Source: Selaginella moellendorffii (lineage: Eukaryota > Plantae > Lycopodiophyta). From it: DNA of 64,000 nt. Within the stretch, counting starts at the first letter, position 1. Every line of letters starts with the position of its first letter. The notes under the pieces are model-generated. The model saw only the letters and a program-made list of their open reading frames with translations, made no database searches and had not been told where the DNA came from. Positions 1-64,000 of this stretch are shown piece after piece. The position numbers and the translations under genes were made by a program. The DNA is taken from contig NW_003314305.1 in NCBI RefSeq assembly GCF_000143415.4, positions 1,566,750 through 1,630,749 on the forward strand. Direction: 5' to 3'.

Positions 1-553
1 GTCGAGGCTCTCTTGTGTATAGATAAGTTCTGTTTCCACCAGCATCTATATACCGTCCTGAACACTCGTAGACACCTGTGCTGTCCAGCTCCTTGCTAAT
101 GACTGCGTGATAGATCCCATTTGCGTCTTCCGGAAACACGGAGAAGCAGTCCTTGGAGACGGCAGATTTCATCAACTGTATGGAGGCGTTGCCGACACTA
201 ACAGAACACTCGATTCTCGACAAGGAAATGTTACCGGAAACTGGCCTCTGACTGGAGTCGTTGTACTGTGTCACAATTCTCCACCACTTCGACAGTGTTG
301 GGAATTCAGAAGGCCCGTCGTCGGACAGAGATATGACGGCGCTGCGAACGGCTTCTTTGGAGTGCTCCGACCAGGGGCCAACCCAAGCAACATAGATCGT
401 GATAGGATCAACCATAAGCCTTCCCCCTTGGTATGCAAAACCGTTGCTACCAATAACAGATCGAATGGTGCTGCCAGAAGCCATCGATAAATTAGCAAGT
501 CCCACCCATAGCACTGAAAGCACAAGAGCTTCAAGCGGCATCTTAGCCATCAT
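1..553 (-). CDS. PHI-1/EXORDIUM-like secreted or membrane protein, paralogue of the 2124-4035 gene (5' part only; runs off the window)
   Basis: Manual translation of the minus strand from ATG 553 gives MMAKMPLEALVLSVLWVGLANLSMASGSTIRSVIGSNGFAYQGGRLMVDPITIYVAWVGPWSEHSKEAVRSAVISLSDDGPSEFPTLSKWWRIVTQYNDSSQRPVS. This is colinear with ORF 3157-4035 and has a hydrophobic signal peptide. Confidence 0.8.
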   Translation of the reverse strand, partial: MMAKMPLEALVLSVLWVGLANLSMASGSTIRSVIGSNGFAYQGGRLMVDPITIYVAWVGPWSEHSKEAVRSAVISLSDDGPSEFPTLSKWWRIVTQYNDSSQRPVSGNISLSRIECSVSVGNASIQLMKSAVSKDCFSVFPEDANGIYHAVISKELDSTGVYECSGRYIDAGGNRTYLYTREPR

Positions 554-844
554 ACCTCTTCGAGTTTCAAAAGCCTCCCTTCCTAGTCCTCATGTAAAAG
601 CCATGCCGTGTTACGATCAACACGATGGGCTCGCAGCAGTGTCCGAGCTCACCAATGTATAAATGTTTGTCACTGCAGCTTCATCTGCAAAATCTAGGTG
701 TTAACAAGGTAGAAGACAAGTTATGACGGGACAAACAGCCACGCAGAAAACAGAATGCAAACTTGTCGCATGCACAGAACGTCGATGAAACAAACCTTCA
801 GACCTTTCAAGCATGTGATTTCCTTAGGACACAAGCAAGGCAAA

Positions 845-2100
845 TTATCCAGTCAAAACGTTGGCCATACCAGTAAGAGAAATAAGTAAAGGATAGTTGT
901 GGTCTGCATCATAATTTAACCATTGCGTATTTTCGGCTTGCAAAAACTCCTTGTGCAGCTTGTAAATATCAGCATCATATACTTCCTTGACGGCAACAGC
1001 CAGACCAGCAGATTTTGCAATCTCAATAAATTTGAAAAGGCTTCCACCTCTGCAAGGACAGAAAAGTAGAGCCTCGGAAGTCATTGTACGTGTCAAAATC
1101 GATTTGATAGTATGCACCAGATCGAGATGAAAATCTTTGAAGTAAGTGCTAAGCCACAGAAAAAAAGCATCCATCAAATCCCATCTGTCATGAGGAACGT
1201 CTCTTACCAGTCAGCAGCAATAATAAAATCAAATTCAGAGTCCAGAGGTACTGGCTCTTTGCACCAGTACAAAACCTCTGAGCTGACTTTAGTCTTCCCA
1301 AACAGCTCCGCATTCAGTCTGCAATTTTTCTGGATATCTGCCAGGACGGAAGTCAAGGAGCCAAAAGAGAGGCGGCAAAAATATTATAGGATACAATTCA
1401 CAACCTTCGGGTTGCCATCCGTGATTAAAACTTCGGCAGCATCGGTACAAGCTGCCAATGCTAGTCCCGCTAATCCATATCCAGCACCAAGTTCTATAAT
1501 CCTCTTGTTCCTGTCAATCCAAACGCTACCCACAGATTGGAATTGGATGGAAAAAGAAATGGAAGAGCGAGATATCACGTACCTAAACATTTCCGGTCGT
1601 GAAACGCAATAGGAAGCAAGAATCTCTTCAGCTGGCCACAAACCTATGAAAAGCTTGTGATCTTCACTTAAGAAAAAGAATAGAAATCTCCACTTACAAA
1701 TAACACCAGTGTTGTCAATGCCGAGCTCTCTACAGCTCGAATGATCGCTAAGCTTAAACTGGCCGCTGCGTGATTGCCTACAGGAAGAAAATTCACCAAT
1801 GATAACAAAGAAAGCGATAAACCTCATCAGCAATGCAGTCGTCCGCTCATCCGGGAGCGTGTACTCCCACAGAATACCATCGATCTCCTCGTTATCTTCC
1901 ACGCAGCGGCTCGCGATCAGGCCAAAGCTCCCGGACGGGACTCTGGATACTCTCGCAGCCTCCTCGTCAATCTCATCTGCGGCATTGCAAGTCTGGACAA
2001 TGTGGGAGCCGATCCAGCTCAAGAACATACCAGATTTCGAGCGGAGCAGCGATCGCTTGAGAAGGCGCCATCGCAGAGCCGCGGGAGACGAAGCTGCCAT
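845..2100 (-). CDS. Calmodulin-lysine N-methyltransferase-like protein (7-beta-strand SAM methyltransferase), multi-exon
   Basis: N-terminal LRWRLLKRSL, GIDNTGVIC/LWPAEEILASYC, motif I IIELGAGYGLAGL, LITDGNPKVV, FDFIIAADCTYFKDFH and LLFCPCRGGSL, spread over ORFs 1384-2100 and 845-1177 with GT-AG introns. Confidence 0.85.
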
Positions 2101-2123
2101 TGTAAAACCCTAACGCTATTTGG

Positions 2124-4035
2124 TCAAATTAGAATGACATTACATGGATTTCTAGTAGTAGTTTCACTAGCAGTGGTTTTACTATAAGAGCGCCGGATCA
2201 AGCACGCTCCACAGAGCAAACACGAGAGTCCCATCAAGCACGACGCTCCAGAGATAATTGCGACCACGTTTCTCCTGGAAGATCGACGCTGCGACTCCGA
2301 TTCTGGATGATCCATCTCAAAGTTCGCGGCCCAGCCATCGCCATCACCGGTTTGGGTCGTGAAAACCAGCAACACTGGCCCGCTATACGTCCGGTTTGGA
2401 AGAATGGAGTAGCGTCCCGAGAAGCTTTCCAAGATGGAGCCCCGGAGCTTGTCGTTTCCTTGATAGACAGTGAGGACGTCTCGGCCTTGGATCGTGTCGA
2501 AACGAGTGACCTTTAGCCGGACTTCGGTGCCTTTTTTCGCGTTTAAGACCCACCTACACTCGCGCAAGCCCAAGTACTTCGATCCCTCGGGACTTCCATC
2601 CGATATAGAGCCCGATCGGGCGGAGGCCACAGTGGTTCCATTGCAGAATCCTGGAGGACGAAAAAAACAGAGCCTTTTTTCTTCTTCCAGAAGCAAAACT
2701 AGAAGATGATGTTCTTACCAGCTTTGTATTCGATCTCCCATCCCAGAGAACCAGCCGCTTGTTCGTCCGCGCTTGTTTTAAACTCGAGTATCAAGTTTGT
2801 GGGAACGAAGTCCGGAAGGACGATCCGAGAGCTAGCACCAGTCATGGATCTTAGCACCTCGCAACTATCAACTCGGCCGGAAGCACGCGGCAATATGGGA
2901 CACTCGTAGAAGTTGAGCTTGTCTGTGATGCTTAGAACCATGAAGTTCACGGTCACACGGAAGATCTTCGCTGTTGGAACGTCGAGGAGCCACAGGCAAT
3001 TCCTTGCAGGAGGATATGGTTGCAAGCCAACGCTGTGGTTGACGATCAAGCCCTCGCTTATCAGGCCTCTTGGCTTGTCAACCGGTTTGATGGAGTGGCA
3101 TTTTGCTGTACGAACAAGCAAACAACGTGAAATCATTCATGCATGCACACTCATGGTCACGACTTACCAATGATCTGGAGAGCACAATTGCTGTTCTCTA
3201 GGCTCCAAAGTTGCTGGATGAGGAACCGTGAGCCATTTATCCCGACCAAGTTCCAGCTCACGCCATTCTCCTCGATCACGGGACTGTTTCCATCGCTGAG
3301 TCCCGTTGGAGACGGACACAAGGAGCTGATAGTTCCTCCGGAATCGTCCTTCCAGCCGATCGTGTCGATGTTTGTAGCTCTCTCGGCGCTGCTGGCTAGA
3401 ACTCTGCTGATCAACGAGTCCAAACCTGTGTCACCATTCGGTGCCTCCGCAAGTCCTCCAAACCGACGCCATAAGTTACAGTACTCGTCTTCTCTCGGCT
3501 GCCGAGCAAAGAGATAAGTTCTTCCGCCACCATTCCCTTCAAATCTCCCAAAGCATTTGTAGACTCCCGTGCTGTCCAGATCGCTGCCGACGACCGCGTG
3601 ATATATCCCATTTGGGTCTTCCGGAAGAACATCGCTGCATTGCTTCGAGACGGTGGATTCTATCAGCTCGACTGAAGCGTTGGCGATACTGACATAGCAC
3701 TCGGTTGTCGACAAGGAGATCTTGCTAGAAACTGGCCTTTGGTTGGAGTCATTGTACTGCGTCGCGATTTTCCACCACCCGGACAAGGTCGGGAGCTCTG
3801 AAGGTCTGTGATCATCCGAGGAAGAAAGAGATCGGATGGCGTTGCGAAGAGCTTCCTTGGAGTTCTCCGACCAGGGGCCAACCCAAGTAACGTAGATCGT
3901 GATCGGATCAACCATGAGCCTTCCTCCATGATATGTTAGATTAGCATTGTCAGATCGAATTGAGCTGCCAAAAGCAATGGTATCAGTCGATAGAAGCACG
4001 AGTTCAAGTGTAAGGAATAGGGACTGGAGCAACAT
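2124..4035 (-). CDS. Signal peptide + PHI-1/EXORDIUM-like domain + 2 CUB domains + TM helix + short tail (exons 4035-3168, 3105-2719, 2650-2124)
   Basis: Exon 1 has EXO/PHI-1 hallmarks (LTYHGGRLM..ITIYVTWVGPW, WWKIATQY, APNGDTGLDSLIS, NLVGINGSRFLIQQLW..C). Exons 2 and 3 have CUB hallmarks (YPPARNCLWLLDVP; CNG..SGSISDGS..Y...RECRWVL..VRLKVTRFDT..DVLTVYQG..VLLVFTT..GWAANF), followed by TM VVAIISGASCLMGLSCLLCGACLI. Two phase-1 GTAAG..CAG introns join the exons in frame. Confidence 0.8.
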
Positions 4036-4559
4036 CTTACATCGAGTGGATCACTAGCCTCTTATAAAACCGATCTATCCCATTGTCACGCAACTCTGTC
4101 CGAGCTCGCCGATGTTAAATCTTTTGGCACACTATGGAAATGTTAGTTCATGATAAAGCTACAGCAATGAAAGAAACAAACTACAAACATAAAATCTTTA
4201 CGTGCCATATGTAAGCCGGCCACAATAACGAAAACATGTGAAGTTCTGAATTTTCGAAATCATCCAAGGTAAAAGCTCCAAACCTCTTTGTTTTTACATG
4301 GATGCTGTAGCACCTCAGTTATTGACACAACCAATTTGTCCATAAGAGATCTTTGCAAGAGATCGTCGCGATATGCTTGACGAAGGTTTCCATATTCTAC
4401 AAAGGAGATTAGTGGTTGTTGATTCTACCTACATTAATCAGCTCTTCTCAAGGTATAAGCTAAGTTCCGTGTGGATTAACTTCCCTATTCCAAGCCAAGG
4501 TTCTTATTCTCTGTGTGTATTGCAAGCTAGATCTCTAACGACAAGCAATTCTCTCCACC

Positions 4560-6250
4560 ACTAGACAAGCAATTCTTTGCCATCTCAGGAGGCACTCGAT
4601 TCGCATGCGGGCTTGCGTATGGTTCTCACTTCGCAATATGCTGAGTTCCAGATCTTTTAAAGAATGTAGGCTATGTAAGCTTGAGCTCCGGTGCCTATCA
4701 TGTCTGTGCGATTAGTAAAAACGACAATGGGGTTGAGTGCTGGGGGGCGATTGACGAGTTTCCAAGCTCTGAGCTAGAGTTTTTCTCGGTTTCATCCGGC
4801 CTCTTGTGTCTCTCAGGCAGGAGAGGTACATTGCTGGGGTGCTGTAGATCAAGCAACCATTCAATCAACCTCACAAGTTCGCGTCGGTGTCTGTGGGATC
4901 TCGTACGATATGCGGGTTGCCAAGCTTTGATTCGGCTTCTTCCATTGCTCCTCCAGGTTACAGGTTTTCTTACGTGACTGTACCATGTGTTGGTATTCGA
5001 GCGGACAATTACGGGGTGGTATGCTGGGGTCAGGATGGTCTAGCGCTCCTTCCGAAACTCAGTTTTCAGTGATTTCAGCAGGGCTGTTTGCTGGGGGAAC
5101 TCGGCTGACTAGTGAACCATTGCTAGACTTTGGTAGTGCTAGAATGTGCACAAGCGAGTGTGGGAAGAACCAGTTTAAGCTGAATTCTACGTTGAAGGTG
5201 TTGTCTCCATCGTTTTCAGACAAAGTTTGCTTGGAGTGTTCCACATGTGGGACTGGAAGTGTTCTAGACTCCAAGTGCGCAGGCTCGCCTCTTTTCCTAA
5301 AATATAAGAACTCCCAGGAGGAAGTTGTGAGGAAGAAGAAAACAATCACCAAGGTGGCAGTATATGTAACTGTTGCTATGTTCGTCTTTGGTGTCGTTCT
5401 CTTAGAAATTTGGTCTATGTTTGGCAAAGAAAGCCCAGCAGTGCAATGGAGATTAAAGCTGAAGTTAGTAGCAAGCATTTCAATGTCTTCAAACCAGCTC
5501 GAAGCAGCCACCAATAACTATAGCGAAGAGGTTCCTTTGGGACAGGATTCCTTGAAAATGGGCAGGAAGTTTCTATTTCTAAAAGGTAATTCACTATTCC
5601 TGTTTTTCCTCTTAAGATACTTGTAAACTCTTTGAAGAAACGTTTGTTTCCAGAAATCACCACTCTTGTCTAGTATAATTGGTGGAATTTTGCATTGAGG
5701 AAGTCTTTGAGGACGCTTTGTGACAATATGCTCATGTCCAACTGTCCGGCACCTTTCCAGTTATGGGACCAGGATGATAGCTGCACAGGTTGCGTGAGGC
5801 CTGCACAAGTAAGCATGGCCCAAGATCATTCATATGGACGTGAAATCAGCCTACATCTTCCTTAATAACGAATGGAATGCTCATGTGTCAAACTTTGGAC
5901 TATCGTTAGACGAACCTCAAGGCAAATCGGGTTACTTGGATCCCGAGTGCAATGGCTACTCCGTCAAACTGAGCATAAAGAGCGACGCGACAGCTTTGGA
6001 GTGGTTCTTCTGGAGCTACTTTCTGGCAAGGCAATAGAAAGTTTTATGCTGATCTTCAAAGATGGGCGATTGAGCTGGTCGAACAAGACGAGTGGAACTC
6101 GGTGCTGGATCCAAGACTTTCACTTCCTTTGGAACCGGAGCCTTTGTATCGGGCAGTAAAGTTGGCACTGGAGTGCGCGAAGATCAATGGAAAGGAGAGG
6201 CCATGCATGACAAGAGAGTGCAAAGTCTCTCGAGGATATCTTAGAATCCA
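4560..6250 (+). pseudogene. Decayed CRINKLY4/CCR-like receptor kinase
   Basis: RCC1-like crinkly repeats (SSGAYHVCAI..VECWG, SVGSRTICGL, VVCWG), a Cys-rich stretch, TM VAVYVTVAMFVFGVVLL, LEAATNNYSEE, and kinase remnants (HMDVKSAYIFL..AHVSNFGLS, GYLDPE, SFGVVLLELLSG). These are scattered over several frames with stops. Confidence 0.7.
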
Positions 6251-6409
6251 TGGTAATCACCACTGAGGTTCCACGCTCTAGAACCATTTTTTATAAAAAA
6301 AAAGTATATAATGCGATCACCAACCATCTTGTAAAAATCCCTCTTTTTTTCCCAGTTTGTACACTTCATTGTCGTGGATGTTTTGCTTGACAAGAGATCT
6401 TATATATGA

Positions 6410-9026
6410 TCAGTGGCGATGACTGTTGTTGGGGCACTGGTAGCACTTGGCAAAGATTCCAAAAGTTTTGATCTGGTGGACGAAGTTCACGGTGCTGGCC
6501 CAGCCCCCAAAACCGACGCCCACAACGAACACCCACACCACCACGAAAAAGTTGAAAACGTAGACTGCTGCCCAGCTCGGCATTATAAAAGGAGGCTTCT
6601 CCACGGCATTCTGTTTGACAAACAAAAAAAACCAAGGATCGATCCATCAGTCCTGATGTGAACACTAGAACACACGAAAAGGATGAACAGTAGCTAGCTA
6701 CAAGTTCGTAGATTCGTCCACGAGAGAAAGTGGAAAAGCATTTAAGTACGTACCTCTCGTGCAAAGGCAGTCCTGAAAGTGAGCATATGTGCGAGGCAAG
6801 GAATGATGTAGACTGTGAAGGTGACGAGTAGAGAGCCCACGGCGGAGTTTATAGGCCCGAAGAATGGGAATATGACTGCCATGAACCATATCGGGATCAC
6901 CACAGGGATCCGGGCAGCTGCTCGAAGTAGGAACCTTGGACTTCTATGGACGCCAATTATCTTCTCCCACACGAAGTACAAGGGCGTGCAAGCAAATCCA
7001 AACGTAATAAACTGCGAGACAATGGGAAGTTTAGCTCCAGGAACGAAGATCATAGATCATCGATGATCTTTCTTACCTGGTGGAGTAGCATGAGAACCAC
7101 GGCGAGGTCTCGGAAGACGTTCTTTGGAAGCAATGCCAGAGCGTTGCCGTTGTGGAGAAGCTCGTCGCCAAAAGCCCAATACACGGCTGTAGCAGATGGT
7201 ATTGTCAAGGTGAGCACATACAAGGTTGAGAAGAGGTAAACTGACTTAAACTTTGAAGGCTTCCACATAGCATGCATGATTTCTCTGCAAGAAAACCACA
7301 AACAACTTAGTTATATCATCTGGTCTTGCAAAAAGAAGTAAGAAAAAACTTGATTTGATCCGGAGGGGTATGATTTGATCTGAGCAGGAAGAACAGGAAA
7401 GAAAAAGGAGGGAATCGATGGAATGATATCGTAGGATCAAGCAAAGTGGTGCCGTGAGAATCATGATCGACTTACACAGTGACGGCATGGCCACCAAAGG
7501 TGTACAAGATGTTGGTGGCTCCAGTGAAATATTGGACGAGATTATTTGGGGCCGAATGCTTTACACCTGGGTCCTGCAAAAGTGAAGAAGTGTGAGAATT
7601 ATTCATGTTAGACCACGCCTATACAAGAAGTTTAAAATCTATCCTCTATCATCTCATGATGTAGCAAAGCAGCAAAAGAAAATGAAAGATAATTCTAGTT
7701 CTACAGCAAACTTTGACGAGACAAGCTTATCATCCAGTGGAGCTTTTTTAGATGCTTCTCTCACCTTGCCATGGACGAGAGCAGTAATTGTCATGTACCA
7801 AGCCGTGTAAGTTGTCATCCCAAGCCCCAGGAAGGACCAAATTCTATAGTTGTGGAACGATGGAACCAACACCGTTGTCATGCAACAAGCTCCAAAGATA
7901 ATCGTCCATGTCCGCTTGTCAAATCTATCGCTTATGTAGTATATGTTGCTGTAACGAAAGGGAGAAGATGTTAGTGCCAATGAAGAACCAACTTACTTCT
8001 CTCTTTTTTTCTTTTCCTTTTCTCGAGAACTTGAACTTGAGCTTACCTTCCACACGCAATGAGCTGAATCACCGAGCCAAAGAGAAGAAATGTACAGTTA
8101 AAAGTGAATCCAGCGGCCTTCCAGTATGGTCCCAAGAGACCATCGAGAACTTCGAACCACTGTCAAGAAAAAATATCACTCTTTTAGCAGCGAGAACAAA
8201 CTCTCGAAGTTCTAGCTACAGGAACTTTGGAAGAAGTCTTGGAGCTCTCAAAGTTCTACAGCTAAACTCTCCAAGCCTTCTCACAAACAGCCAGAAGAGA
8301 AGAAAAGAAAGAAGAAAAAAGTTTTAAACTTTAGCATAACTCTACCTGGATGACATGGTTCTTGAAGTTGACATTCTCTTTTTCCTTGCGAGCCCGATAC
8401 TCGACATAGAGGCAGCTGATAAGATAGGCAGTCCAGGAGCCCAAAAGCCCGTAAAACACTTGGAAGGTGACCCCCCACACAATGCCCAGCTGCGAGAAAG
8501 AGTATGGCAGCGTCAAAAGCACCTGTGCGACCTGTGGAGAAGAAAAGAGAAAAACAAGTAAGTTCCGACAAACAACGAAGGAAGAAGAAGAACGAAGGTT
8601 TCTTTTTGACAGAAAGTGGAGGAATCGAAGCAAAGGCGAGGAAGCTATAGAAGAACAACAAGAAAGGAGTGATCTTTGGTTTTTGCTATACGGAAGCAAA
8701 GGCGGGGAAGCTATGGAAGAACAACAAGAAAGGAGTGATCTTTGGTTTTTATACTGCGAGTGGAAGGAATCGAAGCAAAGGCGGGGAAGCTATGCAAGAA
8801 GAGCAAGAAAGGAGTGGTCTTTTGAGCTCTCACTACTCACCTGGTTGGAGGCGCAGCTAAACCAAGCATCGTAGACGGATCCACCGTGCCAGAGGAGCTT
8901 CTTGGCGAGAGCTCGCATGGAGTTATCCACAAGCCCATCTTGTTCTTGCCGGTCCTTCTCCACCTCGGTGTAGCTATTGTTCTCGCCGGTGTGCGTCGCC
9001 AGAGCCACCAGCGATTGGAGACCCAT
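6410..9026 (-). CDS. LAX: AUX1/LAX auxin influx carrier, multi-exon
   Basis: LWHGGSVYDAWFSCASNQVAQVLLTLPYSFSQLG, NFKNHVIQWFEVLDGLLG, DKRTWTIIFGACCMTTV..PSFHNYRIWSFLGLGMTTYTAWY, EIMHAMWKPSKFK, PFFGPINSAVGSLLV and GFGGWAS..FGIFAKCYQC. Confidence 0.96.
8614..8826. repeat. Three imperfect ~65-75 bp tandem copies within LAX intron 1
   Basis: GAAGCAAAGGCG(A/G)GGAAGCTAT..AAGAA...CAAGAAAGGAGTG recurs at about 8627, 8693 and 8773. Confidence 0.8.
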
Positions 9027-11138
9027 GTCTAGAAATCTATGACGACTGCTGCAAATCTCTACGAGCTAGAACAAGTGTACTCTAGGAGCAAAGAAGAGAC
9101 CTTCCCACATTGTGATCCTCGGTGTCGAGCGAGGATGCTCTATTGGGCTGTTCGATCGAGCGAAGAGGGAAAGCAAAAACTCATCTTTGTGGCTTTCCGG
9201 GGTGTTGAGAGAAGCATAGGAGCGAGCTCCGAGCGATGGAGCTCCTCGAGGAGATAATGAGAGATGAGGAGCTATAGTTTGATCTCGATCGATTGATTCT
9301 TGGGAGGACGAGAAAAGAGGGATGGATCGGCTAGATGGGAAGAGTGAAAGAATGTATTTTCTATGGAAGTAGCATAGGATAGCTATAGCCTATAACCCCG
9401 TTCTCTCCATCTCTCTCCATAGCTCTTCTCTCTCTTTTCTTCTTCCCTGAGAATAAAAGACAAAGACGAGGCAGATGAGAAACGCCATGACGAGGTCTCT
9501 TTCCATCTCGCTCAACTCGGATTGGACCAGGAAAAGAGAGAGAGAGAGAAAAAAAAAACCACTGTCAAAACGAGGAGCTTTTGTTCTCTTTTTCCTCTGG
9601 AAAAAGCTGATAAGAAATATGCGTATTTCTCCACAATTTCTTCCTCGTTGGATTTGGATATGATACACAGCTTGGTCGTCCAAGCTTGTTCTTTTGCTTG
9701 TGATGATAGGTACTTTTATACAGCTCCAGCAATACCCACCTACTGTCTACTATCGATCAATCAATACGAGAAACAGCAACACTTCACCAAACTAAGCATA
9801 GAGTTCTCCAAAACTTTTGATCTTTCCATTCCCTCCATCTCATGCTTAGCGATTTGCACGACCACTGTCCTTTTTCCTCCAATAAAAACCATGCCAGTGG
9901 CTACATTTACTACAGTCCTCTCTTCTTTTGGCTTTCATTGAGATACGAAATAAACTCCCGAGTCGGACGGGGCGATCAAGCTCATAAGATCGCCCAAAAC
10001 CATAGCTTAAGTGGTCTCGTCCGTACAGTCTAGAAATTTCTATGACCACGTTGTCTCGAGAGAGGTGCCAAAAGCTGATGCTTGCTTTGCTTTGCTTGTC
10101 TCTTACGAATGATCCCACTGATTCATCCCAGCTCGCATGGAACGTAACCCCATGGCTGTACGGAAAGACGAATTTTCTCTCCAGGAGGGAGGGGGTGGGG
10201 CCTCACTCACAAGTGAACGAGAATTCTTTTTTTTTTCCTGTACCAACATTGGAATCGCAACGTATAGTCGGGAAAGTTTCTCGGCCAGCGGTGGAAAACA
10301 ACATAAAACAATGGAGAGGTTCTCCTTTCTATCTTCCGGAATCTCTGCCGTACAGGGGCTTGTTGTTGGCCATTCATTCTCTTCCTCGTGGCCCCGATTG
10401 ATTGTACTGCGGGCGGTATGGACCATGTGGCCCATATGCTCATGATTGTGAGCATGGCCGCATGCACCATTGTCACATTCCTTCTCGAGATTTTTGTGAC
10501 AATTTCTAACTATATAAAAGGTCCTTTCCTTATTAACAAAAGTTTGACTAAAATTAAAAGTTCAAAGTATTCAGATTACAATATCTAAAATATAAATTGT
10601 CTTCAATTTAGATGAGTAATATTATTTACTATGATGCATGGTAGTATGGTGATTATGATAGTTGTAATGGAATGTGAAAGAGTGAAATAAATTGATAGAA
10701 ATTTAAAAATATAAAAATATAATAATGATGGAAAAGTTATATTCTATCATGAAAAAAATACCAAATATGAAAATTTTATTTAATTAAAATATGATAAATA
10801 AAAATAATTTTAACTCAACTAAAAAAAGAGTATATTAAAGGTGGGGCATGATCTTTCATATAAAGCTCTACATTCTTTGAATCACCAAGTATTCCTCCAA
10901 GTACCTTCCCACCTAAAATTAAAAATAATACTTTGAGAGTTTTAATAGTTGAAATTTCAAGTATTTATTTTATAAATTAAAATTTGTTTCCATTATTATT
11001 ATTGTTACTAATAAAATTGAACTTGATTTTGATTAAAAGCTTAAAGGAATATGTAATTAGCATATACATATAATTTTATAATTTTATTGTTTTAGTATAA
11101 TAAATTTTACAAATACTAATATTTTAAAACATTAATTG

Positions 11139-11241
<103 letters not shown>

Positions 11242-12585
11242 ATAGTAAAAATAAAATATTTATTCACTTTCAAATAAGATATTTCCCCAAATCGACAATC
11301 TATATGCTTTAGTACTATAATTGTGTATTACGTAGGCAATATACATATATGTATTTACAAACTTTATAGTATTTATTTATATATATATGTGAGGGCCAAG
11401 TGTACGGCTACGATACCGTATATTAATATTAGCGTAGTGGGATTTTGGTAGCTGTCGGATTGGTTTCAATCTGGACCACTCACTCTTGTATATAAACTAG
11501 GGTTTTTGGGTTAATTGATATGCACATTTTCTGTATTCCCCTTCCATATTCCAAGCACTCACATTGGTGGAGATGAGGGGCACCTTTGATTATCCCTAAG
11601 GAGTGCTTGAATTTGGGATTTTAGTTTAGATTTAGCTTTTGCATTGTCTAGATCTAGCTTTTTCCATTTCCTTTCTTTTTCTTCCCTTTCAGGATGTTGG
11701 TTTAGATTTAGCTTTTTGCATTGTCTAGATCTCTCATTTCCTTTTTGTTTTTTGTCGTTTCTCTTCGTTTGCTCTTTCTTCGTTTATCTTCATGGCAGAT
11801 CAGCAATCTCCTCCTTTGACTCTAGAGCAGCAGTTGGTCCAATTGCTTGATGCTATGCGCTTGCAATTGAACAACCAAACTCAATTGATAGCGGCATTCA
11901 CGGCACGTGGTTCAACTCCTCTTGCTCTTGGTGCCAATCTTCGTGTTCGGCCGGAGTTCTTTCGTGGGAATCCTGGGGATGATGTGTACCATTGGTTCGA
12001 TCACTTCACGGTGATTGCCACATATCATTCTTGGGATGATGCTCGACATTTGCGTGAGTTTCCCACGTGTCTCCAAGGGACGGCGTTGCAGTGGTACAAT
12101 GGATTGAGTGCGGCCACTCGTGGGGATTGGAGTCTTCTTCCGGACGTCTTCAAACGCGCCTTCGGACATGCCGACGATTGTGACGATTCCTTCCAACAAT
12201 TGCATCGTCTTAGCCAAGGGCCATCTGAGTCAGTGATGCAATTTGGCGTTCGTTTCCGAAGTCTTTTGCTTCATGCAGAGCCTAATATGTTGGAGTGGAT
12301 CAAGCTAGGAATGTTGTGGCCAGCACTTCGTCAAGATCTTGTCGGCCTTGTGCATGCACTTGCTCCTGCCACCCTTGACGATGCTCTTCGCTTGGCACAA
12401 CGTTATGAAACATTGCCTCTTCCACTTCTTGCTGCACGTCCTTCCGCTCCACTTCCTATGAGTGATGGTCCTGTTCCAATGGAGGTTGATGCTGCTGCTA
12501 CTCGAGTCCAAGGACAAGGGAGAGGACGTGGTCGTGGCCGTGATGTTTGTTGCTGGGCGTGTGATGAAGTTGGTCATACTTATCG

Positions 12586-13152
12586 TGTGAGACACAAAAT
12601 CCCTAGGCCCCAAAGTGGAGCCGGAAGGGCGCCACGTGGTAGTGGCCGAAGCGAGAGCCAAACGAGCGTAACACGTTTGGACCAAAAGCTCCGACTTGAA
12701 AAGTCAAGAGCGGGAGTGGAACTCCCAACGAAGTGCTCGAGGAACGAGCACGAAGCGAGCAAAAAGCGAGGCTCCAAAAAGGGACCCGAGATGGACCCGA
12801 GATGGAGTCCGAGATGGAGTCTGAGATGGAGTCCGAGGTGGACCCGAGATGGAGTCCGAGATGGAGTCCGAGATGGAGTCTGAGATGGAGTCCGAGATGG
12901 AGTCCGAGGTGGACCCGAGATGGACCCGAAATGGAGTCCGAGATGGAGTCCGAGGTGGACCCGAGATGGACCCGAGATGGAGTCCGAGATGGAGTCCGAG
13001 ATGGAGTCCGAGGTGGACCCGAGATGGACCCGAAATGGAGTCCGAGATGGAGTCCGAGGTGGACCTGAGATGGACCTGAAATGGAGTCCGAGATGGAGTC
13101 CGAGATGGACCCGAGATGGAGTCCGAGATGGACCCGAGATGGAGTCTGAAGT

Positions 13153-13187
<35 letters not shown>

Positions 13188-14289
13188 TCGGGACCGAGAA
13201 CGAGACCGAGCCCGAGCCCGAGACCGAGCCCGAGCCCGAGTTTGAGTCTGAGTCCGAGTCCGAGTCCGAGGCCGAGTCCGAGTTCGAGTCTGAGAGGGTG
13301 AAAGCCCAAAGTGTTCGTCTCCCAGACCCTGGGGGGTTTGGTGAGCTCCAAAAGTATAGTAGGGGGAGGACTGCAGTGGAGCCAGTTTGGCCAGGAAAGG
13401 CCAGTTTGGCCCAGGAAGGCTGGACCCAGTGTTGGGTTATGAGCTGCCCACTGGGAAGTCCAAGACTAGAGTGAACACAAACCGACAAACGGGGTAGCTT
13501 GGTGAAGTGTTCAAGAGTCGGCTCTAGTTCCCCCGAGAGATCGACTGGCCGATGCTCCCAGTCCAAGTGTGGGTGGCACTACCTACTTGGATACCTGTCG
13601 TGGCTCAACGGAACCTCGCTCTAAGCCCATGGCTAGAGCACCTAAAGGCAGAAGGCGGGGAGAATACCCATGAGGCCCACGTAGGGCCACAGTGTTCCGA
13701 AATGGTGTCCCAAAGTCCCAGACTGTGGAAAGGAAGAGGGGTAGCCCTCTGGTGGGGTGACCAAGGACACAGTCACACAATGAGGAAGTCCTAGAGGATA
13801 GTGGGACTTAGTGGTCGGGCCGGTGGGCCTTGATCCAGTGGCAGTGTTGGCGAACATAGCCAAGGACAGAAAGGGACTTGGTGGGGACCGGAACAGAGAT
13901 ATTGGGGAAGGCTATTCCCCATGTCTGTAGGCATCCTAAGGATGTTAAGGAGTGGATCTGGGATGATCCCTCATGGACGGATGACCCAGTCTTTGAGAGA
14001 CGGGATGGGAATGTAGGTGGCGTTGGACCACCAGTGTAACCAAGGTAATTGGGCATGGCCTTAGCGTAACGGGCCGATACGTCGGTGGTACCTTGGGGTG
14101 TCGATAATGGGATCGGACACATGGAGCACTTGGACCAAGTGCTAAGGTTGAGTGGCATGGATGCCATTCTCGGGGCTAGCAAGCCCTAAGTCCTGAGTTG
14201 GACTTATGGAGGTTGCGAATGAGACTCCTCCAAGTGGTTAGAGGTGTGGTTAAGTGACTAAAGTAGAATGGAAAAATTAGTCGCTTACA
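12586..14289 (+). mobile_element. 1.7-kb solo-LTR-like insert splitting the gag zinc knuckle
   Basis: Termini are TGTGAG...CTTACA. Removing the insert restores CWACDEVGHTYRCC (CX2CX4HX4C). It shares the GTGAAAGCCCAAAG...CCAAA.GTATAGTAGGG core with the reverse complement of the LTR at 58663-59805. Confidence 0.75.
12782..13293. repeat. 11/12-bp minisatellite (GATGGAGTCCGA / GATGGACCCGA) grading into hexamer repeats (GAGACC, GAGCCC, GAGTCC)
   Basis: Directly visible tandem array inside the nested insert. Confidence 0.95.
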
Positions 14290-17200
14290 TCGGTGTTGTC
14301 GGCGCTTTCCGGATTGGCGACCTCCATTTCCTGGGTGGAGACCTTGGCCTCAGCAACGTCCCGTTGGTGCTGCTGCGGTGGAAGGTTTGGACACCGAGGT
14401 GCATCTAAGAAACAAGGAGTCGCACGAGTAATGGAGGGACCTTGCGCGAATAAGTTAGTGACCCCTCCATCTTTCTTTCGGGAGTATTATCAAGGGGTTC
14501 ACTCGGCACTAGTTCATCCAGTGTTTACTTTCCAAGCTCGTTTTATAACAAGAGGTCTCCTATTATTCTCTCCGTGTTGGTTGATACAGGTTCGAGTTTA
14601 TCTTCTATTGCTTGACCTATTGTCGTCTACACTTGCGTCGTACGGCGGATCCAGTTTTCATTCTTTATGGCAACGGCCATACACATGTATGTGCACGAGA
14701 TGAGGCAGACCTAGTTGTGCGTGTGGGCGATCTCGAGCTTGAGTTGCAGTCGTTGTGGGTGGTGCCGAGTCAAGCTTTTGACCTCATTCTTGGTATGGAT
14801 TGGTTGCAGCACAATCATGCCAAGTGTGACTTTGAGGCTTCTCCCCCTTGTCTCATACTTCCTTATGTTTCATCCATACCTCTCACTTCTATCCCTCTTC
14901 GTCCCTCTACTTCTACCTCTATTTCAATTACTTTTGTTTCCCCACTATTTCCTCCTATGTTTCCATCTTGTTTTGCTCTTCCCTTTTTCGATCCCTCCGA
15001 CGATCTTTGTGTTGTAGCGGTTGACTAGCTTATGAAGGAGTATTCTGATCTCTTTGAATTTGACCTATCGTCTAGGGCCAAGATTGCCACACGTCATTCG
15101 ATTCCAACTGGGGATGCTCGTCCAATCAAAGTTCCTGTTCGTCGTCGGTCACCCAAGGAGATCAAGATTTTACGTGCAAACGTCAAGGAGATGTTGGAGA
15201 AGGGTGTTATTCGGAAGTCGCGGAGTCCTTGGGCATGTGAACCTCATCTTGTGATGAAGCCTGATGGGAGTATTTGTTTCTGCATTGACTATCGTCCGTT
15301 AAATGAAGTGACGATCCCGGATGTGTACCCTCTTCCTCACACTACTGATCTCTTGGATCGTCTCGGGCGAAGTCGTTGGTTCACCAAGCTAGATCTTGCT
15401 TCTGGGTACTGGCAAGTACCAATGGCCGCAAAAAATATTCCTAAGACTGCTTTTCATACACCGTTTGGTTTGTACGAGTTCTTGGTGATGCCGTTTGGTT
15501 TGAACAACGCTGCAGCAACTTTCCAGCGGATGATGGACGAGGTTCTTTGTGATATGCCAGAAATGACTACCGACTTCATTGATGATGTCTTGATTCACTC
15601 GGAGGGGACGTGGGAGGAGCACGTTCATGATGTTTGTAAAGTGTTGGATCGGCTACGCGATGTTGGTTTAAGGCTGAAGCGGTCGAAGTGTGTGTTTAGG
15701 TCCAAGGATACAACTTATCTTGGGTACTGTATTTCTCGTGAGGGTTTGCAAGTTGATTCTGACAAGCTTGTGGCTGTTCTAAAGTTCCCTACTCCGAAAT
15801 GTGTGAATGATGTGCAGCGCTTCTTGGGCAAGGTGCAGTATCTCGGTCGTTTTGTGGATCATCTTTCTGATCGCACTGCACCATTGCGAGCGTTGCTGAA
15901 GTCATCAACATCATCTTTCATCTGGTCTCCGGATTGTGAGCGGGCATTCGGGGATCTCAAAGAGCTATTAACGACTCCTCCGGTTTTGGCATATCCTGAC
16001 TACACTCGACCTTTTATTTTGCGCGTGGATGCTTCTGACATTGGTCTTGGAGGTGTGTTGATGCAAGAGAGTTCGAGTGTGCCTGGTCAACGCCATCCTA
16101 TTGCGTATATAAGCCGTACATTACAACCAGTGGAGATGAATTACTCCACAACGGAGAAGGAGTGTTTAGCAGCAATTTGGGGTTTCGAGAAACTTCATGC
16201 ATATCTACATGGTTCTCGAACGTTACTTGAAGGTGACCATGCTGCTGTTACTTCATTATTGAAGCGGAAGAACCTGGTTGGTCGTACTGCTCGGTGGGCT
16301 TTGAAGCTTCAGATATATGATTTTGATGTTGTTCATCGCCCAGGGAGTTCTATGGCTGATATTGATGCCCTTTCTCGAGCTCCTCTTCCTTCTTCACTCA
16401 CTTCTCATGTTTCTGACGAACCTGTTGTTCCAGCATCTGTGGATTTTCTAGACGAGGATTCTGTGCCGTCAGCGGTTGCTGTCCTTGATGTTCAGTGTCC
16501 ACAAGGCGCAGAGTAAAATCTACCTTCTCTTGATGATGTTTGTGAGGCTCAAAAGATTGAGCCGTCGATTCAAAGGCTTCGAGATGGGTTTGAGAATCCT
16601 GCATCACTTGCTGATGACTTGCCTTTCCGGCATTTACATTCTCAATATCGCCTTGAAGATGGCCTTCTTTATTTTGTGGGGACGGATCCTGAGGATCATT
16701 TACAGCAGTTGTGCCTTTTGTCTTTATTTCGCGGTTTCTCCATGCCTACCATGATTCTTTTGTTCTAGGTGGGCATATGGGACACCGTCGTGTTCTAGGT
16801 GGGCATATGGGACACCATCGTGTAACCGAGAAGTTGCGGAGGTCTTTTTACTGGCCGGAGATGCAACGTGATGTTATCCAGTATGTGCGTAGCTGCGTTT
16901 GGTGCTAAGCTCGTAATACTCCCCCTCGTGCTACGGAAGGACGGTTGGAGTCAATTGTGGTTTCCCGTCCATTTGAGTTGGTGATGTTTGATCTTATGGG
17001 ACCTTTTCCATGGTCAACTGCTGGCAATGAATATGTTATTATTGCTTCTGACTACTTGACTCGTTGGGTGGAAGTTGGTGCTCTTGCTAGCGCCTCTGCA
17101 ACTGTTGTTAGCTATTTCCTCCTCAATCGAGTGGTGTTCCAGCAATCTTGTCCAGAGTGGATTCTTTCTGATAATGGTCCCGCATTTATGGCTGAGGTAT

Positions 17201-18120
17201 TTCATGTTTTGACATCTCGGTTGGGGATACGCCACACTTTCACGAGTGCTTATCATCCACAATCAAACGGTCTGGTGGAGCGGCTCGTTCGGACATTTAA
17301 AGGGATGATTGCGAAGTATGTGAACTTTCAGCATTCAGATTGGGATGGTTATTTGCCGTCTCTTCGGTATGCATATGTCACAGGGGTGTAAAGTTCTGTT
17401 GGTGGTTCACCATATAAACTCTTATATGGTCATGATCCAATATTACCAACGGAGCTGGGTTTACCTTCGCGATTGCTGTGAGCTGCCGATGCTAGGTCGT
17501 GGGATCAGTATTTGACGAGCATTCTTCCATTTGTCTAAGCAAAGTCTGTCGAACACTTAGGCCGCGTACAAGTAAAACAACAATGGCGCTACAACTCTCA
17601 TCATTGTCCACCTGCGGAGTACAAAGTGGATGATTTGGTGTTAGTCCGTTTTCCCCATCTTACGGTACGTGGTTTATCTAAGGGACTTCTTGCACAGTGG
17701 AAAGGACCGTATCAGGTGTTGCGGCAAGTTGAACCACAAGTTTATGAGGTTCAGCATAACATTCAGCAGGCCGATCCTCTAGAGATTGTGCATGTGCAGC
17801 GGCTGAAACGCTTCGTACAAAGGGATCAGGAGCAGTTAATGCCACCTACAGATCCACTAATGCCTCCTCTTGATGTTCCTCCGGATCCCGGCCCATCTAC
17901 AAGAGAACCCTGATGGTCTTCCATTATTCCAAGAGAAGGGGATGATGTGAGGGCCAAGTGTACGGCTACGATTCCATATACTAATATTAGCGTAATGGGA
18001 TTTTGGTAACCGTCGGATTGGTTTCAATCTAGACCACTCGCTCCTGTATATAAGCTAGGGTTTTTGGGCTAATTGATATGCACATTTTTTGTATTCCCCT
18101 TCCATATTCCAAGCACTCAC

Positions 18121-18121
<1 letters not shown>

Positions 18122-18177
<56 letters not shown>
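18122..18177. repeat. (TA)n microsatellite flanking the 3' LTR
   Basis: TA run immediately after the LTR end. Confidence 0.95.
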
Positions 18178-18184
<7 letters not shown>

Positions 18185-18829
18185 TACAAAGGGATAAATT
18201 ATTTTAAAAATATTATTTAAGCTTCAAATGTTTGAATGTTGTTATTTTTATTTATTTTAAAGCACACTGATATTTATTTCATATATAATTTTTCAATATT
18301 TTGGATGTTGTTATTTGCTTATTGTTTTTAACTTTGTTATTAACATATGACCAAGTATATAAAATAAAATTCTTATAAATATCTTTATAATTTAAATTAG
18401 TTATGTTTTATTGGTAAATTACTTTTTTATTAATTTCAAAAAAAGTTGTACTTTTTTAAAAATAAATAACTCCAAATAACACTCAAATAATGCTCAAGTA
18501 GTAATATTGTTTTAATTAGGAGCACTATTGGTTTAAGTTTAAAGATGATTAAAAATAAAAAATCAACATTTATCACCCCTCTAAACATTAGTGCTATCTA
18601 TTAATTATTAATATCACAAAGAATATATTAAGGATCACAAAAGGAAATAATTTCTAAATTGTTTATTAAATATATATAACTGATGCAATCTTCTTTGAGA
18701 GCGTAAAATTTATACTATGAGTTGAAGCACTTGGTTGATCTCTCTCACCACTCAGTTTTGGCACATTTCCAATCACTTGACATAAGAGGTTTTGCTTTTA
18801 AGTGGGAAAAATGAAATGGCCCTCTACTT

Positions 18830-19439
18830 CTAGAAGCTCGAAGCCTTCTGCTGCCAAAGGTTGATGATATCGGTGGCCTGGTTGAGAAGGATAATTGTAC
18901 GCCTTCGTGAGATCCACGGCTTGCTCTCGAGCTTGGCCTTGAGCTCCTCCCACGCATCCTTCTTGGGCCAGAAGTAAAACGGCGACAGTGGAATTGTACC
19001 ATGGCCCGGCACAACTTGATCCAAGGCAATTCCAATGTTCTTCTCCATCCAAAGAAATCGTAGCGACAATATCTGCTTGCCTGCGGACCTTATAGCCAGC
19101 TTGTCTTTCTGGCCAAAACAAAAAAAAGAAGATCAAAGTTGGATAGACAAACATTCCTCGTACCTTGGATAGATTGTCCGAGTAAACGCTGCTCGTGGGC
19201 TCAGGAGTCTCTTCTTGGGCATCCTTCGAGTCTTCTTCATCTCCCACAGCCTTGGGAGTTTCAGCGTTTTCTTCCAAGGGAGCAGCGTCGTCCGAGGCTG
19301 AAGCTCTCAAGGAAAGCATCCTCCGTTGCCTTCTTGATAGCACTAAGCTTCCTCTCTGAGTAGAAAAGCAACCCAAATTCACCTGAGAAGGTCCGCACGG
19401 CTGAATGCCCACTCCCGGCCAAGCCATCGCCATAGTCAT
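18830..19439 (-). CDS. PSRP3: Plastid-specific 30S ribosomal protein 3 (PSRP-3/Ycf65), 2 exons
   Basis: Transit-peptide-like N-terminus and the diagnostic [66 protein letters not shown]. Confidence 0.93.
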
Positions 19440-19534
19440 CGCAAGCGATAGCCCTCGCACCCTCACGATTCGAACTCCAGACCTGCTTTGGAAGATAAGT
19501 GAGAGAAAGACAAAACTCGCTTGCGAAAAAAATT

Positions 19535-20773
19535 CTACACTGTACCAAGATCAAACCACAGAAGCTTTCTTCGAGGTCGACCAAGAAGGTGTGATTCCGC
19601 TGGAGTCTCCTCGGCTTCGAAAACAAAGCCAGACTTCGTGTAAAGTTTGAAAGCCGGCTCGTTGGATGTCACAACGTGAACGTAAAGATCACTCACACCT
19701 GTAGCAGCCAAGGCGTCAAAGGTCTGGAAAAACGAGAAGCTCTTCAGTACCCCATTCTCTGGCAGTCCGTTTTGCTTCGCGAACTAGAGCCGTGCCTACA
19801 CCCTTTCGACGTGCTTCTTGAGCGACGCAGAAGTTTGAAATGTAGGCACGCTTGTATGCTGGATCAGAGTCCTAGAAAAAACAGTAGAAAACGTGATACA
19901 CGATGGAAAGAAGAAAGGTTCTTACCTTTGGTCGAGAGCCAGATATCTCACCGGGTATTAGTCGACCTCGATTCACATCAAGTGTACCAACAACAAGGAG
20001 ATCTTGGCCAGCAACAGTCACCTATATCATCACTCAATCATCCTAGAGCTATCAGCCACCCAAGGAAAAAAAAGATTATAGATAGATAGATGGATCTATC
20101 ATCTATTTATCGGTCTATCTATCCTAGAGCTATCAGTCACCCAAGACAAAAAAAAAAGAGTATAAAACAACCAAGAGTTTACCTTGCAAGCTTTGCGAAT
20201 CTCGTCTGTGGAAGGAGGAAAATCTTTGAGTGGAAGTAGCGCGACTACGCACGCCACACGACCGAAACCATCCTCGGTTCCAGCGATCTTGGAGGAAAGA
20301 GTCTTAAATTCGAGGGAGGCCATATACTTTTGGTGTGCCTGTGAAGAAACAAAGAAAAAATCGTTAGAGAGAAACGATCGAGAAAATCTTTGTGAAGAGA
20401 GGAAAGATCTCTTCGAAATCTACGAAAGAAAGAGGCTGCGTTGCTATCGATCGACCATGAAATGATCAAGAAGAGATATTTCTAGACTTACTTCTTGTGC
20501 TGCGATGGAGCGTCCCTCGGGATAGCTGTAGAATGACCTTGCGCGCAAGAATGCGGCCGCCGAGAGCTCCGATTCACAAGCCTGCCGGACGAGGAGGAGC
20601 TCCTCTAGCCCGCCGCTGGCGAGATCGCGAAGAACCTGTGAAGAATGCGCGGGAATGGAAGCCCTGGTGCTGATCACGATCCTCGCGAACGGCGGAAGGA
20701 GATTTGGAGCGGCGGACGATCGAGGATTCCACAGAGGAGGGATGGATGCGTGGCAGGCGGCGGCAAGCGCCAT
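19535..20773 (-). CDS. GNAT-family acetyltransferase, probably plastid-targeted, multi-exon
   Basis: Transit-like N-terminus; AAAFLRARSFY; VVGTLDVNRG..PGEISG; RAYISNFCVAQEARRKGVGTALV (acetyl-CoA motif A); LYVHVVTSNEPAFKLYTKSGF. Confidence 0.85.
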
Positions 20774-20830
20774 AGCCAAGATCCTCTTCTCAAAATTTCT
20801 CCAGGGCAAACAAGAAATTTTTTAAAAGCC

Positions 20831-22529
20831 ATGGCGGGTTTGGGGCTCAAGCGGTTTAGGGTTCTTCACATTCTTCTCCGGGGATGGCCGCCACCGCCAT
20901 CGCTAGCGCCATCGTCATCGCCATCGCTATCGCGCAAGGTATCGATCTGCAAGTGTAGCATTTCCTTCTCTACATCTGGCAATCCGCCGCCGCCTCCTGC
21001 GCCGCTCGCGATCGCCTCGATCGCTCCCTTGCGGCCGACGCTTTCGGTCATGGAATGGACTTGCAGCCGATGCACGCTTCTCAACAGCGCCGGCGATGCG
21101 TGCGCGGTTTGTGAGCAACCGCGGAAGGAAGAGGCCGCGAGTGAAATGCCGGGTCTGGATTCGTGGAACTGCCCGGCGTGCACGTTTCTCAGCCCCGGAT
21201 CGATGCCTCGCTGCGGTATGTGTGACACTGAGAAGCCCCTGGATCAAGACCCTCCGGTAGTGACCAAAGAGATCACGGCAAAAGAGGAGGTGATTTTGGA
21301 GCCGAGCTCCAAGAGGCAGAGAGTGGACGAGCCACAGCCATCGTCCGAGGAAGAGGAAGGCCAGGCCGCGGCTCCTGTCAATCCAGGGCAGTCCTCAAAC
21401 GCTCTCCTTCGCGAGCTCCATATGGAAAGAATGTCGAGGAAGAACTCCATAGCTTCTTCTGCTGGTATGTATGAGGTCTTAATCGTTTACAAACTTTCAC
21501 TGCTTTTCTTCTTTAGGTGTGTCAACTTCTTCCACTTCCAAGAACATTGTCAGCGACAGTATCGTTTTTATGACGTACAACGTCTGGTTTCGTGAGGATC
21601 TCGAGCTGGAGCGAAGAATGGAAGCGATCGGAGAGCTTATCAGACAGCACCAACCTCACGTCATATGTTTCCAGGTATTTCTTTGGTCGTTCATATCTCT
21701 CTTTGCTGATAAGTGATTTTCACAGGAAGTTACTACCAGTATCTATGCGATTTTCCAGCGATCGAACTGGTGGAGTGGATACAGATGCTCGGTTAGCTCA
21801 GAGCTCGCGGCAAAGCGAGCTTACTTTTGCATCCAGGTGAAGCTTTCGCTCGCGTTCATTCTGTTGCTTAGTCTCAAGTGCGTATCTTCTCCTTTTCAGC
21901 TTAGCAAGCTACCGATAGACAAGTTCTACCGCAATCCCTTCCACAACACGATCATGGGAAGAGAACTCTGCCTGGCGGACATCGATTGCGGCAACAGCAC
22001 GCAGCTGGTCGTGGCAACAACGCATCTGGAAAGCCCGTGTCCAGCGCCCCCGAAATTCGATCAGATGTTTAGCGCCGAGCGCGTTGCACAGATGAAGGAG
22101 GCGCTCGCAACGCTCAAGCCGCTGCCAAACGTTGTCTTTGGAGGAGACATGAACTGGGACGACAAGCTAGACGGTCAGCCTCCTCTCGAGAATGGCTGGA
22201 TGGACGCATGGACACAACTCCGCGCAAAGGAGGTGAGAACTTTTGCTCTCGTTTTTATGGCAGAGTTTTGATTCACCGTGTGTTCTTTGCAGCCTGGACT
22301 AACTTACGACGCAAAGGCCAATCCCATGCTCACTGGAAGCAGGCTACAGAAGCGTTTGGATCGAGTGTTCTACCATTTCCGCGACTTTGAGGTGGAAAGC
22401 ATCGAGATGATCGGGACGAAACCGATTCCAGGCTTGACGTTTGAGAAGGAGACGAAGAAATCGTTGCTCAAGCTCCCGGTTTTACCCAGCGATCACTTTG
22501 GTTTGGTTCTCAAGATTCGCAAGAAGTAG
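20831..22529 (+). CDS. TDP2: TDP2-like EEP-domain phosphodiesterase with two RanBP2-type zinc fingers (alternative ATG at 21050)
   Basis: WTCSRCTLLN..CAVC and WNCPACTFL..CGMC; MTYNVWFREDLE..RMEAIGELI; ICFQEV; MGRELC; ATTHLESPCP; FGGDMNWDD; TYDAKANPML; LDR; PSDHFGL. Confidence 0.88.
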
Positions 22530-22934
22530 TCGGCATTCCTTGGATACATTGATTGGCAAATCAGTGGATTCTAAGGATATTCTTGATTTGTGCTCTTTAG
22601 GATTTAAAATAGATTCTATTTTAATCTGAGGATTATTATTGTGAAATTACTTTTTAAGAATTTAGTACCTTTTGTTGAGATAAAAACTTTTTCAAACTCA
22701 TAACCTTTATTCCCGAGTTTGAAATATTCAAATAATTAGAGAAGTTTTGCCTAGATCCAGCTTTTGTATAACAATTGAGCCGCAGGATCTGGCCAATCAG
22801 AGTCGTCGTAACTCGTTCTTAGAACATCCTCTATTATGGATAATCAAGCTCGAGACGCTAGACAACATGAAAATGCCTTGAAAAGCCTTTGCCTGGGCCT
22901 TTGCTTTCACGTAGCTTGGGATTGTTTGCGCCAA

Positions 22935-23110
22935 TCAATGCTGGAACTTTCCCCGAGGATTGAGCTTGGCCAGCCGGGGTAGCTCTCCAATCTCTTTATC
23001 TGGGATGGAGCCCGAGAATCTGTTGTGAATTCCTGAGATAGGTGCTATTGCTGAAGGAGGTCTTGATGGATTCTTCTCGTGGACGTCTAACTCTTGGAAT
23101 AGCTTATTGA
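22935..23110 (-). pseudogene. Remnant of an LRR ectodomain related to the BIR-like copies
   Basis: LDVHEKN...HNRFSGSIPDKEIGELPRLAKLN resembles FDVHNNS...HNRFLGPIPGQIGVLPRLTKFD. Confidence 0.6.
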
Positions 23111-23328
23111 TGTTGTGCGCCGGCCAACCAGCGGTCGCCACGGTCTGGTCTCAGCGAGTGATTTCATGTTTGGATGAATTCTTCCCCCTCTGTCTTGGTG
23201 GCCGCTATCGCGATTGGGACGGAGCCCAGCAGCGATCTTCGCTTTTCTCTTTGCAGGTTCCAGTCACCTGAGAGGAGCGGAATGTGAGAGTTGTTCCGTG
23301 TCTCGATCTGGGTATTTGGGCGCTAGCG

Positions 23329-23918
23329 AGATTAGAATTCTGATTCTGTTTGTCTACTTGTCCAAACACAAAGGTGGTGGAGTCACACCTAGAAATGAGG
23401 TTTTTACCTAGCCGGGCTTTGATCTAATCGGGAATTCAGGAGCTTAAGTTCTAGCGCCCTAATAGAATTAAAGACATGCAGCTGATTTGAAGTTGTCTGC
23501 TACCTTGCCAAAGAGGATCACAGTGTACAGTGCATACTCGTTGTTGAAGATGATTGAGGAACCTGATCAAAATCTTCTCAGTCGAATTCAGTGAGACTTT
23601 TTCTTAGCATTTCAGCCATTAGAGTCATCCGCACCGAGTTGAGTTCTACTCAGACTGATCTGTAAGAAAAAAATTTAAGTCGTCTTTGTGCTTGGAAACA
23701 TTGCCTTGGATCATATCTGAGAGGATTCATAAGTGGATACTTCGCCTCGTCCTCGCTAGCCTAGAGGCTGCTCAGCCGGTCTTCTCGGGTACTAGCTCCA
23801 CAAACCAGGGTTCCCTCAAGTGAGTGATATGGCTCCGAGAACATTGCAGTCACTTATGGCTCTGTCACCATTGCAGTCTTCCTCTCGTCCAGGCCCTGGA
23901 CTGCCTTGGTGATTCCAA
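23329..23918. repeat. ~600-bp segment with an inverted copy at ~27730-28350
   Basis: GATTAGAATTCTGATTCTGTTTGTCTA (23329) is the reverse complement of ~28324-28350. GTCACTTATGGCTCTGTCACCATTGCAGTCTTCCTCTCGTCCAGG (23849) is the reverse complement of ~27755-27799. Confidence 0.9.
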
Positions 23919-23920
23919 TT

Positions 23921-24147
23921 TCTCACCTCCTTTGCGCTGAGTTGTGTCCATGCGTCCATCCAGCCAGCCTCGAGAGGAGGCTGGCCGTCTAACTTGTCGT
24001 CCCAGTTCATGTCTCCTCCAAAGACAACGTTTGGCAGCGGCTTGAGCGTTGCGAGCACCTCCTTCATCTGTGCAACGCGCTCGGCGCTAAGCATCTGATC
24101 GAATTTCGGGGGCGCTGGACACGGGCTTTCCAGATACGTTGTTGCTA
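23921..24147 (-). pseudogene. Inverted partial copy of a TDP2 exon (22015-22239)
   Basis: ATTYLESPCPAPPKFDQMLSAERVAQMKEVLATLKPLPNVVFGGDMNWDDKLDGQPPLEAGWMDAWTQLSAKE is near-identical to the TDP2 exon and keeps the AG|GTGAGAA donor. Confidence 0.92.
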
Positions 24148-24695
24148 CCTCTTTGAGCTCGGCTCCAAAATCACCTCCTCCTATTGTGATCTCTTTGATC
24201 AAGCCCCCGGATTTCTGGACCGTGAGGCATTTTAGCTGCGACAATCGGGCCCATCGACCGATATTTCTAGGCGCTCTACACACCTTGCGCGACAGAACTC
24301 TCCCTATGGCCCTAGCGCTACTCTGAAAAATGCGCACCGACGGCCCAGAGTGGGTGTGGCGCATTTTTCAACGGCGTGGATTTCACGTGGCAAAGTCGTT
24401 GGAAAGGTCTGGTGGCTGATGGTGTTGACTTTTCTTGACTGTGAGATTGGAACTTTAATCTACAAAGAAGGTGCAGTGAGTATGAACCTTGAAAATTGCG
24501 TGGAGCGACAAGATTCTCATCAACTCACAAAATACTTGATGGTTGATTGTATTATCAAGCATTAGCATACTTCAAAATATGTAAAACTACAAATCTGGAA
24601 GAATAATTTTGAAACAACGTCAACCAAATAATAGAAGAGAGGTTTGGATGACATCGGAATCTTGATCTTCGCCGTCTAAATTCTTGTTGACTATA

Positions 24696-25433
24696 TCATA
24701 TGGCCAGAATGATGCTGGAGACGATCAAGAAGCTAGACATACTGGAAAATATGAAAATGAAAGAGGAGCTTCGGATAGTCTCCGCAAGCCAACTTCGGGT
24801 CCTGCCTGAGCATTTACGTGGAGGCCCACCACACAGCCCTGGATTGCTGGCAAAGAACCTAGACGAAAAGTTCCGGCCAAAACTCGTGAAAGATGACGGA
24901 ATTGTCCCAGTGAACTGGTTGAAGGAGACGTCAAACTTGGTGAGCCGGGGAAGAACTCCAATCTGTCCGGGAATGGGTCCCAAGAATCTGTTGTGGCTCA
25001 AGTCGAGATTGTTGAGAAAGGTGCAATTGTTAAAGGAAGTCTCAACAGATCCCGAGAAGGAATTGTTGTGGACGTCAAAGCTGATGAGGTATGGAATGCC
25101 GCAAATGTTGGAGGGAATGGTGCCGTTGAGCTTATTATGTGAGAGGTCGAGAAACGCGAGGTTGGAGCACTTGTCCAGGCCTCGAGGAAATCCACCCGTG
25201 AGCCCGAGCCCTGGCAGATCGATTTTATACACGACCTCATGGAAGCAATCGATCCCGGCGAACTTGCAGATGCTAAACGTCGGTGGGAAGATCCACGAGT
25301 CGAGGAAGTGCATGGGATCCCTGATCGAGCTCTTGAACTCTTTGAGACACTCGACATCGCTCTGGCAAGAAATTACCCCGAGGAGCAGCGCGATGACGAG
25401 CATGCTCGATAATCCGGCCCTGGCCGCCTCCAT
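24696..25433 (-). CDS. BIR-like LRR ectodomain protein without kinase, hydrophobic C-terminus (inverted copy)
   Basis: Signal peptide MEAARAGLSSMLVIALLLGVISC, SDVECLKEFKSS, ICKFAGIDC, about 4-5 LRRs, FASNPGLCG, and the ending FIFIFSSMSSFLIVSSIILAI*. Confidence 0.85.
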   Translation of the reverse strand: MEAARAGLSSMLVIALLLGVISCQSDVECLKEFKSSIRDPMHFLDSWIFPPTFSICKFAGIDCFHEVVYKIDLPGLGLTGGFPRGLDKCSNLAFLDLSHNKLNGTIPSNICGIPYLISFDVHNNSFSGSVETSFNNCTFLNNLDLSHNRFLGPIPGQIGVLPRLTKFDVSFNQFTGTIPSSFTSFGRNFSSRFFASNPGLCGGPPRKCSGRTRSWLAETIRSSSFIFIFSSMSSFLIVSSIILAI

Positions 25434-28352
25434 CGCCGCGAGATTCCAGGAGCTCGACCGATATTTCGAGGCGCTCGACACACCTTGATTTCTAGCGGGA
25501 CCGCAGCAGCTCGCAATCCTATCCCGCTCGCCTCTCCCGAAAGCCCTAGCCCTGCCGCCTTCTCTCCCTTTGCATTATCCTAGCGTGTGCTCTCATAGCC
25601 AATTCCATGAAAAATGCGCACCGACGGCCTAGATTGCGTTCTTCGGTCAAGGCTAGGAATCACTGTATTTCGACCTGCGGAATCACCCCAATGCTTTCTA
25701 GCATGTGTTCTGGTCCGCCATAGCCACCGATTGCGTACTTCGGTCAAAACCGGGAATTCAACGCGTGGAATATTGAAAAAATTCTACTTGATTTTTTTGT
25801 CTAATGTTTAGACCTCCACGGCAACATCAACTGAAGGTGAGGACTTGCTCTGGGCGCCCGGACACTAGAATTCTTTGGAATTTGAGGACTTGCTCTGGAC
25901 GTGCGGACGCGCGAGGCAGCTGGATGGATTGCGCGGACCATGGATCTCGGTTGGGCTGCTCGGATCTCATTGCTGGATCTGAGGGAGAATGCGCTTGAAG
26001 TCGATTCTCGAAAGTTTGGCGTCTCTATCGGATTCAATCTCTGTTCTGCTTCCCGCTTCGATTTCTTGGATTTTCTAGCGGCTGGGCCGAGTGTGTTGAG
26101 ACTAAAGTGTTCTCTAGGTGGCAATGGAGATTGAAAAGAATACCCAGGTAATCTTCTCTCCCCTTGGAGAATTATCTTCACGCTACTGCCAAAGGTATGA
26201 TCTGAGCTCTCGTTCCATTTTTCAAGTTTAAAAGTTCCTTGGGTGGCTTTCACCACATCTCCACGGCTATGACTTCTTCATCATCAGGCAAGGCTTTGGA
26301 AACTATAAGAAAAAGTATGAAGCCAACTTCAACCTTGGTATACACACTATTTATGTTGCAAGGATGCATTTTCTACCAGCTGAGCTATCTTCCAGGTAAG
26401 CAACTCTTGCATTCTAAACTCCCTCAACAAATTTGTGGCGTAAATCACAAATTTGTATAGTGGTGATTATTACTTTCAGCACTATATAATTCTATATAAC
26501 CTGATCATCTATACATATTCTGAATGGTGGTCAGGTTTCTTTTATGTTATCTCATGTTGCCAGCTTCACAACATCTACACTGGGATTGTGTTTTTCTTTT
26601 GGATGATCTACATTGTTCCGAGGTCAAGTCTTTGCGTGCACTTTTATGTATATATGCTTATATGAATTCCTATGGCAGCAACAGGAGTATGCCTGCTCAA
26701 AGCTTCTAAGGCAAAAAACAGTGCAGAATTATGAATTGACCAGAAAGCCGCGGGAGACTGGGGATGCCCGACCTCGAGTCCAAGCTTGGGCCTGACCTGG
26801 TCCAGATCGTACAAATAAGAATTCTAGCAAAAGTTTCAGTAAATTTCTAGCAAAACTTCTCTATTAGAAATTTTAATTGATTTTTCCAAACTCGAATTCA
26901 CAGTGGCAGTTCTCCCACTATCCAAAAATTTGACTGTAGTGCAAAGTTACAATTTGTAACGTCTCCAGCAAGCTCTGCTTTTTGGTGTGAAACTTCACTC
27001 CAGCTCTAGATGGCGATGCCATGCCATCTACCACCCTCACCATTTCTTAACGCCCAATGCCAACGTAGTCACAACACAATTCAATAGAATGGATGCTCAC
27101 AAATAGAGGATGAAATTGTATACTTAATTAAATTTGAGTATGAACAAGCTTGAAAATAAATATATTTAGTTAAAAATGCCTGAAAGCTATGAATTTTTTT
27201 ATTGATATGAAACTATGCTACAATCATCTAGACATTGCCAAGAATCATAAGCACAGCTCTGATCTCATTCGTTCGTTATTAGCTTGATTGCAGTACCACA
27301 TTCAGAAGGCATGTCACCTGGATCGATCAAGAGTTTGCTCTTTAAGATGCCGTGACTAAAGCTTCCATCTCCGTACTGGAGGGAGCTATGTAGGCTGTCG
27401 AGTTCGTGGCTCAGCTACTCCTATTCTTGCCTTCTTTGTTGTGGTCCCTGTGGATCAAACTCGAAGCCCCAGCCGGGGTCGCTGCATTGATACTATGCTA
27501 GATCGCACCGGAGGCGATCGGGTAGATCCATGGAATGGCAGTGACATGAAAGCGCTTGCGCTGTAATCGAGAAGCACGTCCAGAGCACCGTTGAGGAGGT
27601 AACAGGTCCCAAGCCGCTCCAGGATTACGAGCCGGTAGAGCAGATCGGGAGGTCCGGCCCTTGTGTGGACGCTCATAATCCCGATGTTCTAGATAACTAG
27701 CACATCCTGTCAGGGGAGACGAGGCAGGGTTGGAATCACCAAGGCAGTCCTGGCCCTGGACGAGAGGAAGACTGCAATGGTGACAGAGCCATAAGTGACT
27801 TTGTAACGGCTAAAGTTAAACAGTTAAAAAGAAGAAAAGAATGTTTTGTTCCAGGAATCGCTGGGGAGGGAGCTAGTACCCGAGAAGACCGGCTTCGTGC
27901 CTATGGAGCAGCCTCTAGGCTGGCGAGGACGAGGCGAAGAATCCATTTATGAATCCTCTCAGATATGATCCAAGACAATGTTTCCAAGCACAAAGACGAC
28001 TTACAAAAATTTCTTAGAGTAGCGCTCAACTCAGTGCGGTCAATCGCAAGCAAACTGGAAGGTTTGTCTGGGTCATTCGTGCTGATGACTCTAGTCATAA
28101 CGAATGGCTGAAAAGCTACGAAAAAGTCTCACTGAATTCGACCGAGAAGATTTTGATCAAAACGTTTCAGGTCATCTTCAATCTGTTACACTGTGATCCT
28201 CTTTCGCAAGGTAGCAGACAACTTTAAATCAGCTGCATGTCTCTAATCCTATCAGGGCGCTAGAAAGCCCGGCTAGGTAAAACGTAGAATTCCTCATTTC
28301 TACGACCTTTGTGTTTGAACAAATAGACAAACAGAATCAGAATTCTAATCTT

Positions 28353-28460
28353 CGCGCTTCCGCACGCCCAGAGCAAGTCCTCAAATTCCAAAGAAGTCTA
28401 GTGTCCGCGCGCCCAGAGCAAGTAGACAAAAAATCAAGTAGAATTTTTTCAATATTCCAG
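28353..28460. repeat. Inverted copy of ~25767-25908
   Basis: CCAGAGCAAGTCCTCAAATTCCAAAGAA..TAGTGTCC and AAAATCAAGTAGAATTTTTTCAATATTCC are reverse complements of sequence upstream of the 25433 gene. Confidence 0.85.
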
Positions 28461-31400
28461 GCAAGACTATTGTCATATATTTGCCAAGATTTGCTTTAAA
28501 TACTCTAAATAGGAACTTTACATATGGGTCTATAGTAATCCCAAATGCCCATCCATATATATACTAGTCTTGAGTTCAAATTTCATGACTAAAGGTTTGG
28601 GGTTCACTTCTAACTATGGTCATTAATAATGAATATACTCCTCAGTAAATACAGAAAGATAATTAAAAGTTGTATCAAATTGAATTTATTTTCTCTATTA
28701 TTTTAGTATTAATAATTTTATCATCTCCCTGAGAAGTATGTTCACAAATATGATTGCTAAGAGAATACCTAAGCAACTCGACTAAAAAATAAGGTTTGTA
28801 GTATTAATACTTTGAGTTAAGTATGATAGCAACCTCAAACTCTTGCTCACAAACAAAAACATTTAGAGGAGGTGATGGTGGAATACGAGTTTGATTAAAA
28901 AGGGCATAAAGTTTTAATAAAAAATATAGAACACGAAATATTTATTATAGGGTGTGTGGTTTTTAAATAATGACAAACTTAAACATTTGATCCAATTAAA
29001 TAAAAAGGATTAGGTTGGCAAGAATGATAAACAATATGGCAATAAATAGCTTGAGCATGAAAAAGGTGATGATAAATTTCTTTATTAAAAAAATCTAAGA
29101 CAGTTGCATAAGCAATAAATTCATTTATAAGATCAAATGCTGAAGGAAATAAATATGACCAATGAAGGTGAATGCCATAAAAGATGAAAAATAAAAATGA
29201 TGTGCTAAAGAGTGTTAAGAATTATTATAAATAAATTCATTTGTAGGAAGGAAATTAACCCAATCATCTTGTTTATGAAAAATAAAGCATCAAAGATATT
29301 ACTCAAAACTTTGAATAGTATACTCTAATTTCCTATTACTTTAAGGATGTTAAAAAGTTAATTTGTTTTCTATATAAAGGAAAGAAAAAAACTAGTGCCA
29401 GAATTCAACCTAGTATTATGTAAACACAAAGACACTTAACCTCAACTATCCCAAGACCCTCAATTAATTATAAAATAAGGTGCATTTTTATTAATAAGAC
29501 TTTTCCTTTTCCATGTAAACTTTTACGAAACATTTCTTGAATTGTTCTTTTTAGTTTTTTATAATTTACCATGCCTTTATGAATGAAAGATGAGAATCAC
29601 AACTCTCCCAAGATGTTAATCTCAACATGTGGTATGATTTTTTAAACAAAATTAAACCTAGGACCCCTATGATAATATTGAGTGAAATCTGAATATATGG
29701 TATGATTCTTTTATTCAATCCCAATGATGTTTAGACCTAAGAGCCTTATAATAATTATTGAATTTTGTGGTCACCTAGCCCAGTAATATTTATACCCAAA
29801 CCTTCTATAATAATATTTAATAACATCTCAACATATGGTGTGTTTCATTCACCAACCAACAAAATCAAACCCAAAACCCCTATGATAATATTTAGCTTTT
29901 AAATTTTGAGGTCACCTAACTCAATACTATTTAAACCCAAGGATATTTAAATTTAAAACCCTTAACTCTTGAATTTTGAAGGCACATTATTCAAATTCAA
30001 TGATGTTTAACCTTAAGTATTTCAATTCCTCCACTTTTTTTTATAGGCCTTTTATTTTATATTTAAATCTTTATGAATCGTCTCTCAGGTCATTCTCTTT
30101 AGTTATTTACAATAAAAATAAATTGAGGCCTTTAATCATTAACAACATTATATAGCAATTTATAAAGGTGAAAAATCTTCTTATAAATAAGCTCAACCAG
30201 TTAGTCTCCATTAATTCTATTGTAACATAGCAAGAATTTATTTCCTTACTAATCTTTCATATTTTTGTGGATTTGACAATATTCTTATTATGGCCAATTG
30301 ATTTTCCAAAATAATATATTCAAAGACCCTAAAGCAAGAAAGTACAAAATAAGACAAATATTTTCTCTTTGGAGAAGACAAAATAAAGCATATTAAGGCA
30401 ATTTGGTTCATTGATGCATATTGTAAGTATGAATAAAGTGTTCAATATACTTGTGCATATAGGGCTAACAAAATTATCATTAGATCATTTCTAATGCTTT
30501 GTAGATATTAAAATGTTATAATATGTATACTTGGATAATACACAATTTAAATGAAGATGCAAGATAATTGTATTGAGTAAGAGCATTAACCTCCCATTTT
30601 CTTTCCTTAGACAATTTATATTGATAACTAGAAACAAAATAGTGATTGTGACTATTAAGCCTTAACACCCATTAAGGATGTGTGCCAAAGACTAATATTT
30701 ATAAATACTGGTCACATTAAGAAAACTTTTAAGGAAATAACTCCAAGCTTTAAAAGGGTTGTACCCTTTTAAAGTATTGCAAGTAGCACAAATTTACTTT
30801 CAATTTGCTTTCAACAAATTGCAAGTAGCACTTTGTTGAAAATATTATAATTGATCTTTGAAGCCAAACTTAGTTAAGAAAGTCATGAAACTCAGACCCA
30901 TGCTATCAAACTTTGTTGTCATACCAATATTTAGCTTTAAACTAAGAAGCTATTGTTAATGCTAATTTATTACACCTACAAGTGAAGTGTTATATTGAAT
31001 ATTCTGGTTTGATTATTATAAAGTATTGAGATCTGATTGAAAACTGTTGATATTAGATGTTCAAACTATCAATAGCTCATTGAGAGAAAGGGAGACAACA
31101 AAACAACAAATAAAATGGAGGAGAAAAGATTAAGTTTTAATGCCCTTTTAAAAGTATGGTTTTTAGGATTTATACTTATTTTGGTAATTAATAAAAAAAT
31201 CCTAATCTTGATATGGGTTCATCTTGAGTTTAAATCACATAAGTAGAAGTTTGGGGTTCACTTCATACTATGAATAGTAGTAATAAATATACTCCTTAAA
31301 TAAATACAAAAAGATAGCAAATAGATGACACTCCACACTACCTGAGTAGAGAGTGAGAATCAGCTGTAGACACTATAGATAAAGACAATAATAAAAGGAG

Positions 31401-32376
31401 TCTTAATCTTTAGATAAAATATTACATATTATATTGTTGCTTTACTTATTATCTAAATATCTTAATATAATATAATACTTTTATTATGATTTAAAAATTA
31501 TGTTGTTATAAATATTATATGTATATTTTTTATTTGAAAATATTAATTTATTTATAAGGTTTTCTTTTGTAAACATTAAAAGTTATAAACTAATATTATA
31601 ATTTTCATCTAGGAAATCCTTATTGCGTAATTTATTAATAAAAATATTTCATTCAATTTCACAAATTATTGTCTTCTCACAATAATCAATAAATATCTTC
31701 TAAAAATCAAACTCATAATTGTCCAATAAATCAAACTTAGACTCCACTTCAGTGAAGGATCTTCCTTCACTAGCAAAATACTTGGCTTTAGTCCTTGCAT
31801 TGATATCACTAGGATATAATAATTACAGGAGCAACACTATAATATTTTAGCATGTTTAATGAGGACAATAAAATAACATCTAAAGCCTTAATGAACAACA
31901 ACATGACAAAGACGACAAACAGGTATGACCAATTGTCACTATGGCATATTTGATCTGCCGGTCTCATGCTGCAAGACCTTGTAAATAGTATGAATGAATG
32001 AATGAAAATATATTGTAATAAAAGCTAACAAGAATGTCTTCCAGATCTAGCAGCTTATAAGAATAAATTATTTGATTGACTTTGTTTAAAGACTGGAGCA
32101 GCAAGGATTAAGGACGCTACGGGATGAGGGGCTGGAAGCTGTCGAGGAGGAGGAGGCTTTAGTTGGGCTTTAAAACAATCATCCTTAGCGTGCTATCAAC
32201 GCTCTTCACTCTGAATGTGGAATTCAACCCGAACATACACAGCATAAATATTAAACTCAATTGTAGAGCTCCAGTAGTAAAAACAACAGGAACAACCCTT
32301 ACAAATGGTCTCCTTGAAATATGTTATTAAGAGGTACTGCTACGGTTTTTAAAATCTCGAAATTTGAAATTCCCCT

Positions 32377-33126
32377 ATGCGAGCAATGGAGCTTGGATTC
32401 GTAAGAGTTCTTCTCGTATTGACAACTCTTTTCCTCCAGAGAATTTCCTGCTGGAGCGACGTCGAGTGCCTCAGGGAGTTCAAGAGCTCGTTCAGGGATC
32501 CCATGCGCTTCCTCGACTCGTGGGTCTTCCCGCCGACGTCTAACATCTGCAACTTCGCCGGGATCACTTGCCTCCACCCGGGCGATTCCAGAGTGTATAG
32601 CATCTCTCTTCCAGGATCCGGGCTCATGGGGGAATTTCCTCGAGGCCTGGACAAATGCTCCAGCCTCACGGTTCTTGACCTCTCCCAGAACGAGCTCAGC
32701 GGGGCCATTCCGCCCAACGTTTGCCGCATTCTTCCATACCTCGTGACCTTCGACATCCACGAGAATTCCTTCTCGGGATCCATCGAGACCTCCTTCAGCA
32801 ATTGCATCTATCTCAACAATCTCGACCTGAGCGAGAACAGATTCTCGGGGTCCATCCCCGGACATCTTGGAGTTCTTCCCCGGCTAACCAAGTTTGGCGT
32901 CTCTTCCAACCAGTTCTCGGGGCCAATTCCATCATCTTTAACCACGTTTGACTCTAGCGTCTTCGCCAGCAATCCAGGACTGTGCGGTCAGCCTCTACGT
33001 AACGAATGCCCACGCAGGAGCTGGCAATCCGAGGTGCTGGAGGCTATCCGAGGGTCCTCTCCAATTCTCATATTCTCCAGTTTGTCTAGCTTCTTGATCG
33101 TCTTGAGCTTGATTCTGGCCATATGA
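32377..33126 (+). CDS. BIR-like LRR ectodomain protein without kinase (copy 1)
   Basis: Intact 249-aa ORF with its own signal peptide, LRRs and a hydrophobic C-terminus (ILIFSSLSSFLIVLSLILAI*). Confidence 0.88.
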   Translation: MRAMELGFVRVLLVLTTLFLQRISCWSDVECLREFKSSFRDPMRFLDSWVFPPTSNICNFAGITCLHPGDSRVYSISLPGSGLMGEFPRGLDKCSSLTVLDLSQNELSGAIPPNVCRILPYLVTFDIHENSFSGSIETSFSNCIYLNNLDLSENRFSGSIPGHLGVLPRLTKFGVSSNQFSGPIPSSLTTFDSSVFASNPGLCGQPLRNECPRRSWQSEVLEAIRGSSPILIFSSLSSFLIVLSLILAI

Positions 33127-33598
33127 TAGTCAACACGAACTTGATTATGAAATTGTCTCTCTTTGTTTAAAAATTTGAACTCCAATCAACGATCCATATT
33201 TAAAGTCCCCAGTCTCACAGTCAAGAAAAGTCAACACAACACCACCAGGGAGGATCATGGCGGAACGATCACGGCGCTCCCGCCTTTTTGACCAGACAGA
33301 GTTTTCCAAAGACTTTGCTACGTGAGATCCACGCCGTTGAAAATTGCGCAACACCTGCCGTGGATTCCTAGCCTTGACCGAAGAACGCAATCTAGGCCGT
33401 CCGTGCGCATTTTTCATGGAATTGGCTATGGCGGCCCCAGAGCACACGCTAGGATAATGCAAAGGGAGAGAAGGCGGCAGGGCTAGGGCTTTAGGGAGAG
33501 GCGAGCGGGATAGGATTGCGAGCTGCTGCGGTCCCGCTAGAAATCAAGGTGTGTCGAGCGCCTCGAAATATCGGTCGAGCTCCTGGAATCTCGCGGCG

Positions 33599-34342
33599 AT
33601 GGAGGCGGCCAGGGCCGGATTATCGAGCATTCTCGTCATCGCGCTGCTTCTCGAGGTAATTTCTTGCCAGAGCGACGTCGAGTGCCTCAGGGAGTTCAAG
33701 AGCTCGTTCAGGGATCCCATGCGCTTCCTCGACTCGTGGGTCTTCCCGCCGACGTCTAACATCTGCAACTTCGCCGGGATCACTTGCCTCCACCCGAACG
33801 ATTCCAGAGTGTATGGCATCTCTCTTCCAGGATCCGGGTTCACGGGGGAATTTCCTCGAGGCCTGGACAAGTGCTCCAGCCTCACGACCCTCGATCTCTC
33901 ACAGAACGAGCTCAGCGGCAGCATTCCACCCAACGTTTGCAGCATTCTTCCATACCTGGTGGCCTTCGACATCCACGAGAATTCCTTCTCGGGATCCATC
34001 GATACCTCCTTCAACAATTGCACCTATCTCAACAATCTCGACTTGAGCCAGAACAGATTCTCGGGACCCATTCCCGGACAGATTGGAGTTCTTCCGCGGC
34101 TAACCAAGTTTGACGTCTCCAACAACCAGTTCTCGGGGCCAATTCCATCATCTTTAACCACGTTTGACTCTAGCGTCTTCGCCAGCAATCCAGTACTGTG
34201 CGGTCAGCCTCTACGTAACGAATGCCCACGCAGGAGCTGGCAATCCGAGGTGCTGGAGGCTATCCGAGGGTCCTCTCCAATTCTCATATTCTCCAGTTTG
34301 TCTAGCTTCTTGATCGTCTTGAGCTTGATTCTGGCCATATGA
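33599..34342 (+). CDS. BIR-like LRR ectodomain protein without kinase (copy 2, chimeric)
   Basis: The 5' part is nearly identical to the full-length kinase gene and the 3' part is nearly identical to copy 1. Confidence 0.88.
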   Translation: MEAARAGLSSILVIALLLEVISCQSDVECLREFKSSFRDPMRFLDSWVFPPTSNICNFAGITCLHPNDSRVYGISLPGSGFTGEFPRGLDKCSSLTTLDLSQNELSGSIPPNVCSILPYLVAFDIHENSFSGSIDTSFNNCTYLNNLDLSQNRFSGPIPGQIGVLPRLTKFDVSNNQFSGPIPSSLTTFDSSVFASNPVLCGQPLRNECPRRSWQSEVLEAIRGSSPILIFSSLSSFLIVLSLILAI

Positions 34343-34831
34343 TAGTCAAGAAGAACCTGATTATGAAAATGTCTCTCTTTGTTTGAAAATAGTCTTTGTT
34401 TAAAAATTTGAATTCCAATCAACGATCCATAATTAAAGTCCCCAGTCTCACAGTCAAGAAAAGTCAACACAACACCACCAGGGAGGATCATGGCGGAAAG
34501 ACCACGGCGCTCCCGCCTTTTTGACCAGACAGAGTTTTCCAAAGACTTTGCTACGTGAGATCCACGCCGTTGAAAATTGCGCAACACCTGCCGTGGATTC
34601 CTAGCCTTGACCGAAGAACGCAATCTAGGCCGTCCGTGCGCATTTTTCATGGAATTGGCTATGGCGGCCCCAGAGCACACGCTAGGATAATGCAAAGGGA
34701 GAGAAGGCGGCAGGGCTAGGGCTTTAGGGAGAGGCGAGCGGGATAGGATTGCGAGCTGCTGCGGTCCCGCTAGAAATCAAGGTGTGTCGAGCGCCTCGAA
34801 ATATCGGTCGAGCTCCTGGAATCTCGCGGCG

Positions 34832-36646
34832 ATGGAGGCGGCCAGGGCCGGATTATCGAGCATTCTCGTCATCGCGCTGCTTCTCGAGGTAATTTCTTGC
34901 CAGAGCGACGTCGAGTGCCTCAGGGAGTTCAAGAGCTCGTTCAGGGATCCCATGCGCTTCCTCGACTCGTGGGTCTTCCCGCCGACGTCTAACATCTGCA
35001 ACTTCGCCGGGATCACTTGCCTCCACCCGAACGATTCCAGAGTGTATGGCATCTCTCTTCCAGGATCCGGGTTCACGGGGGAATTTCCTCGAGGCCTGGA
35101 CAAGTGCTCCAGCCTCACGACCCTCGATCTCTCACAGAACGAGCTCAGCGGCAGCATTCCAGCCAACGTTTGCAGCATTCTTCCATACCTGGTGGCCTTC
35201 GACATCCACGAGAATTCCTTCTCGGGATCCATCGATACCTCCTTCAACAATTGCACCTATCTCAACAATCTCGACTTGAGCCAGAACAGATTCTCGGGAC
35301 CCATTCCCGGACAGATTGGAGTTCTTCCGCGGCTAACCAAGTTTGACGTCTCCAACAACCAGTTCTCGGGGCCAATTCCGTCATCTTTCCTTGGCCGGAA
35401 CTTCCCGTCTAGCGCCTTTGCCAGCAATCCAGGGCTGTGCGGTCAGCCTCTACGTAACCAGTGCTCTGGGAAGAAGAAGACGAGCGCGGCACTGATAGCG
35501 GGCATCGCGGCTGGCGGAGTTTTAGCTCTCGTGGGGGCGGCGGTGGCTTTCATTTGCTTCTTCCCGGTGAGAGTCCGGCCCATCAAAGGTGGAGGAGCAA
35601 GAGACGAGCACAAGTGGGCCAAGAGGATCCGAGCTCCACAGTCGGTGACCGTGTCACTGTTCGAGAAGCCTCTTACCAAGTTGAAGCTGACGGACCTCAT
35701 GGCCGCGACCAACGACTTCTCGCCGGAGAACGTCATCGGCTCCGGCCGCACAGGTGTGATCTACAAGGCCACGCTTCAGGACGGGTCCGTGCTCGCGATC
35801 AAGAGGCTCAAGCTCTCGGCTCACGCGGATAAGCAGTTCAAGTCGGAGATGGAGATTCTCGGCAAGCTCAAGCACCGCAACTTGGTGCCTTTGCTCGGCT
35901 ACTGCGTCGCCGACGCCGAGAAGCTGCTGGTTTACAAGTACATGCCGAATGGGAGCTTGAAAGACTGGCTGCATGGGACGGGGGAGTTTACGCTCGACTG
36001 GCCCAAGAGGCTTCGGGTGGCTGTCGGAGCGGCCAGGGGGTTGGCGTGGCTCCACCATAGCTGCAACCCGAGGATCATCCACCGGAACATCAGTGCTAGC
36101 AGCATTTTGCTCGACGAGGACTTTGAGGCCAGAATCACGGACTTTGGCCTCGCCCGCCTCATGAACCCGGTTGACACCCACATCAGCACGTTTGTCAATG
36201 GAGACTTCGGAGACGTCGGGCACGTAGCGCCCGAGTATTTGAGGACCTTGGTGGCGACCGCGAGAGGAGACGTATACAGCTTCGGCGTGGTGTTGCTCCA
36301 GCTGACAACCGGCCAAAAGCCTGTGGAGGTGGTGTCTGAGGATGGTTTCCGGGGGAATCTCGTCGACTGGGTGGGAATGCAGTCCCAGAACGGCACACTT
36401 GGGAGCGTGATCCAGAGCTCGCTGAAAGGGGCCGAGGTGGACGCCGAGCAGATGCAGTTTCTGAAGATAGCCATCTCGTGCGTTGCCGCAAATCCAAAGG
36501 AGCGACCTTCTTCCTACGAAGTCTACCAGCTGCTGCGAGCGGTAGGCCAGAAATACCACTTCTCGGATCAAAACGACGAGATCCCTTTGGTCGACTCGAC
36601 GGGGATCGACTGCGACGAGCTTATCGCGGCGTCACGCTCCGGCTGA
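34832..36646 (+). CDS. BIR-like LRR receptor (pseudo)kinase (LRR-RLK Xa), intronless
   Basis: Short LRR ectodomain, TM, WAKRIRAPQSVTVSLFEKPLTKLKLTDLMAATNDF, HRNLVPLLGYC, WLHHSCNPRIIHRNISASSILLDEDFE (HRD replaced by HRN), DFGLARLMNPVDTHISTFVNGDFGDVGHVAPEY. These are typical of the BIR clade. Confidence 0.92.
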   Translation: MEAARAGLSSILVIALLLEVISCQSDVECLREFKSSFRDPMRFLDSWVFPPTSNICNFAGITCLHPNDSRVYGISLPGSGFTGEFPRGLDKCSSLTTLDLSQNELSGSIPANVCSILPYLVAFDIHENSFSGSIDTSFNNCTYLNNLDLSQNRFSGPIPGQIGVLPRLTKFDVSNNQFSGPIPSSFLGRNFPSSAFASNPGLCGQPLRNQCSGKKKTSAALIAGIAAGGVLALVGAAVAFICFFPVRVRPIKGGGARDEHKWAKRIRAPQSVTVSLFEKPLTKLKLTDLMAATNDFSPENVIGSGRTGVIYKATLQDGSVLAIKRLKLSAHADKQFKSEMEILGKLKHRNLVPLLGYCVADAEKLLVYKYMPNGSLKDWLHGTGEFTLDWPKRLRVAVGAARGLAWLHHSCNPRIIHRNISASSILLDEDFEARITDFGLARLMNPVDTHISTFVNGDFGDVGHVAPEYLRTLVATARGDVYSFGVVLLQLTTGQKPVEVVSEDGFRGNLVDWVGMQSQNGTLGSVIQSSLKGAEVDAEQMQFLKIAISCVAANPKERPSSYEVYQLLRAVGQKYHFSDQNDEIPLVDSTGIDCDELIAASRSG

Positions 36647-36889
36647 CCGGGAGGACGCCCGCGCAAAGTCGTTCACGTAGCTGGTGTGGTTTGTGAGGAT
36701 TTCGCTTTCGCTTTCTCCATTCGTTTCGTGTAGACGAAGCGTGAGGTACGTAGCTAGTGGGGGACAGGCAAGCTCTCGTCCTCGTCCACAGATGGAACTC
36801 TGGTCGGGGTTGCAAATAGGCACAGGTGGTATACAGATACACAGGTGGGACTCTCACTTATATAACGACGAAACGGGAGGGCCATCGCG

Positions 36890-37830
36890 CTTCAGCACAC
36901 GGATTTCTCTCTGGGTGCCAGTCAAACAGCTCAGGCCCGAGTGTCTGGAGCTCGCCATTCACAAAGCAGGCTCTGAAAGACGCCACAGCCTTCTCGTGAC
37001 GACACTCCTCGTCGCTGCTTTTACCACCGCCAGGAGAGTTGCCACCACCACCTAGGTACTTGCGAGCTCGTCCTCTCCTGATTAATGCGGCCGTTTTCAG
37101 CAGTACACAGGGACGCCAGCTCCACTTCCTCCCGGACCGCAGTAAAAGCGTCGAGTGGATCTTCCTCCTCCTCACAGGTCTTTCGTTTCTTTCTCGTGTC
37201 CTGATGCTTCATCGCTGTAGGTGTGGTAGTGTTCGCCTTCTCGTCCTCGTCCTCCCAGGCCGCTGACACCGCTCCAGAGCTCCCTCGTGCATTCTACCAG
37301 CCATAGCCTCGCTCCAAAGTTGCCAGTGTCCATCTCCGTCGTTGTGAGCCATTATGGAGACCATCCTCTTCCGCCACCCTGCTGCTCGTCTTGTCCTGTC
37401 GTCCCTCTTTCGTCTCTAGTGGCGTTTTCTTTTCCCCGCTGCGTTCGCTATTCCCAGTCGTGAGAATTTATCTCCTGCTGCGTCCTTTTCATCTCTGTCA
37501 GCCTTGACACTCGAAACTGTTTAGCTAGGCCGGACTCTGGACCACACTCGAGCTTGGCAGTCTTGTCCATTCCCATTTGGAATCGTCGTCACTGGAGCTT
37601 GGATTTGACACCAATCTGCGACGTTTTCTCCGCGTAGTTTACGTCACCGACGAGCTTGACGAGAGCCTCAGCTTGACTTACTGTTGTAGCTCGTGTTTCA
37701 AACGAGCTCCCTGTGCGGGCTCCTATTGCCTTGATTGTCCCTGGCGAGAGAGAGCTTATTTATCGCGAACTTCAGGAGAGATCCTCGACATCTACGTTCT
37801 TTGCGTGGTCTTTTTTCGAGAAGCGCGTAT
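36890..37830 (-). pseudogene. Inverted, frameshifted partial copy of the last LAS1 exon (~42290-43587)
   Basis: WEDEDEKANTTTPTAMKHQDTRKKRKTCEEEEDPLDAFT matches WEDEEEKATSTTLAVMKDQDMRKKRKICDEEEEDPLNAFT. ECRHEKAVASFRACFVNGELQTLGPE matches ECCHEQAMASIKGCLLVNGKLQIVRPE. Confidence 0.9.
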
Positions 37831-38561
37831 AGAAAGCAGTATATTCTTTTGCAAAACCTTTAATATCTCGTACATGAAACAAACCTGAAAACAGATAGCC
37901 TCAACACCAACAGAAGGCTCAAGACGAAATCTAAACACTTCAGCATGGCAAGGACCTGCATGGCGCACTTTAGTGGGCACTAGAATATAATACCACACAG
38001 TAGTGAACTTGCGTAAAGAACTCTGGGCTGTCGTCGTCAATCAGAACAACAGCAAGAACGCAACCATATGTGATCTTTGCATGGAGCTTGCAAATATCCT
38101 CAAGACTCATAACAAGGACATGAAAATCCACTCGTGGTCTGGGAGACTCCCTAGCAGCATAGGACCTCCCGCGTGTACGTCACATTTGAGTTCACGACCG
38201 CCAGCCTCGGCCTCACCAAAGGCAGCAGCAGCTCGAGAAGACGAACAGATTTCACAGGAAGAGGAGCATCCATGAATTCTGTAAGACAAGCATAAGACGG
38301 AACGAAGGAGACAAGGGACGACGCGATCGCAGCACTCCATTCGCAATGTTAATTCAAGTTTGCCCGAGACGAATATCTCGCTCTTAAAAGCTTGTAGTCA
38401 AGCAGCTTCTTTTGTTACTATGTTACTCCACGGGCAACGCAGGAAGCCTTGGAGCAGAACTTCCCAGGTACATCCTAGTCTTATCGAATTCAGTTTGAAT
38501 CTCACTGTGCTGCCCTAACCTGCTGGATCGACGCTTCTACAATATAGTTGATTTCTTTTCC

Positions 38562-39940
38562 ATGTATGCACGCAAGGTCGTCTGCCAGGACTTGTCAGCT
38601 ATGATGACATTCACGCCAGGCCTCATCCCAGACCACTCAGGTGACACTTCAGTCTTTGTTGCTTCTCAGCACAGGATTCCTCAGCTTTTAGATCTCTTGC
38701 AAGCGTTTGTGGAGCACTTGGGGCTGTTCGAGGTCCGGGTGGTGTGTCAGTATGATCACCCCGGGAGCCTGGCCATTGCAGTTAGAACTCCAGAAACTCT
38801 GAAGTGCAAAACTTGGAAGCCGCGGAGAGTGGTCTTCGTGGATGCAGATGTGTTGGTTTCCAATGGCTGCAGGCTGCAGCTTTCAGCCATTCTTGGCAAC
38901 AAGACGTTTGCCATTCACTCGACAAAAATCTCTACAGATGTAGAAGAGCTTATCAGCAATGCTAAGGGTGAGACTCACATGATTCCCAAACCAGTCATGT
39001 CACTCAACGGGGTGTAGCATTTTTACGTTGTTGCAAAGGAATGGGGCAAGCTTGTGAAGTTTGGCCAGGTTTGGAGAATGTGGCTAAGGGAAGTTTAACG
39101 TGAAACGGCTGAGAGTTAGTGCCTTTTGCAACTCTGTAGCCCAGGTAAAGATGGTTACATTACAGATGGGAAATGCTAGCTTTCCGGTGGCTGCAACTCA
39201 CACTGAAATGCCTCGGTCGACGGTTGAAGAGATTGCAGAAGAGTTTTCTCAATGGCACCTGCTGCTCATTATGAACATCTATAGCCGTGGTGATCAACGT
39301 TGACATGCCCGAATCTGCAGATGCATATATTGGAATGGACAGAGGATGGTCAACATTTGCTCCAAGTTCCTTTGTTGGAGGAAAATTGAGGACATTTTAA
39401 ATTAGAATTCATGCTTGCCCCGCTGATGTAATGTAATGTAATATCACACTTTGGACATGGGATTGATTTCTAATGCTTCTGAGGCTGACCAAAGTTGACT
39501 CTTTTTCGATAGTTGATGGATTGACTGGGGAACTTCTCCTTGTTAAAATCTTGGCTGATGTCCACCCAGGATGGGATGCGATGCATCGATCATGATAACC
39601 TCTACTCCAGACAACTTGGCTGAAAGAGATGCAGGAGTTAACAGGGACTTGGCTGGTGATGGTTTTAGCGGCGGTGGAAGCCGAGTGGCGGGGAGCGGTG
39701 TCTTGTGCTGATTGCAACATTCAAAAGGCTTAAAAAACCAACTTACAGGAAAGTTGTTTTGGTATTGATCCAATGCCACAGTTGGATAGTTTCTTCATCT
39801 CAAAATGTTTCGGCTGTGATTTTTTGCTCACAGATGTTTCTTTAGAGATGATTTAGGCTGCTTCTATTATGATTGGGCTTTGAAAAAGAATGCACAAAAA
39901 CCAGAGAGGCACGTAGTAAAACAGGAACGCTCACAGGTAA
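38562..39940 (+). pseudogene. Fragmented coding-like region, possibly distant EEP-domain remnant
   Basis: Protein-like ORFs 38562-39017 and 39100-39303. FPVAATHTE weakly resembles VVATTHLE and LDSFFISK weakly resembles LDRVF. Identity is uncertain. Confidence 0.25.
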
Positions 39941-41236
39941 GTTCTTGCCAGTTCTGTTTCTTAATTAAGCGCAATAATACTAGAGATATTATTTATGATG
40001 CATGAATGCACTGCTGTCGAGCTTGGATTGGTTGAAGACTGTTGTGGAGCTTGGATTGAAGATATTGTTTATCATGTAGTCTAGTTCCAAGCTCCCGTAA
40101 CTATGGTCAAGGTGCTCACGGGTGGCACTGACCCTTCTAGTCAGCTCAGGTCAAACATCCCCTGCTAATGCATCTATGGATTGGTGTCCAATTTGTGTCA
40201 ATCTTGCCTCACACCACTCTCAGCTGTGATCAAGGAGCTCCTCCTCATCAACTTTCCATTGCTGCCTCTTATCGTCCAGGTAGCCTGCAGATTAAACAAG
40301 CAGAAAAAGACAGGTACGGCAAACGAGCACCTTTCTCATTCCAGCTTTTTGATTTGCCATTCCTTTTGTGTATTTTAAGTTTCAGTTCTAGCAAAATAGA
40401 AAGTCTCAGGAAGTAAAAACTATTTATAGTATCTGTATATATATATATATCCGTAATCAAGTTCTATCGCTTTTTTTTTTTTTTAATCTCTTCTTTGAAT
40501 CCTTGTGTGATGGCACAAGAAGGTGGTCTTCTCTGTGGCTGAAAGAGATGGCATTGCTGTTTGTGACATTCAATAACTATCGGAGCATTTGGTGGTAAAG
40601 CAAGGGGAAGCTCTTGACTTCTCTTTGGTCCATATCTTCACTTGATCTTGACTAATTGTTGGATTGAAAACCTTTGTCCACGTTCTCTTTCTTTCCCCGT
40701 TGCTCCTTATTCCTTCTTGCTCTGTTGTTTTGCTCTTATGCTCCTTGATGTGAGAAACACTTACAATCTATCAGTAATGGGATTTGGCTTCAAAAGGAGA
40801 ATCAACCCATAATCATCTGAGAAGAGATCTATGTTGCTCTTGTACTAAGCTTGAGTACACATTAATTGAAAGCAATAATTAAAAATTATTAAATAGTGGA
40901 CAGAATTATATATACACATTATATTCATAGTCATTTTAGAGGTTATCATAGCAATATAACAAGACGTTCTGAAGTCAGAATCACACTTAAAGTAGCAAAT
41001 TTGTAAATTTGCTTCAATCATTAATTACAACACTATTGCAATTGTATTCAAAACATCCTTGGGTTCTGCTTTAAAATCATCAATTTCCTCTAGCAAAGGA
41101 ACTTCCTGCCTGGAGAAAATATTGACCACCCGCTTAAATTCTCTATATTCCAACCCTCTCCATATATGCATCCGGACAAAGTTGATCACGGCGGTTTAAA
41201 TATTCGAATCTACTTTAATGGGATTCGAACCCCGGG

Positions 41237-41246
41237 TTTAGGGTTT
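41237..41246 (+). promoter_or_regulatory. Telo-box (TTTAGGGTTT) just upstream of the LAS1 ATG
   Basis: Reverse complement of AAACCCTAAA. Telo-boxes are typical of plant ribosome-biogenesis genes. Confidence 0.55.
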
Positions 41247-41254
41247 ATCGGGCG

Positions 41255-43590
41255 ATGAAGAAGAAGACGAAAGAGAAGAAGAATGTGCGCCTGGTCGCCT
41301 GGGGCAGCTGGAAGGAATGGGATTGCGTGAGATCTGCGCTCTTCTCGGATTGCTCATCGAGAATATCGGCCGCGATCGACAGGGTACGCTCTTGTTCGTC
41401 CATTTCTTTGACGAGATTCTTGGAATTTGCACAGATTACGGCATGGCAGGCAAGAGCGCGTGTCCCGATTGCGGTGGAAATCACGGCCAATCTTCTCAGC
41501 ATTCACCTAAGAGATCCTTCGATGAGGTTTGTTTCGTGAGAAAAAACGAGTCAGGGTTACAGCTTTTTTCAGGGACGACATTCCAGAGAATTTAGTTCTC
41601 TCCGAACAGCTGCTGCGATTGATGTACGCAATGTCGATAATGAGGTAGAGTATGAATTTTTTGGAGGTTTCTCTTTGACGAGTGTTCTTCCAGGCTCATC
41701 AATGGCGTAGTAGACGATAAGAAGAATTTCCGGTTTGGTTCTGTGGCAACACGAGCTTGCCAGGCAGAGCTTCCTCACTTGCTAGTGAGCATTCGCCATG
41801 GTATGTTCTATGTTCTTTTTTCTCTCGCTTTTCTTTTTCTTGTTTGAAATCCATCACTTGTATTTTAGATTCTGCTCACGGAGAACTTCCTGCGATATCA
41901 TTGCTACGTATGGCAAGCAAACAAGTTAGTATGCTTTTCTTGTCATTTTTTTCCCCCTGTGATTAACATTTTCTATTTTTTGTAGGCGTTAGAGTGGCTA
42001 AAGGCTTTCTACTGGCAACGCCAAAGGACAACTTTACATGCTGCTCGAGCCCATCTTAAAGCTCTCCTCATGGAGTACGTGACCATGCTGCAAAAAAGCT
42101 ATGTTCCATGCGAGGATCTAAGCGGCCACGACAAGAAGCAATTGAAAAGAGGTAATGTTCCAGTTTCTATTGTCGTTTTTTATTTCCTAAGAAAAACATT
42201 TTCAGTTCGTCACGACAGAGATTTGCTACTCCAAAAACTCATCAAGGCGTCACTAGCAGTGCCGCAGGAAGTCGTCTCGATACTAATCGACGACGCGCTT
42301 CTAGAAAAAGACGACGCAAACAACGAAGATCAAATGGAAGCTACTGGATCAAACGCAAGGAAGCTGGCGTCAGTCGAGGATCTCTCCTGGAAGTTCGCGA
42401 TAAACAAGCTCTCTCTCGCAATGCCACAAATCTTACCAATGCTGGCTCTCGGGATAACCAGGCGACTAGCAGGCTTAGAGGCAATAGCAGACGGCACAGG
42501 CTACTCGGCAATCAGCGAAGACGGTACCGAAGTTGCGAAGATCTCCAGCGATCTCGAGGCCAACAGGCTGACGGACTGGCTCGAGTGGCTTCTCGAGTGC
42601 AAAGAGAAGCGGGTCACTGTAAAGCCGGAAATGGAGATTTACCTCGAGAACGGTGGAGTCCATGGCCAAATCTCTCAAGAGCTCACCAGGGAGCTCCTGT
42701 CCACGTGCCTGAAACAAGAGCTACAACACAAAGTCAAGCCGAGGCTCGTCAAGCTCGTCGGTGACGTATACTACGCGGAGAAAACGTCGCGGCTTGCTCA
42801 GAAGCTGTGTCAATTCCAAACTCCAGCGACGACGATTACAAATGGAAATGGACAAGACTTAGGTGACGACGGCGAGGCTCGTGTGGTCCAGAGTCCGGCC
42901 GAGCTAAACAGTTTAGAGTCAAGGCTGACAGAGATGAAAAGGACGCAGCAGGAGATAATTCTTACAACTGGGAATAGCAAACGTAGCGGGGCCGAGGAAC
43001 AACGAAGAGGAGCCAGTAGAGACGAACGAACGAGGAGAGGACAAGACGAGCAGCAGAGTGGTGAAGAGGACGGTCTCCATAATGGCTCACAACGACAGAG
43101 ATGGACACTGGCGAGGAACTGGCAAGCCTGTGCTATAGGCATGCTTCCATCCTCTTGCTACTTTGGAGGAGTGCGGCCTTCATGGCTGGTAGAATGCACG
43201 AAGGAGCTCTGTAGTGATAGCAGGAGCTGGGAGGACGAGGAAGAGAAGGCCACCTCTACTACACTTGCAGTGATGAAGGATCAGGACATGAGAAAGAAAC
43301 GAAAGATCTGTGATGAGGAAGAGGAGGATCCACTCAACGCTTTCACTGTGGCCCAGGATGTGGAGAAAGGAAGTGAAGTTCCTGTCATTAATGAGGAGAG
43401 GAGGAGCTCGCAAGTACCCAGTGATGATGCTGGTGGTGGTGGCAATGCTGGTGATAAAAGTGGTGATAAGGAGTGTTGTCACGAGCAGGCAATGGCATCC
43501 ATCAAAGGCTGCTTGCTTGTGAATGGCAAGCTCCAGATAGTCAGGCCTGAAGTGTTGACTGCCATCCAGAGAGAAATTTGTGTGCTGTAG
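41255..43590 (+). CDS. LAS1: Las1-like ribosome biogenesis endonuclease, multi-exon
   Basis: RLVAWGSWKEWDCVRSALFS..AIDRI.AWQAR..VPIAVEITANL, RLINGVVD, AHGELPAISLLRMASKQALEWLKAFYWQRQ. C-terminal WTLARNWQACAIGMLP. Confidence 0.85.
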
Positions 43591-43661
43591 CAACCTTGCT
43601 TTAATTTGTGAGATTATTTATCCTTTTTCTTAGCCTTTTATATCACCACCCTAGTCTAGAT

Positions 43662-43800
43662 GTATGTACATATACATATATACATACATACATATGGATA
43701 CATATATATATATATATACATATGGATACATACATACATACATACACACACACATACATACATACATACATACATAATTACATACATATACATACGTACA
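43662..43800. repeat. Compound (TA)/(TACA)/(CA) microsatellite
   Basis: Directly visible, next to the degenerate LTR. Confidence 0.9.
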
Positions 43801-43818
43801 ATTAAATATATATGTGTG

Positions 43819-46800
43819 TGTGAATGCATGGAATATGGAAATGGAAAAAAAGTATATATTTAATTAAAAAACCAAAAAACCCTAACTTATATATGGAGTG
43901 AGTGGTTTGGATCAAAATCCTACTATACTAATATTAATATATAGTATACACTTAAACTTCACATCATCCTCTCCTTTCAAAAGGATTAATCGTAATTAAG
44001 GTTATTTGGTTGAAAGTTGGGATTTGAAAGAACATGAAGAGGAGGCACTAGTAGATTTATAGGTGGTGTGAATTGTTCCTAAACTTTGTATAAAGTGTTT
44101 CAATTGCTACATATACATAATTTTTGGACAATTAGCTTGTTAAGTGTTATACCGAACCTCATAAACTCACAATCCAACTTGTTACAAACACCCAATATGG
44201 TCCCTTCCACTAAGCAAGGAGCCCTTTACACAAATCAGATACTATAAAATTAAGAAACAAAAAAATATTAAATCATCTATTTTGTACTTCGCAAGTGGAC
44301 AAGGATAGGAGTTGTAGTATCATTGTTGTCCCACTTATACACCACCTATGTGTTCAGTAAACTCTATTTGAACTAGTGGAAGAATACTTGCTAAACATTG
44401 ATCCCAAGACTTAGCATCAATAACTTGTGGCAATTGCAAAAGTAGATTCAACTTTGTTAATAGTATTAGATCATGACTATATAAAAGTTTATATGGTAAA
44501 GCACCAATAGATCTCTATACCCCTATGATATACACATATCAAAGAGATGGCAGATAACCATCCCAATGTGAATGCTAAAAGTTCATATACTTCACACTCA
44601 TCCTTTTAAAGGTCTAAAGAAGTTGTTCTACTAAACCATCCGTCTATGAATGATAAGCACTTGTCAAAGTGTGGCATATCCCTATTTGAGATATTAAAAC
44701 ATAAAATGCATGAGCTTTAAATGCAGAACTATTATTTAAGAGAATCCACTCGAGACAAGAATGTAAATACACCACTCGATTAAAGAAAAAGTATCCAACA
44801 GTAGTCATAGATGCACTATCAAGAGCACTAACTTTCACTTAACAAGTTAAATAGTTAAAGGAAATAATGACATGTTTATTGCTAGTAGTTGATCGTGGAA
44901 AAGACTCTATCAAATCAAACACTACTAACTTAAATGGACAGGAAATTGCAATTGACTTTAACTATCTTTTTATAGTATAAGGGGGAATATTACAAATATG
45001 GCACCAAATGCAGTTACATACATACTAGATAATATCATGTTGCATCTTCGGCTAATAAAAAGACTTGCGCAACTTCTCAATCATATGATAATGTCCCATA
45101 TGCTTGTCGAGAATAGGAGAGTCATAGTAGGCATGGAGGAAACATAGAATAAAGATTAAAGGCAACTAGTCATAAGTTCCCTAAAAATAAAAAAAGGTCC
45201 TTTTTAATGTGATATTGAGAATGGAAATGCCAAAACAATAAGTTATCAACAAATAATATAGGATTCTCAAACATATCATGAAGTCTTCAAATCCATATCT
45301 CAACTTTTTGAGCTTCACAAACCTCATTAATAGAAGGTAAATTTTGCTCATCACCTTATAGATACTAAACATTAAATATAACAATTGCTAACGGCATAGA
45401 ATTTTTATCAAAAAAATTCACTAATGCTAAAATAACAAACTTTTCAAGAATAGGAGAAGTAAGTAAAGAAGGGAAAGAAGTTCGAAAAAGGGCATTTATA
45501 TTAGCCATAGAACTATTTGGGTAATAAATAACCTCAAAATTATATATCTAAAGCTTTATAACCCATTGAACAATACAACCATCTAAATTCTTCCACTTGA
45601 ATAATGAAGTAATTGTAGCATGATTACCTTTTAGTAATGTTTAAGAACCATATAAATATGTGTGAAGCTTCTTAAAACCCCAAACTAGTACTAAACACTC
45701 TTTCTTTGTTATGGAGTAGTTCATCTTTGTTAGTTATAATGTACGGCTGATATATGTAATGGGATGTAAATGGTTTTGATAATAGTCTTAGGGGTGTATT
45801 GATAAAAAAGACCATAAGTATGTTGAGTCAATGCTACGAGGTTAAATGTAGTTTGGATATGCTAAAATTAGAGGAGTCATCAATAGCTTTTTAAAATTTA
45901 TAAATGCTTATAGACAATCCTCAGACCAAATAAAAGAAGCTGTTGACAACTTCAACAATACTTGCAATAGTGCAGTATGATTAAAAAAATGATTAATAAA
46001 ATAATTGAGATATTACATCTTATATAGGAAGTGTTACATATCATTCACACACTTTGAAGTAGGAAATTTTAAAATAATCACAAGTTTGTTAGAAACAATT
46101 TGCAAACCTTCACGAAAAATATGGCACCCAAGATAAGTCATGACTTTGGACTCAAACACACATTTCAACCATTTCAACTTTAAACTAACTTCCCACAATT
46201 GATCCAATACCTTGTGAACATCATAGATGTGCTCCTCCCACATCCCCTTTAAATATTATCAATGAAGTCAGTAGTCACTTCTGGCATATTGCAAAGAACT
46301 TTATCTATTATCTACTAAAAAGTTGCTAGAAAATTATTAATTTGAATAACATCACTAAGAACTTTAGAAACTAAATGGTGTACAAAAAACAATCTTGGGA
46401 ACATCTTCTTTGGCCATTGGCACTTAAAGGCAAGATCTAGTTTGGTGAACTAATAACTTCTTCTTAGATAGTTCAGTAGATTAATAATATGAGGAAGAGG
46501 GTACATATTCGGGATAGTCACTTTGTTTAATAAATAATAATCAATGCAAAATTGAATACTCCCATCGGGCTTTATCACAATATGAGGTTCACATGCTCAA
46601 GGACTCTAAGACTTTTAAATAACACCTTTCTTCAATATTTCTTTAACATTTGTGTGTAAAATTTTGATTTCCCTCAGTGACTTATGCAGAATAAAAATCT
46701 TAATTGGATGAGCATCCTTAGTTAGAATAGGATGGCACATTGGATTCTTAGCCCCAGATAACACGTCAAAATCAAAGAGATCAACATACACCTTCATGAG

Positions 46801-47558
46801 CTAATCAACTATTGCAACACAAAGACTGTCAAAGGGATCTAAAATTAGAATAAATAAATAAGATAGAAATATAATAGGAGGTAATGGGGAGATAAAAGTG
46901 ATGAGAGCAAAGGGACAAAGTGGAATAGAAATAAAAGGAATGGAAAAAAATAAGATGTATAAAATAAGAGGGAAAGACCTTAAAGTCACATTTGGTATGA
47001 TTGTGCTACAACTAATATATACTGAGGATGAAGTCAAAAACTTGACTTAGCACCACCCACAAAAATTGAAGCTCAAGCTCCCAATTCACCTATACACACA
47101 ACTAAGTTTGCTTTATCCCACACATACATATGTATGGTTGTTGCTATAAAGAATGCTTTACAACATGACACAACTGTAGATGGTAATGAGTGGCAATATG
47201 TCAAGCAATATAAAATAAACTCAAGATTATATTAACCAACACAAAAAGAATAATAAGAAACCTTTTGTTATAAAAATGAGCTTAAAGAGTAAACACTGGA
47301 TGAGTTGGTGCTGGTAAATTCTTGGAACTTTAAGGGATAAATAGGGATAAAATAACATGCTAGACTTTTTTGGCTAAACTAATTCTATTGGAGTCAAACC
47401 CCTACACTCTCTTTACTATACTTTTGAAACCCCATGAAACCACCCTTGTCAGGGGGATGATTGCTTTGGGCTTTCACATATCGACTTGTATTTAGTATTT
47501 GGTATTTGGTATTTGGACTTGTAATTGGACTTAGTCTCGGTCTCGGACTCAGACTCGG
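43819..47558 (-). mobile_element. Heavily C>T/G>A-mutated, 5'-truncated copy of the 11388-18121 gypsy family
   Basis: 3' LTR remnant at 43819-43963 and a PPT. Minus-strand fragments match integrase, RT (WEEHIYDVHKVLDQL) and pol start (MKVYVDLFDFD..KEILKKGVI), and the protease flank extends to ~47320. Confidence 0.9.
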
Positions 47559-48050
47559 TGTAGTGCATGTGGTTTTCATGGTGATTTACCATAGGATAAT
47601 CATGAAGTGGAACCTAAACCCTTCATATACCATGTGTCATATGCCACATGTTCCAAAGACAGTGGAGTGGAACCTAAGTTTCAGAGCCTTAGGCCACTGA
47701 GTGAAAGAACGAAGCCAAACTCCCAAATTTGCAACCAAGGAGTGAAAGAACTAAAGTATAAAGTGACTCTTGAGTGTTCAACCCAAGGACTAAAGGGACA
47801 AGAGCATAGAGCAACTTAGAATAGTCCTAGTGCATCTAACATCCCAATACCAAGACCAATATGCAAAACAGAGCTAAATGGAGTCTAACGCTATTTTAGC
47901 ATACTGGTGGCATAACATGAGGATATAGGTACTCCACTAGCTAACATGGTGTGAAACTTGGGCTTAGACTCAAGCCAAATGTAGAACAAAGACAGACACG
48001 CAAACAAGAGTTAAACTATGCCTCAGATTAATCAACTTACCCATTATCCC
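47559..48050 (-). mobile_element. Truncated LTR of the family found at 52178/52742/58663
   Basis: Starts TGTAGTGCATGTGGTTTT..ATGGTGATTTACCATAGGATAA and stays colinear with the other LTRs to ACTATGCCTCA..CCATTATCCCTA. Confidence 0.85.
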
Positions 48051-48539
48051 TAAAGCCAGGGTGGCTTTGGATTTCTTCTCAAGTATGTAGTCAGATGGAC
48101 ATTTTTGTTGTTACAATCGTGGCATGTGTGAGCTTGGCTATGCAAGAGCCATTCCAATGAATCAGTTGGAAGCTCATGAAGCTTAGAGCTCTGGAGAAAG
48201 AGATGAGTTCTAAAAACATTGAAAACAGCAGGCCTGCAGCTGATGCATGCAATGAAGTTACTGTAGCCTTGGAAGAGTGTCTTCATATCCACTCCCAGAC
48301 AGCGACTCACTTTCCGGTTATCCAAGGAGGCTTGACGTCAATTGTGCAACACTGCTTTGGCAATATTGGCCTACATAAGATGATAAGCCCTTTGCCCCTA
48401 AGAGCTTCAGATAATGCTGACATTAATAACTGTCCCACAACAGCAAGTAGTGTATCACTTGCCTCATTGGCTTCAATGGAACCAAAGATTCAGTTGCAAG
48501 CCTGTACAACTTCTAGGATAATAGCTTAAGCTGCCCACT

Positions 48540-48900
48540 CAAAAAGAAACTTGCTATACCAGAAACACCATTGAGCCACCAAGTCTTTGATAGCATGGTT
48601 TTGAAAAACACCCATTATGTGCAGAACATAAAGAACTTTGACAACATGAAGTGTGAACTAGATCTTGATCAAGTAGATCTTCTAGTCCACAAGCATGGTC
48701 TTGATGAGGAGAGGCAATGAGCATGGCAGTCCAGGAAACGAGGTCGAGCTCAAGTATAGAAGGCAAAGATAGCCACAGACTGGTCAATATTCCCATGCCA
48801 GACATAAGCAACATCCATAAAGCAATGTTCAAGTGTGGCATCTTGCTGGAGACCTGCTTAGCCTCCTCAACTCAAGCAAACTGAATAAGAGCATGGAGAC
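48540..48900 (-). pseudogene. Possible PPR gene remnant
   Basis: LELDLVSWTAMLIA resembles the PLS-PPR D.VSW.AM motif. No intact ORF. Confidence 0.3.
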
Positions 48901-50900
48901 ATTCTGTCACCAGTTAGTCTTGCAGAAAAAAAAAGAAGACAAATAAAAAAAACTCACCTGATCAGTGCTCCATGAGCTTGGATTGGTGCCTCTAATCCAG
49001 CAAAGAAATGAAAAAAAAGAGACTAAAATGAACACAAGCCAAGCCATACCACCTGATTATACAAGCCTCCAAATTCAGTGACCATGAATCCCTCACTCCT
49101 AGATCCTCAAGGCTAAATTTAGATCCCTCAAGGCCTTTAAGGCCAGGGCCCTTTAAATAGAATGAATGAACTTTGAGTCCATACTATGTATCAGTTAATA
49201 GTGAGCATTCAGCCCAAGGAGGGAGCACAAAGCGACATTAGAACAATCCTAAAGCATTCAACCTCTTAAAGCTAGGACCAGCATGCAAAATGGAGCCAAA
49301 TGGAGTTTAACAAAGAGTTACACAACTATACTTACATTATTTTCATTGTTGAGATTTGTGCATGGATCCAAAACATGGTGGTCATCACCAATAGGTCTCC
49401 AGACACCTTCACAGGAATGATAACTACAGTGCCAAGTAGCCTGCAAACGAGCAGGATTTAGTACGTTGAAAGAAGAATGGAAGTTTACTTACTTCCTTTG
49501 CTCCGGGTCAAAGACAAGTTTGCACAAGAGGGACACCATCATGAACAAAGCTTTCACTATGATGGAAACACTGACCACCCAGAAGAGTGTGTGCGGGTTT
49601 CGTGTGCTTATGGAATCTGTGACAAGCTTACATACAAGAGCACCAGAGCTTAGAGGCATAACTTAACACAGCACAGGAGAAGAGAAGAAAAATTTCCAGA
49701 GTATTTACAATCCAATTCGTCCATGCTTACCGAGGAACTTGCAGAGGGAAAGGTGCCACTCTCATGCAAAACTCTAGACCTTGCCTGCTAACGCTGCTAA
49801 AAGAGAAAGAGAAGATTCTTTAGTGAGCTACCAAAAAAGAGAGACCATAAATGAGAGCACATACCATCCAGGCACGAATGTGAAATCACGCTCTAGCGAT
49901 CTGGACAGCATGTTCTGGGTGCTACAGATCTTTGTAAACTAAGGCATCGCCACCAAGCTTGAGAAGCGGATACTGAAAGAACCAAGAGTAAGCAAGCTTA
50001 CATAAAAAGTCATGTTTTGCTACGAGATCTCCATGCCAACAACAGCCTCAGCATGCACTTCATCGACATTCCAGATTCCCTCAAGGCCCTTCAGATGGAT
50101 GGTTGCAGCCAGATCCATCGCCGCTAACACCATTAGCCAGTACCCTGCCACAGCTGCCACCACAGCCAAATCCCTTGCTAGTGCCTCCACCACAGATCCA
50201 TCGCTGCCACCACGGTTGAATCCCTTGCCAGTGCCACTGTGATCCATTGCCACTATGGTTACGGCCAGATTTATTGCCTGCCACTGCTAGATTCATTGCT
50301 GCTAGATGACACACTCTTGCTGCCAGATCTACCATGGTCGCTGCCATTTCCACACTCCCACGGCCAAATCCAACCCTAGCATTGCCACCCAACAATCCTA
50401 AACATCTTTCGATAGAGGAATGTGTTGCATGGAGGAATGTTGTCCAAGCACGTCTCACCTCTTAGTGTTTATCAAAACTCAAGAATTACACTTTATAAAT
50501 TTTAACCAAAAATTTTATTACACTAAGAATGAAAGCTTGGAAATGGAATTCTTTGGAATTCCACTATATAAAAGTCTATGTAGTCAAGAAACTTTTAGAT
50601 CAAGATTTTCTTGGAATATACTATTTAATTAAATAATCTTCCTTCATTTCCTAACTTCTTGGGGTGGTCACTCTTATATAACTGTATATATCATATGTGT
50701 ATATGGATTGGGGTTATTTTGGGTCCAAACCGTACGTATACATACAGACTTTAGGGTTGAGTTTAATTTAAAATTTTTTGTATGTACGGGTAGGGGAGGA
50801 GGCAGAGCTCCTCTAGGGCTCTCTACAGTAGCAGGCTGTAGAGGGCAATAGATCTCAGACACAGTAGGTATGGAGTGTGATGTTATTGTATATGTAGAGG

Positions 50901-52177
50901 ATGGGGATTAAAAGAAGCTTGTGGGTTTCGTCAGGGTTCAGAGGGAGTGTTCTTATCATCAGTTCCACGAAGCTATTATTTCAGACGAGATTGAGGGTCT
51001 TGTTAAGAGTGATTTTGTCTTCTTGGGTGCCCTTTCCCTTGCAATGACATGTAGGCAGGAGAGATATCCGCTTTTTGGAGCTGAAGTTTTAGTTGGTGTG
51101 CTTAATCTTGCAGTAGTAGAACCAATTAAAGAGGGGCAATCTTCAGCAGCAACCAGTGAAGCTCATGAAGAAGATCCAATTAGATTTTTACCTGGTTTGA
51201 ATTCCAAACTTGCTTCAGCTAGAGAGATACATGACTAGAAGAGATCATTCAAGCAGAATGAGAGAAAGTTGAGAGCAAAAGGGAGGAAAGACAAGTTTGA
51301 ATTGTTTTCATATGACCAGGATGGATGCGCTCACTTCAAAATCATGTGTCAGGAGTGTGGAATTGTTTATGGAGGAGGCCTGAAAGACACCTGTTACAAT
51401 TTCGTTTCAAAGCACTGCAGTGGAGTTAGGCATGAAGCAAACTACATGAAAAATCAGTTGCAGCGGGAGAAAAATGATCAGGAAAAAGCTGACACGGAAA
51501 GTCCTATTGAGGGTGCTTATGAAGGTGCTGAACTTGCTAGTCATGAGGAAATAAAAAATGAAGTGGAGAAGCTGATGAATGGAACTGTGGAAAGGTTTTG
51601 CGATGAGAACAACGTTTGCTTCACTCTCTACGAACCAAGTGTAGGAAATTTTGAGAGGAGGAACAACATTCAAGTTTGCTGCAAGCATTGTGAGAAGACA
51701 TTAATGCTTTTTCCTCCTGCCGGGAGTCTCTTGAACAATCTGATGGTTCACATTTCTGGGAATAAGCACAAGAATGCTGGACTGGAGGTCGGCCAAAGGA
51801 AACCTCCTTAGCTATTTCACACGAGGTAAGAAATTGCATTCCAGTTTTTGTAAAGTTAATAATGTGTGTTGTTTAAATTTTTTTCAGGAAAAGGAGTCTC
51901 ATCAAGCAGTTCTTCTCAGAACTTCATAGCATCTCCAAATGAGTCTTCAAGTAAGTAGCATTTCATATGCTTTACATAGTGTGATTTCTTGTATAGTATA
52001 ATCTGTTGTATATTGATAGGAATTGAAAGACTTTGCTTTGGATACTAGCAAAACGATTACAAATATGGCTTGAGTTTTGTGAATGTTCATCCTCTTCTCC
52101 AAGATGTAAAAGAGGGAGGTCATTGGTTCTGTGATCCAAACTTCAAAGTAGCAGCAGATGGTGTTGTTGTCAACGGA
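50901..52177 (+). pseudogene. N-terminal part of the transposase with two C2H2/BED-like zinc fingers
   Basis: CQECG..HCSGVRH and CKHCE..NNLMVHISGNKH. In-frame stop at ~51236, GT-AG introns, and truncation by the LTR at 52178. Confidence 0.6.
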
Positions 52178-55100
52178 TGTAGCGCATGTGGTTTTTACCC
52201 TTATCCTATGGTGCTTTACCATAGGATAACACCACGAAGCGGAACTTAAACCCTTTTTGTGCCACGTGACAGATGCCATGTGTCACATGACACGTGTTCA
52301 TAGGATAGTGGTGTGGAACCCGAGGTTCAGGGCCTTGAGCCACTGAACGAAAGAGCGGTACCAAACTCCCAAGCATGGAGCCAAGGAGCAATAACACTGG
52401 ACCACGGAGCAACTTCTGAGCATGCAGCCCAAGGAGCGAAGGGGCAGGAGCTCGGAGCGACTTGGAACAATCCTGGAGCAACCAGTATCCCAATGCCAGG
52501 ACCAGCACATAAAACGGAGCCAAATGGTGTCTGGCGCTATTTCGGCATACCGGTGGCCTAATGTGAGGATATGGATACCCCACCAACTAGCATGGTATGG
52601 AACTTAGGCTTAGACCCAAGCTGGATGTAGAACAAGGACAGGCACGCAAGCGGGAGCTAGACTATGCCTCAGGTTGGTCAGCCATGCTCGACTTATCCAC
52701 TATCCCTACTATACATTTGGAACCCCCCATCTCTACATTCCTGTAGCGCACATGGTTTTGACCCTTTATCCTATGGTGATTTACCATAGGATAACACCAC
52801 GAAGCGGAACCTAAACCCTTCATATGCCACGTGTCTAAAGGAACGTGGTGTGGAACCTGAGTTTCAGGGCCTTAGGCCACTGAACGAAGGAATGGTGCCA
52901 AACTCCCAAGCATAGAGCCAAGGAGTGACGGAACCGAACCACGGAGTAACTCCCGAGCGTACAGCCCAAAGAGCGAAGGGATAGGAGCCCGGAGCGACTT
53001 GGAACAATTCTAGAGTAACCAGCATCCTAATGCCAGGACTAGCATGCAAAATGGAGATAAACGGAGTCTGATGCTATTTTGGCATACTAGTGGCCTAACG
53101 TGAGGATATGGGTACTCCACCAGCTAGCATGGAATGGAACTTGGGCTTAGACCCAAACCAGACGTAGAACAAGGACAGGCATGCAAGAAGAAGCTAGACT
53201 ATGCCTCAAGTTAGTCGGCCATGCCCGACCTACCCACTATCCCTATTAGTGGACGAACACCATTGTGTTCAGGCCAATCTCTACATTCTGTAGATATGCC
53301 AAATGAGCAAATCTAGACACTTTCTATAAATAGTATTTGGGACCAGAATGAAACTAACACCAAGGGCATGATAGCAAGGGTGTTTGGCAGACATGGTAAG
53401 CTATCATCCAGCGACATTGAGGGACTAATCTCAATACGCGAGGGTTCTTGTCACTAGCCAGTGCAAGACATAATGAGACGGGAACTCCTTACCGGGCTAA
53501 GTATGCTTAGCTAATAATATGTAGGAATTCCGTCCATATGCTCGTCCGGTCTAAGTACATTTGAAATGCCCAGTTAACTCCACTAGCACAAAAGGGACTG
53601 ATAAAGGGTCCAGCAATATTGACCTCCTACCGTCATATTCGTGACACTCTCCCCCCCTAGGGAAGATCGACGTCCTCGTCGATGCATACTCCAGTCTAGA
53701 ATACCGCCAAGGAAACAACTTCTGAAAAATTTCACGGTACTCACACTATGTGAGAAATGCACCAACTTAAATGAGTTAGGAGGCAACCTCTTTGTTTAAC
53801 GCAGATGCGCTACCAGCTCAGACACCTTCCGGCCGTCGCTGACAAAGAACTGGGTGTCACCCAGCTACAAAAGTGTGATATACCCCTACCCACAAGGACA
53901 TAGAGAGAGAAGCCAGAGGCCCCAACCCTCCTGAGCAAAGAAACTAAACCCGTCTGTAAGGTTTAGATAGACTACTGTAAACAGGCAGGTAGAGTTGTTT
54001 ACACGATCATGCCCTTTGAACAGAATAAGGAACATTGATAGAGAGGCAGGTGATATGACCAGTCGACAGTAGCTACCCCATGACTAGAGATTTCACCATG
54101 CACACGAAGTGCCGAAGCCAGTCTGGCTACACTGGCCCAACTCAAAGATCAATATATGGACTATATCAAAGTCATAGACAATGATATCTTAGAGATTAAG
54201 TATCAGTGAATAAAGCTTAGATTAGAACACAAAAGTATTCTAAGGAAGTTATCATCTGATAAACAAGTATTACAATATAGGAACCACCAAGATCACTATC
54301 ATTGGAAAACATAGGAGTCACCATCCAACAAAATTCAATAGCAAGTATATCATCAAGTAAACTCAATGAGAAAACTAACTACCGAAGATTGTAGACAATA
54401 TACTAAACAACTTACCAAAGATAACTCAAAGAACACAAAGTATCATTAACTGGCAAGCAAGAGACTCGCGAATGTATCACCCAAAGGAAATAACATCTTA
54501 ATCTATCAAGACTAACTTGAGCAACAATCAACAAAACAGAATGAATGTGGTAATACTAACAAACACTTAGTCATGCCAACCATTGCACAAGCCAATCTGA
54601 ATAGATTTCAGTCAATAATACAAAGGAAATCACATTGCTTAAGCAAGTGTTAGCAACATTCTAATTGATGTCTCAAACCTAAGAGACCAATCCAGAGCAA
54701 ACCACAAAGAACATGTGGTAATGCGAAAAGCCAAAAACCATCAAAGAGAACAACTAACCATTATGAAAGATCATCAACCATCCCATCAATAAAGAGATGA
54801 ATAATCATCATTGAAGAAAAAATCTACCATCCCGAAGAACGGCAACTTAGTCTATATCAACAATAATCAAGCAAAACCTTTTGATAAAGATAATCAACTA
54901 TTCTAGATGATAGTCAATCATCACCAATGATTGCTAGATGTAAATATTAACTTCAACATCGAAACTAACATGCCAAAATGCCTTCCCTAACAACTTCTAA
55001 CAAATGGAATAATGAGCATAAAACTCAAAGAACCAAAAGCTCGAAGAAGCCTATAGCCAAGTCTTGCCCAATAATGATCACAAGTCTTATAGAAGCTAAC

Positions 55101-58100
55101 TTCAATATTAAAAAAGAAATCATGACACAATCCATAATATCCTCCTCAACACATCCATAAGCAAAACTTCATGATGCAAAGCTAATGAAGAGCATATCTG
55201 CATCAATCCAAAAGCTAAGCATAACGAAGCTATGCTTAACAAGTGATCATTAAACGATCCTTCATGAATCCATCTATAGCAAAACGTAACACACATCGTA
55301 ATAAACACAAAAGGAATCATCAATGATTAATATATTTCAACTCAAATCCAATAAGGATTCAAACATTCTAATATCGATCACTAACTCTTCCTTTTGTAAA
55401 GCTAGCATAGTCCATGACTGAATCATTTTTCAAGAAAAATCCAAAGTTCAACCTTTACTAAACAATCTCGTCTAGAACACACTAACTCAAACTTGCCACT
55501 CAGCTCATTTGAACGTCAATACAGTAGCTAACTAACAAAATGCAGGAATGCCAACAACACAAAGCTACAACCAAATCATCAATACCATCTCCATCTCGAC
55601 TAATGAAAATCAATATCAATCCTATAAAGAGATACCTCATTTCACTCAAATCTCAACATTAACAATGTTAATGACAAAACATCACTTTAATGCTATCAAC
55701 ACCAGGACAAAGCTAAAAGAAAGCAAGAGTGAATCACCACCCAAAACTCTTTAGCAACCAAGCTAACCAAAGTCGAAGATACTTTAGTCAATATCTAAGA
55801 TCAGTTCTCCAACAATACCCAGTTATAGATAACACATCATCAAGGAGTGATTCACCACATCCAAGACTTAATGAAATCCAACACCACGGACTAAACGTAT
55901 CCAAATGATATTGACAAAGGTAGAGTCAACATGCCAACATAAAAAACCCATGTAAGTTTAACAACACGATCCTCCGCAGCACCATCCGGTAAAGCAAGCC
56001 CATCATGGCTATAATCATCATCGAATGAAGCAAGTGTCAAACAGTCCTCGACAAAGTCTATAAGCAATCACTAGTTGCCAAGCAACCGACAATCACTCTT
56101 TCAACTTGCCTTCACAAAACCCAAACACTAACTCTTGTCATCAAGTTATATATTTGTCCAACATGAATATGATACCACAAGTATGAGATAAAAGTTCATA
56201 CACAAGCACAAACTAAATGACCACTCGAATCCAACTCAACCGCAATAAGTTCACTAATGCATTTAGCCAATAGCTTTGAGCATGCCTTGAAGAGGCTAGC
56301 TATGCATGATTAACACTTAGTTGAAACTAAAGTGAAGACCATGAGATGGACTCATATCGGTACACAACCTCCTCACAAACAAAGCTATAGTACGGGTACC
56401 AACATCTCAAACTTAAACAACTAAGTTGGATATCACCATCCTCAGCCAAGGCGCAGCGCTACCAAGACTAAGTCAAGATCAGTGAGAGCTCACTACCCTC
56501 ATAAAGTCTAACAAAATGCAAGGTGTAAATTGCCACCAAGCATAATGCTACAGAAAGGCATAAGGGTCACCTTTCTTAGAAAAGCGCAACAGCCACTTTT
56601 CTACATCAACTCCAGACTCTATCCAACTCAATTGCCTTAGCCCTAAAAGTTAGTATCCCTTTTAGGTTGCATCTTACAAACTATCTACTAAAGTTTAAGC
56701 CAACCAAAGTTAACTCTAACCTCTTCACTAGTTTGTATTGGCTTACGAAAACGGAAAGGTTTTTGAGCAAAGTAATCAACAGATCAGCCATTGGAAAAGC
56801 CTAAGAAAATTTGTGGAAAATTTTCCATCTTAGAGAAAAAATGACTCTCAATTCAGAAATGCAAACTTTCAAGACTCAATCAACTTCCTCTTACCTACTA
56901 CTTCACATAGGTTCACCTCAACACAAATTCTTATGATCCATCAATAGTATGCTTAAGCATTGAACATCTTTTGCCCATTTTTCCGATATCCAACATCGAT
57001 ATCCACAAAATGCGAATGAAACATCCAAGGCTTAATCACGAAGACTATATCTTCAGATATTCATATTGCACTAACACTCTTCTTCAATCATTCTCAAGAT
57101 CAATGTGAAGCCAAAACACTAACACGAAAAATGCCATAGAAAATAAAACTCTAAGGGAAATTCTCATCACTTGAAATAACAATGCCACTTCCACTAACAC
57201 AAGTGTTAGCGATATCAATGCCTCAACTACACACCTTCTCCATCCAACAATTTACTCCAAGTGTTAACGGATAAACTAACAAGCTATAGCAAGTGAATGC
57301 TATAACTCTTTCCAACACTTTATGGGCAAACCCTTAAGAAAATAAAAAACAAACTTAAATTTAGCATAATGGACCACCTTCAAGAATTCAGTTAAAGCTA
57401 CTACAATGCTACTACTTGCAAGTAGACTAGCTTCTCCACCAACCACTTTGGGGTTGATTATCATTTTACCAAGTAACTTTGTACACATATTGCTCATTAT
57501 CACATGGATATGATATAAGTAGCACAATGACTTAATCATTAATTGAGTAACACCATGAGCAATGCCCATGTCACTACTACAAAGGTTTACAAAAACAAGT
57601 ATCAAATGTCAAGTCGATTCGACAAAATGCAATATAAATGCCACACCCCACCGATAGAAACTACAACACCCAACACCACTAACTTTTGTTCACAACACGG
57701 ATAAGCTCATGCCACTCTCTTTCCAACAAATCTCAAAACTAATCCAACACCAAGCTATTCAAGGAGCAATAACAAGGTTCTTCAGAAAAGAATTGAGCAT
57801 TGTAACCCAAGCCTTCTAATAGCAAGCCTAGACAAAATGGTTTAGCATTTCACCGCTATCCATCCTATAACTCACCATTTGTAAGATTATCATTTCCAAC
57901 ATACATTAAGGTAGGGACTTTTGATTGCATGATGTGAACACAAGTAATGAGTTAACACCTCGTTGCAAATCATCTCTCCAAGAAAAAATGATTTACGTGT
58001 TTGATCCTTCATCCCTGATGACTCTTTTTTCGGTTTCATCTTTGACCAAACCTCAAGTTTGTGTTCGCACTGCCTTCAGTCTAATCCAAGAAAAGTTTAT

Positions 58101-60157
58101 GAGAGAGCACAACAATGACTACTTGAATCAATAGACTAATCCTTACAGTCTTGATTGATCCACTTCTATTTATGCCTAGGAAGGATCCACTAGTGCCGTG
58201 CTAAATAGCTAGGGACCAGCCTATTTGCCACTCATAGTAAACCTAGGGAAGGTTTACTTCTACTTATGGTACATGGAACAACTCATGGAACCATCGATAG
58301 GTTAACATTAATCCTGCCAACTCAAAGTGTAACCTTGAGTTGCTAATGTGCCTCACCTATAAGCCCAAGCGTAAACTCGTATACAACAGTACACCTCAAA
58401 TCCATCCTATGAACCCAAGAGCAAGCTCACATCATAAGGTACAACAAGGTAACTAAATCCATACCCAAGGGACAATAACTTTAACAATGTCGTTATCACA
58501 GTCAGAAAGAGCTTTTGGAAAATAAGAATATAACTCATGCGAAGTCTTTGCACCAAAACATATACCCACTCGGATCATTATTTTCATCTCTGCGTATGCA
58601 ACAAGACTAGTTGCCCAATCTCATTGGATAGAACTCGCCGAGACTCATTCTCTGATACCAAATGTAGCGCACGTGGTTTTGACCCTTTATCCTATGGTGA
58701 TTTACCATAAAATAACACCACGAAGTGGAACCTAAACCGTTCATGTGCCACGTGACAGATGCTACATGTCACATGCCACGTGTCCAAAGGAACGTGGTGT
58801 GGAACCCGAGTTTCAGGGCCTTGAGCCACTAAACGAAGGAACGGTGCCAAACTCCCAAGCATAGAGCCAAGGAGTGACGGAACCAAACCACGGAGCAACT
58901 CCCGAGCGTATAGCCCAAGGAGTGAAGGGACAGGAGCCTAAAGTGACTTGGAACAGTCCTAGAGTAACCAGCATCCCAATGCCAAGACCAGCATGCAAAA
59001 TGGAGCTAAATGGAGTCTGACGCTATTTCGGCATATTGGTGGCCTAACGTGAGGATGTGGGTGCTCCACCAGCTAGCATGGAATGGAACTTGGGCTTAGA
59101 CCCAAGCCGGATGCAGAACAAGGACAGGCACGCAAGTAGAAGCTAGACTATGCCTCAAGTTGGTCGGCCATGCCCAACCTACCCACTATCCCTACTATAC
59201 ATTTGGAACCCCCCACAGCCCCCCCGTTGAGGAACACACGCTTTGGGCTTTCACCCCAAGCCTCCCTTAGTATCAAGAGTTAGTGTCTGGGACAAGCTTG
59301 AAACTTACTAAATATGGAATGGCGCTAGAATGCGAATTTGGACACGGGACGAACACCATTGTGTTCAAGCCAATCTCTACATTCCGTAAATATGCCAAAT
59401 GAGCAAATCTAGACACTTTCCATAAATAGCATTTGGGACCGGAATGAAACTAACACCAAGGGCATGATAGCAAGGGTGTTTGGTAGACACGATAAGCTAT
59501 CATCCAGCGACATTGAGAGACTAATCTCAATACGCAAAGGTTCTTGTCACTAGCCAGTGCAAGACATAATGAGACGGGAACTCCTTACCGGGCTAAGTAT
59601 GCTTAGCTAATAACATGTAGGAATTCCGTCCTTATGCTTGTCCGGTCTAAATACACTTGAAATGCCCAATTAACTCCACTAGCACAAGAGGGACTGATAA
59701 AGGGTCCAACAATACTGACCTCCTGCTGTCGTGGCAATAAAGTAAGATTATCTGTAAGGACTGGTCGACAGGTAACTTTCGATACCTGAAGTCACATTCA
59801 CGACAATTCCGTAGATATGCCAAATGGGTGTTTGGCAGACACGGTAAGCTATCATCCAGGAATATTGAGGGACTAGTCTCAATACGCGAGGGTTCTTATC
59901 AAGCCAGTGTAAGACAGAGCAAAAGAGAACTAAAAAGCTAGGCCAAGTATGTTTGGTTGAATAGACACTTAGGAATTCCATCCTTATGCTCATCCAGCTA
60001 AGTACAGATGCAAAGTCCAATTTACTAACACTTGAACAAAAGGGATTAATAAAGGGTCTAGCAATACCGACCTCCTACCATCGTGGCAGTAAGGTAAAAG
60101 TGTCCGTAAGGACTGGCCGACAGGTAACTTTTGATACCCGAAGTCACATTCGCGACA
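52178..60157 (-). mobile_element. Solo LTR (52178-52741 + 59811-60157) split by a nested element
   Basis: Ends are TGTAGCGC...CGCGACA, flanked by TSD ACGGA/ATGGA (1 mismatch). The two halves rejoin as CTCTACATTCC|GTAGATATGCC, as in the intact LTR copies. Confidence 0.88.
52742..59805 (-). mobile_element. LTR retroelement (LTRs 52742-53646 and 58663-59805) with no recognisable coding capacity
   Basis: 5-bp TSD ATTCC at 52737-52741 and 59806-59810. PBS TGGTATCAGAG (tRNA-iMet type, reverse complement at 58650-58660) and PPT (reverse complement of CTCTCCCCCCCT at 53647). The 5-kb interior has no ORF above ~100 aa. Confidence 0.92.
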
Positions 60158-60162
60158 ATGGA

Positions 60163-63088
60163 ACATTCAAATCAAAATAGTGTCTAAGAGTGACAAACAA
60201 CATCTATGGATTCAAGAACAAGCAGTGCAAGCTTTGTATGACAATACCAACTTGTAGTGATTTCAAAGGACGTGCTTTATGGGAAAGCAAAGCAACAATA
60301 CCACAAGGACAAAGATTGAAGAAGCGTGGAATGAGACTTGACTACATGACTACAGATGAGCACATAGATAGCAGCAGGCTAGTGCAAGCAAAGAATAGAA
60401 GGCTGGCATTGGAACTATCGACCACAAGATGCAGGATAACAGCTCTTTCAGTTCATTGCCGGAGCTTAAAAGAAACTTTGAAGGAAAGTGCCATTCATAA
60501 GGATATCAGAAAATTTAGCTCTGATCTCAAACAATCTTGGCAACAAGGCAAATTCGAGGGCAAGGAGATGGTTCTTCACGTGATGTAAGATTTGTTGCAG
60601 GGAATAACTAGGAAAAAACAAGGAATGAGGTATTTTTTTATTTATTCAAAGTTTTTTCCTTACACTCTTAACAGGTACCATGAAACCACGAAATGGATTT
60701 TGTGAGTAACAAAAATGTGGGGGGGGGAGCAGGCTTAACAACTTCCTTCACTTGAACCTTGGATTGCCAAGTTTGTCGACAACATGAGAACAAACTTTAG
60801 ATACACAATAGGTTTGCAATCTGAGATATTTTTTAACCTTTCTAAGGTTTACAAGTTCAAGATGGAGAGTTTACAGCTCAAGTTAGGGAATGTGCCTGTT
60901 TTGATTGCAGAAGACGAAATAGTTATTAAAAGGATGATCAGATGGATTGCTCATGATGATGCTTTGCTTGGGTTTTGTGGAAAGAAGGGGGAAGGTCACA
61001 AGTGTGTGAACAGTTTTATCGTGAAGGTTGGGAATGGAGAAGCAGGTTATGAACAGATCACTCAGGATTTTCTGGACAACGAAAAAGCTCACTATGCACA
61101 AGTGTTGATGGTTAATCCATTGCACAAACAGTTGCCATGCTTAGTTCTCTCTATTCAGCTTACTTGCAATCGGTTTACAGCTTCAGATGTTCAACAACAA
61201 TGGAACTCGATCCATCAATTATGGGGACAGCACCTTCATAATGTTGTTGGCCCCTTGATTGGCCATTCATTGGATGGAGACCAGAGAAGGCGTAAACTAA
61301 TGCTTGAAGAGATAAATTTGGGGGATACAACAACAGGAACTTACTCTATACCTTGGTCAGGGTGGCTATTCTCTGGAAAGTGGAACTCAACAAGGAACCT
61401 TTTGATACATGATCAAGACATGTGCATAATGGGAAGAAGCTGATCAATCCATTGCATAGTGCAATAAGACAATTGTTTTTGGGGGATGAGTTTGTGCATT
61501 TGAATGACATTTGGGAAGTTTTCGAAAACTTTCATGGTAAACACAGACTGCAACTCGGGGATGTCATGCGCTCTGATAGACAAAACTGGGGTGCTGCTCA
61601 ACGACTTTGTAGCAGGCCAGTGCAAGTTTGTCTTTCGAATATGTGAGAAACAACATACAAAAGACCTTCACGTACATTGGGAACTGAAACTTATCTTGCT
61701 GTGGTGGCATCATATATTGATATCTTTTTGCACCCGTACTTGAGCCTTGGAGAGCGAGTGAGAGCTGCATCAAAGGTGTCCTTCTTCTTTTGTTTATGGA
61801 GGTTGTGGATTCTGAAAGAAAGCAAGTGGAACCTGAAACACAACTTCATCAGCAAGGAAACCTTCTTGGACATTCAATTATCATGTCACTTTGTCATCCT
61901 TCTAATTAGGTATGTTTCATATATATTTTTCTTTTGTTAATTTTTCTTTTGAGATAGATATTTCCGGGATCACCATTCATATTTGCCAGTCCCAATTAAT
62001 AGAACCAGTTCTGATATTTGCGAGAACTTTTTCTCCAAAATAGGAGGAATGATTGGGAATGAACGGTGTTATGACAGAGCTGACGTTGTTCATAGTGCGA
62101 CTAGTATGAACATGCTAGCAGAATGCGAGGCAATAGGTACATTGCTTTTCTCTAAAGCTCACAAGAAACAGGAAAATATTTGGGAAAAAATAGAGCATGA
62201 TGGGAAGAGAGTAGTAGCAGACTTAGGGGATTACAGTTTGGTGGAGACAGATGCTCTGATAGTTAATGAGTTGATTCAGGGTAAAGCCAAAGCACAAGAA
62301 CTTCTTCATGGCCTTGGCATATCTAGAAGAGATTGGTGGGATAAACCTGAAGACTTTGAGGATTTTCACAAGGTTTTAGAAAATTCCGGAGAGCATGATA
62401 TAGTAAATCAGTTTGAAGAGGAACATATAGTAGGAGAAGAAGCTACTGAAGAAGCTCCTGAAGTAGCAAGTGAACTGAGGCATACTTTTGATGCTGTTCT
62501 GGATCATATTGAAGATTCTGAGTCATTAAAAGTGGAAGCAACAGTTTTAATTGACAGGAAGAAAATCTGCAAGTCGACCATTGTTTCTCAGCTAAATGGA
62601 AATCCATTTCTCTCCAAAGACCGGCTTACACGGGTGAAGAATAACTTGACAATTTATGAACCAGTAAGAAATCTCAGTGCACAAACAGCTCTTGGTGTTG
62701 GAGTGGTTGTGCATTGTGGTTTGAAGAACAGGAAGGAAGTCATTTGAAGTTTGTTTGGTATGTTAGTCGAATTTTTTCCATGAGGAAAAAAGTGAACAAT
62801 ACCTAGAGGGACACAAGGGAAGTGATTGAATTAACCAATCTTCCAATTGATTCTGCTGATTTTCAAATGAACCTATGCTACTACAGGGAATGTGATGCTT
62901 CTGAAGCTGATGACAAAGGGAATTCATGGTGTACATACAACCTTCCTGATAATATGCTAGTGGAACTGACAAATTTGATTGCTCCAGAAGTTGAGAGATA
63001 TTTGCTTCCACAACATGATAGAGAAGTTTTTGATAATTTCATCAAAGATAAAAGCAGGAATATCAATTGTCGTAGAAGGGTGAAATAA
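60163..63088 (+). pseudogene. Catalytic part of the P-element-like transposase (frameshift ~61425, several stops, short introns)
   Basis: VLIAEDE, LLGFCG, GHSLDGD, DQD..HNGKKLIN, DRQNWGAA, LWRLWI..NFISKETF and RTSSDICENFFSKIGG, followed by an acidic region. Confidence 0.8.
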
Positions 63089-64000
63089 TTTTTTTTATTA
63101 ATGAAAAAATATATATGCTTTATGCAAAAATAACCAGAATATTCCACATATATATAAGAATTGGGGGTTTATTTAAGATTTGAAAAAATGCGTATATGTA
63201 AGGGTATGAACAACAAAAAATGTATACTAGGCCCCCTATTCTAAACTTCTAGAATGCAGATGATATATAATGCTTATAAAGAGTGACCACCCCGAGCCTA
63301 ACTTCTATATTTATTATGATAATAAATGAATTTTAAACTTATATTTAAATATAATTCAAACTTTAAGTACATCATATCTATTAATACTGCAATCTAAGTG
63401 ATTAAATATAAATTCTCCATAAACTTTTCACTAAAAAAATCGAGAATAGTCTAATGAATATTCTTACCCTACTAGTCTGCCAAGTTGCTAGTGGTGCTTG
63501 CTGGACTGAGTGCTGCTGGATTGACATAGCACGAGAACCCTTCCATGCAACGCTTCCACCAAAGCCTTTGATGTGTGAGGGAAGCACCTCGGACATTATG
63601 ATCCAGGGAATAGGCTCCCACTGCAGTAGATTGTGGTGGACACACCACCACCCACCAGTGCCAAGAACCTCCACTACAACACCACCACCCACCATAGAAC
63701 TCCCACACACTCCACTGGCTGGATGGACAGTGCTGGATTGTGGTGGAAACACCACCACCCACCACCGCCAAGAACCCCCACTGCCAACACTGCCACCTAG
63801 CACTGCTGGAGACACTGCCACACATGCCCACTAGCTGAACAGACAGCACTAGATCGCGGTGCCACCCATCACCGCAGGCTGCTGGATTTCCTTGCTACTG
63901 CACTGGATCACTGTGTGCCCCACACTCCTACACTGCCACTGAAAGAAAGGAACCACTGGATAGATATTTATTTGGCACAATTGACTATAACGATTTTGCT

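What the first reader, a model, noticed from the sequence alone, without database searches (positions are those of the whole stretch)
2124..4035. PHI-1/EXORDIUM-CUB-CUB-TM: an unusual plant cell-surface protein architecture
Seen: three exons joined by phase-1 introns at the domain boundaries. They encode a signal peptide, an EXO/PHI-1-like domain, two CUB-like domains, a Cys-rich TM and a ~22-aa tail. Established: EXORDIUM/PHI-1 proteins are normally stand-alone secreted proteins, and CUB domains are mainly animal extracellular modules that are very rare in land plants. Inference: this is an exon-shuffled, membrane-tethered EXO receptor-like or adhesion protein that I do not recognise from seed plants.
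Basis: partly seen in the sequence, partly recalled or inferred. Interest (0 to 1): 0.85.

Follow-up and report, generated by a model that had tools for sequence, protein, structure and literature searches.

The report
Kinase-less EXORDIUM-CUB-CUB membrane receptor gene
This Selaginella gene really does encode a membrane-anchored protein with an EXORDIUM-like domain and two CUB domains, but it is a kinase-less copy of a little-studied receptor family that also occurs in flowering plants, and no RNA from it was seen.

Summary
On the minus strand, three exons (4035-3168, 3105-2719, 2650-2124) are joined by two GT-AG phase-1 introns. They encode a hydrophobic N-terminus, a Phi_1/EXORDIUM domain (Pfam E 4e-25), CUB1, CUB2 (34 bits, above Pfam's cut-off), one Cys-rich transmembrane helix and a 23-residue tail. 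CUB1 scores weakly in Pfam, but a profile comparison and a predicted fold both confirm it.

The interpretation needs correcting. The window is Selaginella moellendorffii scaffold GL377609.1. The gene lies beside three EXO-CUB-CUB-TM-pseudokinase genes. A yam (Dioscorea) protein has the same architecture, and one survey of plant receptor kinases already counts "CUB/Phi_1". This scan had also described the family on another piece of this genome.

What is new here is the missing kinase. Homology to the sister gene runs to about eight codons before the stop, and a methyltransferase gene starts 24 bp later.

The copy looks maintained:
- dN/dS against its sister is 0.20.
- Its rate to an outgroup equals the sister's.
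- The second haplotype carries an intact allele.

However, three RNA-seq runs gave no reads, and neither haplotype's listed gene calls include it. My reading is a receptor-like protein acting as co-receptor or decoy. Function is inferred.

The parts
3168..4035 (-). Exon 1: start codon at 4035-4033, hydrophobic signal-like N-terminus (about 4035-3970), and a Phi_1/EXORDIUM domain with 6 conserved Cys. It ends in phase 1.
   Evidence: Pfam Phi_1 E 4.1e-25. 67-71% identity to sister P0018. Hydropathy, sequons and Cys positions.
3106..3167 (-). Intron 1 (62 nt, GT..AG, phase 1), between the Phi_1 domain and CUB1.
   Evidence: Read directly from the sequence. The splice sites are kept in the second haplotype. 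No RNA junction reads.
2719..3105 (-). Exon 2: CUB1 domain, 129 codons, a symmetric phase 1-1 exon with 4 Cys.
   Evidence: Pfam CUB E 0.028, below the cut-off. hhalign against the CUB2 profile gives 90% and E 1.6e-6. PDB sequence hits are all CUB proteins. The AF2 model (pLDDT 78) matches solved CUB domains.
2651..2718 (-). Intron 2 (68 nt, GT..AG, phase 1), between CUB1 and CUB2.
   Evidence: Sequence. Splice sites kept in the second haplotype.
2313..2650 (-). Exon 3, first part: CUB2 domain.
   Evidence: Pfam CUB 34.3 bits against a cut-off of 21.4. 366 hits at E<=1e-10, many to multi-CUB proteins. PDB cubilin 5.6e-15.
2196..2267 (-). Transmembrane helix (24 residues, 4 Cys).
   Evidence: The only window with KD19 >= 1.6; maximum 2.23.
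2124..2195 (-). 23-residue cytoplasmic tail and TGA stop (2126-2124). There is no kinase domain.
   Evidence: Translation. Protein homology to P0018 ends at its residue 540, window 2148. DNA homology ends at 2268. The only kinase-like sequence in the window is at 35654-36544, in another gene.
617..2100 (-). Context: an expressed Methyltransf_16 gene. Its ATG (2100-2098) lies 24 bp after the stop of the EXO-CUB-CUB-TM gene.
   Evidence: Pfam Methyltransf_16. Eight CT..AC RNA-seq joints and depth of roughly 1-4.
1..553 (-). Context: start of the sister gene (P0018), which encodes EXO-CUB-CUB-TM-pseudokinase. The rest of it lies left of the window.
   Evidence: tblastn 100% identity to P0018 residues 1-138. 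Locus L001 gene list.

Best explanation
This is an intact, selectively maintained gene for a type I membrane receptor-like protein. The protein has a signal-like N-terminus, an EXORDIUM/Phi_1 domain, two CUB domains, one Cys-rich transmembrane helix and a 23-residue tail.

It arose as a truncated duplicate of the adjacent EXO-CUB-CUB-TM-pseudokinase receptor genes and lacks their whole intracellular kinase-like domain.

Shown: the architecture, its kinship with the neighbouring receptors, the loss of the kinase region, purifying selection, and an intact second allele.

Inferred: it sits in the plasma membrane and binds the same still-unknown apoplastic ligand or partner as its sisters, through the EXO and CUB modules. 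Having no signalling domain, it would act as a co-receptor or decoy that modulates the sister pseudokinase receptors, or whatever active kinase those receptors recruit. This would resemble kinase-less RLPs beside plant RLKs, or the CUB co-receptors neuropilin and Kremen in animals.
For: Domains. Single TM, sequons and paired Cys.

Sister genes with the same three-exon layout plus a kinase-like domain. These sisters lack the catalytic Asp (H-G/R/L-H/S/N replaces HRD) and the DFG Asp (GFG in all four).

Loss of the kinase: protein homology to P0018 runs to its residue 540 and stops 24 nt before the stop codon. The next gene's ATG follows 24 bp after the stop.

Selection:
- dN/dS against P0018 is 0.20 over 576 codons, with dS 1.26.
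- dN to the outgroup P0154 is equal for both copies (0.622 against 0.619), so this copy's branch is not accelerated.
- About 45 stop codons would be expected under neutrality at that divergence, and none is present.
- The second haplotype (GL377567.1) has an intact allele with the same splice sites and stop position, one in-frame 6-bp deletion, and 11 nonsynonymous against 9 synonymous differences (pN/pS 0.38, one-sided p 0.03).
Against: There were no RNA-seq reads on 2172-4175 in three runs (about 1.4 Gb read from each). The flanking methyltransferase and the sister's exon 1 had depth of roughly 0.3-9 across bins in the same runs.

No gene is listed at this position among the called genes returned for either haplotype's record, and the unspliced exon-1 ORF is not on record either.

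The stop lies 24 bp before the neighbour's ATG, and the last bin with neighbour reads (2005-2171) reaches past the stop at 2124. A 3' UTR of this gene would therefore have to overlap that gene.

The date of the truncation is unknown. Constraint measured over the whole history cannot exclude a recent loss of function.

The N-terminal hydrophobic region contains a Glu and is two residues shorter in the other allele, and it was not tested with a signal-peptide predictor.

No ligand is known for any EXO domain. The Phi_1 model was too poor to help (pLDDT 50).
Confidence: 0.6

Rival explanations
1. It is a silent truncated relic. A partial duplicate of an EXO-CUB-CUB receptor gene lost its kinase and its 3' end, is no longer transcribed, and simply has not yet decayed.
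For: There were zero reads in three RNA-seq runs while the neighbours were covered. It is not among the called genes returned for either haplotype. The stop abuts the next gene's start, leaving no separate 3' UTR. DNA homology to the sister ends at the TM segment.
Against: The 593-codon frame is open and the splice sites are canonical in both haplotypes. dN/dS is 0.20 with no rate acceleration against the outgroup. About 45 stops would be expected if it had been neutral since the duplication. Allelic pN/pS is 0.38. Three samples from one study cannot show silence.
Confidence: 0.22
2. The three-exon model is wrong. The locus makes only a secreted stand-alone EXO protein (exon 1 read into intron 1, stopping at 3157-3159), and the CUB exons are not part of the product.
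For: The unspliced ORF 4035-3157 is open for 292 codons. No junction reads exist to prove splicing.
Against: Exons 2 and 3 are open, in phase, bounded by canonical sites and under the same constraint as exon 1 (per-exon dN/dS 0.19, 0.20, 0.21). The sister genes use the same three-exon layout. No gene with the 292-residue product is on record.
Confidence: 0.08
3. It works on its own as a membrane-tethered EXO effector or wall-membrane adhesion protein, independent of the sister receptors.
For: Stand-alone EXO is an extracellular protein needed for cell expansion (PMC3691544 abstract). CUB domains are binding modules in many solved proteins.
Against: The same ectodomain is fused to a kinase-like domain in Selaginella and in a monocot, which points to a receptor setting. 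Nothing here shows adhesion.
Confidence: 0.1

Closest known systems
Selaginella moellendorffii EXO-CUB-CUB-TM-pseudokinase genes next door: P0018 (814 aa model), LOC112349981 (P0154, 907 aa) and LOC9661189 (P0120, 894 aa)
   Same: The ectodomain has the same order (Phi_1, CUB, CUB), the same conserved Cys and the same three-exon layout with introns at the domain borders, followed by a single TM. Identity to P0018 is 67% in exon 1, 55% in exon 2 and 59% in exon 3.
   Different: Those genes carry about 270 residues of kinase-like domain in the same third exon. This gene stops 23 residues after the TM and is followed by an unrelated methyltransferase gene.
CUB/Phi_1 class of plant receptor-like kinases counted in the metaRLK survey (bioRxiv 10.1101/2023.12.21.572927), for example Dioscorea zingiberensis J5N97_014330 (P0155)
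   Same: The ectodomain combination is the same, and the family reaches flowering plants.
   Different: The survey lists kinase-bearing proteins only and gives no function. This copy has no kinase, so such surveys would not record it.
EXORDIUM / EXL / PHI-1 proteins (PF04674)
   Same: Phi_1 domain match at E 4e-25, with an extracellular setting (PMC3691544).
   Different: From established knowledge, those are stand-alone secreted proteins of about 300 residues. Here the domain is the N-terminal module of a membrane protein with two CUB domains.
Animal CUB co-receptors with short tails (neuropilin, Kremen)
   Same: They are type I membrane proteins whose CUB domains bind ligands or partners, with no catalytic intracellular domain. 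Their CUB domains are the best fold matches of exon 2.
   Different: There is no common descent of the whole protein, and their other domains differ. In the alignment to cubilin, the plant family lacks the 'LE' segment and has Gln or Lys where many CUBs have an Asp. From my memory of the Ca-binding triad, the classical Ca2+ site is therefore probably absent. This is an inference.
Plant receptor-like proteins derived from RLK ectodomains (from general knowledge, for example TMM, CLV2, CEBiP)
   Same: An ectodomain homologous to receptor kinases, plus a TM and a short tail, expected to act with kinase-bearing partners.
   Different: A different ectodomain class (EXO-CUB-CUB rather than LRR or LysM). 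Its full-length relatives are themselves predicted pseudokinases.

Membership tests
EXO-CUB-CUB receptor (pseudo)kinase family (CUB/Phi_1 RLKs) | N-terminal Phi_1/EXORDIUM domain | tested here: met
   Pfam PF04674 E 4.1e-25. Aligns with P0018, P0154, P0120 and P0155 with 47 invariant columns.
EXO-CUB-CUB receptor (pseudo)kinase family (CUB/Phi_1 RLKs) | Two CUB domains after the Phi_1 domain | tested here: met
   CUB2 scores 34.3 bits, above the cut-off. CUB1 is confirmed by hhalign at 90%, by PDB hits and by the predicted fold.
EXO-CUB-CUB receptor (pseudo)kinase family (CUB/Phi_1 RLKs) | Single transmembrane helix after CUB2 | tested here: met
   One hydrophobic window only, KD19 2.23.
EXO-CUB-CUB receptor (pseudo)kinase family (CUB/Phi_1 RLKs) | Intracellular protein-kinase-like domain | tested here: not met
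   The stop comes 23 residues after the TM. No kinase similarity lies downstream. The only kinase hit in the window is at 35654-36544.
Stand-alone EXORDIUM/PHI-1 secreted proteins | Phi_1 domain as the whole mature protein, with no membrane anchor | tested here: not met
   The Phi_1 exon is spliced in phase to two CUB exons and a TM. The splicing itself is not shown by RNA.
CUB domain (PF00431) | Sequence match above the curated cut-off and the CUB beta-sandwich fold | tested here: met
   CUB2 passes the cut-off. CUB1 is below it, but its fold matches MASP-1, C1r, neuropilin, Kremen and spermadhesin CUBs at Foldseek probability 1.00.
CUB domain (PF00431) | Acidic Ca2+-binding residues found in many ligand-binding CUBs | tested here: inconclusive
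   The alignment to cubilin shows a gap at the 'LE' segment and Gln/Lys at an Asp position. The identity of the triad is from memory and was not checked on a structure.
Plant receptor-like proteins (kinase-less RLK relatives) | Ectodomain homologous to RLKs, one TM, and a short tail without a catalytic domain | tested here: met
Plant receptor-like proteins (kinase-less RLK relatives) | Expressed and located at the cell surface | tested here: inconclusive
   There were 0 reads in three RNA-seq runs. Localisation cannot be tested here.

The most novel reading that the evidence does not exclude
The EXO-CUB-CUB family is an old land-plant receptor system in which an EXORDIUM domain, so far known only as an orphan secreted growth factor-like protein, is the sensing module of a membrane receptor. 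This kinase-less copy would be its dedicated co-receptor or decoy. If so, it gives the first receptor context for EXO signalling and a plant counterpart of animal CUB co-receptors.
Probability: 0.3. Interest if true: 0.65.

Novelty: new variant of a known kind. Interest (0 to 1): 0.45.

Why it matters
The biochemical function of EXORDIUM proteins is still unknown, and CUB domains are rare in plants. A receptor family that joins the two is a direct route to finding what EXO domains bind. It is conserved from a lycophyte to a monocot, and its kinase domain is predicted to be inactive.

The kinase-less copy described here shows that the family also produces receptor-like proteins, which kinase-based surveys cannot see. 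The gene is absent from the listed gene calls of both haplotypes, so it may be an annotation gap.

The gain over what this scan and one survey have already recorded is modest. This is a new variant of the family, not a new kind of system.

Tried and rejected
- Word-indexed homologue searches were swamped. P0018 whole gave only lectin kinases. The ectodomain profile A2 returned only its own first sequence. Only the P0120 ectodomain search was useful. A census of the family, or of kinase-less members in other plants, was therefore not possible.
- The Phi_1 exon folded poorly with a five-sequence alignment (pLDDT 49.9). Its fold search gave only generic alpha/beta matches with Z <= 7.3. The Phi_1 profile has no relative among solved structures. 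Nothing about mechanism was learned from this.
- The sequencing run X1, which holds part of the gene, gives one 799-nt contig inside exon 1 and the 5' flank (3314-4112). Its library type is unknown, so it says nothing about splicing.
- A fusion of this gene with the downstream methyltransferase was rejected. There is a stop between them, the methyltransferase ATG is in another frame, and no joint links them.
- A hidden kinase exon was rejected. There is no kinase similarity nearer than 35.6 kb, and that hit lies on the opposite strand in another gene.
- Literature searches for EXORDIUM with 'CUB domain', for the two Pfam accessions, and for 'CUB domain' with Selaginella found nothing relevant. 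The 'CUB' in the last set is the copper-B site of polyphenol oxidases.
- The first Atlas search, with the ectodomain alone, gave no cluster by features.

Full report
**Where the window comes from.** Window 1-10415 is 100% identical to the reverse of locus L001. L001 is Selaginella moellendorffii scaffold GL377609.1 of assembly GCA_000143415.2, positions 1554611-1577164. A window position w corresponds to L001 position 10416 - w.

**The observation.** The minus strand reads as a three-exon gene.
- Exon 1 is 4035-3168. It is followed by GTAAGT, and intron 1 ends in AG at 3107/3106.
- Exon 2 is 3105-2719. It is followed by GTAAGA, and intron 2 ends in AG at 2652/2651.
- Exon 3 is 2650-2124 and ends in TGA.
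- Exon lengths are 868, 387 and 527 nt, so both introns are phase 1 and exon 2 is a symmetric 1-1 exon. The product has 593 residues.

**Domains.**
- Exon 1 matches Pfam Phi_1 at E 4.1e-25.
- Exon 3 matches CUB at 34.3 bits, above the 21.4 cut-off. In a search of 1.84 billion representative proteins it hit 366 at E<=1e-10, many of them multi-CUB. The ones I scanned carried strong CUB matches. Its family profile hits cubilin, enteropeptidase, PCPE-1 and MASPs in the PDB.
- Exon 2 is only a weak Pfam CUB hit (E 0.028), so it was tested three further ways. The family profile of exon 2 against that of exon 3 gives hhalign probability 90% and E 1.6e-6 over 110 columns. The same profile hits only CUB proteins in the PDB, with cubilin at 7.5e-8. 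An AlphaFold2 model (pLDDT 78, pTM 0.74, eight strands) matches solved CUB domains of Kremen, PCPE-1, neuropilin, MASP-1, C1r, TSG-6 and spermadhesins at Foldseek probability 1.00.

**Topology.** Hydropathy shows one segment of transmembrane strength, residues 129-152 of exon 3, with four Cys, followed by a 23-residue tail. There is a moderately hydrophobic N-terminus, seven N-glycosylation sequons, and 6, 4 and 2 Cys in the three ectodomain modules.

**What the gene belongs to.** The closest protein in the representative library is P0018 (59% identity to exon 3). Pfam finds Phi_1, CUB and a kinase domain in it.
- P0018 is the next gene to the left. Its first exon occupies window 1-553.
- Further left lie two more genes of the same kind: P0154 (LOC112349981) and a 94% match to P0120 (LOC9661189).
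- In two of the sisters (P0018 and P0154) tblastn shows the same three exons, and in them the third exon runs on from CUB2 through the TM into about 270 residues of kinase-like domain. The third sister aligned as a single stretch, so its introns were not resolved.
- Aligned to a solved lectin receptor kinase, P0120 has H-G-H where the kinase has HRD, and GFG where it has DFG. The four family members all have GFG, and none has the catalytic Asp. They are predicted pseudokinases.

**Occurrence outside Selaginella.** The family is not confined to lycophytes.
- Dioscorea zingiberensis J5N97_014330 (P0155) has Phi_1, two CUB stretches and a kinase-like domain.
- A protein-atlas cluster of 66 Streptophyta proteins carries Phi_1 with a kinase.
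- A survey of 524,948 receptor-like kinases from 528 plant genomes states that CUB/Phi_1 is the only combination of 'potential' ectodomains among the 20 most populated multi-domain combinations (bioRxiv 10.1101/2023.12.21.572927). I found no functional study.
- This scan had already noted the array, and a follow-up on another piece of this genome had described the family. I used those notes as leads and re-derived the points above.

**What is particular to this copy.** It has no kinase.
- Protein homology to P0018 runs to that protein's residue 540, at window 2148.
- DNA homology (70% over 1733 nt, bridging the short introns) ends at 2268, where the TM segment starts.
- The stop is at 2126-2124. 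The ATG of an unrelated Methyltransf_16 gene follows at 2100-2098, in another frame.
- The only kinase-like sequence elsewhere in the window is at 35654-36544 on the other strand.

By architecture the gene therefore encodes a receptor-like protein derived from a receptor pseudokinase.

**Is it alive?**

Evidence for:
- Nei-Gojobori estimates, computed exon by exon, give dN/dS of 0.19, 0.20 and 0.21 against P0018. The overall value is 0.20, with dS 1.26 and dN 0.255 over 576 codons.
- The dN distances to the outgroup P0154 are 0.622 for this gene and 0.619 for P0018. The nonsynonymous branch lengths are therefore equal (about 0.13 each), and this copy has not evolved faster than its kinase-bearing sister.
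- At half the pairwise dS, about 45 stop-creating changes would be expected in a neutral sequence of this length. None is present.
- The second haplotype in the assembly (GL377567.1, locus L002) aligns at 98.4% over 4.6 kb. It carries an intact allele with both splice-site pairs kept, the stop at the same place (TGA to TAA), one in-frame 6-bp deletion in the N-terminal hydrophobic region, and 11 nonsynonymous against 9 synonymous differences. This gives pN/pS 0.38, one-sided binomial p 0.03.

Evidence against:
- In three RNA-seq runs of this species (about 12% of each read), not one read fell on 2172-4175. The methyltransferase gene and the sister's exon 1 had depth of roughly 0.3 to 9 across bins, and eight spliced joints were seen.
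- The gene is not among the called genes listed for either haplotype's record, and the unspliced exon-1 ORF is not on record as a product.
- The gene has no room for a 3' UTR of its own.
- The date of the truncation cannot be fixed, so a recent death cannot be excluded.

**Mechanism.** Only the parts list is shown; the rest is inference. EXO is an extracellular protein required for cell expansion (PMC3691544), and its ligand is unknown. CUB domains are binding modules.

In the alignment to cubilin, the plant CUB2 family lacks the 'LE' segment and has Gln or Lys at an Asp position. From my memory of the Ca-binding triad, the classical Ca2+ site is therefore probably missing. This is weakly supported.

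The sisters are predicted pseudokinases, so the family probably signals by recruiting other kinases. A copy that keeps a constrained ectodomain and TM but has no intracellular domain would most simply act as a co-receptor, or as a decoy competing for ligand or partners. I put 0.6 on 'functional receptor-like protein of this kind', about 0.2 on 'silent relic', and the rest on a wrong gene model or an independent role.

**Verdict.** This is a new variant (kinase-less) of a family that has been recorded but never studied, and the interest is moderate.

Noticed in passing
window 470-871 (minus strand): RNA-seq joints 871->684 and 556->470 link the last coding exons of the Methyltransf_16 gene to exon 1 of the next EXO-CUB receptor gene (P0018). 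By my own reading, the methyltransferase stop is near 617. The skipped piece 471-555 contains that receptor gene's likely start codons (553-551 and 550-548) and its signal-peptide coding. The annotated P0018 model begins at an internal Met (415-413) with no signal peptide. This is either read-through transcription or a mis-annotated 5' end.
   Followed up: partly
window 2098-2171: The methyltransferase start codon lies 24 bp after the stop of the EXO-CUB-CUB-TM gene. The last RNA bin with reads (2005-2171) reaches past that stop, so the neighbour's transcript start may lie within the EXO-CUB gene's last exon. The two genes are packed very tightly, head to tail.
   Followed up: partly
window 4681-6159 (+ strand): ORF pieces resemble a CRINKLY4/RCC1-repeat-type receptor kinase (weak RCC1_2 hit, a TM-like stretch, a kinase-like motif). 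They are split over several frames, have no reads on the part that was laid (up to 5000), and are not among the listed gene calls. This may be an unannotated gene or a pseudogene.
   Followed up: no
proteins P0145, P0149, P0062, P0121: Some of the stronger non-plant matches of the plant CUB2 (about 30-36% identity) are Bacteroidota-type secreted proteins with Por_Secre_tail (type IX secretion) and several CUB domains. This was confirmed for four scanned hits only; the top-ranked long multi-CUB proteins were not scanned and their source is unknown. The origin of the plant CUB was not examined.
   Followed up: no
window 35654-36544 (+ strand): A kinase-like region (23-32% identity to the family's kinase domains) belongs to another receptor gene. 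An earlier first-reader note calls the 24696-36646 region a BIR-like kinase with kinase-less ectodomain paralogues. If that is right, it would be a second case of kinase loss in this window.
   Followed up: no
window 11792-12883 (+ strand): A 363-codon ORF contains a C-x2-C-x4-H motif and a repetitive Arg/Trp-rich tail. It may be retrotransposon gag-like. Not tested.
   Followed up: no

Follow-up and report, generated by a model that had tools for sequence, protein, structure and literature searches.

The window, a 64-kb stretch of Selaginella moellendorffii DNA, holds at 50658-63296 a transposon copy with both ends preserved. Direct reading of these ends yielded 18-bp terminal inverted repeats (TIRs) with one mismatch, as an earlier note on this DNA had claimed, the two cores CTTGGGGTGGTCACTCTT and CTCGGGGTGGTCACTCTT differing at a single base. 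A perfect 8-bp target-site duplication (TSD; CCTAACTT) stands on both flanks, likewise as described there. Pairing of the inverted repeats continues imperfectly out to about 40 bp (78%), and the TIR pattern occurs at two sites in the window, both of them element ends, against a chance expectation of 0.04 matches. Without the interval 52178-60162, the body of the element measures 4,654 bp, in keeping with the native length of about 4.6 kb proposed before. A separate DNA run also marks the right boundary: summed contig depth drops at 63295, from 265 to 20, and the loose ends of four contigs at 63296 each enter an unlike flank. The features of the locus are the following.

50650-50657: left TSD copy, CCTAACTT, read directly and identical to 63297-63304
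50658-50697, plus strand: left TIR, 18-bp core at 50658-50675, CTTGGGGTGGTCACTCTT, with an imperfect extension to about 40 bp
50921-52177, plus strand: decayed 5' part of the transposase gene, located by tblastn of homologues onto 51140-52180
52178-60157, minus strand: nested LTR retrotransposon, with TG..CA ends, LTRs, a 5-bp duplication and a primer-binding site
60163-63052, plus strand: 3' part of the transposase gene, located by collinear tblastn matches of the homologues P0009, P0199 and P0215
60630-60674, plus strand: predicted GT-AG intron, 45 nt, in frame, seen as 15 extra codons relative to P0009 and P0199
61910-61957, plus strand: predicted GT-AG intron, 48 nt, in frame, from the homologue alignment
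62755-63296, plus strand: 3' subterminal region, over-represented in DNA reads
63257-63296, minus strand: right TIR, core at 63279-63296, whose reverse complement is CTCGGGGTGGTCACTCTT
63297-63304: right TSD copy, CCTAACTT, read directly

The nested retrotransposon is bounded by LTRs of about 1.5 kb each (~52178-53711 and 58663-60157; 86-94% identity) and by a 5-bp duplication with one mismatch (ACGGA at 52173-52177, ATGGA at 60158-60162). A tRNA-Met-type primer-binding site reads in complement at 58651-58661, which places the retrotransposon on the minus strand. A Pfam scan of eight internal ORFs of at least 60 aa gave no matches, gag-pol domains included; the retrotransposon is therefore non-autonomous or fully decayed.

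A decayed transposase gene

The 5' part of the transposase gene was recovered by tblastn with residues 157-474 of P0199, 110-235 of P0003 and 455-508 of P0194, all matching within 51140-52180. Assigned from the family alignment A3 and its structural model, its domains are a ubiquitin-like region at the N-terminus and two CCHH zinc-finger motifs (~51308-51460 and ~51635-51781), together with a linker; nine in-frame stops (frame 2) interrupt this part. The 3' part, matched by P0009, P0199 and P0215 with combined E values of 4e-88 to 3e-141, encodes a P-type helix-turn-helix, an RNase H-like DDE core that carries a helical insertion domain, and a C-terminal domain. All three catalytic positions are kept (D1 at 60913-60915, D2 at 61273-61275, E at 62022-62024), while the D(2)H motif, with its D at 61417-61419, is interrupted by a frameshift.

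Each motif in the P-like series that the earlier note had listed could be located: AEDE at 60910-60921, LDGD at 61270-61281, D..HNGKKLIN at 61417-61450 (spanning the frameshift), DRQNW near 61580 and DICENFFSKIGG near 62013-62048. Stops interrupt the 3' part at 60178, 60586, 60703, 60736, 61644 and 62804, and frameshifts lie near 61419 and near 62725. Two further stop codons fall inside the predicted intron 61910-61957 and are therefore not counted as defects; dropping the 15 codons of the other predicted intron, 60630-60674, gives a gap-free alignment to P0009 and P0199. The original gene is a single long one of about 1,400-1,500 aa. No fewer than 15 stops, two frameshifts and the inserted retrotransposon have disabled the window copy, which is dead and in itself without functional consequence. 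In two RNA runs (X5 and X6), where this organism may be absent, no reads fell on the stretch, an outcome that says nothing about silence.

Relatives with shared ends and 8-bp duplications

A search with the uninterrupted 219-aa ORF of the window returned 547 homologues, 264 of them with E < 1e-10. The family is spread over animals, including cnidarians and one echinoderm, land plants and, probably, fungi (basidiomycetes); its best fold neighbours in the ESM Atlas are unannotated basidiomycete proteins (TM 0.89). Ends could be read in several of the related loci, of which four are listed here.

Riccia (L001), 9296-19752: related ends, perfect 8-bp TSD ACTTTTAG
Calypogeia (L002), 5750-15856: related ends, perfect 8-bp TSD TGTACAAG, intact ORF of 1,529 aa
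L007, 9460-17202: related ends, perfect 8-bp TSD GTCACACT, intact ORF
L008: 25-bp perfect inverted ends, intact ORF; of its left flank the contig contains only 4 bp, all matching the right flank

Perfect 8-bp duplications thus flank four elements (window, L001, L002 and L007), and L008 agrees over its 4 visible bp; other copies lacking 8-bp TSDs, named beforehand as evidence against a P-like element, are not what these loci show. Three copies (L002, L007 and L008) have uninterrupted ORFs of about 1,520 aa. The start CTYGGGG...TCACT is common to the TIR of the window copy and to the related ends in L001, L002, L005, L007 and L008, the conserved family end being CTCGGGG...TCACT. All six elements read begin CTCGGGG or CYCNGGG and none with CA; for the window copy the earlier note had described CT(C/T)GGGG termini instead of CA. 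The Amphiura locus (L004) and the metagenome contig (L003) yielded no ends, and no left end of L005 was found within its contig. A first pair of ends in Riccia (9296/13855) was rejected, as it showed no duplication, the true partner being 19752; apparent 16/16 TIRs in L007 were likewise discarded, since they arose from a long inverted duplication that contains palindromic 8-mers. Neither of the long elements, in Riccia and Calypogeia, had recognisable cargo genes. Some copies, such as that of Calypogeia with its perfect duplication and intact ORF, may still be able to move.

In the separate DNA run, 364 contigs at 85-99% identity, together with the depth step at the right end, indicate a multi-copy family. 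Summed contig depth reaches 170-437 in 62755-63296, compared with 20-90 in the body and 20 past 63295, and the 3' subterminal region probably doubles as the end of shorter, non-autonomous relatives.

A P-type fold predicted for the transposase core

As the structural query we used the core of P0009, an intact homologue about 30% identical to the window translation, in place of the broken window copy. The AlphaFold (AF2) model of P0009 residues 110-720 reached a pLDDT of 95 and a pTM of 0.93. In Foldseek, its top match was the Drosophila P-element transposase (6p5a; E 9.8e-11), followed by RAG1 (E 2.6e-3), with the hAT transposase Hermes at E 0.078 (TM 0.21-0.23). The ranking favours P; the earlier note had named hAT, MULE or another known plant superfamily as the structural best match that would refute its reading. 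In VIA, the P0009 core aligned to 6p5a with Z 23.4 over 408 of 442 residues (model 37-534, chain 134-566), compared with Z 12.5 for Transib, about 10 for RAG1 and 6.6-8.0 for Hermes. In addition, language-model neighbours carry PF21787, ESM Atlas fold neighbours at TM 0.62-0.78 carry the P/THAP9 domains PF21787, PF21788, PF21789 and PF12017, and Atlas clusters with a P/THAP9 annotation give alignments of 450-540 residues.

The active site points the same way. The residues D, D and E and the D(2)H motif are nearly invariant across the family alignment. In the model, P0009 D249 lies on strand E135-143, D369 just past strand E254-259 and E606 on helix H494-506, a layout that matches the P signature of a D on beta1, a D after beta4 and an E on a helix past the insertion domain. 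D422..H425 directly follows strand E309-312, and the P signature string includes a [C/D](2)H motif immediately past beta5 (PMC8230255). PF21788 (GBD) matched P0215 straight after the D(2)H motif, with an E value of 0.13. The helical insertion domain, as modelled, is of the same kind as the GTP-binding domain of the Drosophila enzyme, in which this domain binds GTP.

Sequence comparisons stayed below thresholds throughout. None of the Pfam P models (PF21787, PF21788, PF21789, PF12017 and PF12596) reached its threshold, the best score being that of PF21787 (E 0.0022; 18.7 bits against a cut-off of 24.6), which is also the sole recurring transposase family in Pfam (6 of 80 members, all sub-threshold). 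The ORF pieces of the window gave no Pfam match and, with phmmer against PDB sequences, nothing relevant; the family profiles A1 and A2 returned only noise from PDB sequences and missed 6p5a. The N-terminal part is of a different make: a ubiquitin-like domain, two CCHH fingers (Cx2C...Hx5-6H) and an AT-hook. The THAP domain (PF05485) had no match in about 85 members scanned with Pfam at E values up to 0.5-1, nor did a THAP domain appear in the 50 best fold matches to the N-terminal model, most of them ubiquitin-like domains.

The P-like reading of the earlier note is therefore supported by the fold match, sequence similarity lying below thresholds, and we conclude that the window element is very probably a P-element-type cut-and-paste transposon whose family branches deeply within, or is sister to, the P superfamily. 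By fold, the family is of a known kind, P-type, without a matching Pfam model, and it differs from that kind in its head and ends. It could be objected that the label overstates the kinship, and that the family is a separate, unnamed superfamily with only deep ancestry in common with P. The sub-threshold Pfam scores, the failure of the profiles to find 6p5a, an identity to 6p5a of only 15% in the structural alignment, the different N-terminal DNA-binding module, ends unlike those of classical P elements and a D1-D2 spacing of about 120 residues compared with 73 in the Drosophila enzyme would all fit such a separation. Nevertheless, we consider it unlikely, given a Z score about twice that of the next superfamily across nearly the entire 6p5a chain, insertion domain included, the long alignments to P/THAP9-annotated Atlas clusters, and a TSD length and D(2)H motif that are the same as in P. 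Where the superfamily line is drawn is, moreover, partly convention.

hAT elements are a common plant superfamily with 8-bp duplications, and a hAT element with BED-like fingers would account for the TSD, for the Cx2C...Hx5-6H fingers and for the S-D-x-C-E-x-F-S stretch around the catalytic E, which loosely resembles the hAT E motif; we dismiss this reading as next to impossible, since the fold ranking goes against it (see above), the hAT dimerisation domain (PF05699), BED and other hAT Pfam families had no match in about 85 members scanned, and the family ends differ from the hAT YARNG pattern. Transib was rejected on its Z score and on the 8-bp duplications, Kolobok on duplications that are 8 bp of varied sequence and not TTAA; Zisupton/KDZ was set aside, no KDZ-type match having appeared in the Pfam results of the members scanned.

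For a P-type transposon of this build, the N-terminal zinc fingers, AT-hook and helix-turn-helix would bind the ends and subterminal DNA, and the DDE site would excise the element and insert it at a target site cleaved with an 8-bp stagger.

Origin of the plant copies and comparison with known systems

In an unrooted FastTree tree (219 residues for the window; most rows unnamed), the window copy falls together with every named land plant, two liverworts and one fern, at an SH-like support of 99. It belongs to a clade of 19 rows whose named members are all land plants, and the named animals all fall in the sister clade. This placement, beside the liverwort and fern copies and away from the named animals, leads us to lean towards an old plant lineage as the origin of the window copy. 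A recent horizontal transfer of the Selaginella copies from an animal or fungus, P elements being classic horizontal travellers, would be in line with the patchy yet widespread occurrence of the family (cnidarians, an echinoderm and probably basidiomycetes) and with a branching order inside the plant clade that departs from the species tree. We judge such a transfer improbable in view of the composition of the 19-row clade and its sister, and of the age of the window copy, which shows a CpG observed/expected ratio of 0.32 and carries a retrotransposon with LTRs diverged to 86-94% identity. We raise it as a tentative possibility that land plants (liverworts, a lycophyte and a fern) hold an old, previously unrecognised P-type branch with a non-THAP DNA-binding head, some copies of which may be mobile.

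Plant transposon surveys rely on a short list of superfamilies and, to our knowledge, P-type elements have generally not been reported from land plants. The Pfam P models were part of a 2025 screen that covered 1,007 plant genomes, in which no P elements were reported (PMC12973397). Our results suggest that they are absent from that screen because the plant lineage has the P fold yet is unmatched by the Pfam models at threshold. No Repbase names for plant P elements came up in the literature searched. With the present family, P-type enzymes, among them human THAP9 and a classic genetic tool, reach into bryophytes, lycophytes and ferns. Its profile is ready for re-annotating many unannotated animal, fungal and plant proteins, and the intact natural copies are candidates for tests of activity and GTP dependence.

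The family shares several traits with Drosophila P and the vertebrate THAP9 and Pdre: short inverted ends around a single gene, an 8-bp TSD and, in the transposase, the helix-turn-helix, a DDE core of RNase H-like fold, a GTP-binding-type helical insertion domain and a D(2)H motif past beta5. It differs from the P superfamily in having a ubiquitin-like domain, two CCHH fingers and an AT-hook where a THAP finger is found there, a longer D1-D2 loop with conserved C/H residues, a long C-terminal extension and sequence similarity under the Pfam thresholds; its ends read CTCGGGG, whereas classical P elements have 31-bp TIRs with a CA start (CATGATG). Among elements outside animals, the fungal P elements P-1_MLP, P-2_MLP and P-1_PSt (Repbase; RepeatMasker class 'P-Fungi') have 8-bp duplications (PMC3164196). 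In a comparison by description only, they resemble the present family in these duplications and in their non-animal hosts, whereas the hosts of the window-copy clade are land plants. hAT elements (Ac, Hermes) likewise have 8-bp duplications, zinc fingers at the N-terminus and an RNase H-like core that holds a large insertion domain, but their fold match is far lower (Z 8 versus 23.4), their dimerisation domain has no counterpart in the family and their end sequence is another. Transib/RAG1 provides the second-best fold match (Z 10-12.5), but this match is far weaker than that to P, and Transib duplications are 5 bp long.

Ends and transposase gene of the window copy

The two element ends, read directly, are CTTGGGGTGGTCACTCTT on the left (50658-50675) and CTCGGGGTGGTCACTCTT on the right (reverse complement of 63279-63296). 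With up to three mismatches allowed, the 18-mer end occurs at two sites in the 64-kb window, both of them element ends (chance expectation 0.04), and the terminal inverted repeat extends, imperfectly, to ~40 bp. The 8-bp duplication CCTAACTT is present in both flanks (50650-50657 and 63297-63304). The element that the earlier note had observed at 50658-63296 is thus confirmed, including its description of the ends, and measures 4,654 bp without the nested insertion. Short direct repeats with many CCACCAC/GGTGGTGG motifs also lie in both flanks (50081-50458 and 63402-63849), with overlapping ORFs on both strands; these repeats may be glycine-rich or proline-rich repeat gene remnants, or simple repeat.

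Plus-strand ORF pieces of the element had no match in Pfam or PDB sequences. A search of 1.8 billion cluster representatives with an uninterrupted 219-aa ORF (60784-61440) gave 547 homologues (264 at < 1e-10), and full-length family members are about 1,000-1,530 aa long. Alignments of intact members to the window stay collinear on both sides of a retrotransposon, indicating that the element is one long gene, from ~50921 to 63052.

Features of the element, with alignment to P0199, a homologous transposase of the family
51140-52138: P0199 residues 157-474, collinear alignment
52178-60157, minus strand: LTR retrotransposon splitting the element body; TG..CA ends, 5-bp duplication ACGGA/ATGGA
60160-61437: P0199 residues 491-901, frame 1
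61419-62723: P0199 residues 896-1371, frame 3
62729-63052: P0199 residues 1410-1519, frame 2

Two in-frame stretches, 60630-60674 (45 nt) and 61910-61957 (48 nt), start with GT, end with AG and are missing from intronless relatives; the alignments become gap-free once they are taken out, and we read them as predicted tiny introns. The homology path is interrupted by at least 15 stops (51236; eight within 51809-52046; 60178, 60586, 60703, 60736, 61644 and 62804) and by two frameshifts, one close to 61419 and the other close to 62725. The window copy is dead, with all of its catalytic residues still readable.

The LTRs of the nested retrotransposon, ~1.5 kb each and 86-94% identical, both carry an internal tandem duplication (~560 bp in the left, 352 bp in the right). 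Its minus-strand orientation follows from the complement of a primer-binding site of the tRNA-Met type at 58651-58661. As no family was matched in a Pfam scan of eight internal ORFs of at least 60 aa, it resembles either a large non-autonomous element (LARD-like) or one that has decayed completely.

Sequence and fold of the transposase

By sequence methods, a known family for this transposase is barely visible. The Pfam P-type RNase H N-terminal domain, PF21787, was the sole recurring transposase family, matching six of 80 members, all below threshold (best E 0.0022). The GTP-binding insertion domain, PF21788, matched the Calypogeia protein at E 0.13, immediately after the D(2)H motif. For the window ORF, language-model features led to PF21787 clusters (score 0.92).

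A structure model of residues 110-720 of the homologue P0009, built on an 80-sequence alignment (pLDDT 95, pTM 0.93), was compared with known structures.

Structural matches of the P0009 model (Foldseek E; VIA-align Z)
Drosophila P element transposase (6p5a): 9.8e-11; 23.4
Transib: 7.6e-3; 12.5
RAG1: 2.6e-3; about 10
Hermes (hAT): 0.078; 8.0

VIA-align superimposed 408/442 residues on 6p5a (model 37-534 on chain 134-566), a span comprising the helix-turn-helix region, the RNase H core and the insertion domain. Fold neighbours in the Atlas included clusters with a THAP9 or P transposase annotation (TM 0.62-0.78) and basidiomycete proteins without annotation (TM 0.89). The conserved D, D, D(2)H and E lie in β1, after β4, after β5 and in the helix behind the insertion domain, the same layout as in the published P signature (PMC8230255). 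Judged on the model, the fold is decisive for the kind of transposase. Fold, target duplication and motif layout together support the P-like interpretation first proposed from the sequence. We regard the family as a divergent P-type lineage without THAP that has intact copies in liverworts.

Related copies, copy number and origin

Related copies share an end pattern, CTC.GGG, a few bases and then, in most ends, TCACT.

Element copies, with target duplication and state of the ORF
Window, 50658-63296: 8-bp duplication CCTAACTT; dead
Riccia sorocarpa (L001), 9296-19752: 8-bp duplication ACTTTTAG; fragmented
Calypogeia fissa (L002), 5750-15856: 8-bp duplication TGTACAAG; intact, 1,529 aa
Locus L007, 9460-17202: 8-bp duplication GTCACACT; intact, 1,528 aa
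Locus L008, 5-6554: four visible bases of the duplication agree; intact, 1,523 aa

The earlier note had counted copies lacking 8-bp duplications as evidence against its proposal; L001, L002 and L007 have them, and L008, whose 25-bp inverted ends are perfect, agrees as far as it is visible. Loci L005 and L006 have a common intact 1,520-aa gene, with similarity ending at the terminus CTCGGGGGGGGCACT. The Calypogeia copy is an apparently complete 10.1-kb element with a perfect duplication, ~20-bp inverted ends and an unbroken ORF, and so liverworts could have, in this copy, a P-type element that still functions; no gene was recognised in the ~4.2 kb upstream of the ORF. In L007, a long inverted duplication (4700-7000 and 18100-24500) surrounds the element-bearing region, and it produced false 16/16 inverted-repeat matches with palindromic 8-mers.

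The family is multi-copy: a DNA run yielded 364 short contigs on 60163-63400 (identity 85-99%). The right boundary of the element is real, with four contigs continuing past 63296 into unlike sequence. Depth was 20-90 over the body and 170-437 over the last 540 bp (62755-63296), dropping to 20 beyond 63295. This 4-10 times greater depth suggests many short non-autonomous derivatives sharing that end; the 3' end is probably common to shorter relatives, and contigs with internal deletions are present (e.g. 60205 joined to 61710). At 61419, 60703 and 61644-61645 the sequence of other copies is different, so that at least three defects are private to the window copy. Two RNA runs placed 0 reads on the stretch, a result that says nothing on silence.

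In a quick, unrooted FastTree tree of 107 rows, most without species name, the window ORF (219 residues) fell into a 19-row clade (SH-like support 99) with all named land-plant members (Calypogeia, Adiantum and two rows of Riccia); Amphiura, Desmophyllum and Clytia, the animals with a name, fell into the sister clade. The window copy is old, given a CpG observed/expected of 0.32 and the diverged nested retrotransposon. Between the ancient relic and the horizontal acquisition proposed earlier, the land-plant clade in this quick tree and the age of the copy favour the plant lineage being old rather than a recent transfer.

Comparison with known P elements

Rust fungi are reported to carry P elements with 8-bp duplications, which have been deposited in Repbase (PMC3164196), and "P-Fungi" is a class name in RepeatMasker. 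Our literature search, with Repbase and Dfam outside its scope, found no report of land plants with P-type elements. A survey covering 1,007 plant genomes, with the Pfam P models among those used, lists seven active superfamilies, P not among them (PMC12973397), and a 2025 plant paper states that the P superfamily is missing from its genome.

Unlike classical P, the family lacks a THAP finger; the N-terminus of plant-clade proteins instead contains a ubiquitin-like beta-grasp domain, two Cx2C...H...H fingers and then an AT-hook (G-R-G-R-P). The beta-grasp head (P0199 31-110, window about 50921-51140) was modelled confidently (pLDDT about 90); its fold matches, at Foldseek E about 1e-2, are weak but agree in pointing to ubiquitin-like and SUMO proteins. 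Such a head, as modelled, is unusual on a transposase. Among the homologues P0090, P0260 and P0045, extra domains are an Ulp1/C48 protease (PF02902) or a C-terminal PTM/DIR17-like Tudor (PF21743). A conserved C-terminal domain of plant-clade proteins (P0199 1410-1519, window 62729-63052) may have a related chromatin-reader fold. Finally, the catalytic residues D1 and D2 are ~120 residues apart in the family, compared with 73 in the Drosophila enzyme, and the intervening stretch includes conserved C/H residues.
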